64,000 bases of DNA from Fimbriimonadaceae bacterium. Its GTDB lineage: Bacteria > Armatimonadota > Fimbriimonadia > Fimbriimonadales > Fimbriimonadaceae. How positions within the stretch are numbered: position 1 is the first letter of the stretch; each line of letters begins with the position of its first letter. The DNA lies in assembly GCA_019454145.1 (NCBI GenBank), contig CP075366.1:225564-289563 (forward strand), in the 5' to 3' direction. The position numbers and the translations under genes were made by a program. This document shows positions 1 through 64,000 of this stretch, one piece after another. Under the pieces are notes generated by a model. The model saw only the letters and a program-made list of their open reading frames with translations. It did no database searches and was not told the DNA's origin.

Positions 1-1446
1 ACCGCGAACTGGATTCCCGACTTGTTCATGAAGCGCATGGAAGCCCGCGAAAACTGGACTCTGTTCCGCGCCAACGAAGTCAAAGACCTGCACGACCTGT
101 ATGGCAAGGCGTTCGAAGCAAAATACGTCGAATACGAAGCCATGGCTAAGCGGGGCGAAATCTGGGGCCGAGAAGTCGAAGCGCTTGACCTGTGGAAATC
201 CATGCTCAAGATGCTGTTCGAAACCGGGCACCCTTGGATCACGTTCAAAGACCCGTGCAACTTGCGCTCACCGCAAGATCACGTCGGAGTCATTCACAGC
301 AGCAACCTCTGCACCGAAATCACCCTCAACACTAGCGCGGATGAAACCGCCGTCTGCAACCTGGGTTCGATTCTGATTGACAACCACCTCACCCCAACGG
401 GCGAAATTGACCACACCAAACTGCGCGAAACCATCCGTGTCGCCGTGCGCGCGCTGGATAACGTAATTGACATCAACTTCTACCCAACCGAAGCGGCAAA
501 AACCAGTAACACCCGCCACCGACCGGTCGGCTTGGGAGTGATGGGCCTGCACTACGCTCTGTTTAAAAAGGGTCTGGACTTCGCCAGCGAAGACGCGGTG
601 GAGTTCAACGACGAAATGATGGAGGCGATTGCGTTTTACGCCTACGAAGCATCATCCGACCTCGCCGCCGAGCGGGGAAGCTACTCCACGTTCAAAGGTT
701 CCAAGTGGGATCGTGGCCTGATGCCGCAAGATACGCTGGAACTTCTGGAACGCGAACGAGGAGTTCCGGTGGAAGTTCCACGCGGCGGACGCCTTGATTG
801 GGCCGAACTGCGCGAGAAGATCAAGAGCCAAGGCATGCGCAACAGCAACGTGCTGGCCATCGCCCCCACGGCGACCATCGCCAACATCATGGGCACCAGC
901 CCCTGCATCGAGCCTCTGTACAAAAATATGTACGTCAAGAGCAACCTCAGCGGCGACTTTGTGGTGGTCAACCCGTACATGGTGGAAGACCTCAAAGCAC
1001 GTGGCCTGTGGACTCCTGAACTCATTGACCAGGTCAAATACTTCGATGGCGAGCTCAAAGATGTAGATGGCATTCCTGATGATCTCAAAGCCAAATACAC
1101 CACCGCGTTCGGAATTTCGTACGAATACATCATTGATGCGGGCGCGCGCCGCCAAAAGTGGATTGACCAGTCGCAGTCGCTGAACCTGTTCCTTGGTCAA
1201 GCGGATTTGAAGACTCTTTCGCACATGTACCGCCGGGCTTGGCACGTCGGCCTCAAAACCACCTACTACCTCCGCACGCTGGGGGCTTCTAACATCGAAA
1301 AGGCCACCGTCGCGGTCAAGAAGGCAGAGGTTGTTGGTGGGGAAGCGGTTGTTTCCGCCCCCGTGCGTGAGTTCACCGAGGCCGAACGCGCGGCTTGCTC
1401 TATTCAAGCGATGATGAACGGCGAGGAGTGTGAGGCTTGCCAGTAA
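1..1446 (+). CDS. nrdA: Ribonucleoside-diphosphate reductase class I alpha subunit, 5'-truncated by the window edge
   Basis: SNLCTEI catalytic loop (N/C/E), VCNLGS, IAPTAT, TTYYLR tyrosine pair of class I, C-terminal CEAC redox pair; frame is open from base 1. Confidence 0.95.
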   Translation, partial: TANWIPDLFMKRMEARENWTLFRANEVKDLHDLYGKAFEAKYVEYEAMAKRGEIWGREVEALDLWKSMLKMLFETGHPWITFKDPCNLRSPQDHVGVIHSSNLCTEITLNTSADETAVCNLGSILIDNHLTPTGEIDHTKLRETIRVAVRALDNVIDINFYPTEAAKTSNTRHRPVGLGVMGLHYALFKKGLDFASEDAVEFNDEMMEAIAFYAYEASSDLAAERGSYSTFKGSKWDRGLMPQDTLELLERERGVPVEVPRGGRLDWAELREKIKSQGMRNSNVLAIAPTATIANIMGTSPCIEPLYKNMYVKSNLSGDFVVVNPYMVEDLKARGLWTPELIDQVKYFDGELKDVDGIPDDLKAKYTTAFGISYEYIIDAGARRQKWIDQSQSLNLFLGQADLKTLSHMYRRAWHVGLKTTYYLRTLGASNIEKATVAVKKAEVVGGEAVVSAPVREFTEAERAACSIQAMMNGEECEACQ

Positions 1447-2681
1447 AAAAGTTTGATGTCGATCAAGCACGATTTCGTGCAAAACGTATATTCCACTCAG
1501 GAACACCCCTGACCGAAGGTGAGTTTTTCGCAGGGCGGATAGATGAGCTTCAACGCATATTAAAGGCGCATGCGATGAAGGGAGTTCATATAGTTGTGTA
1601 TGGACAACGTGGAGTGGGTAAAACTTCATTGTGCAATATTCTTCATGAAAAGCTTAAAATTCAAGATGTCGCCAAAACAACCGTAGAGTCAGGGGATACA
1701 TTTGGAAGTATTTGGATGCGACTCCTAAGTAAGATAGTATTCCAAAATGTAGAAACAATAGTCGGCTTTAGACATCGAGAGGAAGAAACTCAAAGCCGTA
1801 TTTCAGACTTCATTCCTGATCCAAGCAATGTGAGTGTAACCACAATAGCGGATCTTATTTCGGCTTCTCCAGTTAAGGAATTATTTATCATTGATGAATA
1901 TGATAGATTGCGCGATGAACATAGTCGTCAAAAATTCACAGATCTTATCAAAATCCTAGCAGATAGAGGCAGCACACAAACAATTTGCTTGGTTGGGGTT
2001 GCTGATGACATACAGCAACTAATACAAGATCATCCTTCTATAGAAAGGTCTTTAGTTCAAATAATGGTAGATCCTATGACCAAATTTGAGCTAAAACAAG
2101 TACTTACGCTAAGGTGGGACTATTTAGGAATGACCTATACAAAACCGGTCTTGGAAATTGTCACATCTTTTTGCCAGGGATATCCTCACATAGCGCACGT
2201 AATCGGGCTACATGTAACCTTGCAAGCTTTGTCAAAAGATAATGATCACATCGATATGGATGATGTTTTTCAATCTATGTCGGATGCTGCATTAGCCTTC
2301 CAACAGAGCTTGCATAGTGCTTATGAATGTGCCGTAGCTTCGCCTCAGTTAAACGCAAAATTTGCTAGAACTTTGCTTGTTGCAGCTTTAGTTCATACGG
2401 ACGAACTAGGATACTTTAGGGCAAGTGACTTATTGCAAGTATATAAAATCATTGAAGGAGCAGAGGTTAAGTTGCAATCATTTAACAGGCACCTTGGTGA
2501 GCTATGTAGTGAAAAAAGAAATCAAAGTTTAGTTTCAAAAACAGTTGCTGGCAATACTAGATATGCATTCGCGAATCCGATGCTCAAAGCGTTCGTGATA
2601 GTTAGGGCTTGTGCAAGAGAAGAATTGACGTATAAGCAGTGGGTTGAATGCCAATTACTACCCGATAATAATAACAAGTAA
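1437..2681 (+). CDS. P-loop AAA+ ATPase (Orc1/Cdc6- or STAND-like) with probable C-terminal winged helix
   Basis: N-terminal FxSGTP...FAGR motif, Walker A GQRGVGKT, Walker B FIIDEYD, later GYPHIAH; TTG start 8 nt after GAGGAG (1423-1428); low GC (~38% in sampled lines). Confidence 0.8.
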   Translation: MPVKKFDVDQARFRAKRIFHSGTPLTEGEFFAGRIDELQRILKAHAMKGVHIVVYGQRGVGKTSLCNILHEKLKIQDVAKTTVESGDTFGSIWMRLLSKIVFQNVETIVGFRHREEETQSRISDFIPDPSNVSVTTIADLISASPVKELFIIDEYDRLRDEHSRQKFTDLIKILADRGSTQTICLVGVADDIQQLIQDHPSIERSLVQIMVDPMTKFELKQVLTLRWDYLGMTYTKPVLEIVTSFCQGYPHIAHVIGLHVTLQALSKDNDHIDMDDVFQSMSDAALAFQQSLHSAYECAVASPQLNAKFARTLLVAALVHTDELGYFRASDLLQVYKIIEGAEVKLQSFNRHLGELCSEKRNQSLVSKTVAGNTRYAFANPMLKAFVIVRACAREELTYKQWVECQLLPDNNNK

Positions 2682-2765
2682 GATATGACCAGTGTTTAAA
2701 ATATGGATGCATGCAAATACATCGAGACTATATATTTAGCGGTAAATTGTGAGACCAAAAATGAG

Positions 2766-2790
2766 CAAACCCCGCCGAAAACGGCGAGGT
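2766..2790 (-). terminator. Probable intrinsic terminator downstream of the 2858-3013 ORF
   Basis: On minus strand ACCTCGCCG-TTTT-CGGCGGGGT followed by TTG. Confidence 0.55.
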
Positions 2791-2857
2791 CGCTACTCAA
2801 TTTGTGAAACGAATTGCGATTGCTCGCTCCTCGTTTCGTCGCAACAGTTCAATCCAC

Positions 2858-3013
2858 TCAGCCTGCGTTATTATCGCCGCCTTGCTTCATATGAGAACGA
2901 GTCTCTCTGTCGCGATTTAGTTGGTTCGGACTACAAGAGTCTTTCCCAAACTGTGGATTCTTCATCCCCTGATTGGTGCGAACGGCACGAATGCTATTTG
3001 CGTTTCCTTTCAT
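2858..3013 (-). CDS. Small hydrophilic 51-aa protein (MKGNANSIRAVRTNQGMKNPQFGKDSCSPNQLNRDRETRSHMKQGGDNNAG), not in ORF track
   Basis: Translated by hand; strong AAGGAGG Shine-Dalgarno upstream of ATG and a hairpin terminator downstream. Confidence 0.65.
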   Translation of the reverse strand: MKGNANSIRAVRTNQGMKNPQFGKDSCSPNQLNRDRETRSHMKQGGDNNAG

Positions 3014-3171
3014 GGAAGATTTCCTCCTTGATCTGCCTTCTATTGGTTGGCTTCACACTTGTATTCTACGGCAGATTTAACGAGTTGTGTCTAAAGATTC
3101 TATTGAGATTTCCACACAGTGTGAATATCTCTGGAGTCTCCATGCGAGGCTGGTGTTTATCTCCCTCCCCA

Positions 3172-3644
3172 ATACTGGGGAGGGGTTTCCGGATTCTCTC
3201 CCCAAAGCTTGGGGAGAGATGTAAGAGAGGGGTTGGCAGCATCTGATTAAACCTTCAACCCCTCCCGATCGCTTCGCGACCACCCTCCCCGATCTTCGGG
3301 GCGGGAATTGGAGCATGGCTTCGCGTGGGGGCTTCCGGATTCTCTCCCCAAAGTTTGGGGAGAGATTAAGAGAGGGGTTGGTAGCATCTGCTTAAGCCTT
3401 CAACCCCTCCCGTCTGCTGTCGCATCCACCCTCCCCGATCTTCAGGGCGGGAATCGGAGCATGGATTCGCGCGGGGGCTTCCGGATTCTCTCCCCAAAGT
3501 TTGGGGAGAGATTAAGAGAGGGGTTGGTATTCCCGTGTCTATTCAACCCCTCCCGTCTGCTGGCGCATCCACCCTCCCCGATCTTCGGGGCGGGAATAAA
3601 GGGAAACAACCCCACCCAACCCTCCCCAAGCTTGGGGAGGGAAA
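3172..3644. repeat. REP-like palindrome cluster (family A): three ~146-bp tandem units with flanking single hairpins
   Basis: Units start TTCCGGATTCTCTCCCCAAAG at 3187, 3333 and 3479; each has TCTCTCCCCAA-n3-TTGGGGAGAGA and CCCTCCCCGATCTTCGGGGCGGG hairpins. Confidence 0.9.
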
Positions 3645-3697
3645 CTTACTTTGCCTGCTTCCGAGAATGCAGGAGGAGGTTTTGTCAACTCTTGTTA

Positions 3698-3722
3698 GGG
3701 TGGCACTGGTTTCTAACCAGTG
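3698..3722. repeat. REP-like palindrome family B copy
   Basis: GGGTGGCACTGGTTTCTAACCAGTG, matching the GGGTGGCACGGGTT..AACCCGTG copies at ~37494 and ~37596. Confidence 0.65.
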
Positions 3723-3889
3723 TAAAGCGCGGCTTTTGCTCCCCGATCCTTGAGGCAGGAATCAAACAATAGAAACCCCCTGACCTGCTATTAGGAGGAG
3801 GCTCAGGGGGGCTGAGGACACTAAAATGAACTTGCCCCGAGGCTAGGGAAGGATTCCTAAACACGGGGCAGAGGGTTCACAACCAATCG

Positions 3890-4045
3890 TTATTGATTTG
3901 GATTACGTGGTTGGCGGGCATCTTCATCCCGCTTTTTGGGTTCGTTATTTTCAGTGCGTTGAGGAGTTTTTGGTTGATTTCCTTGTCCCGCTCGACCCGT
4001 TTTATCGTGACCCATCCGATTGTTTTGTTTGTTTTTTTCTGGCAT
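3890..4045 (-). CDS. Small hydrophilic, probably disordered 51-aa protein (MPEKNKQNNRMGHDK...)
   Basis: AGAGGT RBS 7 nt before ATG at 4045; N/Q/K/R/G/P-rich; hairpin at ~3834-3870 downstream. Confidence 0.65.
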   Translation of the reverse strand: MPEKNKQNNRMGHDKTGRAGQGNQPKTPQRTENNEPKKRDEDARQPRNPNQ

Positions 4046-4224
4046 TTTGTTTACCTCTGGGCTTGGACAGCCCACTTATTTCCACGGTATTTGTACGGTG
4101 ACCGTGCGGTTAGTTGCATAAGGAAATAATTAAGAAATTTTGGCTTTCTTCACCGCGAAACACAAAAAAGCGGCTCGTCCTTCGGGCGGGAAGGACTCAC
4201 CGCATTTTTGCGCACGGTTTGAGT

Positions 4225-4698
4225 CTATTCAGACTCGTTGACTGTGCCTTGTGGAGTGGGATTTTTAGGGTTTTGACCGTCGCCCATCCGGAGCGGGTTT
4301 TGTTCACCTTCGCCTGGTCGGTGCGGTCGGTCGGGTTGGAATTCGCCGTATTCTGGGGGATCGTTGTTCCACGGGCCTTCTTCAGAAGTGGGCGGTTCTT
4401 CGTTCCCCGGCATGTTCCCGGTTGAATCAGGATTCCGCTTTTCGTCGGGGTCTTCGGCTTCGTTGCCGGGCATATTGCCTTCATTGCGCGCTCGGCGGTT
4501 GATCTCGTTATCCTGCGGGTAAAGCCGTGGGTCAAGGTCGTCGCCTTGGTATTCCGGATCCGCTTCGTTTCGCGCTCTGCGATTGATTTCGTTATCAGGA
4601 TCTAAACTGGTATGAACAGGCCCGCCCGCTTGTTGGTAACCGCTTTGTTCGCCCTGTTCTGTGTAAACGGTGCTTTGATTTTGTTCGCGTTGTGCCAT
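4225..4698 (-). CDS. Acidic low-complexity protein with internal repeats (157 aa)
   Basis: AAGGAAAG before ATG at 4698 (MAQREQNQ); DNEINRRARNE x2 and GNMPGNE x2; hairpin at ~4165-4207 downstream. Confidence 0.7.
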   Translation of the reverse strand: MAQREQNQSTVYTEQGEQSGYQQAGGPVHTSLDPDNEINRRARNEADPEYQGDDLDPRLYPQDNEINRRARNEGNMPGNEAEDPDEKRNPDSTGNMPGNEEPPTSEEGPWNNDPPEYGEFQPDRPHRPGEGEQNPLRMGDGQNPKNPTPQGTVNESE

Positions 4699-4869
4699 AT
4701 CTTTCCTTGGTTTGACAGGGCGGATGTGGAAAGTTGGTGAACTCATCCGCCGCGTCTGTGTTTAGTTCTACGCGTTTGCGGGTGGGGGAAGGCGTTGGAA
4801 TCCGGCGGTAAGGCGTAAGGATTTCGTAAAGTTAAAAAACGCACCCCCTAAAATAGTTGGGAGCGGGGA

Positions 4870-5067
4870 TTACCCCGCTCCTACGAGCTCGCAGTCTAGA
4901 ACTGGCTGTTGATTATGATTGCGTTGATGTTTCTTGCAGTATTCAACCAGCTTTTTAACCGCTTTTTCGGAATCTGGATCAAGTGCCATCTCGCTGGTCA
5001 TTGCCAGGGTGAGAAGAGCAAATGCTTCGTCCTCCGAGAGCTCCAACTTATCATGGACTGAACCCAT
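4870..5067 (-). CDS. Hypothetical 65-aa protein
   Basis: Fills the intergenic space with plausible amphipathic helical composition (LELSEDEAFALLTLAMTS). Confidence 0.55.
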   Translation of the reverse strand: MGSVHDKLELSEDEAFALLTLAMTSEMALDPDSEKAVKKLVEYCKKHQRNHNQQPVLDCELVGAG

Positions 5068-5239
5068 TTGTTGTTGTGCTCCTTGGATTGCCCTTTTTGG
5101 GGGCTTCCTAGCCTATTATGACGTGTTGAGAGGAGGGAAGTTCCCAAGTGTGGGGCAAATCTTAATAAAAGCCAGTAGCGCAAGTTGCACCCAGCAGAGA
5201 GCCGGGAGGTGAAAGTGCCGATAGGTACACTGTAAACAC

Positions 5240-6499
5240 ATGTCGAAGGAACCGCAGGCCGAGTATTTGCAGTTTGGAGGGATGGCGGTGCCAGAGGGCG
5301 TGATGATGCGTTCGCCGAACTATTACGCAGTGGCGTGCCGCGCGCCGAACAACGAAATCATCGTTAAAACCGAACCCCTCACCAAAACTTGGATCGGCAA
5401 ACTCGACTTTTTAAAAAAGCCTTTTCTTCGCGGAACGTTGGCACTCCTTGATACCATGGCTCTCGGCATGCGGGCGATGAACTTTGCGAGTTCCGTTCAG
5501 TTGGATGAGCGATACGTTGCAGAAGAAGATCGTGAGCGAGTCGCGGCCGAAAACGAGGAGATGGCGAAGGCAACTCCTAAGGAGTTCCGTAACCTTGCCC
5601 TCACAACCCTCGTGCTTGGCGTAATTGCCGCTCTTCTGTTTGGCAAGTGGAGCCCAATTCTACAAGGGGCGAAATTCGATCCCAACACCATGTTGGCTCC
5701 GATGGTCGCGGCAGTAGCGGCGGTGCTCTGTTTATTGTTTACTGTGTTCTGGAAGCCGATCAAATACGCGCTTAGCACAAACGAAAAACTTGCGATTGGC
5801 GTGGCAATAGTTTTCAGCTTGGGATTCGGGTTCTTTTTATTCAAAGCCGTGCCCGAGGGTACAGCAGAATGGGTGACCGGCTACAAACCGAGCGAACTGG
5901 CCAAAGCGACTTACATGCAAGGGGTTTTCACTAACTTTGTGGCAGAAACCCTCAAGGTGATCATGTTTATTGGTTACCTGGCTCTTATCCGGCGGTTACC
6001 CGCAATTTTGGATACGTTCCGGTATCACGGAGCCGAACACAAGGCGATCAATACCATTGAAGCAGAGCAAGAACTAAACTCAGCCAACTGCATGGCTCAA
6101 ACCCGCCTGCACCCGCGCTGCGGAACCAACTTTGCGATCATCGTTGTGATCATCGGCTTTTTGATGTCGGTTTGGATTCCGCGCTATCCAACATTTGGCA
6201 CCTACCAAATCACGGGCGGGGCGGCGGTGTTGTTCCGCCTGACTCTTGAACTCCTGATCATCATGCCGATCATTGCGGGAATCAGCTACGAGGTGATTCG
6301 AGCGGCAGGCAAGATGAAGGATGCTCGGTGGGTGAACATTCTGCTCAAGCCAGGCCTGGCGACTCAGCTCATTACCACCGAAGAACCGGAAGAAAAGCAC
6401 ATTGAAGTCGCGATTCGGAGCTTGAATGCAGTTTTGGAAGCGGAGAACTCAGGGGTTTGCGAAAATACTGAGGTTCCTGCGATTGAGGCAAGCGCGTAG
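5240..6499 (+). CDS. DUF1385 (YqhQ-like) membrane protein
   Basis: GGMAVPEGVMMRSP, FRYHGAEHKAIN, RLHPRCGTNF, TTEEP family motifs. Confidence 0.9.
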   Translation: MSKEPQAEYLQFGGMAVPEGVMMRSPNYYAVACRAPNNEIIVKTEPLTKTWIGKLDFLKKPFLRGTLALLDTMALGMRAMNFASSVQLDERYVAEEDRERVAAENEEMAKATPKEFRNLALTTLVLGVIAALLFGKWSPILQGAKFDPNTMLAPMVAAVAAVLCLLFTVFWKPIKYALSTNEKLAIGVAIVFSLGFGFFLFKAVPEGTAEWVTGYKPSELAKATYMQGVFTNFVAETLKVIMFIGYLALIRRLPAILDTFRYHGAEHKAINTIEAEQELNSANCMAQTRLHPRCGTNFAIIVVIIGFLMSVWIPRYPTFGTYQITGGAAVLFRLTLELLIIMPIIAGISYEVIRAAGKMKDARWVNILLKPGLATQLITTEEPEEKHIEVAIRSLNAVLEAENSGVCENTEVPAIEASA

Positions 6500-6523
6500 G
6501 CGAAATGAGTTTGCATTTCTAAA

Positions 6524-7669
6524 CTATAAGGATTTGTTACGTATCCATAATGCAATATCTCGGGCAACTTCCACACTATTATATAGACGACTGTGTTGCA
6601 ATCCTTTACCCCTGATAGTATATCCGTACCAGCGATGCACGCCATTCGGCGTTCGAGCAACATAAATATTCTTTTTAAACCATAAATTAATACTCTGATA
6701 TCCATATCCTAAAAAATGACCTCTTAAAAGAAGATTCATTACAGTGCCACCTGTAACAATGATGGCATTAACCACTCCAAAAATAAAGATGAATATTCCT
6801 GCAGCCGATAGAACGTTTAGGGTGATACTTTTTGAAAATTCTGGTAAGTTTTCCGAATAAAAGCTTTGTGAAAAATAAAGGGATAGAAAGAAAGCTATCG
6901 CTGCAGTAACAAAAGCCCCTTTTTTATTTAGAAGCAACCCTATAACTGCAGGAGCAAAATCGAGTAAAGCAAGCCAAACTGCAACCTCATCAGTAGCAGA
7001 ACCTGCAATGTATAATCTATCGTCATCAATCGGCTGTACATTGAGCTCGCTAAAAGAGTTTACAGATTGGGTCACCAAAGATTTTATGCATATAAAGGAA
7101 ATGGCTGGAAATAGGGTTAATGTCCCACAAGCAAAAAGTGCCTGAATTTCAGGGTTGCTTTTAAACATTATCATTAGAATCATAAACTCCATTAGTAAAA
7201 AATATGCTATTCCAATGAACAGTAAAACTCTTAAAAAAGTGCTACTGGTGTATTTGGAAAAATCGGAAAGATTTCTATCATCTGATATTATAAAAGGTGT
7301 AGAAAGGCAAATTATGCTGCTAATTTTATCAGCAGATTTTAAGATATTATCAGCATATAAGGCAACGTTTCCACCGTGACTATGGCAGATTAAAAAAACT
7401 TTGGCACCGGGGTTAAGTTGGTTGGTTTGCGAAATTAGTGTGGCAAGGCGTTCGGCAGCAGATAGTCTATCTCCATGTGAGTTATTAAACTTTCTAAAAT
7501 ATTTACCCGGCCAGTTAAATGGGATGAACTGAATTTTCACTTCTTTACTTAGGTGTTCAGTTAGTGTAGTGCAAATTGTAGAGGTTGGCTTGCACCAAGC
7601 GGCATCTGGCGCAAATGTCCCGTGCACTAAGATAAAAATGTACTCCAGTTTTAATACTTCGGAGGTCAC
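6524..7669 (-). CDS. Alpha/beta hydrolase (lipase-like) with C-terminal transmembrane helices
   Basis: LVHGTF oxyanion motif, CHSHGG nucleophile elbow, LSTPF; several hydrophobic segments; very low GC. Confidence 0.75.
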   Translation of the reverse strand: MTSEVLKLEYIFILVHGTFAPDAAWCKPTSTICTTLTEHLSKEVKIQFIPFNWPGKYFRKFNNSHGDRLSAAERLATLISQTNQLNPGAKVFLICHSHGGNVALYADNILKSADKISSIICLSTPFIISDDRNLSDFSKYTSSTFLRVLLFIGIAYFLLMEFMILMIMFKSNPEIQALFACGTLTLFPAISFICIKSLVTQSVNSFSELNVQPIDDDRLYIAGSATDEVAVWLALLDFAPAVIGLLLNKKGAFVTAAIAFFLSLYFSQSFYSENLPEFSKSITLNVLSAAGIFIFIFGVVNAIIVTGGTVMNLLLRGHFLGYGYQSINLWFKKNIYVARTPNGVHRWYGYTIRGKGLQHSRLYNSVEVARDIALWIRNKSL

Positions 7670-7733
7670 ACCTGGAGTATACCAAGTGGTTTGAATACTA
7701 ATTATTGTTTGCTTCAGCTACACATGCGGACTG

Positions 7734-8546
7734 CTAAAAGTGCCCTTCTGGAACTTCCAATAGTGGCCATTCGCTGAGATCGTTGCCATAGAGCGCGCGG
7801 TAAGCATCGGGAAGGAACTTGGTAAATAGCTCGCCGTATTCGTAGGTGACGGCTTCTTGCCAAGTCGTATTTTTCCAATTGACTGGCCCTGTATTGTATT
7901 CGTGGGCAACAACGCGTAGCTTGTGAGTGCTCCATACAAAACCTGGATTGCGGCAGTCGCTTCGGTTCGGCTGGTTGAGAACGGCGGCGATATGGTTAGC
8001 ACCGTCCAGAATCTGTAAATCTTCGTTGGCTTGGTATTCCCGAGCGAACATCATGCGTTGCCAATGGTCGTCGAGGCCAAGTTCTTCAGGATTTTGCTGA
8101 ACCTGCATCACACCCATACTGGTGCGCTTGCCGAATCCGACAAATAAGTCGCGAGAAGCAGAATCGTTCCACCGCCATGCGGCGGGGATGCCTTGAGCTG
8201 TCTCAACATAGATAATGGTTGCGATCATCCAATCGGGAACATCGTAGGCTTTGGAAGCCAGACGGATGGCTTCGATATTCCGCTGAACAATCTCTTTGGA
8301 TTCAGATTTGTTAAATTCAAGCGACCGGAGGAAATCGTTGACGATATTGCGTCGTTCAGTTTCAGTTTGAACCGGGATAGACGTCACTAGCTCGTCGGTT
8401 TCCTCAAGATGATCAGCAGAAGCTTGAAGGTTGACCGAAGGTGTCCATAGAATTAGCTGAGAGAGTACAAACCAGCGGAATAAAGCGCGGCTCGTCCGCT
8501 TCTCAGAATATTGAGAGCTTGGTTTGTGGAGATGGGTCAGCTTCAT
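7734..8546 (-). CDS. Lytic transglycosylase / lysozyme-like (SLT-fold) protein with N-terminal hydrophobic segment
   Basis: YDVPDWMIATIIYVET (catalytic Glu), MGVMQV (GLMQ-like) and HEYNTGP (AYNAGP-like) in SLT order. Confidence 0.65.
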   Translation of the reverse strand: MKLTHLHKPSSQYSEKRTSRALFRWFVLSQLILWTPSVNLQASADHLEETDELVTSIPVQTETERRNIVNDFLRSLEFNKSESKEIVQRNIEAIRLASKAYDVPDWMIATIIYVETAQGIPAAWRWNDSASRDLFVGFGKRTSMGVMQVQQNPEELGLDDHWQRMMFAREYQANEDLQILDGANHIAAVLNQPNRSDCRNPGFVWSTHKLRVVAHEYNTGPVNWKNTTWQEAVTYEYGELFTKFLPDAYRALYGNDLSEWPLLEVPEGHF

Positions 8547-8681
8547 CGCTATCCGCTTCCTCCATTTGTTGAGCCTGTGATTGCATAGGTTCCCTCAGTT
8601 GTATCGGTAACTATTTGCACGTAGGATACGACATACAGACGAAATTGGGTAGTCAAAGGTTGTCATTTGAGTGTGTTGGGC

Positions 8682-9434
8682 CTACTGAGAATCGGCCAAA
8701 CCACCAAATTTGCGGACTCGCTTTTGATAGTGGGCAACCGATTCAAGCAGTTGCCTTTCCCCAAATTCAGGCCAAGTGACATCGGTGACAAACAGCTCTG
8801 AGTACGCGGCTTGCCAAATTAAGAAGTTTGACCAGCGGAGCTCTCCAGCGGTGCGGATCATTAAATCTGGCTCGGGAATAGATGGGTCGTACAGATGTTT
8901 AGCGAGCTCTTCTTCAGTGATTTCTGTGGGATTATCCGCGATTAAGGCTTTTACGGCATCAATGATTTCTGCTCGCCCGCCGTAATTGATCGCTAGCGTG
9001 AATTTGATCCCAGTGTTGCTTTTGGTGCTCTCCTTCATTTCCGCGAGAGCGTTTTGGAGACCTTGCGGAACTTCGTGAAGTCGTCCGATCGCCTGAGCTT
9101 GTACATTGTTCTCAACCAGACCTTGAAGTTCATGGCGTGCTGCTTCTTCAATTAGCTTCATCAATCCGCCGACCTCGTCTTCGGGGCGTCGCCAGTTTTC
9201 AGCTGAAAAAGCGTAAACCGTCAGATATTGAATACCAAGGTTTGCCGCGCAGAGAAGAACGTTCTTGAGAGTCTTGTAGCCTTCGCGGTGACCCCATAAG
9301 CGCATAAGGCCCTTGCTCTTGGCGTAGCGACCGTTGCCATCCATGATGATGGCAACATGGGCAGGAAGGGAATCAAGATTGATTCCCATAGCGAGTGCGT
9401 TTTGCTGAACAGAGTTGAGCGCGGTTGAAGCCAA
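8682..9434 (-). CDS. uppS: Undecaprenyl diphosphate synthase
   Basis: HVAIIMDGNGR, YAFSAENWRRP, NYGGRAEI, PDLMIRTAGELRWSNFLIWQ. Confidence 0.96.
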   Translation of the reverse strand: MASTALNSVQQNALAMGINLDSLPAHVAIIMDGNGRYAKSKGLMRLWGHREGYKTLKNVLLCAANLGIQYLTVYAFSAENWRRPEDEVGGLMKLIEEAARHELQGLVENNVQAQAIGRLHEVPQGLQNALAEMKESTKSNTGIKFTLAINYGGRAEIIDAVKALIADNPTEITEEELAKHLYDPSIPEPDLMIRTAGELRWSNFLIWQAAYSELFVTDVTWPEFGERQLLESVAHYQKRVRKFGGLADSQ

Positions 9435-9442
9435 TTTAGGCC

Positions 9443-9997
9443 TCAGATTTCCATCACTTCGACTTCTTTTTTCTTCTGCAAGTCGTGGGTTTCCGCCACA
9501 TATTTGTCGGTTAAATCTTGCAGCCGTTTTTCCAATCCTTTCAGATCGTCTTCGGTAATCTCTTTTTGCTTTTGCTGCTCACGCAGTTCGTTTAGGGCGT
9601 GATGCCGAACGTTGCGGATGGCAACACAGCCTTCTTCCGCACGGTGGCCGACTTGCTTCACAAGTTCTTTTCGACGATCCTCGGTCATCGGAGGGAAGTT
9701 TAGGCGGATGCCGCTTCCATCGTTGTTAGGATTCACCCCGAGGTCACTTTGCTGGATCGCCCGTTCGATTGGCCCGATCATGGACTTATCGTATGGCGAA
9801 ATCAAAATCTGCCGTGGCTCAGGAACGCTTACGTTAGCGCATTGAGTGATCGGAGTCGGTGTGCCGTAGTAGTCAACCAGGATAGGCTCGAGAACCGTAG
9901 TGCTTGCGCGCCCAGTACGGATTCGACCAAAGTCGTGACCGGTTGCTTCAACCGCTGATTTCATTTTTCTTTCGGCTTCTTTGAGAATTTCACTCAT
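9443..9997 (-). CDS. frr: Ribosome recycling factor
   Basis: IRTGRAS, DYYGTPTPI, PPMTEDRRKELVK; canonical position. Confidence 0.97.
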   Translation of the reverse strand: MSEILKEAERKMKSAVEATGHDFGRIRTGRASTTVLEPILVDYYGTPTPITQCANVSVPEPRQILISPYDKSMIGPIERAIQQSDLGVNPNNDGSGIRLNFPPMTEDRRKELVKQVGHRAEEGCVAIRNVRHHALNELREQQKQKEITEDDLKGLEKRLQDLTDKYVAETHDLQKKKEVEVMEI

Positions 9998-10004
9998 ATT
10001 CTTG

Positions 10005-10730
10005 TTATCCTCCTTGGACTAACGTGCCCTCTGGTTCACCTTTGACAGCTCGGGCCATGCCGCCTGGTCTGAGTAAATCGAGTACGACGACCGGCATTCC
10101 GTGCTCACGGCACATAGTGAATGCAGTTTGATCCATAACCGCCAGTTTTTGGTCAATTGCATCGGTGAAAGTCAGGTTATCGTATTTCACCGCGTCTGCG
10201 TGCTTGCGGGGATCTTTATTATAAACGCCGTCTACCTTGGTTGCTTTGAGGAGTGCGTCTGCATCGATTTCTAATGCGCGAAGCACGGAAGCTGTATCCG
10301 TGGTGAAGTAAGGGTTCCCAGTTCCACCCGCGAAAACGACTACTCGACGCTTTTCCATGTGGCGGATCGCTCGGCGGCGAATGAATGGTTCGGCGACCGC
10401 AGATATATCCAGCGCTGATTGAACTCGTGTGGGGATGCCAGCCTTTTCAATAGCGGATTGGAGAGCGAGGCCGTTCATGATGGTGCCCATCATTCCCATG
10501 TGGTCGGCAACTGTGCGGTTGATACCACCGCTTTCGCTAAATGCTGATCCACGTACAAAATTGCCGCCCCCAACTACGATAGCCACTTCGGCTCCGAGTT
10601 CGTGGACGGCTTTTACTTCCTGGGCGATGTAATCAAGGGTATCAACTTCTAATCCGTACCCGGCGCTTCCCCCCAGCATTTCACCGCTGATTTTGAGGAG
10701 GACGCGTTTAAATTTGACTGCATCGCCCAT
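10005..10730 (-). CDS. pyrH: UMP kinase
   Basis: RVLLKISGE, VGGGNFVRG, GTGNPYFTTDT, ATKVDGVY. Confidence 0.97.
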   Translation of the reverse strand: MGDAVKFKRVLLKISGEMLGGSAGYGLEVDTLDYIAQEVKAVHELGAEVAIVVGGGNFVRGSAFSESGGINRTVADHMGMMGTIMNGLALQSAIEKAGIPTRVQSALDISAVAEPFIRRRAIRHMEKRRVVVFAGGTGNPYFTTDTASVLRALEIDADALLKATKVDGVYNKDPRKHADAVKYDNLTFTDAIDQKLAVMDQTAFTMCREHGMPVVVLDLLRPGGMARAVKGEPEGTLVQGG

Positions 10731-10741
10731 ATTTGTTTATT

Positions 10742-11584
10742 TTAGTCTTCTTCGGTGCCTTCGCCGCTCATTCCAACTGCAAGGAGGGAATAGCTCTTGA
10801 TGGTGATGCCACCGTTTTGCTTGAGGTAATCGCTGACCGTCATTTTTTGGTCAAGGTAGATCGGTTGTTCTAAAAGAACCTGCTCTTTATAGAACTCCTT
10901 ATTAATCCGACCCTTTGCGATGTTCTCAGCCATTTCAGGCGTCTTTCCTTCTTCGATTGCTCGAGCCTTTTGAACTTCCATTTCCTTGTTGATGACGTCA
11001 GCGGGGACTTCATCCTTGGTCAGGAAGCTCGGCTTGAACGCAACGATTTGGACTGCGACTTGCTTTGCGGCATCGTCTCCGTCTCCGGAATAAACGATCA
11101 CGCTAGCCCATTTGCCATCGTGGTGGTTGTAAGCCGCAAGCTTTTCACCTTCACCAGCCTTGTAGAACTCAGCGGCGCGGAGTTGAATGTTTTCGCGGAT
11201 TCGTCCGACAGCGTCGGAAATGTGACCATCAATGGTTTGACCATCAACTTCAACATCTCCACCGGCTCGACCAGCGGCGAGCATTCCATTGACCATGGTA
11301 TCCACCATAGCCTTGAAATCATCGTTGCGGCTGACGAAGTCCGTTTCGCATTCGACGATGATGCCGGCTGCTGTTTTGCTGTCGTCAGAAACGGCGACCT
11401 TCGCGATGCCTTCCTTGGTTGCCCGACCGGCCTTCTTTTGACCAGCCGCTGCACCTTTTTCACGCAAAATGTCTTTCGCGCGATCGATATCGCCACTTGC
11501 TTCTTCCAATGCCTTTTTACAGTCCATCATCGGAGCGTCAGTGAGATCTCGAAGTTTTTTTACGTCTGCTGCTGTAATTGCCAT
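10742..11584 (-). CDS. tsf: Translation elongation factor Ts
   Basis: VKKLRDLTDAPMMDCKKAL, ECETDFV; follows rpsB. Confidence 0.97.
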   Translation of the reverse strand: MAITAADVKKLRDLTDAPMMDCKKALEEASGDIDRAKDILREKGAAAGQKKAGRATKEGIAKVAVSDDSKTAAGIIVECETDFVSRNDDFKAMVDTMVNGMLAAGRAGGDVEVDGQTIDGHISDAVGRIRENIQLRAAEFYKAGEGEKLAAYNHHDGKWASVIVYSGDGDDAAKQVAVQIVAFKPSFLTKDEVPADVINKEMEVQKARAIEEGKTPEMAENIAKGRINKEFYKEQVLLEQPIYLDQKMTVSDYLKQNGGITIKSYSLLAVGMSGEGTEED

Positions 11585-11589
11585 GTCAG

Positions 11590-12519
11590 TTAGTCTTTTG
11601 TTTCCTCGGTCGTGGCGGCAACTGGTTCGGCTTCTGCTTCTGCAGGTGCTGCTGGGGCCTCTTGTTCTACGCTTGCTTTTTCAGCTTTTGGAGCGGCTTC
11701 GACTTTGGCCTTACTCGCTTCGTCGTAGGATCGGAGGAATTCTTGTTCCACTTCACCAAAGTGCACCGGAGTTTCGCCGTCTTCATCGCCTTCAACCAAG
11801 GCAGTGTCGTCGCCTTCACCTTCGGTCATTGATTCGCTAATCGGCTTAACTTCGAGGATTGCTTCGCAGAACTTTTGGGTAACGAGTCGGATGGATCGGA
11901 TCGCATCGTCGTTGCCTGGGATTACCCAATCTGCATCATCTGGATCGCAGTTAGTATCAACGATCGCCACGATTGGGATGCCGAGCTTTCGAGCTTCCAA
12001 AACTGCGATGGATTCTTTGTTGAGGTCAACTATAAACATGCACTTCGGCATATCTTGCATATCGCGGATGCCTTCAAAGTAGCGTTGCAGTTTGTCGCGC
12101 TCTTCCATTCGCTTAAGAGCTTCTTTCTTAGGAAGTCGAGCCAAGTAGCCTTCGGCTTCCATTCGGTCGAGTTCTTTCAACCGGACGATTCGTTGGCTGA
12201 TGGTTTCCCAGTTGGTGAGCATTCCACCCAACCAGCGGTCGGTGACGAAGTATTGACCGGACTTGGTTGCGGCTTCTTTGATAGCGCTTTGTGCTTGCTT
12301 TTTAGTACCAACGAAGAGGACGCTCCCGCCATCTTGAACGATGGATTGAACGAAGTCGAGCGCATCTTGGAACAACTTGATGGTTTGGTGAAGGTCAACG
12401 ATGTAGATACCATTGCGCGCGCCGTAAATATAGCGCTTCATCTTGGGGTTCCAACGACGAGTTTGGTGTCCAAAGTGGACGCCTGCTTCAAGCAGGTCTT
12501 TCATACTGAGTTCGGGCAT
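11590..12519 (-). CDS. rpsB: 30S ribosomal protein S2 with acidic C-terminal tail
   Basis: [38 protein letters not shown]; true start MPELSMK at 12519. Confidence 0.97.
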
Positions 12520-12725
12520 ATTCTTTTTTCCTTTGTGGGTTTTGCCGCCGGAACATCGTCTCATTCCGCCCTTTACTGAAGTGAATTCAGACCCAGGGGG
12601 CACGAGGTTCCGTGAGAATTTGGCGCAGGTCGCCCTGAGCCGGGAAGATAATACCGCGCTTGATGCTGGATTGAGTGGGACGTGATTGTTGATCGTGCCC
12701 CTACCTTTGTGACACAAAGGTAGGG
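12520..12725 (-). promoter_or_regulatory. rpsB 5' region with structured leader; perfect 12-bp hairpin at 12699-12725
   Basis: CGGAAT..ATGTTCCG hairpin near the RBS; CCCTACCTTTGT-GAC-ACAAAGGTAGGG; S2 autoregulatory leaders are known in other phyla. Confidence 0.35.
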
Positions 12726-12807
12726 AATTGTCGCTATTCATCACCCACGCTAAACCCTCCCAATCTTTGACGTGAAGTTAGATAGCTACCTTCACAAACC
12801 TAGCGAA

Positions 12808-12842
12808 CAAAAAACCGCCCGCTGGAAAATCCAACGGGCGGT
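12808..12842 (-). terminator. Intrinsic terminator of hppA
   Basis: ACCGCCCG..CGGGCGGT hairpin followed by a T run on the minus strand. Confidence 0.75.
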
Positions 12843-12860
12843 CAACCTAAGCGAAAGGAA

Positions 12861-15800
12861 TTATTCGCCAGATGGTGCGGCAGGAGTCGGATCAGCTTCT
12901 GCCTTTGCCATGCCAGAACCCATTCCACCGCGCTTGGACCACCAGATCGCGATGACGAGCATAACTGCTGCCGCAACGGTGATTCCGATGGTTACGCCTT
13001 CAGGGCGTTTCATGATGACCGCCGGAGCAAGCAACAGGCCAACAAGGTTCATAACCTTGATCAATGGGTTGAGTGCAGGGCCAGCCGTATCCTTAAACGG
13101 ATCACCGACTGTGTCGCAGACAACCGCGGCTTTGTGAGCTTCGGTTCCCTTACCACCGTGAAGACCATCTTCGATGAGCTTCTTGGAGTTATCCCACATA
13201 CCGCCAGAGTTAGCGAGTAGAACCGCCATCAACTGACCGGAGAGGATCGCACCAGCAAGGAATCCGCCGAGTGCTTGAGCACCAACCAGGTTGTATTCCA
13301 CTCCGTTGACCATGGTCAACGGTTTTCCAATGGAAAGACCGAAACCAACGATGACCGGGAAGAAGATAGCGAGGATTCCAGGGCCAAGCAACTCGGTTTG
13401 TGCGGCTTTCGTTACGATAGCCACGCACTTTGCGTAGTTGGGCTTGCTGGTTCCTGCCATGATGCCCGGATCGTTTCGGAACTGCGACCGAACCTCATTG
13501 ATGAGTTCAAATGCTGCCCGACCAACCGCGTTGATGGAGAATGCAGAGAAGAGGTACGGAGCCGCACCGCCAATCAGAAGGCCAAGGAAGATTTCTGGAA
13601 TCTCGAGGCGCATACCAATCGTTGAGAGCTTTCCTTCATCCACATAAGCGTGGAAGAGGGCAACTGCGGCAACAACCGCGGTTGCGATTGCAAAGCCTTT
13701 GGTAAGTGCTTTGGTGGTGTTACCAGCCGCGTCGAGGAGTTGAACTCGTCGGGCACCTTCTGGGCTTTCTTCACCCGCACCGGACATTTCGAATACGCCT
13801 TGGCTGTTGTCGCTGATCGGGCCAAAAGTATCCATCGCAAGGATGAAACCAGTGGTAGTCAGCAATCCAAGACCAACGAGCGCAATGCCGTAGAAACTCA
13901 ACAGATAGCCACCAAAAGCGTCTGGTGGGAAGATCATGAGCGGGCCAAGCAGACAAGCAACGATAGCGAAGACGCTAAATACCGAGCTTTCTTGACCGTA
14001 GGCAAATCCAGTGATGATCATCGGCGCTGGGCCAGCAGTCGAAACTTGACCAAGCTCTTGAACTGGTCGCTTGTGGAGTCCAACGTAATAGTCGGTCAAG
14101 GCTTCGAAAACGAACGCCATGATGATTCCGAAAATGACGCAGACAAAGAATCTCCACCATTCAGCAGTTTGATGCTTGACGTATGCAAGTTTGGCGGAAA
14201 CTCGGGGAGGCGGTGTGCCTGCCGCAGTAGGATCGGTTTGCTGCTTCTTATCAAAAGCAAGAGCATTTTCAATCGTTTCTGCAACCGCAATCGGGCCAGA
14301 TCGGACTGTGCTGAGGTTCAACTTGTGAGGATCAGCATCGACACCAGCTACCAATTGGTTAGCGGAGTTCACGTAAAAAGTGACCGGATATTCTGCCTTA
14401 ACGTTGTATTGAACAGCAGGATTTACCTTTCGCGAATCCTCAATTTGCTTTTCAAAGTTATCCTTTTCAATCGGACCAAATTGAAGCGTTTGTTTCTGTG
14501 GTTCTGCCCCTGCAACTGGTTTTCCATCTGGCCCGGCAGGAGTACTCACGATTTCGATTTCGTAAACACGAATTTCTTTATCTTTGTACGCCTGTTGGAA
14601 GGTGATGTACTTGGGTTCAAGTGAGTTAGGATCCTGGGCCGGATCCGGTGTTGCGTAGTTGAGGAGAGCAATATTGGAATCGTTGTAATTCAGTTGGTGG
14701 AATCCTTCAAAACCATCAACTTCTGGTATAGCAGATTCTCCGCCACTCAAGATGCCTTGAATTTGGAATTGTGCTTGATCTTCAGGAAGATTGAGAGCCT
14801 TTACAGTAGGATCCTTAAGAATTGCTTCTGGAGTTACTGCATACTCGGCAATCTTTTCCTTAGCGGCAATGGTTTTCTGAGCCTTTAAGATTGCAAGAGC
14901 AGTTTCACGATCATATTTGGTTTGTGAAACTAACTCGCTGGTCTTAATTGCTTGCGATTTGTCGATGCCGCCCAGCATCCACATCGCAATACCGAGGGTT
15001 GCTGCCGCTGCAATAAACGCTGAGCTGTAGAACCCTTTTCGTATGGACTTGAGCGGGTCAACGTTGATGTCGTCTGAGCCCTTAACCATGAAGATACCGA
15101 CGATGGAAGCGATGACACCTGCACCTCGCGCCATCAGCGCAAACAGGATGAGCTTCATCCACATTTCTGTGGGGAAGAGTGCGGCGGTTGCAGCACCGAG
15201 AACGATTGCCGCGACCAAGGTGACTTCGTAAGATTCAAAAACGTCAGCTGCCATACCAGCGCAGTCGCCAACATTGTCACCAACGTTGTCCGCAATAACG
15301 GCCGGGTTTCGAGGATCGTCTTCTGGGATGCCAGCTTCGACCTTTCCAACCAGGTCGGCTCCAACGTCCGCAGCTTTGGTGAAGATTCCACCGCCGACCC
15401 GCATAAAGAGGGCAGCCAGTGAACCACCAAAACCAAATCCAATTAAGAGTTTTGTTGCATCTTGTGGAAGGGCAAGAAAGATGGTAGTTGCACCGAGCAA
15501 GCCCATTCCGACGGTTACAAGGCCAGCAACCGAACCTGATTGGAACGCAATTTCAAGAGAAGACTTATAGCTGGTGAGAGCGGCGTTGGCAACGCGCATG
15601 TTGGCGTTGACCGCGGCTTTCATTCCAATATATCCAGCAATGTAGCTCGCTCCAACACCAAGAACGAAACACACAGCGGTGAGAGCGGCAACCAGAGGAC
15701 CGTATGATCCTTGGTACATGAAGAACAATACGACGGCAATCAGGATTACGAAGATTCCCATCGTTCGGAACTGCTGACCGAGATAACCCATCGCTCCTGA

Positions 15801-16079
15801 GCGAATCGCTTCGCCTACTTCTTGCATTTTTTCATTGCCCGGAGACGTTTTTTGAACCTTATTCCAGAAGAACCAGGCAAAGAACAAGGCAATGAGACCA
15901 AAAGCAAGAGAGATGTAAAGGAACATCTTATGGCTGTCGGAAAATTCGAGTTTGATGTTTGCTTCTGCCCCGGATGCCATAGCCATCGTGGGGATCAGCA
16001 GACTCAAAAGAGTGAAGATGGTTGCAAATAGCTTGGTGCCTTTGCCTTTCCACCTATTGATCGTTAGATTGTTCTGCAT
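12861..16079 (-). CDS. hppA: Membrane-bound H+-translocating pyrophosphatase, K+-independent type, with a large extra domain
   Basis: GGGIFTKAADVGADLVGKVE, DNVGDNVGD, GNTTKA (Lys at the K+-determinant site), DTVGDPFKDTAGPALNPLIK; likely start MQNN at 16079. Confidence 0.95.
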   Translation of the reverse strand: MQNNLTINRWKGKGTKLFATIFTLLSLLIPTMAMASGAEANIKLEFSDSHKMFLYISLAFGLIALFFAWFFWNKVQKTSPGNEKMQEVGEAIRSGAMGYLGQQFRTMGIFVILIAVVLFFMYQGSYGPLVAALTAVCFVLGVGASYIAGYIGMKAAVNANMRVANAALTSYKSSLEIAFQSGSVAGLVTVGMGLLGATTIFLALPQDATKLLIGFGFGGSLAALFMRVGGGIFTKAADVGADLVGKVEAGIPEDDPRNPAVIADNVGDNVGDCAGMAADVFESYEVTLVAAIVLGAATAALFPTEMWMKLILFALMARGAGVIASIVGIFMVKGSDDINVDPLKSIRKGFYSSAFIAAAATLGIAMWMLGGIDKSQAIKTSELVSQTKYDRETALAILKAQKTIAAKEKIAEYAVTPEAILKDPTVKALNLPEDQAQFQIQGILSGGESAIPEVDGFEGFHQLNYNDSNIALLNYATPDPAQDPNSLEPKYITFQQAYKDKEIRVYEIEIVSTPAGPDGKPVAGAEPQKQTLQFGPIEKDNFEKQIEDSRKVNPAVQYNVKAEYPVTFYVNSANQLVAGVDADPHKLNLSTVRSGPIAVAETIENALAFDKKQQTDPTAAGTPPPRVSAKLAYVKHQTAEWWRFFVCVIFGIIMAFVFEALTDYYVGLHKRPVQELGQVSTAGPAPMIITGFAYGQESSVFSVFAIVACLLGPLMIFPPDAFGGYLLSFYGIALVGLGLLTTTGFILAMDTFGPISDNSQGVFEMSGAGEESPEGARRVQLLDAAGNTTKALTKGFAIATAVVAAVALFHAYVDEGKLSTIGMRLEIPEIFLGLLIGGAAPYLFSAFSINAVGRAAFELINEVRSQFRNDPGIMAGTSKPNYAKCVAIVTKAAQTELLGPGILAIFFPVIVGFGLSIGKPLTMVNGVEYNLVGAQALGGFLAGAILSGQLMAVLLANSGGMWDNSKKLIEDGLHGGKGTEAHKAAVVCDTVGDPFKDTAGPALNPLIKVMNLVGLLLAPAVIMKRPEGVTIGITVAAAVMLVIAIWWSKRGGMGSGMAKAEADPTPAAPSGE

Positions 16080-16264
16080 TATGTTGGAAGTGCCCTCTGA
16101 ACGCGGAAATGAGGCGTGCTCACAAGGATAGCGCCTCAATTGACGCATAAATTTACCCCAAAGTTAATAGATAGTTGAGAACTTGCCCGAGCGTCCCGGG
16201 GAAAATTCAAAATGCAGGTTAAAGACCGATAGCCCGGCCTAGGATTTTAGTAGACTTCCTGTTA

Positions 16265-17155
16265 ATGGCGACTACGGTAACCGGCTGGCGCGGGTTTCGA
16301 ACTTATCTGGAAATGATCAAGATCGAACACTCGATATTCGCGTTACCATTCGCGATGATCGGCATGATGTGGGCTTCGTGGACGAAGTCCGGTTCTATCT
16401 GGCCCGGCGGTTGGATTTTCAGTTGGATCGTGGTCGCGATGGTGAGTTGCCGGAGTGCGGCAATGGCTTGGAACCGCATCGCCGACCGAGATATTGATGC
16501 GCTCAACCCGCGAACTCAAATAAGGGCAATTCCAGCTGGGTTATTGAGCTTACGCACGGCGAATCTTTATTTTTACGGAAGTGTTTTGATCTTTTTGCTC
16601 GCCGCCGCAATGTTGAACAACCTATCGCTTTATCTTGCGCCTGTTGCTTTGCTGGTAACGCTTGGATATTCAATGACCAAGCGATTCACCCCCCTCTGCC
16701 ACTATGTTTTGGGCTCGGGGTTAGGCATTGCTCCCGCGGCTGCTTGGGTTGCGGTACGCGGAGATGTCACGTGGCCAGTAGTCGCTCTGACCGGAGCGGT
16801 GATGTTGTGGGCCGCAGGGTTTGACATTATTTATGCGTTGCAGGATGAGAAATTTGATGCCGACAACGGATTACGGAGTTTGCCTCAAACCTTAGGAACA
16901 AGCAAAGCACTGATGGTCAGCAGGATTTCTCATGTTTTGGCGTTGTTATTGCTTGCCTTAGCGGTCTGGTTGATGGGCACTGGCTGGCTCGGATGGCTTG
17001 GAGTCGCTTTCGCGGGTTGTCTGCTTGCCTATGAACAAAGCCTAGTGAAGCCCAATGACCTCAGCAAAGTGAACTTGGCATTTTTTACTTTGAACGGGTT
17101 TATTTCTATTGGTGTATTTGTGTTTTTGCTTCTTGATTGGGTGATTCTACGTTGA
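16265..17155 (+). CDS. ubiA: UbiA-family prenyltransferase (4-hydroxybenzoate polyprenyltransferase-like; MqnP-like)
   Basis: IEHSIFALPFA, NRIADRDIDALNPRT, GFDIIYALQD, FFTLNG. Confidence 0.85.
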   Translation: MATTVTGWRGFRTYLEMIKIEHSIFALPFAMIGMMWASWTKSGSIWPGGWIFSWIVVAMVSCRSAAMAWNRIADRDIDALNPRTQIRAIPAGLLSLRTANLYFYGSVLIFLLAAAMLNNLSLYLAPVALLVTLGYSMTKRFTPLCHYVLGSGLGIAPAAAWVAVRGDVTWPVVALTGAVMLWAAGFDIIYALQDEKFDADNGLRSLPQTLGTSKALMVSRISHVLALLLLALAVWLMGTGWLGWLGVAFAGCLLAYEQSLVKPNDLSKVNLAFFTLNGFISIGVFVFLLLDWVILR

Positions 17156-17997
17156 GCGAGTTACTGGGTCGGACGAATCGTGTTTTTCCGCGGCTTTGGT
17201 GGCGATTGCTGGGGTGCGATGAAGAAAATCGGCTCCAAATCTGCGAATACTTGCGGTCAAATCCCGGCGTAGTAATGGCGAGCCCCTTGTGGGCGGCAGA
17301 ACTGCGCGATGCCAAGTGTGATTGGGTCGTCTGTGGGGGATCAAAAGTTGGCAACTCTCAGAGCCAAGAACAGGCCATGAACCAAATGACTGGCGAAATC
17401 ATTGCTTCAGTTGCCGGATCGCCAGATGGGTTCGTTTCAATCTATTTTCTGAGCGTTGCTCGGGCTTGGGAAGAGCATCAGATCAATGGGGCATTGGCGG
17501 CTCTCCAGTCGGCTAAAGAAGAAGGGTTGATCGGTTCAATCGGACTGCATGTGGCTGGTTCTGCATTGGGAGTAGCGAGTTTGTGGCGTTTCCATGATGC
17601 GTTCGAGGTCGTCTTGGTAGCGCATAACCCACGCACTGAAAAGGATTATCAAAGTGTCGTCGCAACTGCTTTAGACCGCCGCGTTGGTGTTGTTCAAGAA
17701 TCGGTTTTTGACTGGGGAGGAGGTGTTCCGTTTTTTGCGATGCCCAATATAGATTGGAAACTTGGCTCAGCGTTGCTCGCAGATCGCCTCAGAGTGAACC
17801 CAGTCTTGCTCGGAGTGGCAAGCGTGCGCGAAATGGAAATGGCAACTCAAGCGGCGCAGGATTCCTCAAAATTAGGAATAGACTTAGAATCGCTTTGGAA
17901 AGCCTACAAGAACCCATATTCCTGGCATGAGCCATTGGAACGCCCGGATTGGGAAGTGGCGCGGCAGAAATATATAAAGGATCTCGATGGACATTAA
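17137..17997 (+). CDS. Degenerate aldo/keto reductase-fold protein
   Basis: LGRTNRVFP start, AKEEGLIGSIGL, FEVVLVAHNP resemble AKR; catalytic residues not evident. Confidence 0.5.
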   Translation: MGDSTLSELLGRTNRVFPRLWWRLLGCDEENRLQICEYLRSNPGVVMASPLWAAELRDAKCDWVVCGGSKVGNSQSQEQAMNQMTGEIIASVAGSPDGFVSIYFLSVARAWEEHQINGALAALQSAKEEGLIGSIGLHVAGSALGVASLWRFHDAFEVVLVAHNPRTEKDYQSVVATALDRRVGVVQESVFDWGGGVPFFAMPNIDWKLGSALLADRLRVNPVLLGVASVREMEMATQAAQDSSKLGIDLESLWKAYKNPYSWHEPLERPDWEVARQKYIKDLDGH

Positions 17998-18256
17998 AGA
18001 GTTGACTGGATTGTTGCAGTGGGGCGCGGCAATCTCGCTGTTGCTTGCTGTGAGTTGGGTTTTCCGTTTCAAAAAAGAGCCAGTGAGAGCCAAATTGATG
18101 GGGTTCGCTTTTGTTGTTCTCGCGATTGCGATGATCGGGTTCTCGCTAGAATGGCCCATTTGGATTGTCGGAGTATTGGCAGGTGTGGTCGTGGCAACCC
18201 AAATTTTTGACTTTGCGATGCGAGCGGGTCAGAAAGCAAAGGCGGAAGAGCCTTGA
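17987..18256 (+). CDS. Small membrane protein (3 TM)
   Basis: Three hydrophobic helices; overlaps both neighbours in operon fashion. Confidence 0.7.
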   Translation: MDIKELTGLLQWGAAISLLLAVSWVFRFKKEPVRAKLMGFAFVVLAIAMIGFSLEWPIWIVGVLAGVVVATQIFDFAMRAGQKAKAEEP

Positions 18257-19599
18257 AGATTGGAGTCGTGGGCGCAGGAATCGCTGGCCTGAGAACTGCG
18301 ATGCTTTTAGAGAAAGCGGGGCACCAAGTCACGGTTTTTGAAGCACGCGACCGCGTCGGCGGACGAATGCAAACCGTCGAGATGGGAGATGGATACTACG
18401 AGGCAGGCGGCGAATGGATTGACGCAGATCATCACCGAGTTATTCGTTTGCTCCGGGAGTTTGGAGTTGCTCCGGAAAAGAGTTCGCAATGGCCGGGGTT
18501 AGTGGTTTATCAAGGCGAGTTCGCGACGGAAAATCAGATCTGGCCCGATGCAGCACTGGATGCAGACTTGGTTCATGAGGCGGCAGAAGCTTTAATTACG
18601 AAACAACGGCGGGGAGAGGATATTGGAGAGGATCAACCTCTTGGGGCTTGGCTTGATTCGATCTGCAAGAGTGAACGCGGTCGCTGGTGGGTGGAGGCTT
18701 TCACGCGAAGTGATGAAGGCGAAGATACTTCCCAAGTCAGCTTGCTTGGTTGGCTCGAAAGCTACGCACACTATCTTGACCGTGAAGACGGCGTAATGAG
18801 CCTCTACCGTATCACTGGCGGGGGAGGAAAACTTTGCGAACGTATGGCGGCAAAACTACAGGATTTGAGGCTAAACTCGCCGATCCAACACGTTTCCGAT
18901 CAAGGGGAGGTAATTGATAAAAATGGTTCGACTCATCTTTTTGACCGAGTCGTTTTTGCATTACCTGCTGGCTGTTTAGAAAAGGTTCTCGACGTCGAAT
19001 CCCAAATTTCTCTTAAGCCGCAGGAAGGTAGTTTTGTTTCGTATGATCTCTCCTGGGTTTTCCATCTCCCCTCAGTGAAAATGGCTCGTTCAGTAAAGCT
19101 CGTTCTACAGTTCAAGAATGCTTGGTGGCGCGATAAGAACTGGTCGGGTCGGATGTTGGGTGATCTTGCGTTTCAGCAAACTTGGGAAATTGGACGGGGA
19201 AATCTTAATGCACTCGGAGTCTACGTTTGCGGGGCTGAAGCGATTCAGCTTATGGAGCAACCTAACCCAGTTGATGTGGTTTTGAAGTCAATTACGCAGG
19301 TGCATCCCGAGGCTCGAGAATCATTTATATCTGGTGCGGTCCATGATTGGGTTTCGGATGAATTTGCAGGTGGAGCGTTTCCGTATTATCCAGTTAAATG
19401 TGCACCATCCATGGATAAACCCCTCCCCAACCCCTCCCCAGATTTGGGGAGGGAGTCAAAAATCAACAGCACCAGGTTTAAGCCGTACGGGAGAATTCAC
19501 TTCGCTGGAGACTGGGCGTGTGATTGGATGGGATTTATTGAAGGCGCGCTCGAAAGCGCAGAACGTGTAGTAGAGGAGATCAAAAATGCTGGTGAGTGA
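18253..19599 (+). CDS. Flavin monoamine oxidase family protein
   Basis: GAGIAG Rossmann motif, EARDRVGGR, GGEWI, IHFAGD, GFIEGALESA. Confidence 0.9.
   Translation: MKIGVVGAGIAGLRTAMLLEKAGHQVTVFEARDRVGGRMQTVEMGDGYYEAGGEWIDADHHRVIRLLREFGVAPEKSSQWPGLVVYQGEFATENQIWPDAALDADLVHEAAEALITKQRRGEDIGEDQPLGAWLDSICKSERGRWWVEAFTRSDEGEDTSQVSLLGWLESYAHYLDREDGVMSLYRITGGGGKLCERMAAKLQDLRLNSPIQHVSDQGEVIDKNGSTHLFDRVVFALPAGCLEKVLDVESQISLKPQEGSFVSYDLSWVFHLPSVKMARSVKLVLQFKNAWWRDKNWSGRMLGDLAFQQTWEIGRGNLNALGVYVCGAEAIQLMEQPNPVDVVLKSITQVHPEARESFISGAVHDWVSDEFAGGAFPYYPVKCAPSMDKPLPNPSPDLGRESKINSTRFKPYGRIHFAGDWACDWMGFIEGALESAERVVEEIKNAGE
19418..19455. repeat. Family A REP-like element inside the amine oxidase CDS
   Basis: AACCCCTCCCCAACCCCTCCCCAGATTTGGGGAGGGAG matches intergenic copies at 3608, 26847, 37440. 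Confidence 0.85.
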
Positions 19600-21070
19600 T
19601 GCAAAAGTTTGGCCCGGCGATGTGACCGGGTTTGCGGTTGAAAATGGGCGATTCAGCCAAGTCGGGGGCGACCTAAAGGGCGGTGAATGGGCGGGGCATA
19701 CGATTCTTCCCGGTTTCATCGATGCGCATTGCCACATTCTGCCGACCGGCCTTGATCTGCTCAAACTCAACTTGAGCAGTTGCTGGACAGAGAACGAAGT
19801 TTTGGATGCGGTTCGAGATTGGTTGCCTAATATCGAACCAGGGCAATGGCTCCACGCGACTCAGTACGATCAGAACCGCTGGGGTTCGCATCTCAGCCGC
19901 CATCAACTTGATAAGGTTTCTAACGAAATTCCGATTTTGCTTCGGCATTCAAATGGTCATGCCAGCGTAGCCAACACAGCGGCATTGCGAGCGGCAGGAG
20001 TCGAACACGAAACTCCGGATATGGAAGGCGGTGAGTATGTCCGCGATGAAAACGGTGAACTCACTGGGGTTCTCCTAGAAAAAGCCCACGAACGAGTAAC
20101 GAGCAAGGCTCCCGAGCCAAGCCTAGATGAAATGGTTGCGGGGATCCTCCGCGCTGGAGAATCTATGGCGGGCTACGGAATCACCAGCGCGACCGACATG
20201 ATGACCGGGCGTTGGGACTTGGCAAAAGAACTTGAGGCTTACCGATTAGCAAGTGAGCAAGGCTGCAAGATTCGACTGCGGATGTATATGCAGTGGCGCG
20301 AAGTTCTGGGGAATGGCGCGATTGAACCTGCTTTGTTGCAAGAATTGATATCGGCGATGGATGAACCCAAGTGCAAGGTGCTCGGGCTCAAAGTATTTGC
20401 CGATGGAGCAATCGGGAGCGCAACCGCCGCGATTTACGACCGATTCGTGACCACGGGTGGGCAAGGCCGGCTGATATATTCACCCGAAAAACTCGCGCAG
20501 ATCATCGCCGATATTGATGCCGCAGGTTGGCGGTGTTCTGTGCACACTATCGGCGACCGATCTACTGACTTGGTGATGGAAGCGTATGAAAAGACCCGCG
20601 ATCCAAAGATTCACCGGATTGAGCACGCAATGATTTTGAGCGACACCCAAATTGAACGCATGGCAAAACTGGGTTCGCATGTGACTATGCAGCCAGAGTT
20701 CTTGTATCGGTTTGGTCATGCATACCGAGCGCAGTTGCCGGATGGCATTTGGCAGAACCTCAAAAGGGTACGGAGTGTTTTGGATGCGGGGATTTCTCTT
20801 TCGTTTAACTCAGATCGTCCAATTGTTGCCGGCGATCCTTGGGACGGGATTCGTTCGGCAACCAATCGACCGGAAGGATTTACTTCGGTGGAAGCGGTTT
20901 CGATTGAAGAGGGGATTGACCTCTACACTCGCGGCGGAGCCGTAGCGAATTTTGAAGATGATGAGCTCGGGATGATTGAGGTCGGATATCGGGCAGACTT
21001 TCAGGTTCGTAAAGGAGGAACCGACGGGGAGCTTGTTGCGGTTTACAAAGAAGAGGAGAGAACAATTTAG
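19586..21070 (+). CDS. Amidohydrolase family 3 (YtcJ-like)
   Basis: GFIDAHCH, KVFADGAIGS, HTIGD, RIEHA, SDRP. Confidence 0.9.
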   Translation: MLVSDAKVWPGDVTGFAVENGRFSQVGGDLKGGEWAGHTILPGFIDAHCHILPTGLDLLKLNLSSCWTENEVLDAVRDWLPNIEPGQWLHATQYDQNRWGSHLSRHQLDKVSNEIPILLRHSNGHASVANTAALRAAGVEHETPDMEGGEYVRDENGELTGVLLEKAHERVTSKAPEPSLDEMVAGILRAGESMAGYGITSATDMMTGRWDLAKELEAYRLASEQGCKIRLRMYMQWREVLGNGAIEPALLQELISAMDEPKCKVLGLKVFADGAIGSATAAIYDRFVTTGGQGRLIYSPEKLAQIIADIDAAGWRCSVHTIGDRSTDLVMEAYEKTRDPKIHRIEHAMILSDTQIERMAKLGSHVTMQPEFLYRFGHAYRAQLPDGIWQNLKRVRSVLDAGISLSFNSDRPIVAGDPWDGIRSATNRPEGFTSVEAVSIEEGIDLYTRGGAVANFEDDELGMIEVGYRADFQVRKGGTDGELVAVYKEEERTI

Positions 21071-21078
21071 TGCTCAGT

Positions 21079-21100
21079 CACGGGTTTCACCCGTGGCACC
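21079..21100. repeat. Family B REP-like palindrome in reverse orientation
   Basis: CACGGGTTTCACCCGTGGCACC just after the amidohydrolase stop. Confidence 0.6.
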
Positions 21101-21176
21101 CAATACCAATTATCGAAAACTGCACAAACAGATTTTCGTTCTGCAACGCATACTGTAATCACCAGGTAATTAAGCT

Positions 21177-21557
21177 ATGGTTGCCAAGTGGACGAAATAC
21201 GGGCTGTTGGCTACGATGTCAATCGCGATTGCTGTGTGCGGATACAACTCAGCGGGGAAGCTATCTATTGAACAGGCCGAAGAGTGCTGGTACGGTCAAA
21301 TGCCGTCTTCCTCAGTGGAATTTGAATCCATAAACCAAATAGCCACCCAATGCGGCCTAACGGAACGGAAGCAAGGGGTAACAATGTATCCCGATGGCGT
21401 TCGTCGCACCACGTTTACTAAACGATTTACAAATATCGGGCTTGTCTCAGGCTGGCATGATGAAGTCACACTTGATGTCGAATTTATTGGCGATTCTAAC
21501 CTCGTTGAAGCCCACTTAGATCGGTGGGATGGCGTCGCTTGGATGATTTTGCCTTAA
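21177..21557 (+). CDS. Hypothetical exported or membrane-anchored protein, paralogue 1
   Basis: N-terminal hydrophobic helix; shares CW, CGL, YPDG.RRT.F..RFT, GWH, LDVEF, DGVAW with the next gene. Confidence 0.75.
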   Translation: MVAKWTKYGLLATMSIAIAVCGYNSAGKLSIEQAEECWYGQMPSSSVEFESINQIATQCGLTERKQGVTMYPDGVRRTTFTKRFTNIGLVSGWHDEVTLDVEFIGDSNLVEAHLDRWDGVAWMILP

Positions 21558-21570
21558 GCGGATAAAAACT

Positions 21571-21954
21571 ATGAAAGCCAAATATTTTGTTCAAGCGGGC
21601 ATTGCTCTCGTGGTTTTGCCGATACCCACGCTGATGCTCTATAACCATATAGGAACTCAGGCAGTGATCGATTCTGAAATGTGCTGGCAAAATCGCGCTC
21701 CAAGTACCGAGATTGAGTTTTCTGAGCTTAAGAAAGTTGCCAAAAAATGTGGTCTCAATGAAAGAGAGGAAGGAGCCAGGGAATATCCAGACGGGATCAG
21801 GAGAACATATTTTAGTCGCAGGTTCACAGATTTCCAGATCGTTGTGGGTTGGCATCGTGAATATTTGCTTGACGTTGAGTTCACAGGTAATACCGAAAAA
21901 GTTAAATGTAAGGGAATGCGGAATGACGGGGTCGCCTGGCTGTTAATTCCTTAA
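21571..21954 (+). CDS. Hypothetical exported or membrane-anchored protein, paralogue 2
   Basis: Same motifs as 21177-21557. Confidence 0.75.
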   Translation: MKAKYFVQAGIALVVLPIPTLMLYNHIGTQAVIDSEMCWQNRAPSTEIEFSELKKVAKKCGLNEREEGAREYPDGIRRTYFSRRFTDFQIVVGWHREYLLDVEFTGNTEKVKCKGMRNDGVAWLLIP

Positions 21955-21990
21955 AGAATCCCCGCTCAGATTTGAGCGGGGATTCTTTTT
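21953..21990. terminator. Bidirectional intrinsic terminator
   Basis: AAAGAATCCCCGCTCA-GATT-TGAGCGGGGATTCTTT between convergent genes. Confidence 0.85.
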
Positions 21991-21994
21991 CGGC

Positions 21995-24900
21995 CTAACC
22001 TTTCTTACCGATTTGCTTCATGACTTCCTCGACCGCTCGCTTGAGCTGAGGATCTTCGTTGCGGAAGTATTGATCAGGGTCAATATCCACTTCGATATCG
22101 GGCTTTTCGCCGATGTTTTCGAGTGGAGTTCCGTCTACGCGGTAAGAGCCTGTCTGCGGAAGGCGGATAACCGTGCCGTCAACAAGAACTCCGCCGTATG
22201 TGTAGATGACGTAACCCGGTGTTTGCATACCGACCAAGGTTGCAAGTCCGAGGGTCTTCATGGCGGCAGGGAACATTTCTGCGTTGCTGAAACTTGTTTC
22301 TGCATGCATAACCACTGTGGGTTTGCCCCAGAGCTGACCAGGGCCAGGGACTTCATCTTGGTCTCGTGGCACGTACCGCAGGTGCATCTTGCGTTCAAGC
22401 GCATCAATCAGGACGTCGGCAATGTTTCCGCCACCGTTTTCGCGGACATCAATGATCACGCCTTCTTTACCCTGAATGTATTCCCACATTTCAGCGTTAA
22501 AGGTGTTGAGGTTTCCTCCACCCATTCCCGCGATGTGAACGTAGGTGACTAATCCACCGCTGAGTTTTTCAACGTATTCGCGTCGCCATTCAATGCGGTT
22601 GTTGTAAAGGATTTGCCCGAATGCACCAGATGAAATAGCCCGGTATTTAACTTCTCGGGCACCATCCATCGAAGGCTTAGAATTGACTGTGAAAGTCACA
22701 TCTCGGCCTTGCTCGGCGGTCAGAATTTTGAAGAAGTTCTGATCAGCCCGAACGCTTTGACCATTGACCTTCATCACATAGTCGCCCGGATTGATTTTGG
22801 TTTTTGCGTAAGAGCCTGGCGAGTTCGCCGGAACATCCTTGACACGCACTCCTAAGCCAGTGTAACTGTAATCAATCGTGAAACCAGGGTGAGCGGTGGT
22901 TTCAGAACGCTCGCCCCCAAATGCTGGGCTAACTTCAGAGTGGCTACTTTCAAGTTCGCCGACCATAAAGTTGAGTACATTCGCCATTTCTCGACGATGA
23001 GCAACACCATCCAAAAGGGGTTGGTACCGATCCCGGATTTTCGCCCAGTCGCGTCGGTGGAAGTATTCGTCGTAGAAGTTCTGATTGTAAGTTCGCCAGA
23101 ATTCATGGAACGCGGCTTTGCGTTCGGCAACTAAGTCGCGAGTCCAAACCGCTCGATATTCGACGGCTGTTGTCGGCATATTTGGCTGTCGAATGTTTTG
23201 GATGGTCGGCACTCCGCCCGTCACGTAGAACAGACTGTTGGTGTCGCCAAGAACTTCAAACGAAGTTGCGCCAGTTCGAGAAACCTGAGCTTCCTTTTCA
23301 CCGTCGTAACCAACTCGCGTAATGTTATTACCTTTAATAAAGTAAAGGTCGCCCTTTTCTTTATCGCTGTAAAGTTGGCCCGGTTGAGCACCATTCACAA
23401 AAGGCCGGATACGGTCTTCGGGACGGTTGAAATCAAAGTCAACGGTCACCGCACCTTCTGGCTTGGTGTACTTAAGTTCAATGATGTTGCTTGGGGCATC
23501 TTCTTGTTGCGCTGGGCAGATAAAGATTCCCGTTGGGCCACGATCACTGTAGAAGTAAAGGTATTTGCCATCAGCAGACCATTCAGGCGAATTGTCGGTC
23601 GAGTTAAGCTTTGTAACGTTGATTTCTTTACCAGTGGCGATTTCTCTTACCCAAACGTTAGTTTTATTGTCCCAATATTTAAACCCAGAGTTGATCAGAG
23701 TTTTGACGTACGCCACGTACCGCATATCTGGGGAGAATGCGTACTGTTGAAGGGATGGCTTGTCCAGAACTCGGGTCGTCTTGCCAGTGTCGAAATCAAG
23801 CGTAAAGAGGCCGCCCTGGCGACCGTTCACCCAGTAAGCCAGTGCCTTCTTATCTGGTGTAACTGAAATTCCCTGAATGTCGGTTGTCGTTTTGTGGGCA
23901 ATCGTGATGGAGTCATCGGCGACGTTGTATTTGTAGAGCGAAAGCGCTCCATCTCGGTCGCTGGTGAAGTACACGAATTTTCCATCTGGCGAGTAGACCG
24001 GTTGAGTATCAGAACCGGCAAAGTCGGTTACCTGCTTGGCGTCGGCTCCGTTTGGCCCTTTGCCTTTGGTAGTTGGGACACTGAACAGTTCACGATTCAC
24101 CTGGAAGACGACATTCTTGCCATCGGGTGAGATGGTTGCTTCAGATGCACCGCTCGTGATAACGTTTCGGGTTGTATTGCGACCTTTATCGTCGATGATT
24201 CCGGTAAAAGTCACTGCGGTTACGCTTGCCCCAGCGTTTCCAACTACAGGATCAACTTTAAAGATATTTCCGTCTCGCTCAAAAACCATGTGACCAGTTT
24301 TTGAGGCAACTGAAAGGAACCGCGTCCCATCGCCACCCACTTCATTGGTGAGACGCCGTGCCTTTCCAGCGGAATCAACTACGTAGATGTTCGGCGTACG
24401 GTTGACGTTATCTGTAAAGACCGCTGGCTTTTCATCAATGTTACGAGAGCTTGGAGTCTTCTCGGTTACTGTAACCGTGTAGATATTTCCGTTTGGCCCG
24501 TACTGTGGCCATAGATGTTGGAACCGGTTTGAACGTAGTAATTTGCGATTTTTGCCGTCTGCGCCAATTGTCCAAAGCTGCGAAGCACCGGAACCCTCAT
24601 ATCTTGGACGATAGATGCTCATCATTGCTTTGTGCCCGAAGACAACACTTTTTCCATCTGGCGACATTGATGGCGAATCAATCCGGAAATTGGTGATGAA
24701 CAACTCGTTCATCTTTAAATCAGTGACATCAAGTGTGTAGATACCGCTCGCGGCTTTATCTATGGTGGCGTTCATCGTGATTAGGTTGCCCGACCATGAG
24801 ATGGGAATTTCTGAGAAGCTGCCGAATGTAAGTTGCTTGGTCTGACCCCCTTCTAAGGGCACGGCATAGATGTCCCAGTTGCCGTTGCGGTCAGTGGCAT

Positions 24901-25156
24901 AGGCGATCCATTTTCCATCAGGGCTCCAAACCGGGTTGTCGTCCATCTCAACGTTGTCGGTGAGGCGGGTGGCTTTTCCGCCATCGCTGCTGCCAAGCCA
25001 TATATCGCCTCGATAGGTGAATGCCAGGCTTTTTCCATCGGGGCTGAGAGCCAAAGAGCGTGCGCCAATAAATTGGTGCGGGGCGGCAGGCGTGATCTGC
25101 ACAGCCGGTAGGCTGGCCGCCAAAATGATTGGGAGAAATGTCATGGTAGTTACCAA
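21995..25156 (-). CDS. Tricorn-like S41 family peptidase with PD40 beta-propellers and PDZ domain
   Basis: Repeated SPDGK/WSPDG PD40 motifs, MVGELESSH, IIDVRENGGGNIAD, SFSNAEMF, PDIEV; signal peptide (start may be 25144). Confidence 0.92.
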   Translation of the reverse strand: MVTTMTFLPIILAASLPAVQITPAAPHQFIGARSLALSPDGKSLAFTYRGDIWLGSSDGGKATRLTDNVEMDDNPVWSPDGKWIAYATDRNGNWDIYAVPLEGGQTKQLTFGSFSEIPISWSGNLITMNATIDKAASGIYTLDVTDLKMNELFITNFRIDSPSMSPDGKSVVFGHKAMMSIYRPRYEGSGASQLWTIGADGKNRKLLRSNRFQHLWPQYGPNGNIYTVTVTEKTPSSRNIDEKPAVFTDNVNRTPNIYVVDSAGKARRLTNEVGGDGTRFLSVASKTGHMVFERDGNIFKVDPVVGNAGASVTAVTFTGIIDDKGRNTTRNVITSGASEATISPDGKNVVFQVNRELFSVPTTKGKGPNGADAKQVTDFAGSDTQPVYSPDGKFVYFTSDRDGALSLYKYNVADDSITIAHKTTTDIQGISVTPDKKALAYWVNGRQGGLFTLDFDTGKTTRVLDKPSLQQYAFSPDMRYVAYVKTLINSGFKYWDNKTNVWVREIATGKEINVTKLNSTDNSPEWSADGKYLYFYSDRGPTGIFICPAQQEDAPSNIIELKYTKPEGAVTVDFDFNRPEDRIRPFVNGAQPGQLYSDKEKGDLYFIKGNNITRVGYDGEKEAQVSRTGATSFEVLGDTNSLFYVTGGVPTIQNIRQPNMPTTAVEYRAVWTRDLVAERKAAFHEFWRTYNQNFYDEYFHRRDWAKIRDRYQPLLDGVAHRREMANVLNFMVGELESSHSEVSPAFGGERSETTAHPGFTIDYSYTGLGVRVKDVPANSPGSYAKTKINPGDYVMKVNGQSVRADQNFFKILTAEQGRDVTFTVNSKPSMDGAREVKYRAISSGAFGQILYNNRIEWRREYVEKLSGGLVTYVHIAGMGGGNLNTFNAEMWEYIQGKEGVIIDVRENGGGNIADVLIDALERKMHLRYVPRDQDEVPGPGQLWGKPTVVMHAETSFSNAEMFPAAMKTLGLATLVGMQTPGYVIYTYGGVLVDGTVIRLPQTGSYRVDGTPLENIGEKPDIEVDIDPDQYFRNEDPQLKRAVEEVMKQIGKKG

Positions 25157-25196
25157 AATGGCTACCGTGATGTTAGCTAAAGTTGTTCCCGGAATT

Positions 25197-25829
25197 CTAG
25201 GCCAAAAAGCAGAATTGTGCTTGCAAGTGATTTAAGGCTTGCGTGACTTTGTGAATATTCTGCGATCGTGGGTCGCTACCTGTCACGTGGATATCTGCAT
25301 TCAGCGAGCTTGGCTGAACGTGATTTGTCCAGGATGGCATCACATGGTTATTCCACTGGCGCAGGATTGATTCAGGAGTTCGGCCTCGCTCTCGCTGGTC
25401 ACGCTCAAGCCGGCGATTGAGAGCTTGTTCTACGGGCAGATCAACAAAAATCTTGAGGCAAGGGATCGTTGGCAGTGCTTCTTGGAGCAGCGAAAACTGG
25501 CCCTCAGCGATGATGACCGGTTGCGGGGAAATTGTTTGTGAGCGAATCCGTTTACTCGTGACAAAATCATAAATAGGAGTTTGAGTGGCAACTCCGTTTG
25601 CAAGCTGAGTGAGGTCGTTCCGCCAATGGTCAAGGTGGAACATCTGTGGACAATCCCAGTTCAGGTCAGCCGCTTCGTGGAGGTGATCGGGCAGATCGCG
25701 GTAATAGTCATCCATCTTGATGAGTGTTCCGTTCAGAACCTCAGCCAAATCTTGCGCGAGAGTGGTTTTGCCCGACGCGCTTAATCCGGCGATTGCGATG
25801 ATGGATGCAGGCTGTTTCACTCCGCCCAA
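25197..25829 (-). CDS. udk: Uridine kinase family protein
   Basis: GLSASGKTT, MDDYY, YDFVTSKR, IIAEG, RRLERDQRERGRT. Confidence 0.8.
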   Translation of the reverse strand: MGGVKQPASIIAIAGLSASGKTTLAQDLAEVLNGTLIKMDDYYRDLPDHLHEAADLNWDCPQMFHLDHWRNDLTQLANGVATQTPIYDFVTSKRIRSQTISPQPVIIAEGQFSLLQEALPTIPCLKIFVDLPVEQALNRRLERDQRERGRTPESILRQWNNHVMPSWTNHVQPSSLNADIHVTGSDPRSQNIHKVTQALNHLQAQFCFLA

Positions 25830-25963
25830 ATTGTGGCTCCTTTTATCAGCAAATTGTTAGCAATTTGACCCAAGTATTTAGGACTATGCAGCATCGGATT
25901 TCAGTTCAAAGACGTTGAATAGATCAAGTTCTCAAATGGCGTTTTGAGAGCCTGATAAACGAA

Positions 25964-26821
25964 ATGAACACACTCAAGGTAACAGTTCTTCTCGCTGCAT
26001 TGACTGGATTATTCGTGCTGATGGGGCAAGCCATCGGCGGAAACTCTGGCATGGTCATCGCATTCGTGATCGCCCTGGTCATGAATGTGGCGAGCTACTG
26101 GTATAGCGATAAGCTGGCTTTGAGCATGGCGCGGGCGCAAGAAGTTTCTCCGGCACAGGCACCCGATCTTCACAAGATGGTTGAAGTGCTGGCTGGACGC
26201 GCTAAGATTCCGAAGCCGAAAGTGTATTTGGTGAACGACCCTAGCCCGAATGCATTTGCAACCGGACGAAACCCATCGCATGCGGCGGTTGCCGTGAACA
26301 CCGGGCTCCTGAACCTACTCACCCCTGATGAAGTGTTTGGAGTAGTGGCGCACGAAATCGCTCACATCCGCAACCGAGATACGCTGACCATGACAGTAGT
26401 CGCGACTATTGCTGGTGCGATCACTATGCTTGCCGGATTCGCCCGGTTCGCCGCGATCTTTGGTGGTCTGGGTGGCCGCGATGATGGGGAAGGCAACAAC
26501 ATCCTTGGGCTGCTGGCTATGGCGATTGTTGCTCCGGTTGCCGCGATGATTATGCAGTTCGCGGTTTCGCGGGCAAGGGAATTTGAAGCAGATAAGTGGG
26601 GTGCCGAGTTTGCGGGAACTCCCGATGGTTTGAGCAACGCTTTGTTGAAATTAGAGCGAGGAACGAGCATGGTTCCTACTAAAACCGATGCGGCTCACGC
26701 TCCCTTGTACATCGTGAACCCGTTGAAGGGAATGGGTGGCTTCGCCAAATTGTTCATGACCCATCCGCCGGTTGAAGAGCGGGTGGCTAAGCTTCGTACG
26801 ATGCGGGCGAAAGCGGCCTGA
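25964..26821 (+). CDS. htpX: Zinc metalloprotease HtpX (M48)
   Basis: PNAFATGRNP, VAHEIAHIRNRD, SRAREFEAD, THPPVEER. Confidence 0.95.
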   Translation: MNTLKVTVLLAALTGLFVLMGQAIGGNSGMVIAFVIALVMNVASYWYSDKLALSMARAQEVSPAQAPDLHKMVEVLAGRAKIPKPKVYLVNDPSPNAFATGRNPSHAAVAVNTGLLNLLTPDEVFGVVAHEIAHIRNRDTLTMTVVATIAGAITMLAGFARFAAIFGGLGGRDDGEGNNILGLLAMAIVAPVAAMIMQFAVSRAREFEADKWGAEFAGTPDGLSNALLKLERGTSMVPTKTDAAHAPLYIVNPLKGMGGFAKLFMTHPPVEERVAKLRTMRAKAA

Positions 26822-26846
26822 TCTTGGTAACCTTTACAACTTGATT

Positions 26847-26884
26847 AACCCCTACCAACCCTCCCCAGAATTGGGGAGGGAATT
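26847..26884. repeat. Family A REP-like element between htpX and rpoB
   Basis: AACCCCTACCAACCCTCCCCAGAATTGGGGAGGGAATT. Confidence 0.85.
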
Positions 26885-27002
26885 CTCATTTTTTGTTGAC
26901 GAGGGTTCGCTTCTGCAAAGGGCCTAGTTGAACTCAAAACGGCCCAATTTCCACCCGGGGTTGCAGGTATGATTTTCCTTCCCCGATTCTGTCCGGAGAA
27001 TT

Positions 27003-30000
27003 ATGAGAGTCATTCAACCATCCTCGAAGCGCATTGGCCGATCGCTCGAGGTTCCTAACCTAATTGAACTTCAGCTCAACAGCTACAAGTTTTTCTTGGA
27101 AGAAGGCCTGCCCGAACTTTTTACCACTTTTAGCCCGATTTGGGATTTTACGCAGAGCAATTACATTGAATTTACGGAGTTCGTTTTGGGCGAACCCAAA
27201 TACGGCATGCAAGATTGCCGCGACCGCGACCTCACCTACGAAGCACCGATCAAGGCAACTGTCCGATTTGGTGGAAAAGATCGCGAAGTTATCGAATCCG
27301 AAGTTTATCTCGGCGATTTGCCATTGATGACCGATAAAGGAACCTTCATCATCAACGGCCGCGAGCGGGTCATTGTTAGCCAGCTCAGCCGATCACCCGG
27401 GATTTACTTTGAAGAAGACGTTGACACATCCATGCAGATGATCGCCCGAGCGCGGTGCATCCCAATGGAAGGCCCTTGGTTGGAAGTCGAAAACGATTCC
27501 AACGGTGTTGTCAACACTCAAATTTCACAAACCAAAAAGTTGCCGATCACCCAGCTGGTCAAGGCTCTCCACGGCTTTGATAAAGGTCGGGATCGCCAAG
27601 TCCGCAAGATCGAAAACTCTCTCGGCAAGCGGTTGGCAGAACCCTTAGCTGATCCAGATACCGGCGAAGTCGTTTTGGATAAGGGAATCATCCTCACCAA
27701 GCGCGTGTTTGCTGGTCTGAGCGATGAAGTCAAGCAACTTGAGTGCATGATGGAAAGCCCGCTCGGTTCAACCGAAGACATGTACTGGTACTTCGGCGAA
27801 GAGCTTGAAATCGAAAACCCAACGGTTGAAGATTTGGAAGGCGCGCGCACCGTTGAAGAACTCACCGAAGGTAAGAAAGTTATCGTTGGTGCGATGCAAA
27901 AGATCGAGCATGACACGGCCGTCAAGCTCGTTGACATGAAGATCGACAAGGTTTACTTGCTCCGACTTCCTGACTACATCGAAACCACCCTTGCGGCAGA
28001 CAAAGTTGCCAACACCCGCGAAGCAATCCTTGATATCTACAAGCGAATGCGACCAGGTGAAGCGGCAAACGATGATGCGGCTAAGCAACTCGTTTTCAGC
28101 TTGTTCTTTGATATGCGGCGCTACGACTTGGGTAAGGTCGGTCGCCGGTTCTTGAACAACCGCTTGAAGCTCGACGTTTTGGGTAACACCCGAAACCTCA
28201 CCAGCGATGATCTTGCTCGCACGCTCATTGAAATGGAGCCTTACCTCAAGAAGGAAGCGGATCACGATGACATTGACGACCTGCGAAACAAGCGTGTCCG
28301 AAGTGTTGGTGAGCTCCTGGCCAGCCAGTTACGACTCGGTTTTGTGCGGATGGAAAAGGTTGCCCGAGAACGAATGACCTCGGCAGACCAAGATAACCTT
28401 CTGCCAAGCATCATCCTGAGCGTCAAGCCGGTCAGTGCAAGCATTAAGAGCTTCTTTAGCTCCAACCAGCTTTCCACGTTCATGGATCAAACCAACCCAT
28501 TGAGCGAATTGACGAACAAGCGTCGTCTTTCGAGCCTTGGCCCTGGTGGTTTGCAACGCAACAGCGCAAAGCTGGAAGTCCGCGACGTTCACCGAAGCCA
28601 CTACGGTCGGATTTGTCCGATTGAGACGCCTGAAGGTCCAAACATTGGTTTGATTTCTCAGCTCACCACCCACGGTCGGATTGATGAATTTGGATTCATC
28701 ATGACTCCGTACCGCAAGGTGGTTGAAGGCCGAGTTACCGACGAAGTTGTTTACCTGACGGCTCAAGAAGACTTCCACCTGCGCATTGCTCCGGCAGACA
28801 CTCAGCTTGACGAGAACGGCTTGATCGTTGGCGACCGCGTAACCGTGCGTTGCCCTGGTGGTGACAAACAGTTCGGTGGTGCGAGCTACCCAGCTGTTCC
28901 TCCAACCCGTGTTGACCTGATGGACGTCAGCCCAGTTCAGATCATCTCGGTTGCAACCAGCTTGATTCCATTCCTCGAAAACGACGACGCGAACCGTGCT
29001 CTCATGGGTGCGAACATGCAGCGTCAGGCGGTTCCGACTCTGCGAAGCGATGCTCCGATTGTTGGTACTGGCTACGAAAAGCGAGCGGCTATTGATAGCG
29101 GCGCAAGCGTGATCGCTCGCCGAAGCGGTGTCGTCGAAACCGTGACGTCTAAGATGATCACGATCAAGACGGAAGACGGAACCGTGGACACCTACGAGTT
29201 GCTCCACATGTTCCAAAGCAACAAGTCCACTTGTTTCACCCACCGCCCAATCGTTTTCCCTGGTCAAAAGGTTCTTAAAGGCGATGCGCTTGCTGATGGT
29301 GCAAACACTGACGACGGTCGGTTGGCACTTGGTAAGAACTTGATTGTTGCCTTTATGCCTTGGGGCGGTTACAACTACGAAGACGCGATCATTTTGAGTG
29401 AGCGCCTAGTGAAGGATGACGTTTACACGTCCATCCACATTGAGCGACACGAAGCCGAAGCCGTAGATACCAAACTCGGGCCAGAAGAAATTACCCGCGA
29501 TATTCCAAACGTTGGGGAAGACGCTCTGCGCGACCTCGATGAAAACGGAATCATCCGAATCGGCGCGGAAGTTCGACCAGAAGATATTCTTGTTGGAAAG
29601 GTTGCTCCTAAGGGTCAAACCGAAATGACCGCCGAAGAACGGTTGATCATTGCGATCTTCGGTAAGAAGGCCGAAGAAACCCGCGACGTAAGTTTGACCT
29701 TGCCGCACGGTGAAAAGGGAACGGTTATTGACGTCAAAGTCTTCAGCCGGTTCAAGTACCTCAGCCCAAGTATCAACTATGTTTACAAGGAAAGCAAAAA
29801 GCGCGACCGCTTGATCTGCGATCGAACGGAAGAGCCGTTGCTTCAAATTCCTGGTGACGAATTGCCAGCAGGTACGAACATGACCGTTCAAGCCTACGTT
29901 GCCACCAAGCGAAAGATCATGGTTGGTGACAAGATGGCTGGTCGCCACGGTAACAAGGGTGTTATTAGCCGAATCTTGCCAGTGGAAGATATGCCGGTTT

Positions 30001-31022
30001 TGATGGATGGTTCACCAGTTGATATCATCTTGAACCCGCTTGGTGTTCCAAGCCGGATGAACATCGGTCAAATCTTGGAAACCCACCTCGGTTACGTTGG
30101 TTACCACCTTGGTTGCCGCTACGAATGCCCAGCGTTTGAAGGTGCAACCGAACACGAAATTCTGCAGGAAGTTGAAAGGCTTGCTGAGCACTTGCGAACC
30201 AAGGCTCTCAAGGCTTATGTGAACTCCGAGCTGATGCTGAACATTCGTTTTGCGAACGACGCTACTCTCAGCGACATGTTGGCGTTGGTGGAAGCTAAGC
30301 TCAAGAGCCTCGACCAAGATTCACTCGAGCGAGTTGCCCGCATCACAGCGGCTCCTTCAACCCGGTCAATGGAAGAGTTGATGGCAATTGATGTTGAAGA
30401 ATTCGAGGCAGAAGAAGTCAACGAAGTTCCTGGCAAAGCATACAAAGCTGATAAAGAAGTGTATGCCGGAATTATGGAAAGTATCGAGAAAAACGTGTTC
30501 AAGCGCGCGGGCCTCGATCCACACAGCTGTAAATCAATCGTTCGCGATGGTTTGACAGGTGATGAACTTCCTAACCCAGTAACAGTTGGCTGTATTTACA
30601 TGCTTAAACTTGAGCACTTGGCCGACGAAAAGATTCACGCACGTTCAATTGGCCCTTACTCCTTGGTTACCCAGCAACCGCTCGGTGGTAAGGCGCAGTT
30701 CGGTGGTCAACGGTTTGGTGAAATGGAAGTTTGGGCACTTGAAGCATACGGTGCCGCATACACATTGCAAGAATTGCTAACCATTAAGTCAGACGACGTT
30801 ATGGGCCGGGTTAAAGCTTATGAACTCATCGTTAAGGGTGAATCAATCCAAGAACCAGGCATCCCTGAATCGTTCAAGATTCTTGTCAACGAACTTCGCT
30901 CCCTGTGTCTCAAGGTCGCAGTGGAAGATAAGTCGAACAAGGAACTCAGCTTGAAGGATCTGGATGAACTCACCGGCAACGATGATGTTCGACTGGCTCG
31001 TTCGGTTGGATTCTTTAACTAA
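27003..31022 (+). CDS. rpoB: DNA-directed RNA polymerase subunit beta
   Basis: FIINGRERVIVSQL, GRICPIETPEGPNIG, GDKMAGRHGNKGV, GGQRFGEMEVWALEAYGAA. Confidence 0.99.
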   Translation: MRVIQPSSKRIGRSLEVPNLIELQLNSYKFFLEEGLPELFTTFSPIWDFTQSNYIEFTEFVLGEPKYGMQDCRDRDLTYEAPIKATVRFGGKDREVIESEVYLGDLPLMTDKGTFIINGRERVIVSQLSRSPGIYFEEDVDTSMQMIARARCIPMEGPWLEVENDSNGVVNTQISQTKKLPITQLVKALHGFDKGRDRQVRKIENSLGKRLAEPLADPDTGEVVLDKGIILTKRVFAGLSDEVKQLECMMESPLGSTEDMYWYFGEELEIENPTVEDLEGARTVEELTEGKKVIVGAMQKIEHDTAVKLVDMKIDKVYLLRLPDYIETTLAADKVANTREAILDIYKRMRPGEAANDDAAKQLVFSLFFDMRRYDLGKVGRRFLNNRLKLDVLGNTRNLTSDDLARTLIEMEPYLKKEADHDDIDDLRNKRVRSVGELLASQLRLGFVRMEKVARERMTSADQDNLLPSIILSVKPVSASIKSFFSSNQLSTFMDQTNPLSELTNKRRLSSLGPGGLQRNSAKLEVRDVHRSHYGRICPIETPEGPNIGLISQLTTHGRIDEFGFIMTPYRKVVEGRVTDEVVYLTAQEDFHLRIAPADTQLDENGLIVGDRVTVRCPGGDKQFGGASYPAVPPTRVDLMDVSPVQIISVATSLIPFLENDDANRALMGANMQRQAVPTLRSDAPIVGTGYEKRAAIDSGASVIARRSGVVETVTSKMITIKTEDGTVDTYELLHMFQSNKSTCFTHRPIVFPGQKVLKGDALADGANTDDGRLALGKNLIVAFMPWGGYNYEDAIILSERLVKDDVYTSIHIERHEAEAVDTKLGPEEITRDIPNVGEDALRDLDENGIIRIGAEVRPEDILVGKVAPKGQTEMTAEERLIIAIFGKKAEETRDVSLTLPHGEKGTVIDVKVFSRFKYLSPSINYVYKESKKRDRLICDRTEEPLLQIPGDELPAGTNMTVQAYVATKRKIMVGDKMAGRHGNKGVISRILPVEDMPVLMDGSPVDIILNPLGVPSRMNIGQILETHLGYVGYHLGCRYECPAFEGATEHEILQEVERLAEHLRTKALKAYVNSELMLNIRFANDATLSDMLALVEAKLKSLDQDSLERVARITAAPSTRSMEELMAIDVEEFEAEEVNEVPGKAYKADKEVYAGIMESIEKNVFKRAGLDPHSCKSIVRDGLTGDELPNPVTVGCIYMLKLEHLADEKIHARSIGPYSLVTQQPLGGKAQFGGQRFGEMEVWALEAYGAAYTLQELLTIKSDDVMGRVKAYELIVKGESIQEPGIPESFKILVNELRSLCLKVAVEDKSNKELSLKDLDELTGNDDVRLARSVGFFN

Positions 31023-31037
31023 TGCCCCGCTGAAAGT

Positions 31038-31072
31038 AAATGGCCGATCCTAAAAAGGGTCGGCCATTTTTT
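31038..31072. terminator. Bidirectional terminator after rpoB, overlapping the pnuC stop
   Basis: AAATGGCCGATCC-TAAAA-AGGGTCGGCCATTTTTT. Confidence 0.85.
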
Positions 31073-31754
31073 GTTGCATTTCCATGGACTGACGCCATTC
31101 TTTAATACCGAACACCGCCATCACCGTGAATACAGTGTACAAAATCGCAGTTGGATAGTATTCGCGGTAGATAAAAACCGGGATGATCACAACATTCGCG
31201 GCGATCCAGAAATACCAGCTCTCAAAGATCTTGCGGTTGGTCAAATATTGAGCGGCGAGGGCAAGGGAAGTTGTGGTGGCATCAAAGTAAACAAAATTTC
31301 CGCGGACTGAATAAAGCAGAGCAATGAGCACCGGGATGAAAACGATCATTGTTCCGATAATCACGCCCCAATTTTTAAGAGAAAGCCGAGTGATTGGCAG
31401 TTGCGGCTGTTCGGATCTTCTCGCCCACTTAATCCAGCCATCAATGAGATAAATGGCGTTGATGAGCATCAAAGATGCCTCGCCGAAGTGCTTGGCGACA
31501 CTGAAAAAATAGATTCCGTAGGCAATCGCCCAGATCAGGCCAACCGGGTAATTCCAGGCGGATTCTTTGACCATCAGATACACGCCAACCACGCCGGACA
31601 CGAATCCCACAAATTCAATTTGGTTGTAGAGATCAGTCGGGAACAGGAGAATCGGCTGACCCGCGAGTAAAGGAGAAATGCCTTGGGCGGCGATACACAC
31701 AATGGCGGCAAAAATCGCGAGGAGTACAGATATTTGCCACGTGTTCAGCTTCAC
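31050..31754 (-). CDS. pnuC: Nicotinamide riboside transporter PnuC family
   Basis: WNYPVG, YFDATTTSLALAAQYLTNRKIFESWYFWIAAN, GIKEW. Confidence 0.85.
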   Translation of the reverse strand: MKLNTWQISVLLAIFAAIVCIAAQGISPLLAGQPILLFPTDLYNQIEFVGFVSGVVGVYLMVKESAWNYPVGLIWAIAYGIYFFSVAKHFGEASLMLINAIYLIDGWIKWARRSEQPQLPITRLSLKNWGVIIGTMIVFIPVLIALLYSVRGNFVYFDATTTSLALAAQYLTNRKIFESWYFWIAANVVIIPVFIYREYYPTAILYTVFTVMAVFGIKEWRQSMEMQQKMADPF

Positions 31755-31879
31755 GGCTCTGGTTTTACCTTTTGATCAGCCATTGATCGGGCTTTATGTT
31801 TTCCTTATGAAATCATGCCGGGAGTGGTTAGGAATCAACATATCCGAACTCGTAAAGTGATAACTGTAAGGACAAAACT

Positions 31880-32050
31880 ATGCTGAGAAACTCACTGATA
31901 TTCCTCGCCATCGCTATCGTTGCTGGTCTGCTCGGTTTGAGCGGAATCGCAGGGGTTGCCACGACAATTGCTTATGTGCTGTTCGTGATCTTCCTGATCT
32001 TGTTTGTGATCAGTTTGATCACTGGTCGCAGCGCATCTTCCGGCGTCTAG
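31880..32050 (+). CDS. DUF1328 / UPF0391 small membrane protein (56 aa), not in ORF track
   Basis: Hand translation [56 protein letters not shown]; AAGGA RBS. Confidence 0.85.
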
Positions 32051-32062
32051 GAGAGAAATGTA

Positions 32063-32100
32063 GGGGCGTGTTCATCCGGTCGAACACGCCCCACTTTTTT
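32063..32100 (+). terminator. Intrinsic terminator after the DUF1328 gene
   Basis: GGGGCGTGTTC..GAACACGCCCC followed by ACTTTTTT. Confidence 0.85.
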
Positions 32101-32235
32101 GCTTCATAAAGTTGATTCAATTCCAACAGATTCGTTATTTTTTGAGTAGTATGAGGGCAGGCAAATAAACGCCGCCTGCGAACCCGCAAAACCCTGTTTT
32201 GGGACCTTTGGCGGAAAGGTGGTTGTTTGTGCCTG

Positions 32236-32271
32236 TTAGACCCGGTAATTGGGTGTGTTTCACGCTATAAT
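32236..32271 (+). promoter_or_regulatory. Candidate sigma70-type promoter for rpoC
   Basis: TATAAT at 32266-32271, ~100 nt before rpoC and after a terminator; no clear -35. Confidence 0.4.
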
Positions 32272-32373
32272 TTGTGTCCGCTCCGACCTCACCAACCCCC
32301 TTTTCTCGTCTGTTCTAGACTCCAGCGATGATAACGTGGGGATTGTTCATGTGGTTTGAGCACATTGGACACC

Positions 32374-35300
32374 ATGGCTGATAGCAACCTGTTTGACAAG
32401 ATTCGTATTGGAATCGCCGCTCCCGAAGATATCCGAAGTTGGTCTCATGGAGAGGTCAAGAAGCCGGAAACCATTAACTACCGCACATTCAAGCCCGAAC
32501 GGGATGGTCTTTTCTGTGAAAAGATTTTTGGGCCTGTCAAAGATTACGAATGTGCTTGTGGCCGGTATAAGAAAATCAAGTACAAGGGCATTATTTGCGA
32601 ACGATGTGGCGTTGAAGTCACCCGTAGCAAAGTCCGACGTGAGCGCATGGGCCACGTGGAACTTGCGGCTCCTGTCTGCCACATTTGGTACCTCAAGGGT
32701 GTTCCATCCCCGCTGGCATTGATCCTCGATATCAGCCCTCGCCAGCTTGAAAAGGTTATCTACTTTGCTAGCTTCATCATCATCGACATCGAAAAGGAAA
32801 CAATCGATGAGCTGATGCCAGAAATCTTGAGCCACGTTGAGCAAGAAAAAATCGCGATTCAAACTCAAATGCGCGAACTCGAAATGGAAAGTCTGCAACG
32901 ACTTGCCACCGAGATGATCAACAACCCAGACGAGTACTTCGACGAAAGCTACGTCAAGGAACGGATGAAGGCAAATTACGACCGAATCCGGGCGGAGTAC
33001 CGAGATGCGGACGAACGAGTAAAAGACCTCGACATCGCGGCAAACATTCTTTCTCAGCTTGAGCTTTACCAACTGATCGAAGAAGATAAGTGGCGCGCCA
33101 TCAGCAAAATGCTTGATTCCGTTGGTCGCCGCATGAAGCGCGACATCAGCGAACTTGTTCACGCAAATATCGGTGCTGATGCTTGTAAGGAACTTCTCAA
33201 GCGAGTTGACCTTGAACAGCAAGTTAAGGATCTTCGTGCGGAAATCCGCGTAACCACCAGCCAACGCCGGTTGCGCGCAATCAAGCGACTTGAACTCGTT
33301 GAAGCTCTCACCCAATCCAAATCCAAGCCGGAATGGATGGTTTTGGAAGTCGTGCCGGTCATCTCTCCTGAACTGCGTCCAATGGTTCAGCTGGATGGTG
33401 GACGATTTGCAACGAGCGACCTCAACGACCTCTATCGTCGAATCATCAACCGAAACAACCGGTTGAAGCGGATTATTGAAATCCAAGCTCCGGAATCAAT
33501 CATCAACCACGAAAAACGGCTGTTGCAAGAATCCGTTGATGCTTTGATTGATAACGGCCGCCGAAGCCGCCCAGTTGTTGGTAGCAACCAACGACCGCTG
33601 AAATCTTTGAGCGATATGCTTAAGGGTAAGGAAGGTCGGTTCCGAAAGAACTTGCTTGGTAAGCGGGTTGACTACTCTGGTCGTTCCGTTATCGTTGTTG
33701 GTCCTCACCTTAAGCTTCACCAATGCGGTTTGCCAAAGGAAATGGCTCTTGAACTCTTCAAGCCGTTCGTTATGAAGGTTTTGGTTGAGCGCAAGGTCAC
33801 ACAAAACATCAAGACCGCCAAGCGCATGATCGAAAGAATGCATCCTGCGGTGTGGGATGGTTTGGAAGATGTAATTAAAGAGCATCCGGTTCTACTCAAC
33901 CGTGCGCCAACCCTGCACCGACTTGGAATCCTCGCATTCGAGCCAATTCTGGTTGAAGGGAAAGCAATTCAGCTTCACCCACTCGTCTGTCACGCCTATA
34001 ACGCTGACTTTGACGGTGACCAAATGGCGGTTCACGTACCACTCAGCTTGCAAGCTCAAGCGGAAGCGCGAGTTTTGATGCTCAGTACGCAGAACTTGTT
34101 CTCACCGGCTGACGGTCGCCCAGTCAACGCACCGGTTCAAGACCCAGTTCTTGGTTTGTACGCGCTCACATTCACAAATCGGGCGGCGGCAGAACGACTG
34201 GAGCAACGTGCGAAAGAGCACGCTGCCGACCGAGAAAACGTCACAGCTTCAACCGTTTACGGTTCACCAGAAGAAGTGATGTATCTGCTGGATGCACCGG
34301 GCGATCACCAAGGCACCTTGCACTTGAACGCTCCAATCCGGGTTCGATTGCGCACTCCGGTCTTGCGACCAGATTCAGAAATTGACTACCGCGATCCGGC
34401 GACTGGTCAAGAGTTCAAGTACGTCATCACCAAAAACGAACTGGATGAAGATGTTAAGAATCTTGAAGAACTAGAAATGGAAATGGAGTCACGCATCGTG
34501 ACAACCACTCCAGGCCGATTGATCTTCAACGAAGTTCTGCCTTATCCGCTCCGATACAGCGAAAAGTATCTGGACATGGAAATGGGCAAGAAGGCGATTC
34601 CTGAATCCATCGTTGCGGTTTACAACGCGGTCGGCGCAGAGTCAACCATCCGATTCCTCGATGACATCAAAGACCTTGGATTCAAATACGCTTCCAAGTA
34701 CGGAATCTCCATCGCGCTCACCGACATGGATCCGCCAGCTCGACGTGAGGAAATGCTCGACGAAGCAGATTCCAAGGCGAACAAGGTTCTCGAAAACTAC
34801 CGACGTGGTTTGATTTCGTTCCGCGAAATGCAAGAAAACCTCGTTCGACTTTGGACGAGCACATACGACGAAATCGGTAACGCCATTGTTGCGAACATGG
34901 ACCAAGAGAACCCACTTTCGATCATCACCGTCAGTGGTGCTCGGGGTTCGATCAAGCAGCTTGCTCAGCTGAGCGGTATGCGCGGACTCATGTTCAACCA
35001 GTTCAACGAAGTTATTTACGAACTTCCAGTTAAAAACTCGTTCCAAAAGGGATTGAGCATGCTGGAGTTCTTTGTAACGACTCACGGTGCTCGTAAAGGT
35101 CTTGCCGATACGGCGCTCCGAACGGCGGACGCTGGTTACCTCACCCGACGTCTCGTGGACGTTGCTCAGGATGTCATCATCCGAGCCGACGACTGCGAAA
35201 CCACCGACGGTGTGCTTGCGTTCCGGCTCTTGCTTGATGGCAAGGTCATTGAATCCATGGGTGAACGAGCTTTTGGCCGTATCTCCCAAAGCGCAATCAG

Positions 35301-37050
35301 CGACCCGGCAACTGGCGAATCGGTTTATGAACTCGGCGACTTGATGACTCAAGCCAAGTGCGATCACCTCGACAAGATCGAAAGCACCTATTACAACGAA
35401 ATCGAAGGCATGAGCGAAGAAGAAACGCTCAAGCACAACGAAAAGTATGTAAAGGCTGGATTCGAGTTCGACGACCACGGTCGCCTTGGCGCCAAGGTTC
35501 GCTCGCCGATCACCTGTTCGCTTGACGTTGGAATCTGTGCCAAGTGCTACGGGGTTGACCTCAGCACCAAGAAGGCAGTTGAAAACGGCGTTGCTGTTGG
35601 TATTATCGCCGCGCAGTCCATTGGTGAACCTGGAACGCAGCTCACGATGCGTACGTTCCACACCGGTGGTGTTGCTGGTTCTAAAACCATTGCACGAACC
35701 AACCAGTACAAGACTGGTAAGTTCATCCGCCAGTTCCAAGAAGACTTCCAATCGGCTACTCAAACCACGGCAAACGAGTTTGACCCGACAAAGTTGCTGG
35801 AAAGCCAAGAAGATGCGATCAAGAGCCTGTTCGGCGACAGTTCAAACTTCGTCAGCCCGGTAGAAAGCAAGAAAACCGAAAAGACCACCAAGAAGGCACA
35901 AGAGAAGATGGAAGGCGACAGCCGCAAGCTTTGGGAACGAAGCCGAAAAACATTCTTCTACTCTTGGACCGGTGAATCCAGCGGTATCGTTCGGGTTGAA
36001 GAAATCTTCGAAGCTCGAAAGCAGCCACGGGGTAAAGCAATCATCTGCCCGGTTACCGGGATTGTTGCCGATATCCAACGCAGCAGCTTCGGCCGCTGGG
36101 TTGTTATCGAAGCAACCGTCGAAGTTGGTACTCCGCTCAAGGATGCTTACATCACCGACAGCCAAAACTGGGGCGACAAGGTTCCGGCACCGGTTGAACG
36201 ATTGATTGGTCAAAAGCTCAGCACTCAAGCCTTGCACACGTTGCGCAAGCACGAAATTGCTAAGATCAACGTGCTCTTCCCAGTCCTTGTTCCACCGCTT
36301 GGTAACTTGCCGGTAGAAAAAGGTCAGAAGATCATTAAGGGTGACCCGCTCACCGAAGGGCCTCTCGATCCGCACGAAGTTCTTGAGCTTGCTGGTTCAA
36401 AGGCAGTTCACGAATACTTCATCGAAAACCTGCAAAGCGTTTACAAAGATCAAGGCGTTGATATCAACGACAAGCACCTGGAAGTTATTGTGCGGCAAAT
36501 GCTGCGCAAACGACAGGTGAAAGATCCGGGCGACACTCCGTTCCTTCCAGGGCAGATTGTTGACCGAAACCGGTTCAACCGCGAAAACGAACGAGTCCGC
36601 GCTCGCATTGCCGAAGGGAAGAAGGTCAAGTACACGAACCCTGAAACTGGCGAATCCATGGAACGCGACCCGCGCGAATCAACCGCGAACTGGATTCTGC
36701 TTGGAATCACCGAAGCATCGTTGGCAACCGAGAGCTACCTCTCAGCCGCATCGTTCCAAAAGACGACCCGGGTTCTCACCGAAGCCGCCGTCCGAGGAAA
36801 AACCGATCCGCTGCTTGGTCTCAAGGAAAACGTCATCATCGGTCGCTTGATTCCGGCTGGTACGGGTGTGAAGGCTCACCGCGAACTCGCGGTCGACGTC
36901 GATCGCTCGCAACCAAGCTGGGCACAGCAGTCGCTCACCGCGTTGGTGGAAGCAGAAGAAGGCGATATGCAGTCCGAAGGCGATGTCTTCGGCGGCTTGA
37001 GTCTTGCTGACCTGGCGGCTCAGGACGACGACGCTCCAAGCGAAGAATAA
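32374..37050 (+). CDS. rpoC: DNA-directed RNA polymerase subunit beta'
   Basis: [75 protein letters not shown]. Confidence 0.99.
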
Positions 37051-37066
37051 GCGTTCTTTGCTCGTT

Positions 37067-37104
37067 AAATACTCCTTGCTGATTTTCAGTGGGGAGTATT
37101 TTTT
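37067..37104 (+). terminator. Intrinsic terminator after rpoC
   Basis: AAATACTCC..GGAGTATTT followed by TTTG. Confidence 0.75.
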
Positions 37105-37122
37105 GTTTAACTCCTTCTTTTT

Positions 37123-37680
37123 ATTCCTCCCCAGAATTGGGGACGAGACTCCGAGACTATTGGTTTGGCATCTCCCCACAAAGGTTGGGGGGAGATTGAG
37201 AGAGGGGTTGAAAGCCTGCCGATTGCCAGCTCAACCCCTCCCACTCCGATCAATCGGAGCACCCTCCCCGATCTTCGGGGCGGGAATTTAAGAGTCTAAT
37301 ACGGGTGCTGGAGTAAGCCTAGGAAGCACGTCTAATTAACTGATTTGCTTTCATCTGATTCTGTTGGAATTGAGTTCTCCTCCCAAGTTTGGGAGGAGAT
37401 AAAGAGGTGGGTTGTTGCTAGGTAAAGGAATTGCTGATCAACCCCGCCCTGCCCTCCCCAGGCTTGGGGAGGGAATTCAAACGGTAGACACTGGGTGGCA
37501 CGGGTTTTTCAACCCGTGGGCTAGCAGAAATAAACAGCTCAACCCCACCCTAAACCTTCCCACGCTTGGGGAGGGAATTCAAACCACCAAGTTTGGGTGG
37601 CACGGGTTTCAAACCCGTGGGCTAGGTAAAGGAATTGCAGGTCAACCCCGCCCTGCCCTCCCCAGGCTTGGGGAGGGAAA
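37123..37680. repeat. BIME-like mosaic of family A and family B REP-like palindromes
   Basis: Copy of the 146-bp unit core at 37171-37288; A-B-A-B-A array with GCTAG at 37417, 37520, 37621. Confidence 0.88.
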
Positions 37681-37686
37681 CCAGAC

Positions 37687-38121
37687 TCACTTCTTCGTCA
37701 ATTCAGTATCAATCGCATCCGAGAGCTTTTTAAAGCTCGAAACAACCCGCACGGCGTAGCGGTCTTCTTCTACCCGGATGATGTTCACCTCGATCAAAGC
37801 CGACTCGTTATCCATTGTTGCGAGCATTTCTCCTTGAAGACGGTCGTTTTTGGAAAGTAGGGAAGCGGCGGTCAGGGTTTCTTTGATGTAAGCATCCGAC
37901 CACTTATTGTGCTTATCAAAGGTAGCGATCGCGCGGAGTTTTGCCCCGAGTTGCGCCATCGGCACGATGATCTCGGCGATAAAAGTGTTGGACTTATCCA
38001 ATTCCACCGGAGCAGGTGCGGCTTGTACGTCAGAAGTTGGCTCGGGCTTTGGCGGACTGGAGATCGTGCATCCGCCAAGAACCACCAGAATCAAGACTGC
38101 CATCCAGTAACGTGCCATCAA
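37687..38121 (-). CDS. Hypothetical lipoprotein
   Basis: Signal peptide with LGGC lipobox. Confidence 0.7.
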   Translation of the reverse strand: MMARYWMAVLILVVLGGCTISSPPKPEPTSDVQAAPAPVELDKSNTFIAEIIVPMAQLGAKLRAIATFDKHNKWSDAYIKETLTAASLLSKNDRLQGEMLATMDNESALIEVNIIRVEEDRYAVRVVSSFKKLSDAIDTELTKK

Positions 38122-38321
38122 TGAGGTTGTACCTGGGGAAAAGTTTTGTTACTGGGATTGTTAAATGAAGCGTTTTTGGCATCATTTGAGCAGAGTAGTA
38201 AACCAAGTACAAGAGCAAATTCCAAAGAAGCAATTTTCCGCTCTGACGTACTTCCTAACAGTTGGCGAAATCTGTTCGCCGTGTTGCAAGATGGGCCGCA
38301 CCTCAAAAATGCGGCTCTCTT

Positions 38322-38930
38322 TTATTCTGGTCTTTTGAGTTCAAACCGCTCGTGATTAGCAAGATCAAGATACTGCGGGCCGCCTAACCGGGCGATGAGA
38401 TCGGCGGGCGTGATAAGTGCTCCGTTAAGAAGTTCTGACTGCACATGCATCCTGTGAATCTGACCAATGATGTACCGCGATGCGCCGGGGCCATCTCCAT
38501 GCGGGACTATTTGGTAAAGGGTGCATTCCATTTGCACGGGCGATTCAGCAACCCGCGCGGGCTTGACAAGTTCTGATTCCAGCATCGTGAACCCCGAATA
38601 AGCCCATTCGTTGACGTGATCGGGGAAGTTAGGCGACGTTTCGTTCATGCCTTCCGCCATTGATCGGGTGAGTAGATTGACAACGAACTCTCCGGTAGCT
38701 TCGATATTGGTGCAAGTGTCTTTTTGTTCGCCTTTGCCATCCAAAACCGTGCAGATAGTGAGCGATGGTGGATTGATTCCGCCGATGTTGAAGAAACTAA
38801 ACGGGGCGAGGTTGGGGATGCCCGATTCGCTGAGGGTGCTGACAAACGCAATCGGTCGCGGCACCACTAGGTTAGACATGAGGTCGTAGATACGACCGAA
38901 CGGTTCATCGGCAAAGTTGATGGTCGTCAT
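38322..38930 (-). CDS. Flavin reductase (DIM6/NTAB) family protein
   Basis: VVPRPIAFVST, NLAPFSFFN, KDTCTNIEATGEFVVN, ARLGGPQY. Confidence 0.9.
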   Translation of the reverse strand: MTTINFADEPFGRIYDLMSNLVVPRPIAFVSTLSESGIPNLAPFSFFNIGGINPPSLTICTVLDGKGEQKDTCTNIEATGEFVVNLLTRSMAEGMNETSPNFPDHVNEWAYSGFTMLESELVKPARVAESPVQMECTLYQIVPHGDGPGASRYIIGQIHRMHVQSELLNGALITPADLIARLGGPQYLDLANHERFELKRPE

Positions 38931-39601
38931 CGCATTTGCTTATTCAGGAACTTGATGGTTTTATCCCAAGCATCTTGGCTGGCGGCGGCATCGTGAACTT
39001 CCGGTCGGTCGGAGTTAAAAAACGCGTGGTGGCATCCGGCGTATGTATGGAATTCGTGGGCGACCTCGTTTGCCGTCATAGTGCGGTCAAGTTCGGTAAT
39101 CACATCTGGTGATGAATATTCATCGTGCTCAGCGAAAATTCCGAGAACCGGAGCCTTCATTGCTTCGTAGTCTGGCTGGACGTTAGGGTGGACTCCGTAG
39201 AAGTTCACGCAGGCCGCTATTCGTGGATCGAGACCTGCGGCGAACAACGCGAGTTGTCCACCCATACAAAATCCTACGACGGCGACTTTTTCGGTGTTCG
39301 TATTTGGGTTGGCAATGAGGGCGGTTACAGCAGATTCGATGACTTTGGCGGCATTGGCGATATCGAGTGCCATGAACAGCGATCCGGCTTCATCTGGCTC
39401 GGTGGTGGTGACTCCGTGGTAGAAATCAGGGGCGAGCGCGGTGTATCCCGCCGTCGCGAATTGGTCGGCGACATCTTTGATATGCCCGACTAAGCCCCAC
39501 CATTCTTGGATCACGATCACTCCGGGGGAAGGAGAACTCGCGGGTGCCAAGTACCCGGAAAAAGTCTCGCCGTTGGCGGCAAATGAAATCATTTCGCCCA
39601 T
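38927..39601 (-). CDS. Dienelactone hydrolase family protein
   Basis: IQEWWGL, GFCMGG, HAFFN. Confidence 0.93.
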   Translation of the reverse strand: MGEMISFAANGETFSGYLAPASSPSPGVIVIQEWWGLVGHIKDVADQFATAGYTALAPDFYHGVTTTEPDEAGSLFMALDIANAAKVIESAVTALIANPNTNTEKVAVVGFCMGGQLALFAAGLDPRIAACVNFYGVHPNVQPDYEAMKAPVLGIFAEHDEYSSPDVITELDRTMTANEVAHEFHTYAGCHHAFFNSDRPEVHDAAASQDAWDKTIKFLNKQMR

Positions 39602-39634
39602 GGTTCTAGTTTAGCTTGAGCCGAGGACTATACT

Positions 39635-40213
39635 TTGGGGGTGAGCGAAGGGAATCGGTTTTTTATTGGGCTTGCGATCCCGGAAGCTGTGAAACAGGAA
39701 CTGCGGACTCAGCAGGAATGTTTGCAACGTATCAGCCCAGAAATTTATAAAATGACTGAACTCAATAATCTTCACCTGACACTCTACTTTTGTGGAAATA
39801 CGGATGAAGAGACAATGGTTCGCATTGGCAACGGGCTTGCGGAGATGAATTTGACTCAGCTCGAACTGCAAATTGATGGACTCAAGCGATTGCCGAGCAA
39901 CGATGTGCCAAAGATTCTTTCCGCGGGAGTATGCAGTAGCAGCCGCGAACTAGCGGCAATGCAGCAACGGGTTCATGATTTATGTTTCGCGCTGGCTGAG
40001 AATAAGGAGATGCGTCCGTTTGCGCCGCACATCACGTTTGCTCGGCTGGCGCACGGGGTTCCGCCAAGTGCAAAGCCGGTTAAGCGTGCGATAGCGGGTT
40101 TGCCGGATTTGCCTGCGGTTCGTTGGCGTGTTGACGATATTGGGATTTATTCGAGCGAACTGACCAAACAGGGGCCAAAGTATGAAGTGGTTCGGACAAT
40201 TCCTCTTAGCTAG
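39635..40213 (+). CDS. thpR: RNA 2',3'-cyclic phosphodiesterase (2H phosphoesterase)
   Basis: RFFIG, LHLTL and PHITF HxT motifs, SELTKQGPKY. Confidence 0.9.
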   Translation: MGVSEGNRFFIGLAIPEAVKQELRTQQECLQRISPEIYKMTELNNLHLTLYFCGNTDEETMVRIGNGLAEMNLTQLELQIDGLKRLPSNDVPKILSAGVCSSSRELAAMQQRVHDLCFALAENKEMRPFAPHITFARLAHGVPPSAKPVKRAIAGLPDLPAVRWRVDDIGIYSSELTKQGPKYEVVRTIPLS

Positions 40214-41984
40214 CTTATTGCTGGTAGGGTGTTCGGCGGGGGAATCGCACGATGCTCCGGCCCGTGTGAAAACCGACCGCAACCCGCCAGTAAAGACAAT
40301 TACAGAATTCGATCCTACCGGGACAATTGTGCTTGATATCGAAAGTTTGCAAAGCAGGCATTGTAAATGGGATTCTTCAGGCAATTTTCAAGAAATTCTG
40401 ATCCCCGATCCAGACCTTCGTTTGAACGGTGTACCGTGGCGTGAAGTCATCGCCAATGAGCAAGGAACCGTAGTTTTTGGAAGTAAATTAGTTAGCTTTC
40501 CGCATGCTGGCTTATCTGTTGGGCCAGGAGTAATAAGAATCAATAGTGCTGTCCAACCCAAAGTGACCTTAGAAGGCCGAGCTGTTTCTACAGCCGAACG
40601 GGTCTTTGCTAAAGAAAAAATGAGGTGGGCCACTCTCGGCGAAAAGAATGAAATTAAATTGCAATTTGTTACGGGCATTTTAGACTGCCCAACCGGAGAG
40701 TTAGGTTACTACGAATTTTCAATTGGATCAAACTCTGCGATGGCAAAGCGAGACGAAAAGGTCATCTCTCATTTTTTGGATGTCGTGAATTTCTGCGCAT
40801 ACCGTAATGATCCATTCGGAGGTTCTAACCCTCGGTTTAACGGGCATCGTTTCTGGGATTCTGACGTCTGGTTTTATCCCACTGCAACCTTAGTCAACCC
40901 ATTTTGGTCACGTTACTTGCCTGCATCTCGCATGGCTCAAGCCCCTGCGGCGGCAGAAAATTTCCGACGTTGGAAGGCAAACGGATATCCAGTTGCTAAT
41001 AAGAAAAGACATCCCCCGCTGCCTGAGCTAGTTGCTTTGGCAAAGGGAATCGAACCTTTGATGTATCCGTGGGAAGCTGATATCAATGGGCATGAAGCTA
41101 GCCCGAGCGATACGAAATACGAACATCACATCACCGGAGACGTAGCCCTCATGCTCGATCGGGCAATCAAATTAGGTGGAGTGCATAAAGCCGAAGCTGA
41201 AAAAATCATCCAGGGTTGCGCCTCTTTTTATCTTCATCGTTTGAACCGTAATCCTGATGGAACGTACGGGTTACAGAATGTAGTTTCACCAGATGAGTGG
41301 CACACGGTCGACAACGACCTTTATACAAACGCTATAGCAGATTGGACAATTCGCAGAGCATTTGGTGAAAAAGTCTGGCCTCGCGGTCAGATAAGACTTC
41401 CACGCAGAGGGAACACTTTTGCCACGTTCGACAACGATTCTTACAATGAGTATCAGCAGGCGGCGGCGATCCTCACGCTGTTCCCACTTGAAGTGCCAGA
41501 GGTCGAAGCAGAAGCTGAGAAGATGTACGATTCCTATCGGAACAAGGCTTCGATTGACGGTCCGGCAATGTCTACGGCGATTAGCTCAATTGTCGCGGCA
41601 CGGCTCGGACGGCGTGATGATGCTTACACGGATTGGCTGAATAGCTGGCAACCTTACACGCAGGATCCGACGGCAGAGTTTAGGGAAAAGCCAGTCGGAG
41701 GGCAAAGCTATTTCGTGACCGGTGCGGCAGCCAGTTTGGGTTCTTTCTTTTACGGCTTTTTGGGATATCGGTTACACGATGAAAAACCTGTTGGTTACGA
41801 TTGTGTGGTTCCGCTTGAAACGGGTGCGTATCTTTCAATTTCACCCTGCATCCCAAGCGAATGGGAATCGGTCACATACCGTTCGCTAGTGGGGCATAGA
41901 TGGATCAAAGTGATCGCCCAAAACAATAGTTTTAGGGTGGAAGTGGACGATAAACAGTTTTTTAACTCAAAGAAACCGGAATAA
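40182..41984 (+). CDS. GH65-like glycoside hydrolase/phosphorylase, lipoprotein
   Basis: LVGC lipobox; FWDSDVW, YPWE, HHITGDVA, VVSPDEWH, DNDLYTN, GPAMS. Confidence 0.75.
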   Translation: MKWFGQFLLASLLLVGCSAGESHDAPARVKTDRNPPVKTITEFDPTGTIVLDIESLQSRHCKWDSSGNFQEILIPDPDLRLNGVPWREVIANEQGTVVFGSKLVSFPHAGLSVGPGVIRINSAVQPKVTLEGRAVSTAERVFAKEKMRWATLGEKNEIKLQFVTGILDCPTGELGYYEFSIGSNSAMAKRDEKVISHFLDVVNFCAYRNDPFGGSNPRFNGHRFWDSDVWFYPTATLVNPFWSRYLPASRMAQAPAAAENFRRWKANGYPVANKKRHPPLPELVALAKGIEPLMYPWEADINGHEASPSDTKYEHHITGDVALMLDRAIKLGGVHKAEAEKIIQGCASFYLHRLNRNPDGTYGLQNVVSPDEWHTVDNDLYTNAIADWTIRRAFGEKVWPRGQIRLPRRGNTFATFDNDSYNEYQQAAAILTLFPLEVPEVEAEAEKMYDSYRNKASIDGPAMSTAISSIVAARLGRRDDAYTDWLNSWQPYTQDPTAEFREKPVGGQSYFVTGAAASLGSFFYGFLGYRLHDEKPVGYDCVVPLETGAYLSISPCIPSEWESVTYRSLVGHRWIKVIAQNNSFRVEVDDKQFFNSKKPE

Positions 41985-42049
41985 AGTGACAGAATCGGCC
42001 CGGCCCGGTAATTACACGGGCAAAAAGGGTCAATAATTAAACTGTCTTT

Positions 42050-44620
42050 ATGAGGAGCTTGAAATACGCCCACTCGTTCGAGGTTGTCCGGGAATTGCCC
42101 GAATCTCTGCGTGACCTTCGCACCCTGGCGATGAACCTGCGGTGGACTTGGCACGCCGAAGCACAAGACCTCTTTGTTGAGGCAGATCGTGAGCTTTGGG
42201 AAGAAGTTGAGCATAACCCGATTGAACTCATCAACCAACTCTCCGATGATCGGTTGAATCAGCTAGCTACGGATGAACTTTATGTAGCAAAGCTCCAATT
42301 CCAGATCAAAGATTTGAACGAATATATGGCGGGAGATAACTGGTTCAATCGCCAGTTTCCCAATGAGCGCGAATCAGCGAAGATCGCCTATTTCTGTGCC
42401 GAGTTTGGTATTCACGAATGTTTGCCTATTTACTCTGGCGGTCTTGGGATTCTCGCAGGCGACCACCTGAAGGCCGCAAGCGACTTGGGTATTCCTCTGG
42501 TCGGTGTAGGATTGCTTTATGCACGGGGTTACTTCCGGCAGTTTTTGAACAGTGATGCCTGGCAAACAGAGCGTTACCCACAGTACGATTTTCACAGATT
42601 GCCGTTAGCATTGGTTCGGGATGGGGAAGGCAAACCCGTTCGCGTCAAAGTTGATTTCCCAGATCGGATGGTGACTTGCCAAATCTGGAAAGCGCAAGTT
42701 GGGAGAATTGAGCTTTTCTTACTTGACTCAAACGTATTGGATAACGCGCCGGATGATCAATCCATCACCGATACTCTCTACGGCGGTAACGAAGAAATGC
42801 GGATTCGCCAAGAGAGCATTCTTGGTATTGGCGGTTATCGTGCGTTAGTTCAAATGGGGATCAAACCCAGCGTTTGCCACATGAACGAAGGGCATGCGGC
42901 GTTTCTTTCACTAGAGCGGTTGCGCCAGTTTATGTTGGATCATGGATGCGATTTCAGAACCGCGCGTCAGTGCGTGGTCAGTGGTAACGTTTTCACCACG
43001 CATACCCCGGTTCCGGCGGGATTTGACTTGTTCCCACGCCCTCTCATTGAGAGCTATGTGAGCAAGGCAGTGAGCGATCTTGGCTTGCCTTTTGAGCAGT
43101 TTTTGCGATTCGGGCGCATTAAAAAAGATGACGTGACCGAGCCGTTTAATATGGCGATTCTCGCAATGGAGAACAGTAACTACGTGAATGGCGTGAGCAA
43201 ACTGCACGCCGATGTCACAAGGGTTATGTTCCACGAGCGTTGGCCTAACTTCCCACTTGTAGAAGTCCCCATCGCCGCGATTACTAACGGAATTCATACC
43301 GAAACATTTATGGGCCGCCGGGTGATTGAACTATTTGAGCGTCACTTTGGGAGCAGTTGGCGCGAGGATATGGGCGACCGTTCGATTTGGGGCAGAGTTG
43401 GCGAAATCCCTGACCTTGATCTTTGGGAGATGCGCGATAACCAGCGCGGCGATTTTGTTCGATTCTGCCGGAGACATTTGCGTAAGCGGATGCAAAAAAA
43501 CACGGCGAGTCCGGTTGATCTACAAAGCGTAAATGGAGTGCTTGATCCTCGTATTCTGACAATCGGTTTTGCTCGTCGTTTTGCTACTTATAAACGGGCG
43601 ACACTTCTGTTCAACGACGTTGACCGTTTGAAAGCAATACTTAACCATCCAGAACGCCCGGTTCAGTTCGTATTCGCTGGAAAATCCCATCCACGCGACG
43701 ATGGTGGAAAGAAGCTGATCCAAGACATTGTGAACTTCATCCGTACTGAAGGCCAAGGGCACCGAATGGTGTTTCTCGAGGACTACGACATGAATGTGGC
43801 TCGGCAAATGGTGCAGGGTGTTGATCTCTGGCTGAACAATCCCCGTCGGCCCATGGAAGCCAGCGGAACCAGCGGAATGAAGGTTGTTCCTAACGGCGGC
43901 TTGAACTGCTCCATTCTTGACGGATGGTGGGCAGAAGGTTTCAAACGAGGTGTTGGCTGGGCAATCGGCGATGCCAATCAAGATGAAAACGAAAACCATC
44001 AGGATTGGCTGGATAGCAAAGCCCTATACGACCTGATTGAGCACGAAATCGCGCCAACGTTCTATTACCGAACGGACAACGGCTTGCCAACCCGCTGGAT
44101 AGAAATGATGCGGCAATCAATGGCAGACCTTGCGCCGACATTCAGCACTTTGCGGATGGTTCGTGAGTACACAAGTCGGTTTTATGTGCCAGCTTCGCGA
44201 GCGTTTAACAACCTTAGCTCCGATAAATTGGAACGGGCAAAAAATGCGCTTATCTGGCGCGATAAGATAGCCGGGGCTTGGGATAAGGTTCGGGTCGCTC
44301 ATGTTCACGATGACGCAGGGGCTACTGCGGTGCTTGGTAGTGAGTTTGAAGTCCACGCTGAAGTTGAACTCGGCGATTTGTCGCCTAGTGATGTGCGGAT
44401 TCAGGTGTTGGTTGGACAAGTGACTTCTAACCGCGAACTCATCAATCTTGACCTGTACGATTTAGAGCCAGTTGGCGAGCAGGGAATGGTGCACATATTC
44501 CAGGGCAAAGCTCGTTGTGATTACCCCGGCCACAAGGGCTACATCGTACGCGTGATTCCGCACAACGAAGATGTAAAGGTAGCGACTGAACTTAGTTTGA
44601 TGAGTTGGGAACAGAGCTAA
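42050..44620 (+). CDS. glgP: Alpha-glucan (glycogen/maltodextrin) phosphorylase
   Basis: YSGGLGILAGDHLK, HMNEGHA, TTHTPVPAG, ARRFATYKRA, EASGTSGMK. Confidence 0.96.
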   Translation: MRSLKYAHSFEVVRELPESLRDLRTLAMNLRWTWHAEAQDLFVEADRELWEEVEHNPIELINQLSDDRLNQLATDELYVAKLQFQIKDLNEYMAGDNWFNRQFPNERESAKIAYFCAEFGIHECLPIYSGGLGILAGDHLKAASDLGIPLVGVGLLYARGYFRQFLNSDAWQTERYPQYDFHRLPLALVRDGEGKPVRVKVDFPDRMVTCQIWKAQVGRIELFLLDSNVLDNAPDDQSITDTLYGGNEEMRIRQESILGIGGYRALVQMGIKPSVCHMNEGHAAFLSLERLRQFMLDHGCDFRTARQCVVSGNVFTTHTPVPAGFDLFPRPLIESYVSKAVSDLGLPFEQFLRFGRIKKDDVTEPFNMAILAMENSNYVNGVSKLHADVTRVMFHERWPNFPLVEVPIAAITNGIHTETFMGRRVIELFERHFGSSWREDMGDRSIWGRVGEIPDLDLWEMRDNQRGDFVRFCRRHLRKRMQKNTASPVDLQSVNGVLDPRILTIGFARRFATYKRATLLFNDVDRLKAILNHPERPVQFVFAGKSHPRDDGGKKLIQDIVNFIRTEGQGHRMVFLEDYDMNVARQMVQGVDLWLNNPRRPMEASGTSGMKVVPNGGLNCSILDGWWAEGFKRGVGWAIGDANQDENENHQDWLDSKALYDLIEHEIAPTFYYRTDNGLPTRWIEMMRQSMADLAPTFSTLRMVREYTSRFYVPASRAFNNLSSDKLERAKNALIWRDKIAGAWDKVRVAHVHDDAGATAVLGSEFEVHAEVELGDLSPSDVRIQVLVGQVTSNRELINLDLYDLEPVGEQGMVHIFQGKARCDYPGHKGYIVRVIPHNEDVKVATELSLMSWEQS

Positions 44621-44626
44621 AATAAA

Positions 44627-44663
44627 AACTGCCCTTGATCACATTCTGTGATCAAGGGCAGTT
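44627..44663. terminator. Bidirectional terminator, perfect 17-bp stem
   Basis: AACTGCCCTTGATCACA-TTC-TGTGATCAAGGGCAGTT between convergent genes. Confidence 0.85.
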
Positions 44664-44675
44664 CGGATATTAGCT

Positions 44676-45758
44676 TTAGTCGTTAGCAGCTTCGATTTGC
44701 TTCTTAACCGCTTCGATCATAGACTTCACGCGGCTTCGACCACTTTCGGGCATGAATTTAGCAAGCAGAATGTCGGCCTTTGCAACCCACTCTTCAGCAC
44801 CTTTTTTATCGCCTTTGGCGAGCAGAATACGTGCGTGATCTGCGGCAGCACCGGCAGATTTATCTTCATCTAGCTTTTTGAAGCATGCCTCAGAGACCTT
44901 GGCAAGTGTTTCTTTACTAGCAGCAGAAGTTTCTTTTTTGCCAGCGATGTACGCGGCGATGTTGCAGTAAGTGTCGGGAGTAAATCCTTCAACCTTGCCT
45001 GCGTATTTTTCGAGAACGAGAGTTCCGAAGTTGCCATCACCATTGATTGCGGTGATAAGTGCGGACTGGAGTCCCATTTCTTTGGCAAGGGCATCAAATC
45101 CTTCCAGATCGTTATTCTTCGCTAATTCGGCAACTTTTGCCTGATCTTCAGCGGCCTTTTTAGCCGCAGCTTTGGCTTTAGCCGCATCTTCTTCGAACTT
45201 AACTTTGAATGCTGCAACGTCCCAGGTTTTGTTGACGATTTGCTCCAGCGGCTTGTCCATGGTCGCTGGGTGACCGATCCAAGCAATGATGCCTTCTTCG
45301 TTGACAATGAATGCGCAAGGAATACCGTTGCGACCAGCGGCGGTCATCCAAGTTTTGGCGATTGTGTCATTGGCATCGTCCAGAACGATGTTGTACGCCA
45401 TTTTTTCGCCTTGCTTCTCTACGAACTCAGAAACACGCTTGACATGAGTTTCCTTGTCTTCGTTTTGACCGCGGGGGTAATCCCAGGTGTTCACGCTGAC
45501 GGTAGTGATTTGACCTTCGTACTTGGCGGTGAGGTCGCTCAGGTGAGGGAACACGGCGATGCAGGGGCCGCACCAAGTTGCCCAAAATTCGATAATGTAA
45601 GCCTTGCCCTTCTTAAGTTCGCCGACCTTTTCACCTTTGATGAATCCGTCGACTTTGAACGCAGGAGCAGGGTCACCAATGGTGAGAGGCTTTACGTCTT
45701 GGGCAAAGGCCATTCCGACCATGCTGACAAGAAGTATGGAGAGCGAGAGCTTCTTCAT
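44676..45758 (-). CDS. Exported TlpA-like disulfide reductase with C-terminal helical domain
   Basis: Signal peptide MKKLSLSILL..AFA, EFWATWCGPC, GIPCAFIV. Confidence 0.88.
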   Translation of the reverse strand: MKKLSLSILLVSMVGMAFAQDVKPLTIGDPAPAFKVDGFIKGEKVGELKKGKAYIIEFWATWCGPCIAVFPHLSDLTAKYEGQITTVSVNTWDYPRGQNEDKETHVKRVSEFVEKQGEKMAYNIVLDDANDTIAKTWMTAAGRNGIPCAFIVNEEGIIAWIGHPATMDKPLEQIVNKTWDVAAFKVKFEEDAAKAKAAAKKAAEDQAKVAELAKNNDLEGFDALAKEMGLQSALITAINGDGNFGTLVLEKYAGKVEGFTPDTYCNIAAYIAGKKETSAASKETLAKVSEACFKKLDEDKSAGAAADHARILLAKGDKKGAEEWVAKADILLAKFMPESGRSRVKSMIEAVKKQIEAAND

Positions 45759-45874
45759 ATTCAGATAATACAATTTTTACTTGGTTTATAGTTCCAAATA
45801 GTGTGATCGGTTAAAGAAATAGAATCAAATGCAACTGCATTTGATTCTATTGTTTCAAATTCAAGAATGAGCTT

Positions 45875-46183
45875 TTAGCGAATGAAATGGATTTCTGGGT
45901 CTTCCATATTGTCAAGGAGCATCAGGCTAACAATTGGCATGGGACGATCTTTGGCGATTTCACGTGCTTCGTCGAAGCTGACTTCCTCGGCCATCATGCC
46001 GCCGATGTCAATCCAGCTTGCAAATCCGTTTGCTCCGGCTTCGTCGCTAAAGCAAGCGAGTCCATGAGTGCCATCGAAGCAATAACAGCCGTATTTGTTT
46101 GAGGGCAAGTGCCGAACGATGAACAATCGTTCGGGGAACTCGGTATCTAACCCCAGTACCGGACAATCAAGAACCTGACTCAT
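45875..46183 (-). CDS. Hypothetical 102-aa protein
   Basis: Clean ORF with RBS-like upstream sequence and globular composition. Confidence 0.7.
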   Translation of the reverse strand: MSQVLDCPVLGLDTEFPERLFIVRHLPSNKYGCYCFDGTHGLACFSDEAGANGFASWIDIGGMMAEEVSFDEAREIAKDRPMPIVSLMLLDNMEDPEIHFIR

Positions 46184-46241
46184 AGCTTTCCTACCGTATG
46201 TATCGGTAGATTTATCGGTTCTTAAGAGGGGAGGCTGCGAT

Positions 46242-47189
46242 TTAGCTCTCTAGAAGTTCCGCAATCTCGTTCTTGGCTTGTTCGTGAGCAGTTGAAACTT
46301 GGTTGGCTTCGTGTAAAGCGGATTGGGATTCTTTAAGGAGAACGAGAAAATCATTGAGTGAATTTGCAGCAATTGTTTCCGGTTGACCCACCTCTTTTTC
46401 GGCTTTTTCAACCTGAGTGATGAGGTAGTACCTGTGAACAAGCTGCTGTAATTGTTGATCGAGATTTGCTCGCTTGGATTGCAGATTTCCAATCAGATGC
46501 TCTAACTCTTGGATTTGCTCCTGAGTGTGGATAATCAATTCCTTAATCTTCGATATCTTAGGCTCTAGAATATTTTTCCATTCATCATTTGATCGTTGAG
46601 ATTCGCTTACCAACTGGGCGTGCAGACTTTCTAACTTTTCCCGATCAATCTGCTCAGTTCTCAATTCATTTTCTAATTCATTGATCCTGAAAGCTATCTT
46701 TTTAGTTGCAGGTTCCGCATATTTTTTTGCCGCCTCCACAACTACTGGGAAAGTATCAAGGTTCACTTTCGAAATTGGTGGAGGTTGAACTTTGAGTTTC
46801 AAATCCGCTGCGCTTCTTAAATATGCCATCAATGAGAGAATTCCTACGACCGCGACGGGAGTTTCTCGAGGCAGAACGTAATCCAGAAAATATGTGAACG
46901 CGAAAGCAAACAGGCTGGTTGTAATAACCACAGGTGCGTAAGTTAACCCTACTGAAATTAGAATCCAAGCAAGACAAAATGACATGTAGATAGAGAGATC
47001 AATACCCACGGCTCTACGGTAGTCCGGGTGGTTTCGATATTCGTTCCATTCCGATTCTGTTGCTTGCCTTGGGTAGCCATTCTGAACAAGCCAAATCTTA
47101 TAGAGTTCATGCTGCTGGAACTGATCAATACTTAGTGGAAGGGTTTCCAGTTGATCAGAACTAATTTGATCTGGCCCACCTTCACCCAT
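46242..47189 (-). CDS. Membrane-anchored coiled-coil protein, paralogue B
   Basis: LYKIWL, hydrophobic segment, long heptad region, C-terminal AHEQAKNEIAELLES. Confidence 0.75.
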   Translation of the reverse strand: MGEGGPDQISSDQLETLPLSIDQFQQHELYKIWLVQNGYPRQATESEWNEYRNHPDYRRAVGIDLSIYMSFCLAWILISVGLTYAPVVITTSLFAFAFTYFLDYVLPRETPVAVVGILSLMAYLRSAADLKLKVQPPPISKVNLDTFPVVVEAAKKYAEPATKKIAFRINELENELRTEQIDREKLESLHAQLVSESQRSNDEWKNILEPKISKIKELIIHTQEQIQELEHLIGNLQSKRANLDQQLQQLVHRYYLITQVEKAEKEVGQPETIAANSLNDFLVLLKESQSALHEANQVSTAHEQAKNEIAELLES

Positions 47190-47225
47190 TTCGTAATGAT
47201 ACTCGTCAAAGAAAAATTTGAACGA

Positions 47226-48167
47226 CTATGAATCGTTGAGAAGCTCGTTGATTTCTTGCTTGGCCGATTCGTAAGCCAGAGTGTTTCTCTCAATTGTTTC
47301 TAATTGATTTCGGGCGTTTTCGACCATTGCGGTGAGGGATGCACGAATATCGAAATCAGAATCGTCTTCGCTTGCACCATCAAATTGCTTAAATTCATCC
47401 ATCAGTCTTTTGCGCCTCACGAGCTCCGCGAGTTGATTTTCGAGCCCAACTTGCTGAAGCCGGATTTCTGCGGCTTGGCTATCGATTTGAGCAATATCTT
47501 GGGTGGTTTTATTGATCAATGTTCCGATATGGGTGAGCTTGGGACGCAAAACGCTTTTCCATGCCTCGTCGCTAGATTGGGCGATCTCATCAGTGAGTCG
47601 TCGGGCGAGTTTTTCGAGTTGTTCTCGTTTACTTTGGAGATATTTCGTTTGATGGTAAAGGTCAACGTTCGATTTATTAAGTGTCTCAATCGTCGGTGTG
47701 AGGACGTATTTGGCGATGGGAACGAGAACTTCTAGCGACTGAAAGTTGAAATCGGATTGTGAGGTTGCTTTGATAGATTCTTTTCGGCTTCGATTGCGGT
47801 ACGCCTTGTAAAACGATCTCGAAATGAACCGTAGTCGGAAGTTTTTTGGATATCGAATACGCAATATCGAGCCTAGTGTAATCAGCAATCCGAGTAATAA
47901 AAACGGAATCGGATGTGGGAAAGAACTCCATAGTAGATAGTTCAGCAAATAGATAGGAAGGGTAATGATAGTTGCCCGAAGGAGAGCCTCTACTATCACA
48001 CCAATGCGATAGTGGGCGGTTTCGTAATATTCATCGGGCGGAGCCTGAAACTCTAATTCCTTCTGCTCAGATTTAGTTGCCGCCAGCCAGATTTTATAGA
48101 GTTGATTTTCGTCCTCAAAATCCGGCAGAAACGAAGGCGGTATCTGTTCCGGAGTTGAGTCTTCCAC
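47226..48167 (-). CDS. Membrane-anchored coiled-coil protein, paralogue A
   Basis: LYKIWL, two TM helices, heptads, C-terminal AYESAKQEINELLNDS. Confidence 0.75.
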   Translation of the reverse strand: MEDSTPEQIPPSFLPDFEDENQLYKIWLAATKSEQKELEFQAPPDEYYETAHYRIGVIVEALLRATIITLPIYLLNYLLWSSFPHPIPFLLLGLLITLGSILRIRYPKNFRLRFISRSFYKAYRNRSRKESIKATSQSDFNFQSLEVLVPIAKYVLTPTIETLNKSNVDLYHQTKYLQSKREQLEKLARRLTDEIAQSSDEAWKSVLRPKLTHIGTLINKTTQDIAQIDSQAAEIRLQQVGLENQLAELVRRKRLMDEFKQFDGASEDDSDFDIRASLTAMVENARNQLETIERNTLAYESAKQEINELLNDS

Positions 48168-48191
48168 CTCTTACCTGTTACGGTGGGTGGT

Positions 48192-49271
48192 CTAAGCCCG
48201 TTTATAAAATCGCTTGCTTACGATTGTTCCTGCTTCATGTGAGCCTCGAATGTCCACCGTGCAGGCGGTCTTGAGCGGAATATCGCTGTTTACAAGGGCA
48301 AAGGCGATCCCGCATTCAAGCAACGGTGAATAAACGCCGCTAGTGACTTTGCCAACTTCCTTACCATCCACGGAAACTTTCATACCAGGGGTTGGTATTC
48401 GGCGACCTTCCATACGGATGCCTTGAAGTTTTTGCGCAGTGCCGTTTTCTCTGGCGGCGTTGATAATTTCGGAACCAAGGAAAGACTTAGTTTTGCTGAT
48501 GACCCAACCCAACCCGGCGGCGATGGGAGAGAGTTCGTCATTCAATTCGTGACCGTACAGCGGCAATCCGGCTTCAACTCGGAGAGTATCACGCGATCCA
48601 AGCCCGCATGGCTCGACACCAGCGGCAACTAGAGCATCCCAAAGTTTGCCAGCTTGATCAGCGGGGCAAACAAGTTCAAAACCATCCTCGCCAGTGTAGC
48701 CAGATCGGGCGGCAAAGCAGGGAACTCCACCCACATTGCAATCGGCCGTGCCAAAGAAATCTAAGTTGTTGAGTGCTTCCGCGTTATCGCTGAGTTGGGC
48801 GACTATGGCTCCCGCTTTCGGGCCTTGAACCGCGATCATCGCGGTTTCGGCGGTTGTGTCTACCATCGTCACGCTGCTCGGTAAATGGGATTTCAGGTGA
48901 GCGACATCTTTAGCATGATTGGCAGCATTGACGACCATCTTGTAAATGTCGTCGGACTCTTTGTAAACAATAATGTCGTCCACTACTCCCCCTTGTGGAT
49001 TTGGGAGCATTGAATAATGACCTCGGTTGGGGGTGAGCTGAGCGACGTCATTGGTTGTCACTTTCTCAAGAAACTCAAGCACCCCTGCCCCGCTGAATGT
49101 CAGGCGAGCCATGTGAGAAACATCGAACATTCCTGCGCCTTCGCGAACCGCTTTTGCTTCGGCAATCACCGATTTATATTGAACTGGCATTTCGTAGCCA
49201 GCGAATTCAACCATTCGCCCGTTGGCTTGAATATGGTTAGGATGAAGAGGGGTTACAGCGGCGTTGCTCAC
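48192..49271 (-). CDS. gcvT: Glycine cleavage system aminomethyltransferase T
   Basis: FAGYEMPVQY, FDVSHM, RSGYTGEDGFE, GLGSRDTLRVEAGLPLYGHE. Confidence 0.96.
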   Translation of the reverse strand: MSNAAVTPLHPNHIQANGRMVEFAGYEMPVQYKSVIAEAKAVREGAGMFDVSHMARLTFSGAGVLEFLEKVTTNDVAQLTPNRGHYSMLPNPQGGVVDDIIVYKESDDIYKMVVNAANHAKDVAHLKSHLPSSVTMVDTTAETAMIAVQGPKAGAIVAQLSDNAEALNNLDFFGTADCNVGGVPCFAARSGYTGEDGFELVCPADQAGKLWDALVAAGVEPCGLGSRDTLRVEAGLPLYGHELNDELSPIAAGLGWVISKTKSFLGSEIINAARENGTAQKLQGIRMEGRRIPTPGMKVSVDGKEVGKVTSGVYSPLLECGIAFALVNSDIPLKTACTVDIRGSHEAGTIVSKRFYKRA

Positions 49272-49448
49272 GGAAACGGAGTATATTCTGAGAAGTTCAG
49301 GAAGTTTATTGTTTTAGTCCTGTTTGGCTTGAATGTTGAACGAAGCTAATATTCTTTTCCGTCTTAGCTGTACGCCTGGTAAACTACAAGATGGCGTGGA
49401 GCCTGAATTCAGTACGGGAATTACTGCTTTCGGAACTTTTGGGAAAAT

Positions 49449-50672
49449 ATGCACACCATCACTTGTAGTCAGTGCCAAGCAAAAAACACTATTGACGGAG
49501 CATTTTGCCGTCAGTGTGGGGCGCAGTTATCTGAATCTGCACGGGAAGAAATGAGAGAGGAAGCAGCAAAATTACTAATTGACGGTCGTCAATTACTGAA
49601 CGATGGTCGAACTCACGAAGCGGTAATGGTTGCCGAATCTGTTTTAGAAGTCAACCCAACCGATGCCGATGCCTTAGCTTTACTGGGTGATATCTACGAG
49701 CGCGACGGACAACTTTCTGAAGCACTTGAAACCTACGAAAAGGTTTGCGAACTTCGCCCGGATTCTGCAATTGACCGAATCCGAGCCGCTCACCTACGCA
49801 AGTTAGTCGCCGCAGAAGAATTTGCCGTGGATGTTCCATCCGAGCGCAAACGCAGTTTGCTCCTCGTTGCAGCAGCTGGTGTTCTCTTGACCTCAGTCGG
49901 AGCCGCATTCTTCTTTGCGAGTACTGGTCAACCCACAGTTGATAAGAATCTTGTTGCTAAAAACGATCCAACCGTTGCCGGTTTTGCCGGACTCAGCCCA
50001 ACCCTGGTTCCCAATGTCCCGCCAAAAGATATGAAGGCGGAGGTTGATAATTCAACTAGTGGCACGTCAAGCGTTGTTGGAGTTAATAACAATCCCGGAT
50101 ACGATCCTAAACGTACAACTACGGGGCCAGGTAGAGATGGTAATCCAGAAGATTACAGACCTTATCAACCAACCTTGGGTGACTGGCCAGTCAATCTCAC
50201 TCAGCAAAATCCTAGCCTATCAACAAATAATCCGAACAATAACCAACCTTCAACTGCAAAGCCTGCTGACGAACCTCCCAAAGATCCGGTTGCGAAAGAA
50301 GAAGACGATCCAGGCATTATCGAAATGAAGGTGAACCCAGGTTCATCTAGCAACTCTAGCGGTGGTACAGCAGTAGATAACCTTTCGGCTGAACAGCTGA
50401 TTCAAAAAGCGCGCAACCTGTACGTTCAAGAAAATTATGCTGGTGCGGCCGCAGCTTATGAACAAGCGATTAAGGCCGGAGCCAACACTGGTGCTACTTA
50501 CCAACGACTTGCTCAATGCTACGAAAAGTTAGGTAAGCGATCCAATGCAATTCAGGCTTATCGCCAAGCGATTTCTGCATTTGATAACCAAATCGCTCGT
50601 GGAAACGCATCGTCTTCAGTCAGAGCGGCAAAAGAGTCTTGCGAAAAAGCAATCGCGGCTCTGGGAGGCTGA
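49449..50672 (+). CDS. Zinc-ribbon / TPR / single-TM / TPR protein
   Basis: N-terminal CSQC..CRQC, TPR helices, central TM, P/N/S-rich linker, C-terminal TPR. Confidence 0.8.
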   Translation: MHTITCSQCQAKNTIDGAFCRQCGAQLSESAREEMREEAAKLLIDGRQLLNDGRTHEAVMVAESVLEVNPTDADALALLGDIYERDGQLSEALETYEKVCELRPDSAIDRIRAAHLRKLVAAEEFAVDVPSERKRSLLLVAAAGVLLTSVGAAFFFASTGQPTVDKNLVAKNDPTVAGFAGLSPTLVPNVPPKDMKAEVDNSTSGTSSVVGVNNNPGYDPKRTTTGPGRDGNPEDYRPYQPTLGDWPVNLTQQNPSLSTNNPNNNQPSTAKPADEPPKDPVAKEEDDPGIIEMKVNPGSSSNSSGGTAVDNLSAEQLIQKARNLYVQENYAGAAAAYEQAIKAGANTGATYQRLAQCYEKLGKRSNAIQAYRQAISAFDNQIARGNASSSVRAAKESCEKAIAALGG

Positions 50673-52351
50673 TTCTGCGGAATTGGCGTCTAGCTACACT
50701 GATAATCCCCATATTTGCACTAGCTCTCTCGGCGAGAGCTAGTGTTCCTCGTATATTTATTCTGCAATTGCAGGAAGACCCTTCACTCGTCAACGGATAC
50801 GAAAGCTTAATCCTTGATTCGTACGTGGCGCAGGCACTAGACGACATTGGTCAAGTCGAGCCGCTGGTTTGGTCAATGGCTGATCCTGTCTTCCGCAAAA
50901 TTGCGGCGGAAAAAGAATTTCCGACTTCCTGGGAGACTCCGAATCAGAGAGATATTGTTTCAGTTGCCCGCCAAGTCGGGGCTGAATACACGCTGGTCGT
51001 TTGGAGCTACCGGAACGGCGCAATCGTTCGACCAATTGCGACTCTGTACCGCGGGGCCGCATCGCGAAAAATTTGGAATTACGGAGATTGGGATCGTCGC
51101 TTAGTTCCATTTTTTAGCGGAGACATTCGCCAGTTAAGCGACCAATCTGTGCAAGAGACAAATGATCAGTACAAAGGGGTTCAACGCGAATTTTCTGCGA
51201 TTCAGGTTGGTCGGGATTATGACTGGGACTCTACGTCTCGCACAATTGCCCAAACTTGGGCCTGGTTGCTCCGACAAGACCCGTTCAAAAGTTTGCCAGT
51301 TCGTCCCAAAAATGATCTGCCTCCCCCTGATCCTGGCTTAACCGTGGTCAAGCCTCCGGGGGTCAATCTTGATCCCAGCGGCGACGGAATGAAATACGTT
51401 GACGATTTGCTGGGGATTGGTAATCGCGAACTCGCAATTGTCTACCTACGCGATTTAATTGATCAGCACCCATTTGAAGAGATTTATCGCACTAAATTAG
51501 TTGACGTTTTGATGGATAGCCGACTCTACAATGAAGCGGCTCTAGAGGCTGATCGTGCTGCACCAATGGCTCAAAATCCAGTGACTTTTTATCTACAAGC
51601 TACGGAATGTTGGCTCCGTTGCGGAAATGATGATAAGGCGAGAATCAGCTTAAACGAAGTTCTGGCGCGAGGTGGGCAGGGCCGAACCACATACGCATTA
51701 CTTGGTCGGGTTTATCTTAGTTCGGGCGATTATGCACAAGCGGCGGAAGCTTTTTCGCAAGCTATCCAGCTTGGCCCAACTCCAGAAATGGTGTATTTCC
51801 GCGCCGCGAGCCATGCTTTGGCAGGTGATCCAGATTCTTGCCGCCAGGATTTGGCTAGCTTAGTAGATGTAGATGCGAGTGGAATCGCAGACGCATATAT
51901 GGAAGTGATGGCGATCATGGAAAAATTATTTGAGCAAACTGGAACGAGAACGAGAGACCTCATTCCACAACTGCGGCTCAAGGTCACTCCTGATCTGACC
52001 GCAATTGCGGCTAGGAATCTGTTATTTGCTCAGAGTATGGGGACTTTAATTGAAATTGGGCCGGTGCCACCGATTTTTTCACGTTCGCATCAACTGCGCC
52101 AATTGGCACACAAATTGATGATTCAATCCACTACGGAGGTCTTTGAGTTTGCAAAGACCGGTAAAGCAGAAACCGCTAACGAAGGAACCATGAGTTTAGG
52201 CGAGGCCTTACGCATGTTGCCAAAGATTCGCGAGCAATACCGATCAGAGCAATCCGGGCAGGCTGCTGCTCAGTCTCCAGTTGGTGAAACAAAATGGTTG
52301 AATTCTTGCAAATGGTTGGTTTCCTGGCAGTCGTCTTCGCTGCCTCTCTAG
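50639..52351 (+). CDS. Exported TPR-containing protein
   Basis: Signal-like N-terminus, TPR motifs (ALLGRVYLSSGDYAQAAEAFSQAIQLGP). Confidence 0.75.
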   Translation: MRKSNRGSGRLILRNWRLATLIIPIFALALSARASVPRIFILQLQEDPSLVNGYESLILDSYVAQALDDIGQVEPLVWSMADPVFRKIAAEKEFPTSWETPNQRDIVSVARQVGAEYTLVVWSYRNGAIVRPIATLYRGAASRKIWNYGDWDRRLVPFFSGDIRQLSDQSVQETNDQYKGVQREFSAIQVGRDYDWDSTSRTIAQTWAWLLRQDPFKSLPVRPKNDLPPPDPGLTVVKPPGVNLDPSGDGMKYVDDLLGIGNRELAIVYLRDLIDQHPFEEIYRTKLVDVLMDSRLYNEAALEADRAAPMAQNPVTFYLQATECWLRCGNDDKARISLNEVLARGGQGRTTYALLGRVYLSSGDYAQAAEAFSQAIQLGPTPEMVYFRAASHALAGDPDSCRQDLASLVDVDASGIADAYMEVMAIMEKLFEQTGTRTRDLIPQLRLKVTPDLTAIAARNLLFAQSMGTLIEIGPVPPIFSRSHQLRQLAHKLMIQSTTEVFEFAKTGKAETANEGTMSLGEALRMLPKIREQYRSEQSGQAAAQSPVGETKWLNSCKWLVSWQSSSLPL

Positions 52352-52968
52352 GAATTTCCTATTTCATTACCCGCAGCAAACGCAAAAGCGTTCAGCTGGT
52401 TCCTCTCCCAGAAAATGCCCGTGTCCGCATGGTTGGTCCAGGTGGTTCGTACCGGTGCTTTTATCTCCGGCGTAATAAGCATGGGTTAGTTTTTAGTGCC
52501 CCGATCCAGCGCGATCACTATGTTCCTGTACGCATTGGAGAATCCATGATGGTTCAGGCTCCTTTATCCGACAGTATCCTCACCTTTAGGACTTCGGTGG
52601 TTGACCGCGACGTTGATACTCACGAATTTACATTGGCGATTCCCGAACGAGTCCGCCACGTTGATCGCCGTTCGGAAAAACGCGACTCCTCCCTGAGTGG
52701 CTCAATCATCCGATTAAACGATGAGCCAGCTAGCCTCAATGATTTAAGTGCAGGTGGAGCAAAGGTGATTTCAAACGCACTCGTCCGCCCAGGCGATACC
52801 GTCAAGGTAGAACTTCCCGGTGACTACGGCGTGATCTACGGTTGGGCATTGGAAGCAATTCCCACAGCTTATGGCACAGGTATGGCAAGTGAAATACGGG
52901 TGCGGTTTGAAGAGCCACTCTCTGGATTAGCTGGCATTCAACGTCGGCACCACTATCTAGGTCGTTGA
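52294..52968 (+). CDS. YcgR-like PilZ-domain c-di-GMP effector with N-terminal TM
   Basis: RSEKR (RxxxR) and DLSAGG motifs preceded by a YcgR_N-like beta domain. Confidence 0.8.
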   Translation: MVEFLQMVGFLAVVFAASLGISYFITRSKRKSVQLVPLPENARVRMVGPGGSYRCFYLRRNKHGLVFSAPIQRDHYVPVRIGESMMVQAPLSDSILTFRTSVVDRDVDTHEFTLAIPERVRHVDRRSEKRDSSLSGSIIRLNDEPASLNDLSAGGAKVISNALVRPGDTVKVELPGDYGVIYGWALEAIPTAYGTGMASEIRVRFEEPLSGLAGIQRRHHYLGR

Positions 52969-52976
52969 GAAATTAA

Positions 52977-53010
52977 TTGGCCCCGCCTGGGAAGTACGGG
53001 GCCTTTATTT
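52977..53010 (+). terminator. Probable terminator after the PilZ gene
   Basis: GGCCCCG..CGGGGCC followed by TTTATTT. Confidence 0.65.
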
Positions 53011-53318
53011 GGAACGAGACGGTTCTGGGAATACCGCCTCTCGCGCTTTGATTTTGAGGAGGATTCGCGTCCTAATTGTATAAACGCATTTTTCCGCTCT
53101 GCGCTTCCTGAAAATTGGCTTTTATAGGCTAAATGGGCCGCGATCTTAATGATCCGTGGTCAAACGCATGATATTAGGGATTTACAAGACTCTTTTGGAG
53201 TCAGTTTTGATTCGCAGTCCTATCGTGCTAATTTGCTGGTTTCTTCACAGAATCTTTATACTCAAACGCCTGTAATTTCGCCTGTATCGCCCGATTATCC
53301 AAATAAGGAGAAACAGCA

Positions 53319-54218
53319 ATGACAATCCGTGGAATTCAGCGAATGGCAAAAAAGACTTGGCATGCAGCAATGCGAGGCGAAATCTTCAATGCCGAGCTTG
53401 CCAAGACCGTGGGATTTTCATTGCTGATTCTCGTTGGTATTGGCATGCTAGCGCGTGTTTTTGGCCCGATGCTGTTCAAGGGCATTGGCCTGAGTTATTT
53501 GTACTTTGTTCCGATCTGGTTTTCGGCCCGCCAAGGCGGTCGAATCGCCGGATTTTTAACATGCGTGGCGACTTCTACAAGCATGAGCCTGGGTGCCGAT
53601 GCAAGTTGGCCGTTTATGGCTTGGCTTGCGAATGTAGTTCTTCTCAGCGCGGTCATGATGGTGTTTGTTCATTTTGAACAGCGAATCGCTAGCGTTAACG
53701 AAGCGGCTCGAACCGATAGCTTGACCGGGTTGCTGAACCGCCGCGCGTTTGTGACCGAAGCAAAACGGGCACTCGTCCGCACGGTACGAGAATATTCATC
53801 CGCAAGCTTGGTTCTTCTCGACTGTAACAAGTTCAAGCAGATCAACGACCTGCACGGTCACGCATCGGGCGACGAGGCCTTGAAGATCGTTGCTCAGGCA
53901 CTTCACGATGCTGGTCAACGTGACGACGTGGTTGGACGCCTTGGTGGAGACGAGTTCGTGGTTCTACTTGCGGACACAGATTCAATTGGCGCAAATATGT
54001 TCCTCAACCGACTGCGTGGAATCTTAAGCCGATCATCATCAGATTTACCGTTTGACCTTTCGGTTTCAGCGGGGATTGCTTACTTCGGCGAAGATGCCCG
54101 GTCTCTTGATCAGCTCATGGCTGTGGCGGACGAAAAGATGTACCGCAATAAGCAACGCGAACGAGCGGTGATTTCTATTGCCGACGTTGCAGAGAAGTCT
54201 GAACGGATGATGCGGTAA
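53319..54218 (+). CDS. Membrane-bound diguanylate cyclase (GGDEF)
   Basis: TDSLTGLLNRR, DCNKFKQINDLHGH, GRLGGDEF; four N-terminal TM helices. Confidence 0.92.
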   Translation: MTIRGIQRMAKKTWHAAMRGEIFNAELAKTVGFSLLILVGIGMLARVFGPMLFKGIGLSYLYFVPIWFSARQGGRIAGFLTCVATSTSMSLGADASWPFMAWLANVVLLSAVMMVFVHFEQRIASVNEAARTDSLTGLLNRRAFVTEAKRALVRTVREYSSASLVLLDCNKFKQINDLHGHASGDEALKIVAQALHDAGQRDDVVGRLGGDEFVVLLADTDSIGANMFLNRLRGILSRSSSDLPFDLSVSAGIAYFGEDARSLDQLMAVADEKMYRNKQRERAVISIADVAEKSERMMR

Positions 54219-54222
54219 GGAT

Positions 54223-55563
54223 TTAGAAAATCCCCTGCAATCGTCCGGTCGAATCTCCCAGTTCCTCCACCTTCACGCCAACCTGATCCAGCATGGTCAG
54301 GAATAAGTTGGTGAGCGGGGTTCCGTTTCGGTAGGCGAAGTGCTGACCCGTTGGAATCTTGCCCCCTGCACGACCAGCGAGAAGTAGTGGAAGATCGTCA
54401 TGGTTATGCCGGTCACCGTCGGAAATTCCACCGCCGTATAGAATCATCGAGTTATCAAGTAGGGTGCCGTTACCGTCGTCAATACTCGCCATTTTTTTAA
54501 GAATGTAAGCAAGTTGCTCGATATGATAAAGGTCAATCTGTCGCTTCTTTTCTAGCTTTGCCGGGTCTTTGCCATGGTGACTGATATCGTGGTGACCGTC
54601 ATTGATCTGAATTTCGTTGTACGGACGATTGCTTCCTTCGTTAGCGAACATAAACGTACAAACTCGGGTGAGATCGCTTTGTAAAGCGAGGATCATCATA
54701 TCGCCCATGAGCCGAATGTGTTCGCCTCGATCGCCAGGAACCCCGCGCGGTGCCTGCATTCCGCTCAATAGAATTTGCTTATTATCCTGTTCGTATTTTG
54801 AGAGTCGGAGCTCGATCTCACGAATAGAAGTGAAGTACTCCTCGATTTTCTGCTGATCACGGACGCCTAATCGGTTTTGGAGTCGTTCTGCATCTTCACT
54901 GACGAAATCCAGAATAGAAAGCTCGTACTTGCGGCGCTTGGCGGCGGATTCTGCTGATTCCACATCATCCATCGTGCCGAATAAACGTTCAAAGAGAAGT
55001 CGTGGGTTGACTTCTTTTGAGTTAGGGGTGGATTCTCCCCGCCAAGAAATAGAAGAGGAATATGCGCAGGAGTAGCCGGAATCGCAGTTACCGCCAAGGG
55101 CACCTCGTTCGCATCCAATTTCGAGGCTGGGAAACTTAGTGAGGTGACCGATAGCCTGGGCGGCGATCTGATCGGCAGAAACTCCAACTTTGATGTCGGA
55201 GCCAGCGGTTTTTCGTGCCTGAACACCAGTAAGCCAACTTGCCGAAGAACGGGCGTGATCGCCTGGGCCATCGCCATTTGCAAATGCCTTCATTTGCGAA
55301 AGGCCACTGATCACGCTGAGTTCTTTACGGACAGATTCAAGAGGGGCAAGAGTTCCTGGCAGATTGTAAGCCGCACCAGTGGTTGTTGGACGCCAGTGCG
55401 CCATGTTGATCCCGTTAGGAACAAACAAGTAAGCCATTCGCACGGGCCGGGCAACCGTAGTCTGCGCGACTGCCATACGCGGGGCAAGTGTTTCGAGGAA
55501 GGGCAGAGTGACAAGTGCACCGGCTCCCCGTAGAACATTGCGACGACTTACTTTATGACTCAT
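54223..55563 (-). CDS. DUF1552 domain protein (Tat-type N-terminus)
   Basis: SRRNVLRGAGALVTLPFLE, FVPNG, CDSGYSCAY, HDISHH, LPLLLAG. Confidence 0.9.
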   Translation of the reverse strand: MSHKVSRRNVLRGAGALVTLPFLETLAPRMAVAQTTVARPVRMAYLFVPNGINMAHWRPTTTGAAYNLPGTLAPLESVRKELSVISGLSQMKAFANGDGPGDHARSSASWLTGVQARKTAGSDIKVGVSADQIAAQAIGHLTKFPSLEIGCERGALGGNCDSGYSCAYSSSISWRGESTPNSKEVNPRLLFERLFGTMDDVESAESAAKRRKYELSILDFVSEDAERLQNRLGVRDQQKIEEYFTSIREIELRLSKYEQDNKQILLSGMQAPRGVPGDRGEHIRLMGDMMILALQSDLTRVCTFMFANEGSNRPYNEIQINDGHHDISHHGKDPAKLEKKRQIDLYHIEQLAYILKKMASIDDGNGTLLDNSMILYGGGISDGDRHNHDDLPLLLAGRAGGKIPTGQHFAYRNGTPLTNLFLTMLDQVGVKVEELGDSTGRLQGIF

Positions 55564-55581
55564 GATTGGCTCTTGTTTAGT

Positions 55582-57924
55582 TTATTGCGTTGTTCCCGTA
55601 ACTGTTCGTTTTCTAAACGAATCGCTTAGAACGATTTCGGTAATCAAAGCCGAAAGGTGGTTGCCTCGTTTTTTGACTTTGGGGATGATTGCTTCGATCA
55701 TGCACGAGTCAGTGGAAGTTAATCCTCGCCCAAGTGCGTAAGTGAGAAGTTTTTCTGTGAGGCTTCGGGTGAAATCATTCTCACGTTTGAGTAGATACGT
55801 TTTGAGGTCGTCCACTCCATTGATGGTTTGGTTGCATGGAAGTTCACCTTTGTTATCAACCGGGAAGTTGCCATCCTGCGTGCGCCATTGACCCACCGGG
55901 TTATAGTTTTCAAGGCTAAAACCGAAAGCATCAAGCGGTTGATGGCACGAAGCACAATTAGGATCACGGCGATGCTTTTCTAGGCGCTCCCGCATGGTTT
56001 TTACTGCGATTGCACTTGTATCTTCATCAAGAACACCTACGTTGGGTGGCGGTGGAGGAGGCGGAGAACCAAGAATTTCTTCCATGATGAATTTCCCGCG
56101 CTTGACCGGGGAAGTTCGGTTAGGATTGCTGGTTACGGTGAGAATGGCACCCATTCCCAAAATGCCACCTCGATTGTAGCTAGAAACGTCTACTCGCCGA
56201 AACTGAGTGCCAAAGTCTCCGGGAATTCCGTAGTGCCTCGCGAGCCGCGCGTTGAGGAAAGTGAACTTACTATCAAGAAATTCAGGCAAAACTCGATTAT
56301 TTGCCAACATATCGCGGAAATATTCTTCCACCTCTTGCTCCATATCTTTGCGAAGGTCGGGAGTAAAGCCAGGAAAAAGCTTATTGTCCGGTGATGCGTC
56401 AACGAGTCGCCGAGTTTGAAGCCACTGCGTAGAAAAGTCCGCCGTGAATCGGACAGATTTCGTATCTTTCAGCATGCGCGTGACCTGAGCTTCAAGAACA
56501 GATGGTTTGGTGAGTTCGCCTTTAGCGGCCAGATCAAGGAGTGTTTGGTCCGGCAGAGAGTTCCAGAGGAAGTAGGAAAGGCGTGAAGCGAGTTCGTATC
56601 CATTGAGGTCGCGAGCTTTGGCGGTCGCCCGATTATCTAGTTCCACACGGAATAAGAAATTCGGATTGACTAATACAGCCTGAACGCAGACCTTAATTGC
56701 TTCTTCGTAGCTGTCTTTGTTCTCCCGCACCATGTTGTAGATATTCATGAGGCGGTTGATTTCATCAGCCGTTGCCGGGCGGCGATACGCCTTTCCAACG
56801 AAATTCTCAAGAACCTGTCTTGCCGCGGCTTGGTGACTCAGGGTGGTAGTAGGAACTGCGGTCAAAAGTTTTCGGTGAGAATCGGGCAGAGTGACGGTTC
56901 CGCCCTGAGGGCCTTCTATTGAGATCGCTGAAACTAGAAGATTGCGATCTCGTTTGGCTGGGTCAGGGTTATTCGGTTCGTAGTAATCGTTGATAAACGC
57001 GATTCCAACTGTAAGGTCGCCGCCCTTTGAAGTAAATGGCAACTTATAATTGCTGAGAGTGGTTTTTGAAATCTCAAATGTCTGAAATCGAACTCCGTTG
57101 AGTGTTAGCTCCATCTGGGCGTGAACGAAACCGGCGTAGGTTTCGGAGGCAGAAATCGTAATCTCATATTCACCCGGATCAAGATTCTTGAAGTCGGTCG
57201 TAAACTTGCCGTTCGCAAAAAAGAAAATTCCTCCCTCATTAGTGACGCGCGCGCTATCTGGGATTTTTACTTTTTCAAGATTGGCCTCCCTCAGCTTCGG
57301 TTTTGCCACGTAAATCGCTCGATCAACTGCGTTTCTTGCTGCTTTTAAATACATCTCTAAATGCAGAGGTGTGAGAGTAAGCACGTCGCCGATGTTGTCG
57401 AATCCATAACCAACGTCGTCGGAAGGAAAGTCCTTACTCAAATCCATGTCGATGCCGAGCAAATCGTTGACCGTATTGTTATATTCGTTTCGGTTCAGCC
57501 GACGGATTGTGACTTTGCCCGGGCCATCAAGAACGCAGTTTTGGCTGAGCGCTCTCTGAATCCACGAGACGACTTTTTCCCGTTCGGCAAGTGTAGGTGC
57601 TCCGGAATCCGGCGGAGGCATCACCTGCGAACGAAGCATTTGAATGACCTTTTCGTACTTCTTTGGTTCAGCCGCAACTTGAGCGGTTGATTCTAGCGCA
57701 CCTAAATCAAGCCCAGCACTAGGAGAGGAACCCGAATGGCAGCCGATACAGTTGATCTCAAGGATCGGATAAATAGACTTATCGAATTCTTCGTTGAGTT
57801 GCTTGTTCGCATCCTGAGGAACTTTTTCAACCGACCCGGCCCTAGCAGGTTGGGCAAAAAACGCAACGCCCAACACAAAAAGCGCGGCGACCGGAAAGAG
57901 AGATCGGGTGGGAGAAAAGGCCAT
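55582..57924 (-). CDS. DUF1592/DUF1588/DUF1587/DUF1595/DUF1585 protein with N-terminal planctomycete-type cytochrome c domain
   Basis: CIGCH, IRRLNRNEYNNTV, ASRLSYFLW, TSPVKRG, PPPPP, CASCH. Confidence 0.9.
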   Translation of the reverse strand: MAFSPTRSLFPVAALFVLGVAFFAQPARAGSVEKVPQDANKQLNEEFDKSIYPILEINCIGCHSGSSPSAGLDLGALESTAQVAAEPKKYEKVIQMLRSQVMPPPDSGAPTLAEREKVVSWIQRALSQNCVLDGPGKVTIRRLNRNEYNNTVNDLLGIDMDLSKDFPSDDVGYGFDNIGDVLTLTPLHLEMYLKAARNAVDRAIYVAKPKLREANLEKVKIPDSARVTNEGGIFFFANGKFTTDFKNLDPGEYEITISASETYAGFVHAQMELTLNGVRFQTFEISKTTLSNYKLPFTSKGGDLTVGIAFINDYYEPNNPDPAKRDRNLLVSAISIEGPQGGTVTLPDSHRKLLTAVPTTTLSHQAAARQVLENFVGKAYRRPATADEINRLMNIYNMVRENKDSYEEAIKVCVQAVLVNPNFLFRVELDNRATAKARDLNGYELASRLSYFLWNSLPDQTLLDLAAKGELTKPSVLEAQVTRMLKDTKSVRFTADFSTQWLQTRRLVDASPDNKLFPGFTPDLRKDMEQEVEEYFRDMLANNRVLPEFLDSKFTFLNARLARHYGIPGDFGTQFRRVDVSSYNRGGILGMGAILTVTSNPNRTSPVKRGKFIMEEILGSPPPPPPPNVGVLDEDTSAIAVKTMRERLEKHRRDPNCASCHQPLDAFGFSLENYNPVGQWRTQDGNFPVDNKGELPCNQTINGVDDLKTYLLKRENDFTRSLTEKLLTYALGRGLTSTDSCMIEAIIPKVKKRGNHLSALITEIVLSDSFRKRTVTGTTQ

Positions 57925-57996
57925 GCGGAGAAAGGTCTTTGCTTATTTTACGATGAATACGGGCTGAACCGGATAGTTTTAGCGTAATCTTGAAAT

Positions 57997-58578
57997 ATGG
58001 CAAAGATTATTCTTGTCGTTCTGGGGTTGATTTCAGTTGCGGCGGCAATGGCACTGGCAATGCGCAACCGGCAAACAACGCCACTAGACACCAAACAACA
58101 CAACCTCCACGATTACACCGTTGTTGACATCAAGGGCAATAAAAAGTCACTCAAGGATTTTGACGGCAAGGTTGTTATGGTCGTCAACGTGGCGAGCAAG
58201 TGCGGTCTAACTCCGCAGTACGAGCAATTAGAAGCTCTTTACGAAAAGTACAAGGATCAAGGGTTAGTTATTCTTGGATTCCCGTGCAACCAGTTTATGG
58301 GTCAGGAACCAGGCACAGAAGAAGAAATCCTTACCTTCTGCACCAATAAATACAACGTCTCTTTCCCAATGTTCAGCAAGGTTGAAGTGAAAGGCGAAAA
58401 CGCTCACCCACTCTACAAATGGCTCGTCGGCGCAACCGAGAACAAAACGGATATTGAATGGAACTTCGCCAAGTTCATCGTGAGCCGCGACGGTGCGAAG
58501 GTTCAACGCTTTGCCAGCAAGACCAAGCCAGATGATTCGAGCGTTGTTTCAGTGATCGAAAAAGCACTGGCAGAATAA
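57997..58578 (+). CDS. Glutathione peroxidase family protein (Cys type) with N-terminal anchor
   Basis: VASKCGLTPQY, GFPCNQF, WNFAKF. Confidence 0.93.
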   Translation: MAKIILVVLGLISVAAAMALAMRNRQTTPLDTKQHNLHDYTVVDIKGNKKSLKDFDGKVVMVVNVASKCGLTPQYEQLEALYEKYKDQGLVILGFPCNQFMGQEPGTEEEILTFCTNKYNVSFPMFSKVEVKGENAHPLYKWLVGATENKTDIEWNFAKFIVSRDGAKVQRFASKTKPDDSSVVSVIEKALAE

Positions 58579-58584
58579 ATCCGC

Positions 58585-59364
58585 TTACTTGGATTCGGGA
58601 GTGTCGTCGTCGGCGACGCTCCCTTCAAATAATTTTCGTAGCCGTTCTTGCTCAGCGCGATCTTTTTCTTTGGAGCGAACTTTGCTCATGAATTCATCGA
58701 ACTCCCGGTTTTCTTTCTTTTTTTGTTTCTTTGTTTCAATGGGTGATACGCCAAATTTGAGGCCAGGAATTTTGTTTGCACCGTAAAACCATGCGCCGAG
58801 AAGTGGAATGCCGAGGATCAAACCAAAAAGTGGATTACCTGTTCCCATACTCAGAACGACCCAAGCCGCTTTGATAATCGCTATCCAGGCGAACTTGACT
58901 GGAATGCCCCAGAAACAGATTTCAGTTTTTGGTTGGTTGCCGCAAACCGCGACTACGATGAATGCAATGGGAAGCTCAGCTGTAAGCAAAAAGGATTCCT
59001 TAACGCCAGCTATTGGAGCCGCAATAAATAGAAACGCAGCATGTAGTAGTGTGGCGGCAAAGAAAACCGAAATGAGCGGCCGCTGTCCAAATCGACGCTC
59101 CAGGATGCTCCCAAACCAGAAGAGCCAAAACATATCAAAAATAAAACTAATAAAGTAGCCCCCGTCGCCGTAGTGTACAAACGGATAAGTGAGCGGTTGC
59201 CAAATTTTGAATGAATCCAAGCTGAGAGCAAAATTAGGGATTAATACAGCGGCAATTTGGGGAATCCAGCAGAGCAAAAATCCCACAGTACAAGCGATAA
59301 TCAACCCGAATGTTGCCGGAGTCGCACTAGATTTTCGAGGAGAAAACGCAAATCGGGATGCCAT
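58585..59364 (-). CDS. Rhomboid-like membrane protein with charged C-terminal tail
   Basis: WQPLTYPFVH, LFWFGSILERRFG; no clear GxS catalytic motif. Confidence 0.7.
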   Translation of the reverse strand: MASRFAFSPRKSSATPATFGLIIACTVGFLLCWIPQIAAVLIPNFALSLDSFKIWQPLTYPFVHYGDGGYFISFIFDMFWLFWFGSILERRFGQRPLISVFFAATLLHAAFLFIAAPIAGVKESFLLTAELPIAFIVVAVCGNQPKTEICFWGIPVKFAWIAIIKAAWVVLSMGTGNPLFGLILGIPLLGAWFYGANKIPGLKFGVSPIETKKQKKKENREFDEFMSKVRSKEKDRAEQERLRKLFEGSVADDDTPESK

Positions 59365-59543
59365 ACGCTTAACATTATGCCGGTAAAAGTGCGGTGCGTT
59401 AGAGTCAAGGGTGAACTTGCAAAGAAAGTAAACCAATGCACCGAACTTTCGGGGATAATCGTCTCTACGCTATCGGGGATTATGCGGTGGGTATTACAAA
59501 CATCCATCAAAGATCGCGGAATTTGAGGAGTTAACGAGAAAGA

Positions 59544-60458
59544 ATGGAATATATGGTGATTTGGTCAGACGGGCAAAAATTTGGCCCGGCTGATATGGCG
59601 ATGCTGAATCAATGGATTGCAGAAGGCCGCATCAAGCCAGAAACCGAACTGGAATCGGTTGTTGATGGCACTCGGCTTTCAGCGGCGAGTTTGCCTGGCT
59701 TGAACTTTGGCGGAGCAGCTGCCACGCCAAGCGAGCCAACTGCTGCAACACCGGCTGACACCACGCCGGTTGAAACTGCGCCAGCCAGTGGCGGTGCAGA
59801 ACAGTTTTTTGTTGTCGGAGCCGATGGAGGAAAATACGGCCCGGCAGATGCCGCAACTCTTACCCAATGGGCGGCAGAAAATCGGCTTAACCCAAATTCA
59901 GAGTTAGAAAGTGCTTCAACTGGAGCTCGAACCGTTGCTTCTCAAGTTCCAGGAATCATTTTCCCGGTTGCGGCAGCGGCGCAAGCCAATCCGATGCAGC
60001 CAACGCCGACTGGGCAATACAGTTCTTCTTCGGTAGAAAGCAATTACCCACGTCCAGGGTTTGGCGGTAATCAGCCAACCAGCGATGATTTGCGAAAGTT
60101 CAACTGGGGTGCGTTTTTACTCAACTGGATTTGGGGCCTAAACCACAAGTATCCACTTGCTTTAGTGGCTTTAGCAATCGGAATTGTAGGTGCACTCTTC
60201 CGCGATCCGAGTATGGCGGGTATAAGCATGATTTTTAGCTTTGCTCAGTTAGGTTTCTGTATCTGGCTAGGCGTTAAAGGAAACGAAATAGCTTGGAACA
60301 GTGGTCGTTTTGCCACGGTTGACGAAATGCATAAGTGCCAGGTTATCTGGGCGAAATGGGGCGTTGGCATCCTCGTCGTCGGATGTGTTTGTGGTCTTGG
60401 CCTTGGCATCATGGCGGGTATTGGACTCGCCGCAATGGGCGGCGGACTAGGTCGGTAA
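59544..60458 (+). CDS. Tandem GYF_2-like domains plus C-terminal membrane domain
   Basis: Two repeats of G.K[FY]GPAD...L.QW..E.R..P..ELES; C-terminal FNWGAFLLNWIWGL. Confidence 0.75.
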   Translation: MEYMVIWSDGQKFGPADMAMLNQWIAEGRIKPETELESVVDGTRLSAASLPGLNFGGAAATPSEPTAATPADTTPVETAPASGGAEQFFVVGADGGKYGPADAATLTQWAAENRLNPNSELESASTGARTVASQVPGIIFPVAAAAQANPMQPTPTGQYSSSSVESNYPRPGFGGNQPTSDDLRKFNWGAFLLNWIWGLNHKYPLALVALAIGIVGALFRDPSMAGISMIFSFAQLGFCIWLGVKGNEIAWNSGRFATVDEMHKCQVIWAKWGVGILVVGCVCGLGLGIMAGIGLAAMGGGLGR

Positions 60459-60477
60459 TACTTACTTGATCAGTTGA

Positions 60478-60510
60478 TTCCGGGGCTTTGAAACGCCCCG
60501 GAATTTTTAT
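60478..60510 (+). terminator. Probable terminator
   Basis: TTCCGGGGC..GCCCCGGAA followed by TTTTT. Confidence 0.7.
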
Positions 60511-60545
60511 ATGTCTATAATCAATTGATGGGGCAGGGCCGCTAG

Positions 60546-62453
60546 TTGTCAGACAATCAATCAACGAATTCAATTAAGTCAGTTCTGACCGATTGGCAAT
60601 CGCTTCTCACCATTATCTGCGGAGCAACATTGGTGCTCGCCATGTTTCCCCAACTCCATTGGGTTGGATACATATCATGCGCTGCTGGGAGCGTATTTGC
60701 CCTGAAATCTGCCAGGGATTCGCTCGCAAAACGGGAACTCGATGTAAACCTACTCATGATCCTAGCGGCAATCGGAGCAATTGTCGTAGGTCAGGTTGTA
60801 GATGCGGCGGCTCTATTATTTCTGTTCAGCTTGTCATCTTCACTCGAATCCTTTGCGATGGCAAAAACTAAATCTGCCATTGCGAGTTTGGTTCAACTGC
60901 GACCAAAACAAGCAAGGTTGGTCAAAGATGGAATTGAACGACTTGTTGCCGTAGAGGACTTAAAGATCGGCGACATTATTCGCGTAAATGGTTTTGAAGG
61001 TGTTCCTGCCGACGGTGAAATTGTAGAAGGATCAACCTCCATTAATGAGAGCGCACTAACCGGCGAAGCAGAACCCGTAAGCAAGCATATTGGCGATGCG
61101 GTTACCGGCGGAACTCAAAACTTAGAAGGCATGGTGCTTGTGCGAGTCGGCAAGCTGGTGAGCAATAGCATGCTCAATCAGATTGTAAAATTGGTTGAAG
61201 AAGCGCAGGAAAACAAAGCCAGCGGGGAGCGAATTAGCCTGTGGTTCGGTCAGCGATATACGATTTTCGTGTTGTTGGCGTTTTTTGTTAGTTGGGGCGT
61301 CCGCTTGCTCATCGGTCAAAACGGTAGTGACGCTTTTTATTCTTCTCTCATCTTATTGGTTGGCTTAAGCCCCTGCGCGCTTGTGATTTCTACCCCTGCC
61401 GCAACCTTGAGCGCATTGGCAAATGCCGCTCGTAAAGGAATTCTTGTACGAGGTGGCGAGTTTATTGAACGTGCGGCGACGGTTGATATAGTCACCATGG
61501 ACAAAACCGGAACCTTGACTAAGGGACAACCGCAACTCGTGGAAGTTTCAGTATGGATAGGGGAAATACGCGTGGATTGGCTTCCAGGTCAAGCTGTGCC
61601 ACAAGAAATTCTTCCCGTTCTTACCCAGGTTGCCGCCGTGGAAAACACAAGTTCACATCCGTTAGCCCAAGCAGTTGTTACGGCAGCATCCCAGGCGGGA
61701 GTTGTTATTCCTCCCACAGAATCCAGTCGGACGGTTCCAGGAATGGGGATGGTCGCTCAGGTTGACGGCGAATCGGTTGCGGTTGGCAACGATAAGTTGA
61801 TGGTGGCGGAGAATCATGCGGTTCCTGCAGATATGGAGCAGTTTTCCTTAGCCTTAAAAAAGGAAGGGAAAACAACAGTTCTCGCGAGTGGAGCCGAATT
61901 TCGTGCAGTGTTTGCGTTTGAAGATGAAATCAGGCAAGAAGCCAAGCAAGTTGTCGAAGATCTTCGTCACCTCGGAGTGGGCAAAGTCATGATGCTGACG
62001 GGAGACAAGCCAGAAACGGCCAACAGCATTGCGGAGCATGTCGGACTGACTTCTGTCCACGCTGCGCTCATGCCAGCCGACAAAACCCGGATCGTTCAAG
62101 AGCTTTCGCACACTGGGCAAGTGATGATGGTGGGAGATGGCGTCAACGACGCTCCAAGCCTGGCGGCGGCGAGTATTGGAGTTGCGATGGGTGGGCTTGG
62201 AAGTGACGTTGCTTTAGAAGCCGCAGACGTTGTCCTCAGCCACGACCGGCTGGATCGCATTCCGCAGTTGATTAGTTTGGGACGACGAACTCAAGGGATT
62301 ATTCGAGCTAACTTGGTGTTTGCAGGGGGAGTGATCGTTGTATTGGCTGTGAGTTCGTTCTTGGTGAATCTACCATTGCCTGTGGCGGTGATCGGTCACG
62401 AAGGTTCCACCGTTCTGGTTATTCTCAACGGATTGCGATTGTTGCGCGATTAA
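60546..62453 (+). CDS. Heavy-metal P1B-type ATPase, P1B-4 subtype
   Basis: TGE actuator, SPCALVIS, DKTGTLT, SHP, GDGVND, HEGST; no N-terminal metal-binding domain. Confidence 0.92.
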   Translation: MSDNQSTNSIKSVLTDWQSLLTIICGATLVLAMFPQLHWVGYISCAAGSVFALKSARDSLAKRELDVNLLMILAAIGAIVVGQVVDAAALLFLFSLSSSLESFAMAKTKSAIASLVQLRPKQARLVKDGIERLVAVEDLKIGDIIRVNGFEGVPADGEIVEGSTSINESALTGEAEPVSKHIGDAVTGGTQNLEGMVLVRVGKLVSNSMLNQIVKLVEEAQENKASGERISLWFGQRYTIFVLLAFFVSWGVRLLIGQNGSDAFYSSLILLVGLSPCALVISTPAATLSALANAARKGILVRGGEFIERAATVDIVTMDKTGTLTKGQPQLVEVSVWIGEIRVDWLPGQAVPQEILPVLTQVAAVENTSSHPLAQAVVTAASQAGVVIPPTESSRTVPGMGMVAQVDGESVAVGNDKLMVAENHAVPADMEQFSLALKKEGKTTVLASGAEFRAVFAFEDEIRQEAKQVVEDLRHLGVGKVMMLTGDKPETANSIAEHVGLTSVHAALMPADKTRIVQELSHTGQVMMVGDGVNDAPSLAAASIGVAMGGLGSDVALEAADVVLSHDRLDRIPQLISLGRRTQGIIRANLVFAGGVIVVLAVSSFLVNLPLPVAVIGHEGSTVLVILNGLRLLRD

Positions 62454-62540
62454 CCAGAAACCCCGACAAAAATGACAGTATCTACTTGTCACATCAATAT
62501 GTATAATCCCAAGCTGGTAAGGCATAAATAGGCGTTTGTC

Positions 62541-64000
62541 ATGGGGAGAAAAGCTGGTAAGAAGCGCATGAGTCCAGAGCATGTTGCAGGATTTGATAAA
62601 GCCGTTATAAACAGTGAAAGTGAGATGCCACCACAGAAAAGCTGTGCAAATATATGTATCATCGGCGAACCTTCTATTTCTCAAGTCCAAGTACGTGAAC
62701 ACATTCTTCAATCGAATCCGTTTAACCCTGAAGGTAACATTTGGGGGTCATCCATCCATCGTTTTCATGGGCCTGTACTAACTGAGGCCTTTGTGCTGGC
62801 CGCCGTTAATAATACATTTCCCCGAAGCTGGGAAACCGACTCAATATGGCGCTTTGCAGACAGCGTAAATAATGATAACAGCAACATATATCTCACGGGG
62901 CCAAGCCAAGCCGAGAAAATACGTAATAAGATTCAAGCAGATCTTCAAAATAGGAAGCTTCTTTACGATTCATATCGTATTTCGCCTGTACCACGCCTAA
63001 GCAGCAAAACTGACCTAGATCAGAGTGGCGAATCCATTGAAACCTACCGTATTGCAGGATCAAGGCATGTTTCGATGCCGCATTCCTACGACTCATACGG
63101 AATTGAGCTATTGCCCGAATTGTCAAACAACGACCATCGAGTACTAACGATTCAATATAATTGCCTTTCCGCTAAACCCCAGGATTATTTCCCCCAAAAT
63201 GCTTGTCAAACCGATTTTAAGAGCTGCATTGCACTAATTGAAGATAGGCGAATCTCTGATCTAGCAGATAATACAAACCTACTGTCTCTGAATAAGCTTT
63301 TACTAAATATATCAGAGAAGGAAAAAGATGACGCTCAAAGCTATGTGGCTCACGATGGCTTATTGTCGGCAAAAAGTGCAGTAACAATTGTAAAAGCAGA
63401 AGATCTTCGACGCCAAGGTTACCCTATTAGCAAAGGGTTATCGTGGGAACGCACTGCTCAAACTGTTATCGAGGCTTTGACAAAAATACATCGCGAAGTT
63501 CAAGTTATTCTAAAGGAGCGTAATAAGTCGCTACAAGATTCGGGCGAAGAATTTACAATTGAGGCGCAAAGAAAGCTTGAAAGTAGCTACATGTTTTTGG
63601 GGAAAAGCCGGCATATAATCATTTCGATGGCTCCAGATGCAGTTATGTACATTTTACAAGGGGTTAATGGAATTGAAAGGGCTATCTTATATGCTGACGC
63701 CAGCGATATTGAAGGAGGGTTGTTTGCTAAAGCCCCTGGGCGAACGAGAGGCTACGATACAGCATTACTTGCATCGATTAGCTATCATATTGCAACGTTG
63801 TATGCAGGGAAAAGCAATGAAGACGTTGAGTTGATCGGCATCGAACATGTGAGCGAAAAGCTGCAGTTGGCACTTAACAACGGATTAGTTGCATCAAGGT
63901 ATCTTCACCTCAGAGGATTTACTCAGGTACATCAGGCTTGTGCATCAAGGATGTCTTTGCTGTCTGATAAGCCTCTCGACTATACAATAATTGAACCTAA
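62541..64000 (+). CDS. Large low-GC protein, 3'-truncated, at least 486 codons; N-terminus resembles bacterial RyR-domain/ATPase proteins
   Basis: Hand translation is open from ATG 62541 to the window end; contains IVKAEDLRRQGYPISKGLSWERTAQ, RHIIISM, DASDIEGG. Family assignment is from memory of the LSWERTAQ motif. Confidence 0.75.
   Translation, partial: MGRKAGKKRMSPEHVAGFDKAVINSESEMPPQKSCANICIIGEPSISQVQVREHILQSNPFNPEGNIWGSSIHRFHGPVLTEAFVLAAVNNTFPRSWETDSIWRFADSVNNDNSNIYLTGPSQAEKIRNKIQADLQNRKLLYDSYRISPVPRLSSKTDLDQSGESIETYRIAGSRHVSMPHSYDSYGIELLPELSNNDHRVLTIQYNCLSAKPQDYFPQNACQTDFKSCIALIEDRRISDLADNTNLLSLNKLLLNISEKEKDDAQSYVAHDGLLSAKSAVTIVKAEDLRRQGYPISKGLSWERTAQTVIEALTKIHREVQVILKERNKSLQDSGEEFTIEAQRKLESSYMFLGKSRHIIISMAPDAVMYILQGVNGIERAILYADASDIEGGLFAKAPGRTRGYDTALLASISYHIATLYAGKSNEDVELIGIEHVSEKLQLALNNGLVASRYLHLRGFTQVHQACASRMSLLSDKPLDYTIIEP

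Follow-up and report, generated by a model that had tools for sequence, protein, structure and literature searches.

The window analysed here is a 64-kb stretch of DNA (positions 225,564-289,563 of contig CP075366.1, assembly GCA_019454145.1) from a Fimbriimonadaceae bacterium of the phylum Armatimonadota. On its plus strand, at 18253..19599, lies an intact open reading frame of 448 amino acids which we assign, from Pfam, an AlphaFold2 model, dN/dS and synteny, to the MAO-type flavin amine oxidases. The Pfam domain Amino_oxidase (PF01593) is matched over residues 10-443 and thus over the full length (E=3.6e-46). The AlphaFold2 model, built from 29 sequences, has a mean pLDDT of 87 and a pTM of 0.87, and a Foldseek search with it returns MAO-B and MAO-A, the closest solved relatives, at TM 0.82-0.83 and E ~1e-30. 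With a full-length domain match and the MAO fold, the gene product is a member of this family. An amidohydrolase gene (19586..21070, plus strand; PF07969, E=2e-76) overlaps the oxidase stop by 14 nt, and the gene order UbiA, two hypothetical genes, oxidase, amidohydrolase is conserved. As the same order is found in close relatives, we treat their oxidase genes as orthologues. Against these the dN/dS of the oxidase is 0.09-0.16, and the gene is thus under purifying selection.

Near its C-terminus the oxidase gene contains a REP-like element, complete in all its parts and belonging to a dispersed family. The copy spans 19417-19455 on the plus strand, with the sequence aaa ccc ctc ccc aac ccc tcc cca gat ttg ggg agg gag. 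These 39 nt are 13 codons in frame, residues K389-E401 (KPLPNPSPDLGRE), and the motifs GRIHFAGD and GFIEGALESAERV downstream of the insert are read in frame as well. A first-pass annotation, made from the letters of the sequence, had reported a REP palindrome at 19418-19455 within an amine oxidase gene whose frame it leaves unbroken. The gene, the frame and the end of the element agree with our results; its true start lies one base earlier, at 19417. The 5′ part of the element is a C-rich box (AACCCCTCCCC, 19418..19428), followed by a palindromic core (19432..19453) with the left arm CCCTCCCCA at 19432-19440, the loop GATT at 19441-19444 and the right arm TGGGGAGGG at 19445-19453, all on the plus strand. 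The core of the oxidase copy folds as RNA with -19.9 kcal/mol (z = -2.9). The 5′ C-rich box can also pair with the G-rich arm and so offers an alternative left arm; the centroid fold uses the distal arm. A scan of 19000-19800 for promoters and terminators returned nothing, and the oxidase hairpin is therefore not a terminator.

In the AlphaFold2 model the pLDDT falls below 50 in two places only, at residues 250-272 and at residues 389-406, the latter being the repeat-encoded peptide plus SKINS, and residues 381-411 have no regular secondary structure. The modelling of the loop, which the first-pass annotation had proposed as a check, thus puts the insert into a low-confidence segment of an otherwise confident model, and for this reason we take the proline-rich insert as a disordered loop. 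The other low-confidence segment (residues 250-272, about 19000-19070) is variable in length: it reads 'ISLKPQEGSFVSYDLSWVFHL' in the oxidases of the clade that carries the insert (clade A, see below), and relatives differ widely in length here.

The element belongs to a family with a common design, that is, a C-rich box AACCCCnCCC, conserved across all copies, and then a 9-bp GC-rich stem with a loop of 4 nt (CCCTCCCCA-nnnT-TGGGGAGGG). The unit amounts to about 35-39 nt in all, and the oxidase copy has every part of it. When the genic and intergenic copies of the window and of relatives are aligned, the consensus is GATCAACCCCnCCC-nA-nCCCTCCCCAGAnTTGGGGAGGGAAT. When the 64-kb window is searched with the 22-nt core CCCTCCCCAGATTTGGGGAGGG, nine strand matches are found at three or fewer mismatches, and none is expected from 100 dinucleotide-preserving shuffles of the window. 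The matches lie at 3163, 3620, 19432, 26859, 37452 and 37656, with a more diverged copy at 37554. A repeat finder groups the same elements (3608, 19420, 26847, 37440, 37541, 37644 and a reverse copy near 3158-3187). Thus the window holds seven copies, one genic and six intergenic, and a hairpin survey of the 64 kb shows the oxidase copy to be the only family member within a supported gene. The RNA hairpins reach about -19 to -24 kcal/mol, with z from -2.9 to -3.6 for the clean copies. In being short GC-rich imperfect palindromes (20-40 nt) which form a stem–loop, and in having many dispersed, mostly intergenic and clustered copies in the window, the elements resemble the REP class. The consensus GATCAACCCCnCCC..CCCTCCCCAGAnTTGGGGAGGGAAT shows neither a GTAG nor a CGTC tag beside the stem, although such a tag is a defining trait of the REP superfamilies described so far, and the whole window has no Rfam match at gathering threshold.

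All five intergenic copies of the first-pass annotation (3608, 26847, 37440, 37541 and 37644) were recovered, and a minus-strand copy was added to them. The copy at 3608..3643 (plus strand), found by core search, repeat finder and alignment, stands at the end of a repeat cluster. The additional copy at 3158..3187 (minus strand) is one without the 5′ box; it was detected as an inverted pair (37 nt at 84%) and resembles the genic copy beyond the palindrome. The copy at 26847..26882 (plus strand) lies between the gene for an M48 peptidase and rpoB and is conserved at the same site in the related genome L001. Here the whole rpoB leader is 94% identical (window 26822-27002 against L001 19423-19588; gene dS 0.5-1.3), so the conservation of this copy says nothing specific about the repeat; the leader region has no Rfam match. 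The copies at 37440..37475, 37541..37577 (diverged) and 37644..37679, all on the plus strand, are part of a 102-nt tandem array downstream of rpoC.

Two arrays are present, one with a composite unit of 146 nt repeated 2.9 times (3182-3597) and the other with the 102-nt unit repeated 2.6 times directly after rpoC (37417-37679). Both also contain other palindrome types. The 146-nt unit has at least three palindromes, namely TCTCTCCCCAAAGTTTGGGGAGAGA, CCCTCCCCGATCTTCGGGGCGGG and the long-range pair GAGAGGGGTTG / CAACCCCTCCC, and the array resembles a BIME-like mosaic. In the cluster after rpoC (37110-37680) the 102-nt unit couples the REP with another hairpin (GGCACGGGTTTcaAACCCGTGGGCTAG). The core is free of stop codons in all six frames. 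Copies can therefore be read through, and the intergenic arrays yield long spurious open reading frames: those at 2749..3246 and 3308..3772 (165 and 154 amino acids, no Pfam match), which run through the cluster at 3150-3770, are probably of this kind. No RAYT-type transposase was found by Pfam among the open reading frames beside or through both clusters of the window, and the open reading frame of 144 amino acids which flanks the cluster after rpoC (37687..38121, minus strand) has no Pfam match at all. Upstream of the first cluster an open reading frame of 414 amino acids (1437-2681) carries a STAND/AAA NTPase signature (nSTAND1, AAA_22). Four further hairpins of the window, at 21953-21988, 31038-31069, 44627-44663 and 45818-45851, have perfect stems of 14-17 bp, are richer in AT than the REPs and sit at gene ends; they are probably terminators and unrelated to the REP family.

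An alignment with orthologues reveals the empty site. The homologue search gave 620 homologues, mostly from Armatimonadota/Fimbriimonadaceae, and we used 80 genomic loci from GTDB species representatives together with several Logan, JGI and ENA contigs. The segment running from the conserved GAF to HFAG[DE] was readable in 76 of 86 loci. It is 30 amino acids long in 59 of these 76 loci and 27-30 amino acids long in 66, 43 amino acids long in L001/L002, L007 and L003, and 47 amino acids long in the window. The difference between 43 and 30 is 13 codons, exactly the length of the element, and taking the insert out restores a segment of 30 amino acids. The extra 39 nt are thus the repeat itself. 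The first-pass annotation had judged the linker to be 13-15 amino acids longer than usual, which fits these lengths, and it had named orthologues with the same loop in genomes lacking the repeat as the observation that would speak against an insertion; most homologues have the short segment, a result in favour of the finding. Like insertions of the RPE type, the repeat is thus in frame within the gene of a conserved protein, and orthologues show the empty site.

The three insert-bearing relatives have the element at the same place, as AAA CCC CTC CCC AGC CCC TCC CCA GAT TTG GG[G/C] AGG GAG. Their oxidases share 85% (L001/L002), 87% (L007, Fimbriimonadaceae ACE_ARM7) and 63-67% (L003) protein identity with that of the window, and in a neighbour-joining tree the four insert-bearing genes form one clade, clade A. 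The data are thus accounted for by one insertion event in the ancestor of these four. A scan of metagenome contigs for closer orthologues gave a best match of only 42% identity and no new members of clade A. Just 3′ of the insert the window has the codons K-I-N-S-T (19459..19473, plus strand) where the other clade-A genomes have one codon (G or E), so that the sequence here reads ESKINSTRFKPY in the window and ESGRFKPY or ESERFKRY in L007, L003 and L001. The lineage of the window alone has thus gained, on balance, four codons (12 nt), the exact boundaries of which are ambiguous. Two public DNA runs hold the insert region, identical to the window, and contain no variant without the insert. Logan contigs of two metagenomes, one from sludge and one from a biofilter, cover the region at 100% identity. 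Several Logan contigs stop at or near the repeat (19404, 19415 and 19433), which indicates that the repeat family fragments short-read assemblies.

Copies of the element are also found in frame in more distant relatives. In the sister clade (clade B), in the oxidases of L004-L006 (where the protein is P0007) and L008, the same element sits in the same loop, five residues further on and in the second frame, with the sequence GTA ACC CCG GCC CAA CCC CTC CCC AAA ATT GGG GAG GGA AAG, which encodes VTPAQPLPKIGEGK. The amidohydrolase of L004 has near its C-terminus a longer form in the third frame (TCA ACC CCG CCC GGC CCT TCG GGT CAC CCT CCC CAA ACT TGG GGA GGG AAA, encoding STPPGPSGHPPQTWGGK), after which the conserved PVAVYRAG follows in frame; this insert is absent in the window, L001, L003 and L090. 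The proposal of the first-pass annotation that the family creates new peptide loops is borne out by these copies. The locus L089 has other, perfect palindromes, again in frame, at both sites: the oxidase loop (L089 1968-1987) has CCCGGGAA-tcac-TTCCCGGG, and the C-terminal linker of the amidohydrolase (about L089 4190-4225) has CCCATCCCTC-cctagtgga-GAGGGATGGG. A further copy of the L089 oxidase-loop palindrome was not found in the fetched loci.

The same oxidase loop varies in length in the sister clade, from 32 to 52 amino acids. L087, L067 and L088 have long loops of non-REP sequence; a BLAST comparison of these loops with the repeat clusters gave no significant remnant of the element. Among these, the oxidase orthologue of L067 (Armatimonadetes bacterium Uphvl-Ar1, CP021423) is annotated as a protein of 344 amino acids (P0103) in which the similarity is lost midway. 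Its C-terminal part can be read in a different frame; the orthologue thus contains a frameshift and is either a pseudogene or the product of a sequencing error. Did the element enter the loop once or twice? Parsimony on the tree prefers two gains, in clade A and in the lineage of L004/L008, which require one loss or replacement in L087/L067; one gain requires at least four losses and a frame change. A single origin is favoured by the sequences of the window and L008 copies, which are identical at 34 of 37 positions and both 2 nt longer than every intergenic copy seen. On balance we lean slightly towards two events, with the two possibilities close to even.

The bases of the element are better conserved than the coding function appears to demand. 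Between the window and L003 the stretch K389-S402 is identical at 40 of 42 nt, at a dS of about 1.6-2.3. It is the best-conserved stretch of 14 codons of the oxidase, the mean of the gene being 28.6 of 42 and the gene-wide nucleotide identity 67.5%. At 12 of the 13 identical residues the same codon is used, and 4.7 would be expected (Poisson-binomial P ~1e-5) with codon-specific retention rates taken from seven syntenic genes; the test rests on few lineages, namely the four clade-A sequences. The copies of L004 and L008 (dS 1.18) behave alike: 15 of 16 third positions are identical, against 54.5% elsewhere (p = 0.001), and four of the five changes are non-synonymous. Substitution within the element thus departs from the codon-phase pattern of its surroundings, and the bases themselves appear to be constrained. 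It therefore seems that the palindrome is constrained as DNA or RNA, and not as a peptide alone. The cause may be selection on a hairpin or on a site where a protein binds, homogenisation through conversion, or selection on the peptide; the last fits the synonymous data worst.

We suggest that the insert is, very probably, a non-coding REP-like repeat which entered the loop of the oxidase gene as 39 nt and is tolerated as a translated, disordered peptide. On this reading the MAO-type oxidase gained one copy, 39 nt to the base, in a loop close to its C-terminus, and the gain dates to the ancestor which the window genome shares with its three sequenced relatives. The copy is tolerated because its core is free of stop codons in six frames and because it landed in a hypervariable, permissive loop. 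It is translated as a proline-rich, disordered loop of 13 residues in an enzyme which is kept under purifying selection, and for which the loop is presumably neutral. The data themselves show that the insert is a member of the repeat family, that the site is empty elsewhere, that the frame is unbroken, how old the insertion is and that relatives have further in-frame copies.

Whether the inserted DNA also does something of its own is another matter. It is possible, and we put it forward tentatively, that purifying selection acts on the repeat in its own right, as a nucleic-acid element within the coding sequence. It could act as an mRNA hairpin, or as a DNA site for a protein that recognises the repeat, and could affect decay, processing or expression within the oxidase-amidohydrolase operon. 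The synonymous-site data given above point in this direction. The change of GGG to GGC in the stem of L003 breaks a pair without compensation, so that selection for the hairpin as such is no more than a possibility; in RNA, a C to T change in L008 would leave a G-U pair. In a related reading, the repeat family would truly prefer particular loops, as two sites are hit repeatedly.

The same conservation could arise through homogenisation without any selection, by gene conversion from other copies of the family or by self-templated repair of the palindrome. The genic copies are near the family consensus, and the close match between the window and L008 copies occurs in genes whose proteins share only about 63% identity. 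Private to the oxidase copies, however, and common to all four clade-A genomes, are the loop triplet GAT and the spacer longer by 2 nt, and conversion from intergenic donors should have wiped them out. We therefore hold homogenisation to be unlikely. Somewhat more doubtful still is an exapted peptide, in which KPLP(N/S)PSPDLGRES would be kept for a role in, for example, protein contact or localisation and the conservation of the DNA would be a by-product. In its favour, the window and L003 agree in 13 of 14 residues, whereas the flanking residues of the loop differ (VKCAPSMD against VGYAPNPD before the insert and SKINSTRF against SGRF after it). However, selection on the peptide leaves the identical synonymous codons unexplained, the REP of L004 and L008 keeps its third positions while four of its five changes are non-synonymous, and the segment is predicted to be disordered.

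It is very improbable that we see a pseudogene in decay, with the repeat in dead DNA which is still open. The oxidase does evolve faster than its syntenic neighbours (the genes for amidohydrolase, tricorn protease, M48 peptidase and PRK), with 63-67% against 87-94% protein identity to L003 and an omega of about 0.14 against about 0.03, and the Uphvl-Ar1 orthologue is annotated as a truncated product. All four clade-A genomes nevertheless have an unbroken reading frame, omega is clearly below 1, all motifs of the family are present and the AlphaFold2 model is confident. An ordinary low-complexity linker rich in proline and glycine that happens to be palindromic, conceivable in that an element first C-rich and then G-rich naturally encodes Pro and Gly, is rejected as next to impossible, since the core search has a chance expectation of 0, the match extends into the 5′ box and the extra length of the segment equals the length of the element.

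How does the family compare with known repeats? Classical enterobacterial REPs are extragenic, GTAG-tagged and accompanied by RAYT transposases. The present family is like classical REPs and BIMEs in its size, its design as an imperfect palindrome, its intergenic arrays of mixed units (3182-3597 and 37417-37679) and its location after genes; unlike them, it has a genic copy, no GTAG tag and no RAYT gene seen in the window. MITEs are 70-300 bp long and have terminal inverted repeats and a target-site duplication. A MITE was considered and rejected, as the insert has 39 nt and no direct repeat flanks it in any of the four clade-A genomes. With no evident target-site duplication and no RAYT gene beside the clusters, neither transposition nor recombination has support as the mechanism of insertion.

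Intragenic REPs have been described before. Di Nocera, De Gregorio and Rocco (2013, PMC3733652) treat GTAG/CGTC-tagged REPs as GC-rich stem–loops of 20-40 nt which are mostly intergenic and often clustered; some lie wholly inside the reading frames of known proteins and are read through. The examples in the portions of this article considered here come from several phyla and include 'O. terrae' (Opitutus), Thauera and R. conorii (RPE-4, RPE-6), with most cases in 'O. terrae' and R. conorii, and the authors propose there that intragenic REPs are neutral, being placed in flexible linkers or loops. In contrast to those REPs, the present family carries neither tag, has a separate C-rich 5′ box and is hosted by Armatimonadota. 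Synonymous-site conservation and repeated hits on the same loop are features of our case which these portions of PMC3733652 do not mention.

The Rickettsia RPE-1 elements (Ogata et al. 2000, cited in PMC3184786 and, in the portions considered, in PMC3733652) are selfish palindromes inserted in frame in functional genes, to which they add a peptide segment. The oxidase insert is like RPE-1 in being an in-frame palindrome which leaves the gene intact and adds an extra peptide segment. RPEs are about 105-146 bp long (Delihas 2011, PMC3184786), roughly three times the 39 nt (13 amino acids) of the element here, and the host lineages are unrelated; the comparison is one of size. Delihas (2011) further lists BRE of Bordetella, RUP/SPRITE of pneumococcus and the enterobacterial RU elements as fused to or inside open reading frames. 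With these our family shares that small repeats, open in some frames, extend or interrupt coding sequence; the elements in the table of PMC3184786 are ~100 bp or more, and several of their insertions disrupt genes rather than being read through. The statement of the first-pass annotation that coding palindromic insertions are known mainly from Rickettsia is thus too narrow, given the several phyla in the cited portions of PMC3733652 and the further cases in PMC3184786. A literature search found no description of such repeats in Armatimonadota.

The kind of event is therefore already known; what is new here is the repeat family and the phylum. A practical consequence follows from the stop-free clusters, which give long spurious open reading frames, and from the contigs that break at the repeat: annotators should mask this family in these genomes. 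In the oxidase a selfish palindromic repeat has become a permanent part of an enzyme, with a clean empty site, dated by orthologues and in a barely studied phylum. Two aspects make this more than one further example. A single family is read in all three forward frames across different proteins, and synonymous sites in its coding copies are better conserved than those of the surrounding genes. If the synonymous conservation reflects function, the oxidase would be a tractable case of overlapping constraints on protein and nucleic acid. Should the repeat indeed be under its own selection, 39 bases would carry two codes simultaneously, and this double use would date back to before dS ~1.6.

Follow-up and report, generated by a model that had tools for sequence, protein, structure and literature searches.

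A predicted all-helical insertion at the trigger-loop tip of the RNA polymerase β' subunit in Armatimonadota, enlarged in Fimbriimonadaceae

The trigger loop (TL) is the mobile catalytic element of every cellular RNA polymerase, and why certain lineages have gained insertions in it is an open question. One such insertion, SI3 (also β'In6 or β'-i6), is carried by E. coli and other Gracilicutes, cyanobacteria and plastids, where it interrupts the tip of the loop between trigger helix 1 (TH1; FHxGG) and trigger helix 2 (TH2; G[LI]xRV), and according to a 2021 preprint the known TL insertions all consist of sandwich-barrel hybrid (SBHM) repeats (bioRxiv 10.1101/2021.01.27.428476). A prediction made from the letters of a 64,000-nucleotide stretch of Fimbriimonadaceae DNA (hereafter the window) had placed a novel, helical and non-SBHM insertion of about 95 residues at this same point of the rpoC product, followed by an altered TH2 motif. 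Is such an insertion real, how widely does it occur, is it related to SI3, and what might it do for the polymerase?

The rpoC gene occupies positions 32356 to 37050 of the window on the forward strand, as do all features described below, and encodes 1564 residues when counted from the TTG at 32356, six codons downstream of which lies an ATG. Its product contains the Pfam domains RNA_pol_Rpb1_1 to Rpb1_5 in order (E 1.9e-79 to 6.5e-10), each of which (PF04997, PF00623, PF04983, PF05000 and PF04998) exceeds its Pfam cut-off, and is similar over its full length to β' chains in the PDB (E = 0). The closest β' sequences of solved structure overall are those of the insertion-free kind found in Bacillota, Actinomycetota, Deinococcota and Chloroflexota (PDB 8i23_D, 6wvj_D, 5uh5_D), with which the window protein shares an identical TH1, including the catalytic Met, Arg and His, and the same TH2 core RVxE[LI]FEAR. 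Both MRTFHTGG and RVEEIFEAR are present in the window, and MRTFHTGG and the TH2 core RVxExFEAR are invariant or near-invariant in our two β' alignments. The window ORF thus has Rpb1 domains 1-5 and the intact trigger-loop residues of a β' subunit, and it is 100% identical to that of the metagenome-assembled genome (MAG) Fimbriimonadaceae ACE_ARM7 (JAHBTE010000001.1), which is the window's own genome (locus L010).

TH1, the N-terminal arm of the trigger loop (35599 to 35679, aa 1082-1108), closes with an 11-residue motif (aa 1098-1108), and the 16-residue motif on the TH2 side begins at aa 1206. Exactly 97 additional residues separate the two (35680 to 35970, aa 1109-1205; composition K13, T12, S11, E9, F8 and Q7), at coordinates identical to those originally predicted. 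On one side the insert is bounded by GGVA(G) and on the other by the TH2 start xxxxG[LI]xRV, as SI3 is in Planctomycetota loci, and its boundaries are those of SI3 in our Planctomycetota and Verrucomicrobiota loci (L070-L078, L158), which bears out the assignment to the SI3 site.

That the window belongs to a metagenome-assembled genome is the one point that could favour an artefact, whether it arose by mis-assembly or frameshifted read-through or reflects an intein or mobile element within rpoC. However, the insert is in frame and is conserved in over 120 distinct sequences that come from various assemblies and studies, and Pfam shows no intein or transposase signature. Independent metagenome contigs (X2, 4795 nt; X6, 3056 nt) cover positions 35400-36200 and cross the insert with zero indels, those of their differences that were checked falling at third codon positions, and RNA-derived (metatranscriptome) contigs (X12) match 35701-35744 and 35863-36023. 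We consider the probability of an artefact to be negligible.

Two forms of the insert were found in Armatimonadota. The long form, a grouping defined here by 103-124 residues from FHTGG to G-I-V-R-V together with two conserved sequence motifs, is represented by 56 distinct sequences, which stem from other assemblies of Fimbriimonadaceae. The window carries every long-form motif, these motifs being at least 80-95% conserved across the 56 sequences, and conservation is concentrated in about 30 N-terminal and about 30 C-terminal residues that are near-invariant on either side of a varying K/E-rich middle. A genome scan with an insert-only alignment recovered the short form in about 65 distinct sequences from Chthonomonadales, Capsulimonadaceae, Armatimonadales and Abditibacteriales. 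Here 57-73 residues lie between the flanks (about 49-57 of them extra), TH2 reads GLLRVVELFE in all cases, and xxxxGLLRV stands where canonical TH2 has DITQGLPRV. Judged from its sequence periodicity, the short form probably folds as a hairpin of helix-loop-helix type, the second helix extending into TH2 (...AVQAVLKVLEDQVRGLLRVVELFEAR). Missing from it are the second helix of the long form, the variable K/E linker and a 17-residue long-form segment, but both forms have the same site, helical periodicity, a TH2 that has lost its Pro, a near-invariant Asp and, within the first helix, a [IL]Rx[FL]xED[FI] core. Profile-profile comparison of the long and short inserts alone gave a probability of 5.3%, and the argument for their homology comes instead from identical position, phylogeny and a 10-residue motif. 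With moderate confidence we infer that the long form is a nested, family-level elaboration of the Armatimonadota short insert. The novel insertion of the original prediction is accordingly real, but it is not peculiar to the window genome: it belongs to a family-level version of a shorter element that is spread across the phylum. Neither the long form nor the short form, which shares its site and phylum, was found in the literature that was searched.

Outside the Armatimonadota the picture differs. The scan with the short-form alignment also picked up universal RpoC motifs, and in this way provided, as a negative control for insertion-free phyla, 77 readable non-Armatimonadota loci of Terrabacteria (Bacillota, Actinomycetota, Chloroflexota and Eremiobacterota). 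In 74 of these 77 only 8-9 residues (e.g. VAGxDITQ) separate FHTGG from GLPRV, against 104 in the window by the same count, where the DIT and Pro residues have been lost. Neither the short insert nor the xxxxGLLRV replacement was seen in the neighbouring phyla sampled. Since these neighbours have an uninterrupted TL, the insert appears, with moderate confidence, to have been acquired within Terrabacteria independently of SI3.

What would the insert look like? We obtained an AF2 model of the insert in its β' context (446 residues, mean pLDDT 81.6, insert blocks 59-88; secondary structure by DSSP) and a second model of the insert alone (mean pLDDT 57, pTM 0.25). The in-context model places helices at aa 1120-1135, 1144-1156 and 1178-1204 with zero strands in the insert, and the insert-only model, although of low confidence, again gives three helices; DSSP of aa 1109-1205 returned helix and coil only in both models, the first being of moderate and the second of low confidence. 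The TH1 arm itself has pLDDT values below 50, as expected of a mobile loop. In long and short inserts alike the hydrophobic residues follow an α-type periodicity of 95-110 degrees, and Pro and Gly are confined to the predicted breaks. The insert is therefore predicted to be all-helical, as had been anticipated from its sequence, with three α-helices and a variable K/E-rich linker.

The insert begins with an N-terminal linker (35680 to 35712, aa 1109-1119) that is predicted by DSSP to be non-helical and is near-invariant among long forms. Helix α1 follows (35713 to 35760, aa 1120-1135; H86-101 in context, H45-58 in the insert-only model), with a hydrophobic periodicity of about 95-100 degrees and a core, IRxFxEDF, that matches LRxLxEDI in alignments with the phylum-wide short form. 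A conserved FDP motif precedes helix α2 (35785 to 35823, aa 1144-1156; H110-122 in context, H67-82 insert-only), which is restricted to the Fimbriimonadaceae form and missing from short forms in the alignment. Next comes the variable linker (35824 to 35886, aa 1157-1177), modelled as coil and the block of lowest pLDDT in the insert; its dN is 3-5 times that of the remaining insert, and in an X6 contig 144 nt are swapped for 150 nt here. These central 21-27 or so residues look like a variable, low-confidence linker and not part of a compact domain. Helix α3 (35887 to 35967, aa 1178-1204; H144-170 in context, H96-127 insert-only; pLDDT 78-85 in context) has a near-invariant C-terminal stretch of 18 residues, shows a dN of 0 against loci L002 and L004, and in the AF2 prediction leads almost directly into TH2 (35971 to 36018, aa 1206-1221; H176-184). 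There the N-terminal motif replaces the canonical (D)ITQGLPRVEELFEAR: the hinge Gly remains, but DIT and Pro are gone. Alignment of homologues confirmed this alteration (ESSGIVRV in the window versus canonical DITQGLPRV), and the altered motif is invariant in 56 of 56 long-form sequences.

Relative to its closest relatives the insert has a dN/dS of about 0.03-0.06, comparable to the 0.05-0.10 of the whole protein. Fixed in Fimbriimonadaceae, it is subject at either end to strong purifying selection. These values bear on whether the insert has a specific function at all. It might be a passive expansion of a surface loop, kept only since its removal would disrupt folding of the remodelled TH2, an explanation that agrees with the varying length and sequence of the insert's centre and with the large insertions tolerated at TL tips of other lineages. 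We regard it as improbable, given that both ends are conserved like the catalytic core across the 56 long-form sequences, that dN/dS is so low, that the short form is retained throughout a whole phylum, and that the coupled TH2 remodelling is fixed in every member.

The identical insertion site raises a further alternative, namely that the insert is a highly diverged or degenerate SI3 going back to the event that gave Gracilicutes or cyanobacteria theirs. In AF2, hhalign and Pfam alike the outcome went against an SBHM fold homologous to SI3. Neither AF2 model contains a β strand; hhalign of the insert against genuine SI3 gave a probability of 0.2%; and a Pfam scan of the long and short inserts returned no barrel-sandwich match, the best hit for the window insert (E 0.017) being to an unrelated family, while the SI3 positive control matched PF21668 (RPOC_hybrid; 5.9e-7) and five other SBHM-type families, PF01333, PF01551, Biotin_lipoyl and NQRA_N among its SBHM-type matches. 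Profile HMMs of the long and short inserts, run against PDB sequences, found nothing meaningful. The best Foldseek match of the insert-only model, whose confidence is low, had an E of 4.7, and the 446-residue in-context model retrieved β' chains only, which is uninformative on the insert. An SBHM takes up about 90 residues, so that two of them would not fit into 97 residues (or into the roughly 52 of the ancestral form). The terrabacterial neighbours, moreover, lack an insertion, and the table of a 2024 survey types both of its Armatimonadetes β' proteins as type 2, that is, as lacking a trigger-loop insertion. A degenerate SI3 is thus very improbable and already largely refuted, and on the evidence of the predicted models and profile comparisons the insert is not a relative of SBHM or SI3, in keeping with the original prediction. 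Internal duplication, whether of TH1, of TH2 or of one insert helix from another, was tried separately as an origin and rejected (ungapped BLOSUM62 scores versus 5000 shuffles, p = 0.13-0.78).

The SI3 site therefore seems to have been elaborated independently here with a different fold. The two elements are alike in being lineage-specific, surface-exposed and obliged to move in each TL folding cycle, and by analogy their roles are likely of the same kind (TL folding, pausing and secondary-channel access). They also differ: SI3 is β-rich whereas the Armatimonadota insert is predicted to be all-α, the two have no sequence or profile similarity, SI3 measures 188 residues in E. coli and about 645 in cyanobacteria against 97 here and about 52 in the ancestral form, and SI3 is joined to TH2 by a flexible linker while the last helix of the insert is predicted to run into TH2. 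In addition, the SI3-bearing sequences that we recovered keep DIT[GT]GLPRV, whereas the TH2 motif next to the insert is remodelled.

Taken as a whole, the explanation that we favour, and hold to be moderately probable, is that of a mobile helical TL arm of non-SBHM type, a nested elaboration of the shorter Armatimonadota insert, that biases TL folding. By analogy with SI3, the insert may act in TL folding and at the mouth of the secondary channel. The arm would be joined stiffly to TH2 via the conserved Gly hinge and flexibly to TH1 via the Gly-rich or extended linker, and with such an attachment we propose that it must swing with each TL-to-TH folding cycle. It might dock on and undock from the polymerase surface beside the secondary-channel mouth, conjecturally at the rim helices or jaw, and docking and undocking would shift the equilibrium between open and closed TL, thereby tuning elongation rate, pausing and intrinsic RNA cleavage. 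The arm could also partly gate the entry of secondary-channel factors such as GreA, and would in this manner do the job of E. coli SI3 with a different and much smaller fold. In the long form, the charged, disordered loop would reach out into solvent, where it might offer a contact site. Precedents exist in SI3 itself, which modulates pausing and changes position between jaw and rim helices as the TL folds (PMC11077087; bioRxiv 10.1101/2021.01.27.428476), and in cyanobacteria, where the site that binds Gre/DksA is shielded by Si3 (PMC10895346). On the other hand, in vitro catalysis did not change markedly when Si3 was deleted completely in the cyanobacterial enzyme (PMC10895346), meaning that a TL insertion, even when conserved, may leave catalysis unaffected. 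The genus Fimbriimonas is among the recovered carriers of the long form, and as Fimbriimonas ginsengisoli is reported to encode GreA (PMC4072686) the secondary channel cannot be permanently blocked. A tblastn search with approximate E. coli GreA and DksA queries gave no match in the window and 238 loci, a scope of about 2 Mb around rpoC that makes this result uninformative.

A bolder arrangement would have the Armatimonadota α-hairpin continue TH2 and lie in the secondary channel in the manner of the coiled coil of GreA, GreB or DksA, an antiparallel α-hairpin of similar calibre that sits in or at the same channel. The conserved acidic E-D near the end of the first helix and the helical periodicity might speak for such a likeness. 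Gre and DksA, however, act as separate factors whereas the insert is part of β' and would act in cis, and its anchoring at the active-site end would reverse its polarity with respect to their coiled coil; the GreA reported in F. ginsengisoli further means that the insert does not simply replace Gre. We think this arrangement distinctly unlikely. If true, it would couple channel occupancy, NTP entry, handling of backtracked RNA and proofreading directly to TL folding, it would amount to a second answer, unrelated in structure, to the problem solved by SI3, and the extra helix and disordered charged tether of the Fimbriimonadaceae could recruit a partner.

The insert could also serve mainly as a docking platform for a macromolecule (a sigma factor region, a lineage-specific elongation factor or a nucleic acid) and not as a modulator of TL kinetics. 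This would have its analogy in the SI3-sigma arch of cyanobacterial RNA polymerase, whose SI3 has a TL-independent role via sigma (PMC10120043), and the small catalytic effect of the Si3 deletion points the same way. The near-invariant, surface-type motifs are conserved beyond the needs of a mere spacer and the charged variable loop resembles a flexible tether, but the conserved aromatic and hydrophobic residues could equally form an intramolecular packing surface. Nor did a partner candidate emerge from the genes flanking rpoB and rpoC (21177-26821 and 31050-40213) or from those at 22-9997, the segments surveyed, whose genes are housekeeping or unannotated. We rate a primary docking role as rather unlikely, and it does not exclude the TL-kinetics explanation, with which it is compatible.

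The conserved helical TL-tip insertion of Armatimonadota is apparently undescribed. An all-helical insertion at the SI3 site would identify the TL tip as a hotspot where regulatory add-ons recur, would show the SBHM fold to be dispensable for such an add-on, and would give a compact natural contrast to SI3, one that an entire phylum has fixed, that goes together with a remodelled TH2 hinge motif and that one family has elaborated further. The idea is open to direct testing in cultured members such as Fimbriimonas ginsengisoli and Chthonomonas calidirosea. The rpoC gene is a phylogenetic marker, and the insert together with the GLLRV or GIVRV signature provides a clean molecular synapomorphy for Armatimonadota and Fimbriimonadaceae, respectively. 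The insert and its TH2 signature also revealed several mislabelled MAG contigs.

The source genome of the window is a metagenome-assembled member of the Fimbriimonadaceae (phylum Armatimonadota), and the query region is 100% identical to the window's own genome, isolate ACE_ARM7 (JAHBTE010000001.1; locus L010). Its rpoC gene (32356..37050, forward strand; supported by ORF, Pfam and PDB matches) encodes an RNA polymerase β' subunit of 1564 aa, which possesses 5 out of 5 Rpb1 Pfam domains and matches solved bacterial β' chains with E = 0. At the tip of the trigger loop (TL), between trigger helices 1 and 2 (TH1 and TH2), where the original prediction had placed an insertion of ~95 aa and an altered TH2 motif, we found an insert of exactly 97 residues (window 35680-35970, forward strand; aa 1109-1205). 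It is abundant in K, T, S and E, and is bounded by an 11-residue motif on the TH1 side (aa 1098-1108) and by the TH2 motif from aa 1206, in which the canonical GLPRV is indeed changed. Counted as for insertion-free homologues, the spacing from FHTGG to GLPRV is 104 residues in the window, versus 8-9 residues in ~70 of the 120 database proteins examined (VAGxDITQ) and in 74 of the 77 readable loci from Bacillota, Actinomycetota, Chloroflexota and Eremiobacterota.

The insert is real and under selection. Every Fimbriimonadaceae-type locus recovered carries it in frame (103-124 residues by flank count; the 'long form'), and among the 56 distinct sequences the first ~30 and last ~30 residues are 80-100% conserved, with the middle differing in both length and sequence. 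Against the closest relatives, dN/dS is 0.03-0.06 for the insert versus 0.05-0.10 for the whole protein, ratios that are approximate given that dS is saturated, and non-synonymous change is 3-5 times higher in the insert's central linker. Contigs from independent metagenomes (X2 and X6) cover 35400-36200 without indels, those of their differences from the window that were checked falling at third codon positions, and parts of the insert are also matched by metatranscriptome contigs (X12). Over 35589-35679 foreign contigs pile up, and they run out into loose sequence encoding EDITHGLPRV, the canonical TL tip of other bacteria. Within the variable linker, a short conserved (A)PLTIN motif is seen in one subclade (L025, L032, L035-L045, L048-L055 and similar Fimbriimonas-type loci) and is missing from the window's subclade, whose linker is shorter.

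An in-context AlphaFold2 model of aa 1035-1480 (93-sequence alignment; mean pLDDT 81.6, pTM 0.81) predicts three insert helices, α1 to α3, at aa 1120-1135, 1144-1156 and 1178-1204, with low-confidence coil at aa 1157-1177, a short TGESS break ahead of the TH2 helix at aa 1210-1218, and not one β strand within the insert. Blocks of ten residues wholly inside the insert have a pLDDT of 59-88, and TH1 falls below 50, as expected of a mobile loop. The TL plus insert modelled alone likewise gave three helices and no strand, at low confidence (pLDDT 57). Column-averaged hydrophobicity has an alpha-type periodicity of 95-110 degrees over the predicted helices, and Pro and Gly occur only in the breaks.

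One alternative is that the insert is a relative of SI3, the β-rich TL insertion of E. coli and cyanobacteria made of sandwich-barrel hybrid motif (SBHM) repeats. The two share a site, as had been predicted: in Planctomycetota and Verrucomicrobiota loci (distant hits) an SI3 of 182-188 residues lies at the identical position, between GGxA and DIT[GT]GLPRV. However, the window insert is predicted to be all-helical and not SBHM, and hhalign of the insert profile against the SI3 profile returned a probability of 0.2%. No SBHM-like Pfam match was found in the insert, whereas an SI3 control run alongside matched PF21668 RPOC_hybrid (5.9e-7), PF01333, PF01551, Biotin_lipoyl and the NqrA barrel-sandwich domain. 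Neither profile searches of PDB sequences nor Foldseek found a relative of the insert. We hold it very probable that this is a genuine, conserved, helical TL insertion of non-SBHM type, in agreement with the original prediction.

A study of the BEAN and HABAS insertions (PMC11515920) assigns, in its supplementary table, the β' of C. calidirosea (CCW36301.1) and F. ginsengisoli (AIE86843.1) to 'type 2', a class in which the domain bearing the TL has no insertion; since neither 'helical' nor 'coiled' occurs in its text, it reports no insertion of helical type. According to a 2021 preprint, every TL insertion known consists of SBHM repeats. A 2024 NAR paper (PMC11077087) names SBHMs as the TL inserts of many bacterial phyla. 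No description of an Armatimonadota helical TL insertion was found in the full-text literature open without subscription, and within that scope the insertion, as anticipated, appears to be uncatalogued. We rate it as a lineage-specific insertion into the TL whose fold is new and which arose independently.

Scanning species-representative genomes with an insert-only alignment revealed a smaller insert in this position in other Armatimonadota (the 'short form'; 57-73 residues between flanks, mostly 59-62, or 49-57 extra; for example GKYLTGVAEVKKKKQESLRDLHEDIRRGLVSIEDGVEGMERERARAVQAVLKVLEDQVRGLLRVVELFE), including Chthonomonadales, Capsulimonadaceae, Armatimonadales, Abditibacteriales and several unnamed lineages. 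The insert is not confined to one genome, and the window's version looks like a Fimbriimonadaceae elaboration of an Armatimonadota-wide insert. TH2 of the short form reads GLLRVVELFE in nearly all sequences, the canonical Pro being gone. Its two amphipathic helical stretches, flanked by Gly-rich segments, suggest a helix-loop-helix, the second stretch running into TH2 with a conserved hinge Gly as the sole separator. MAFFT pairs long-form α1 (IRQFQEDF) with the first short-form helix (LRDLHEDI), and places α2, the variable linker and a 17-residue segment as long-form additions. From position, phylogeny and the shared motif we infer that the long form probably descended from the short form; the insert-only profile comparison of the two is weak (5.3%).

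In the Chthonomonadales MAG DATIKM010000153.1 (L198) the first helix of the short form is tandemly duplicated (LRELHDDIKSGVVDF … MRELHDDIRSGRVSF; 90 residues between flanks), providing a living example of insert growth. Divergent versions were also seen in the Fimbriimonadales MAG NZL85 (P0029; 95 residues of different sequence) and in unclassified MAG-56 (L069/P0053; 60 residues, with GIHRVEGLFE), and diversification of the site seems to be ongoing in deep branches. The near-universal Thr after the catalytic His (FHTGG) is Leu or Met in Abditibacteriales loci L195, L219 and L224-L228 (FHLGG/FHMGG), and Tyr in L208, labelled 'Armatimonadota bacterium' (FHYGG). Unmistakable Armatimonadota-type TL inserts occur in rpoC of contigs or proteins that bear the labels Methyloversatilis discipulorum, Archangium gephyra, Dehalococcoidia and Thaumarchaeota (L006, L019, L171, P0010), probably because MAG contigs were mis-binned or mislabelled.

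How such an arm might act can be proposed by analogy with SI3, and we give the proposal roughly even chances. Since the catalytic TH1 residues of the window β' are intact, a normal TL-to-TH cycle is expected. The arm would meet TH1 through a linker that is not helical (Gly-rich in the short form, an 11-residue stretch in the window), and its junction with TH2 would be nearly helix on helix, interrupted by a Gly aligned to the hinge region of E. coli TH2; that GLPRV has lost its helix-N-capping Pro fits a helix continuing N-terminally. E. coli β' I1134 and G1136 are sites of slow and fast mutants. Attached in this way, the arm would swing with every TL folding cycle, and its alternative docking at the secondary-channel mouth could bias TL folding, with effects on elongation, pausing and intrinsic cleavage, and could partly gate factor access. 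When the TL folds, SI3 quits the jaw and touches the rim helices, and pausing is modulated (PMC11077087; bioRxiv 10.1101/2021.01.27.428476); cyanobacterial Si3 shields the Gre/DksA site (PMC10895346). F. ginsengisoli reportedly encodes GreA (PMC4072686), so any gating would not be absolute. Catalysis in vitro is barely altered when cyanobacterial Si3 is deleted (PMC10895346), and therefore partner docking and a largely passive role are both live rivals to biased TL folding.

Elsewhere in β', the SBHM just after the TL is longer by about 45 residues (window about 36080-36230; aa about 1243-1290). This added stretch, partly helical in the AlphaFold2 model (H244-247 and H256-264, model numbering), also occurs in other Armatimonadota and agrees with the 'type 2' class of PMC11515920. 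The N-terminal part holds a large, apparently helical insertion (window about 32760-33160; aa about 135-270), and the 312-position Pfam Rpb1_1 profile is spread across aa 12-433. The usual rpoBC operon is split, as a gene for a PnuC-type nicotinamide mononucleotide transporter (31050-31754, reverse strand; PF04973, E 1.3e-39) stands between rpoB (27003-31022) and rpoC, with a 601-nt gap (31755-32355) between pnuC and rpoC. This intervening pnuC is confined to the window's close relatives (L001, L005, L006, L008, L010). In several other Fimbriimonadaceae more than 0.7 kb separates rpoB from rpoC, or rpoB is beyond range; in F. ginsengisoli the two are four genes apart, and in most Armatimonadota the gap is about 30-470 nt. 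Upstream of the window rpoB (21995-26821) the usual rplK-rplA-rplJ-rplL cluster is absent, and the genes lying there encode a tricorn-like protease (PD40, S41, Tricorn_C1), a protein of the uridine-kinase/PRK family and an M48 peptidase. Six other ORFs in 1437-8546 gave no NCBIfam match at 1e-8; housekeeping genes in 22-1446 and 8682-9997 are ribonucleotide reductase alpha, truncated at the window edge so that its 3' part remains, together with uppS and frr.
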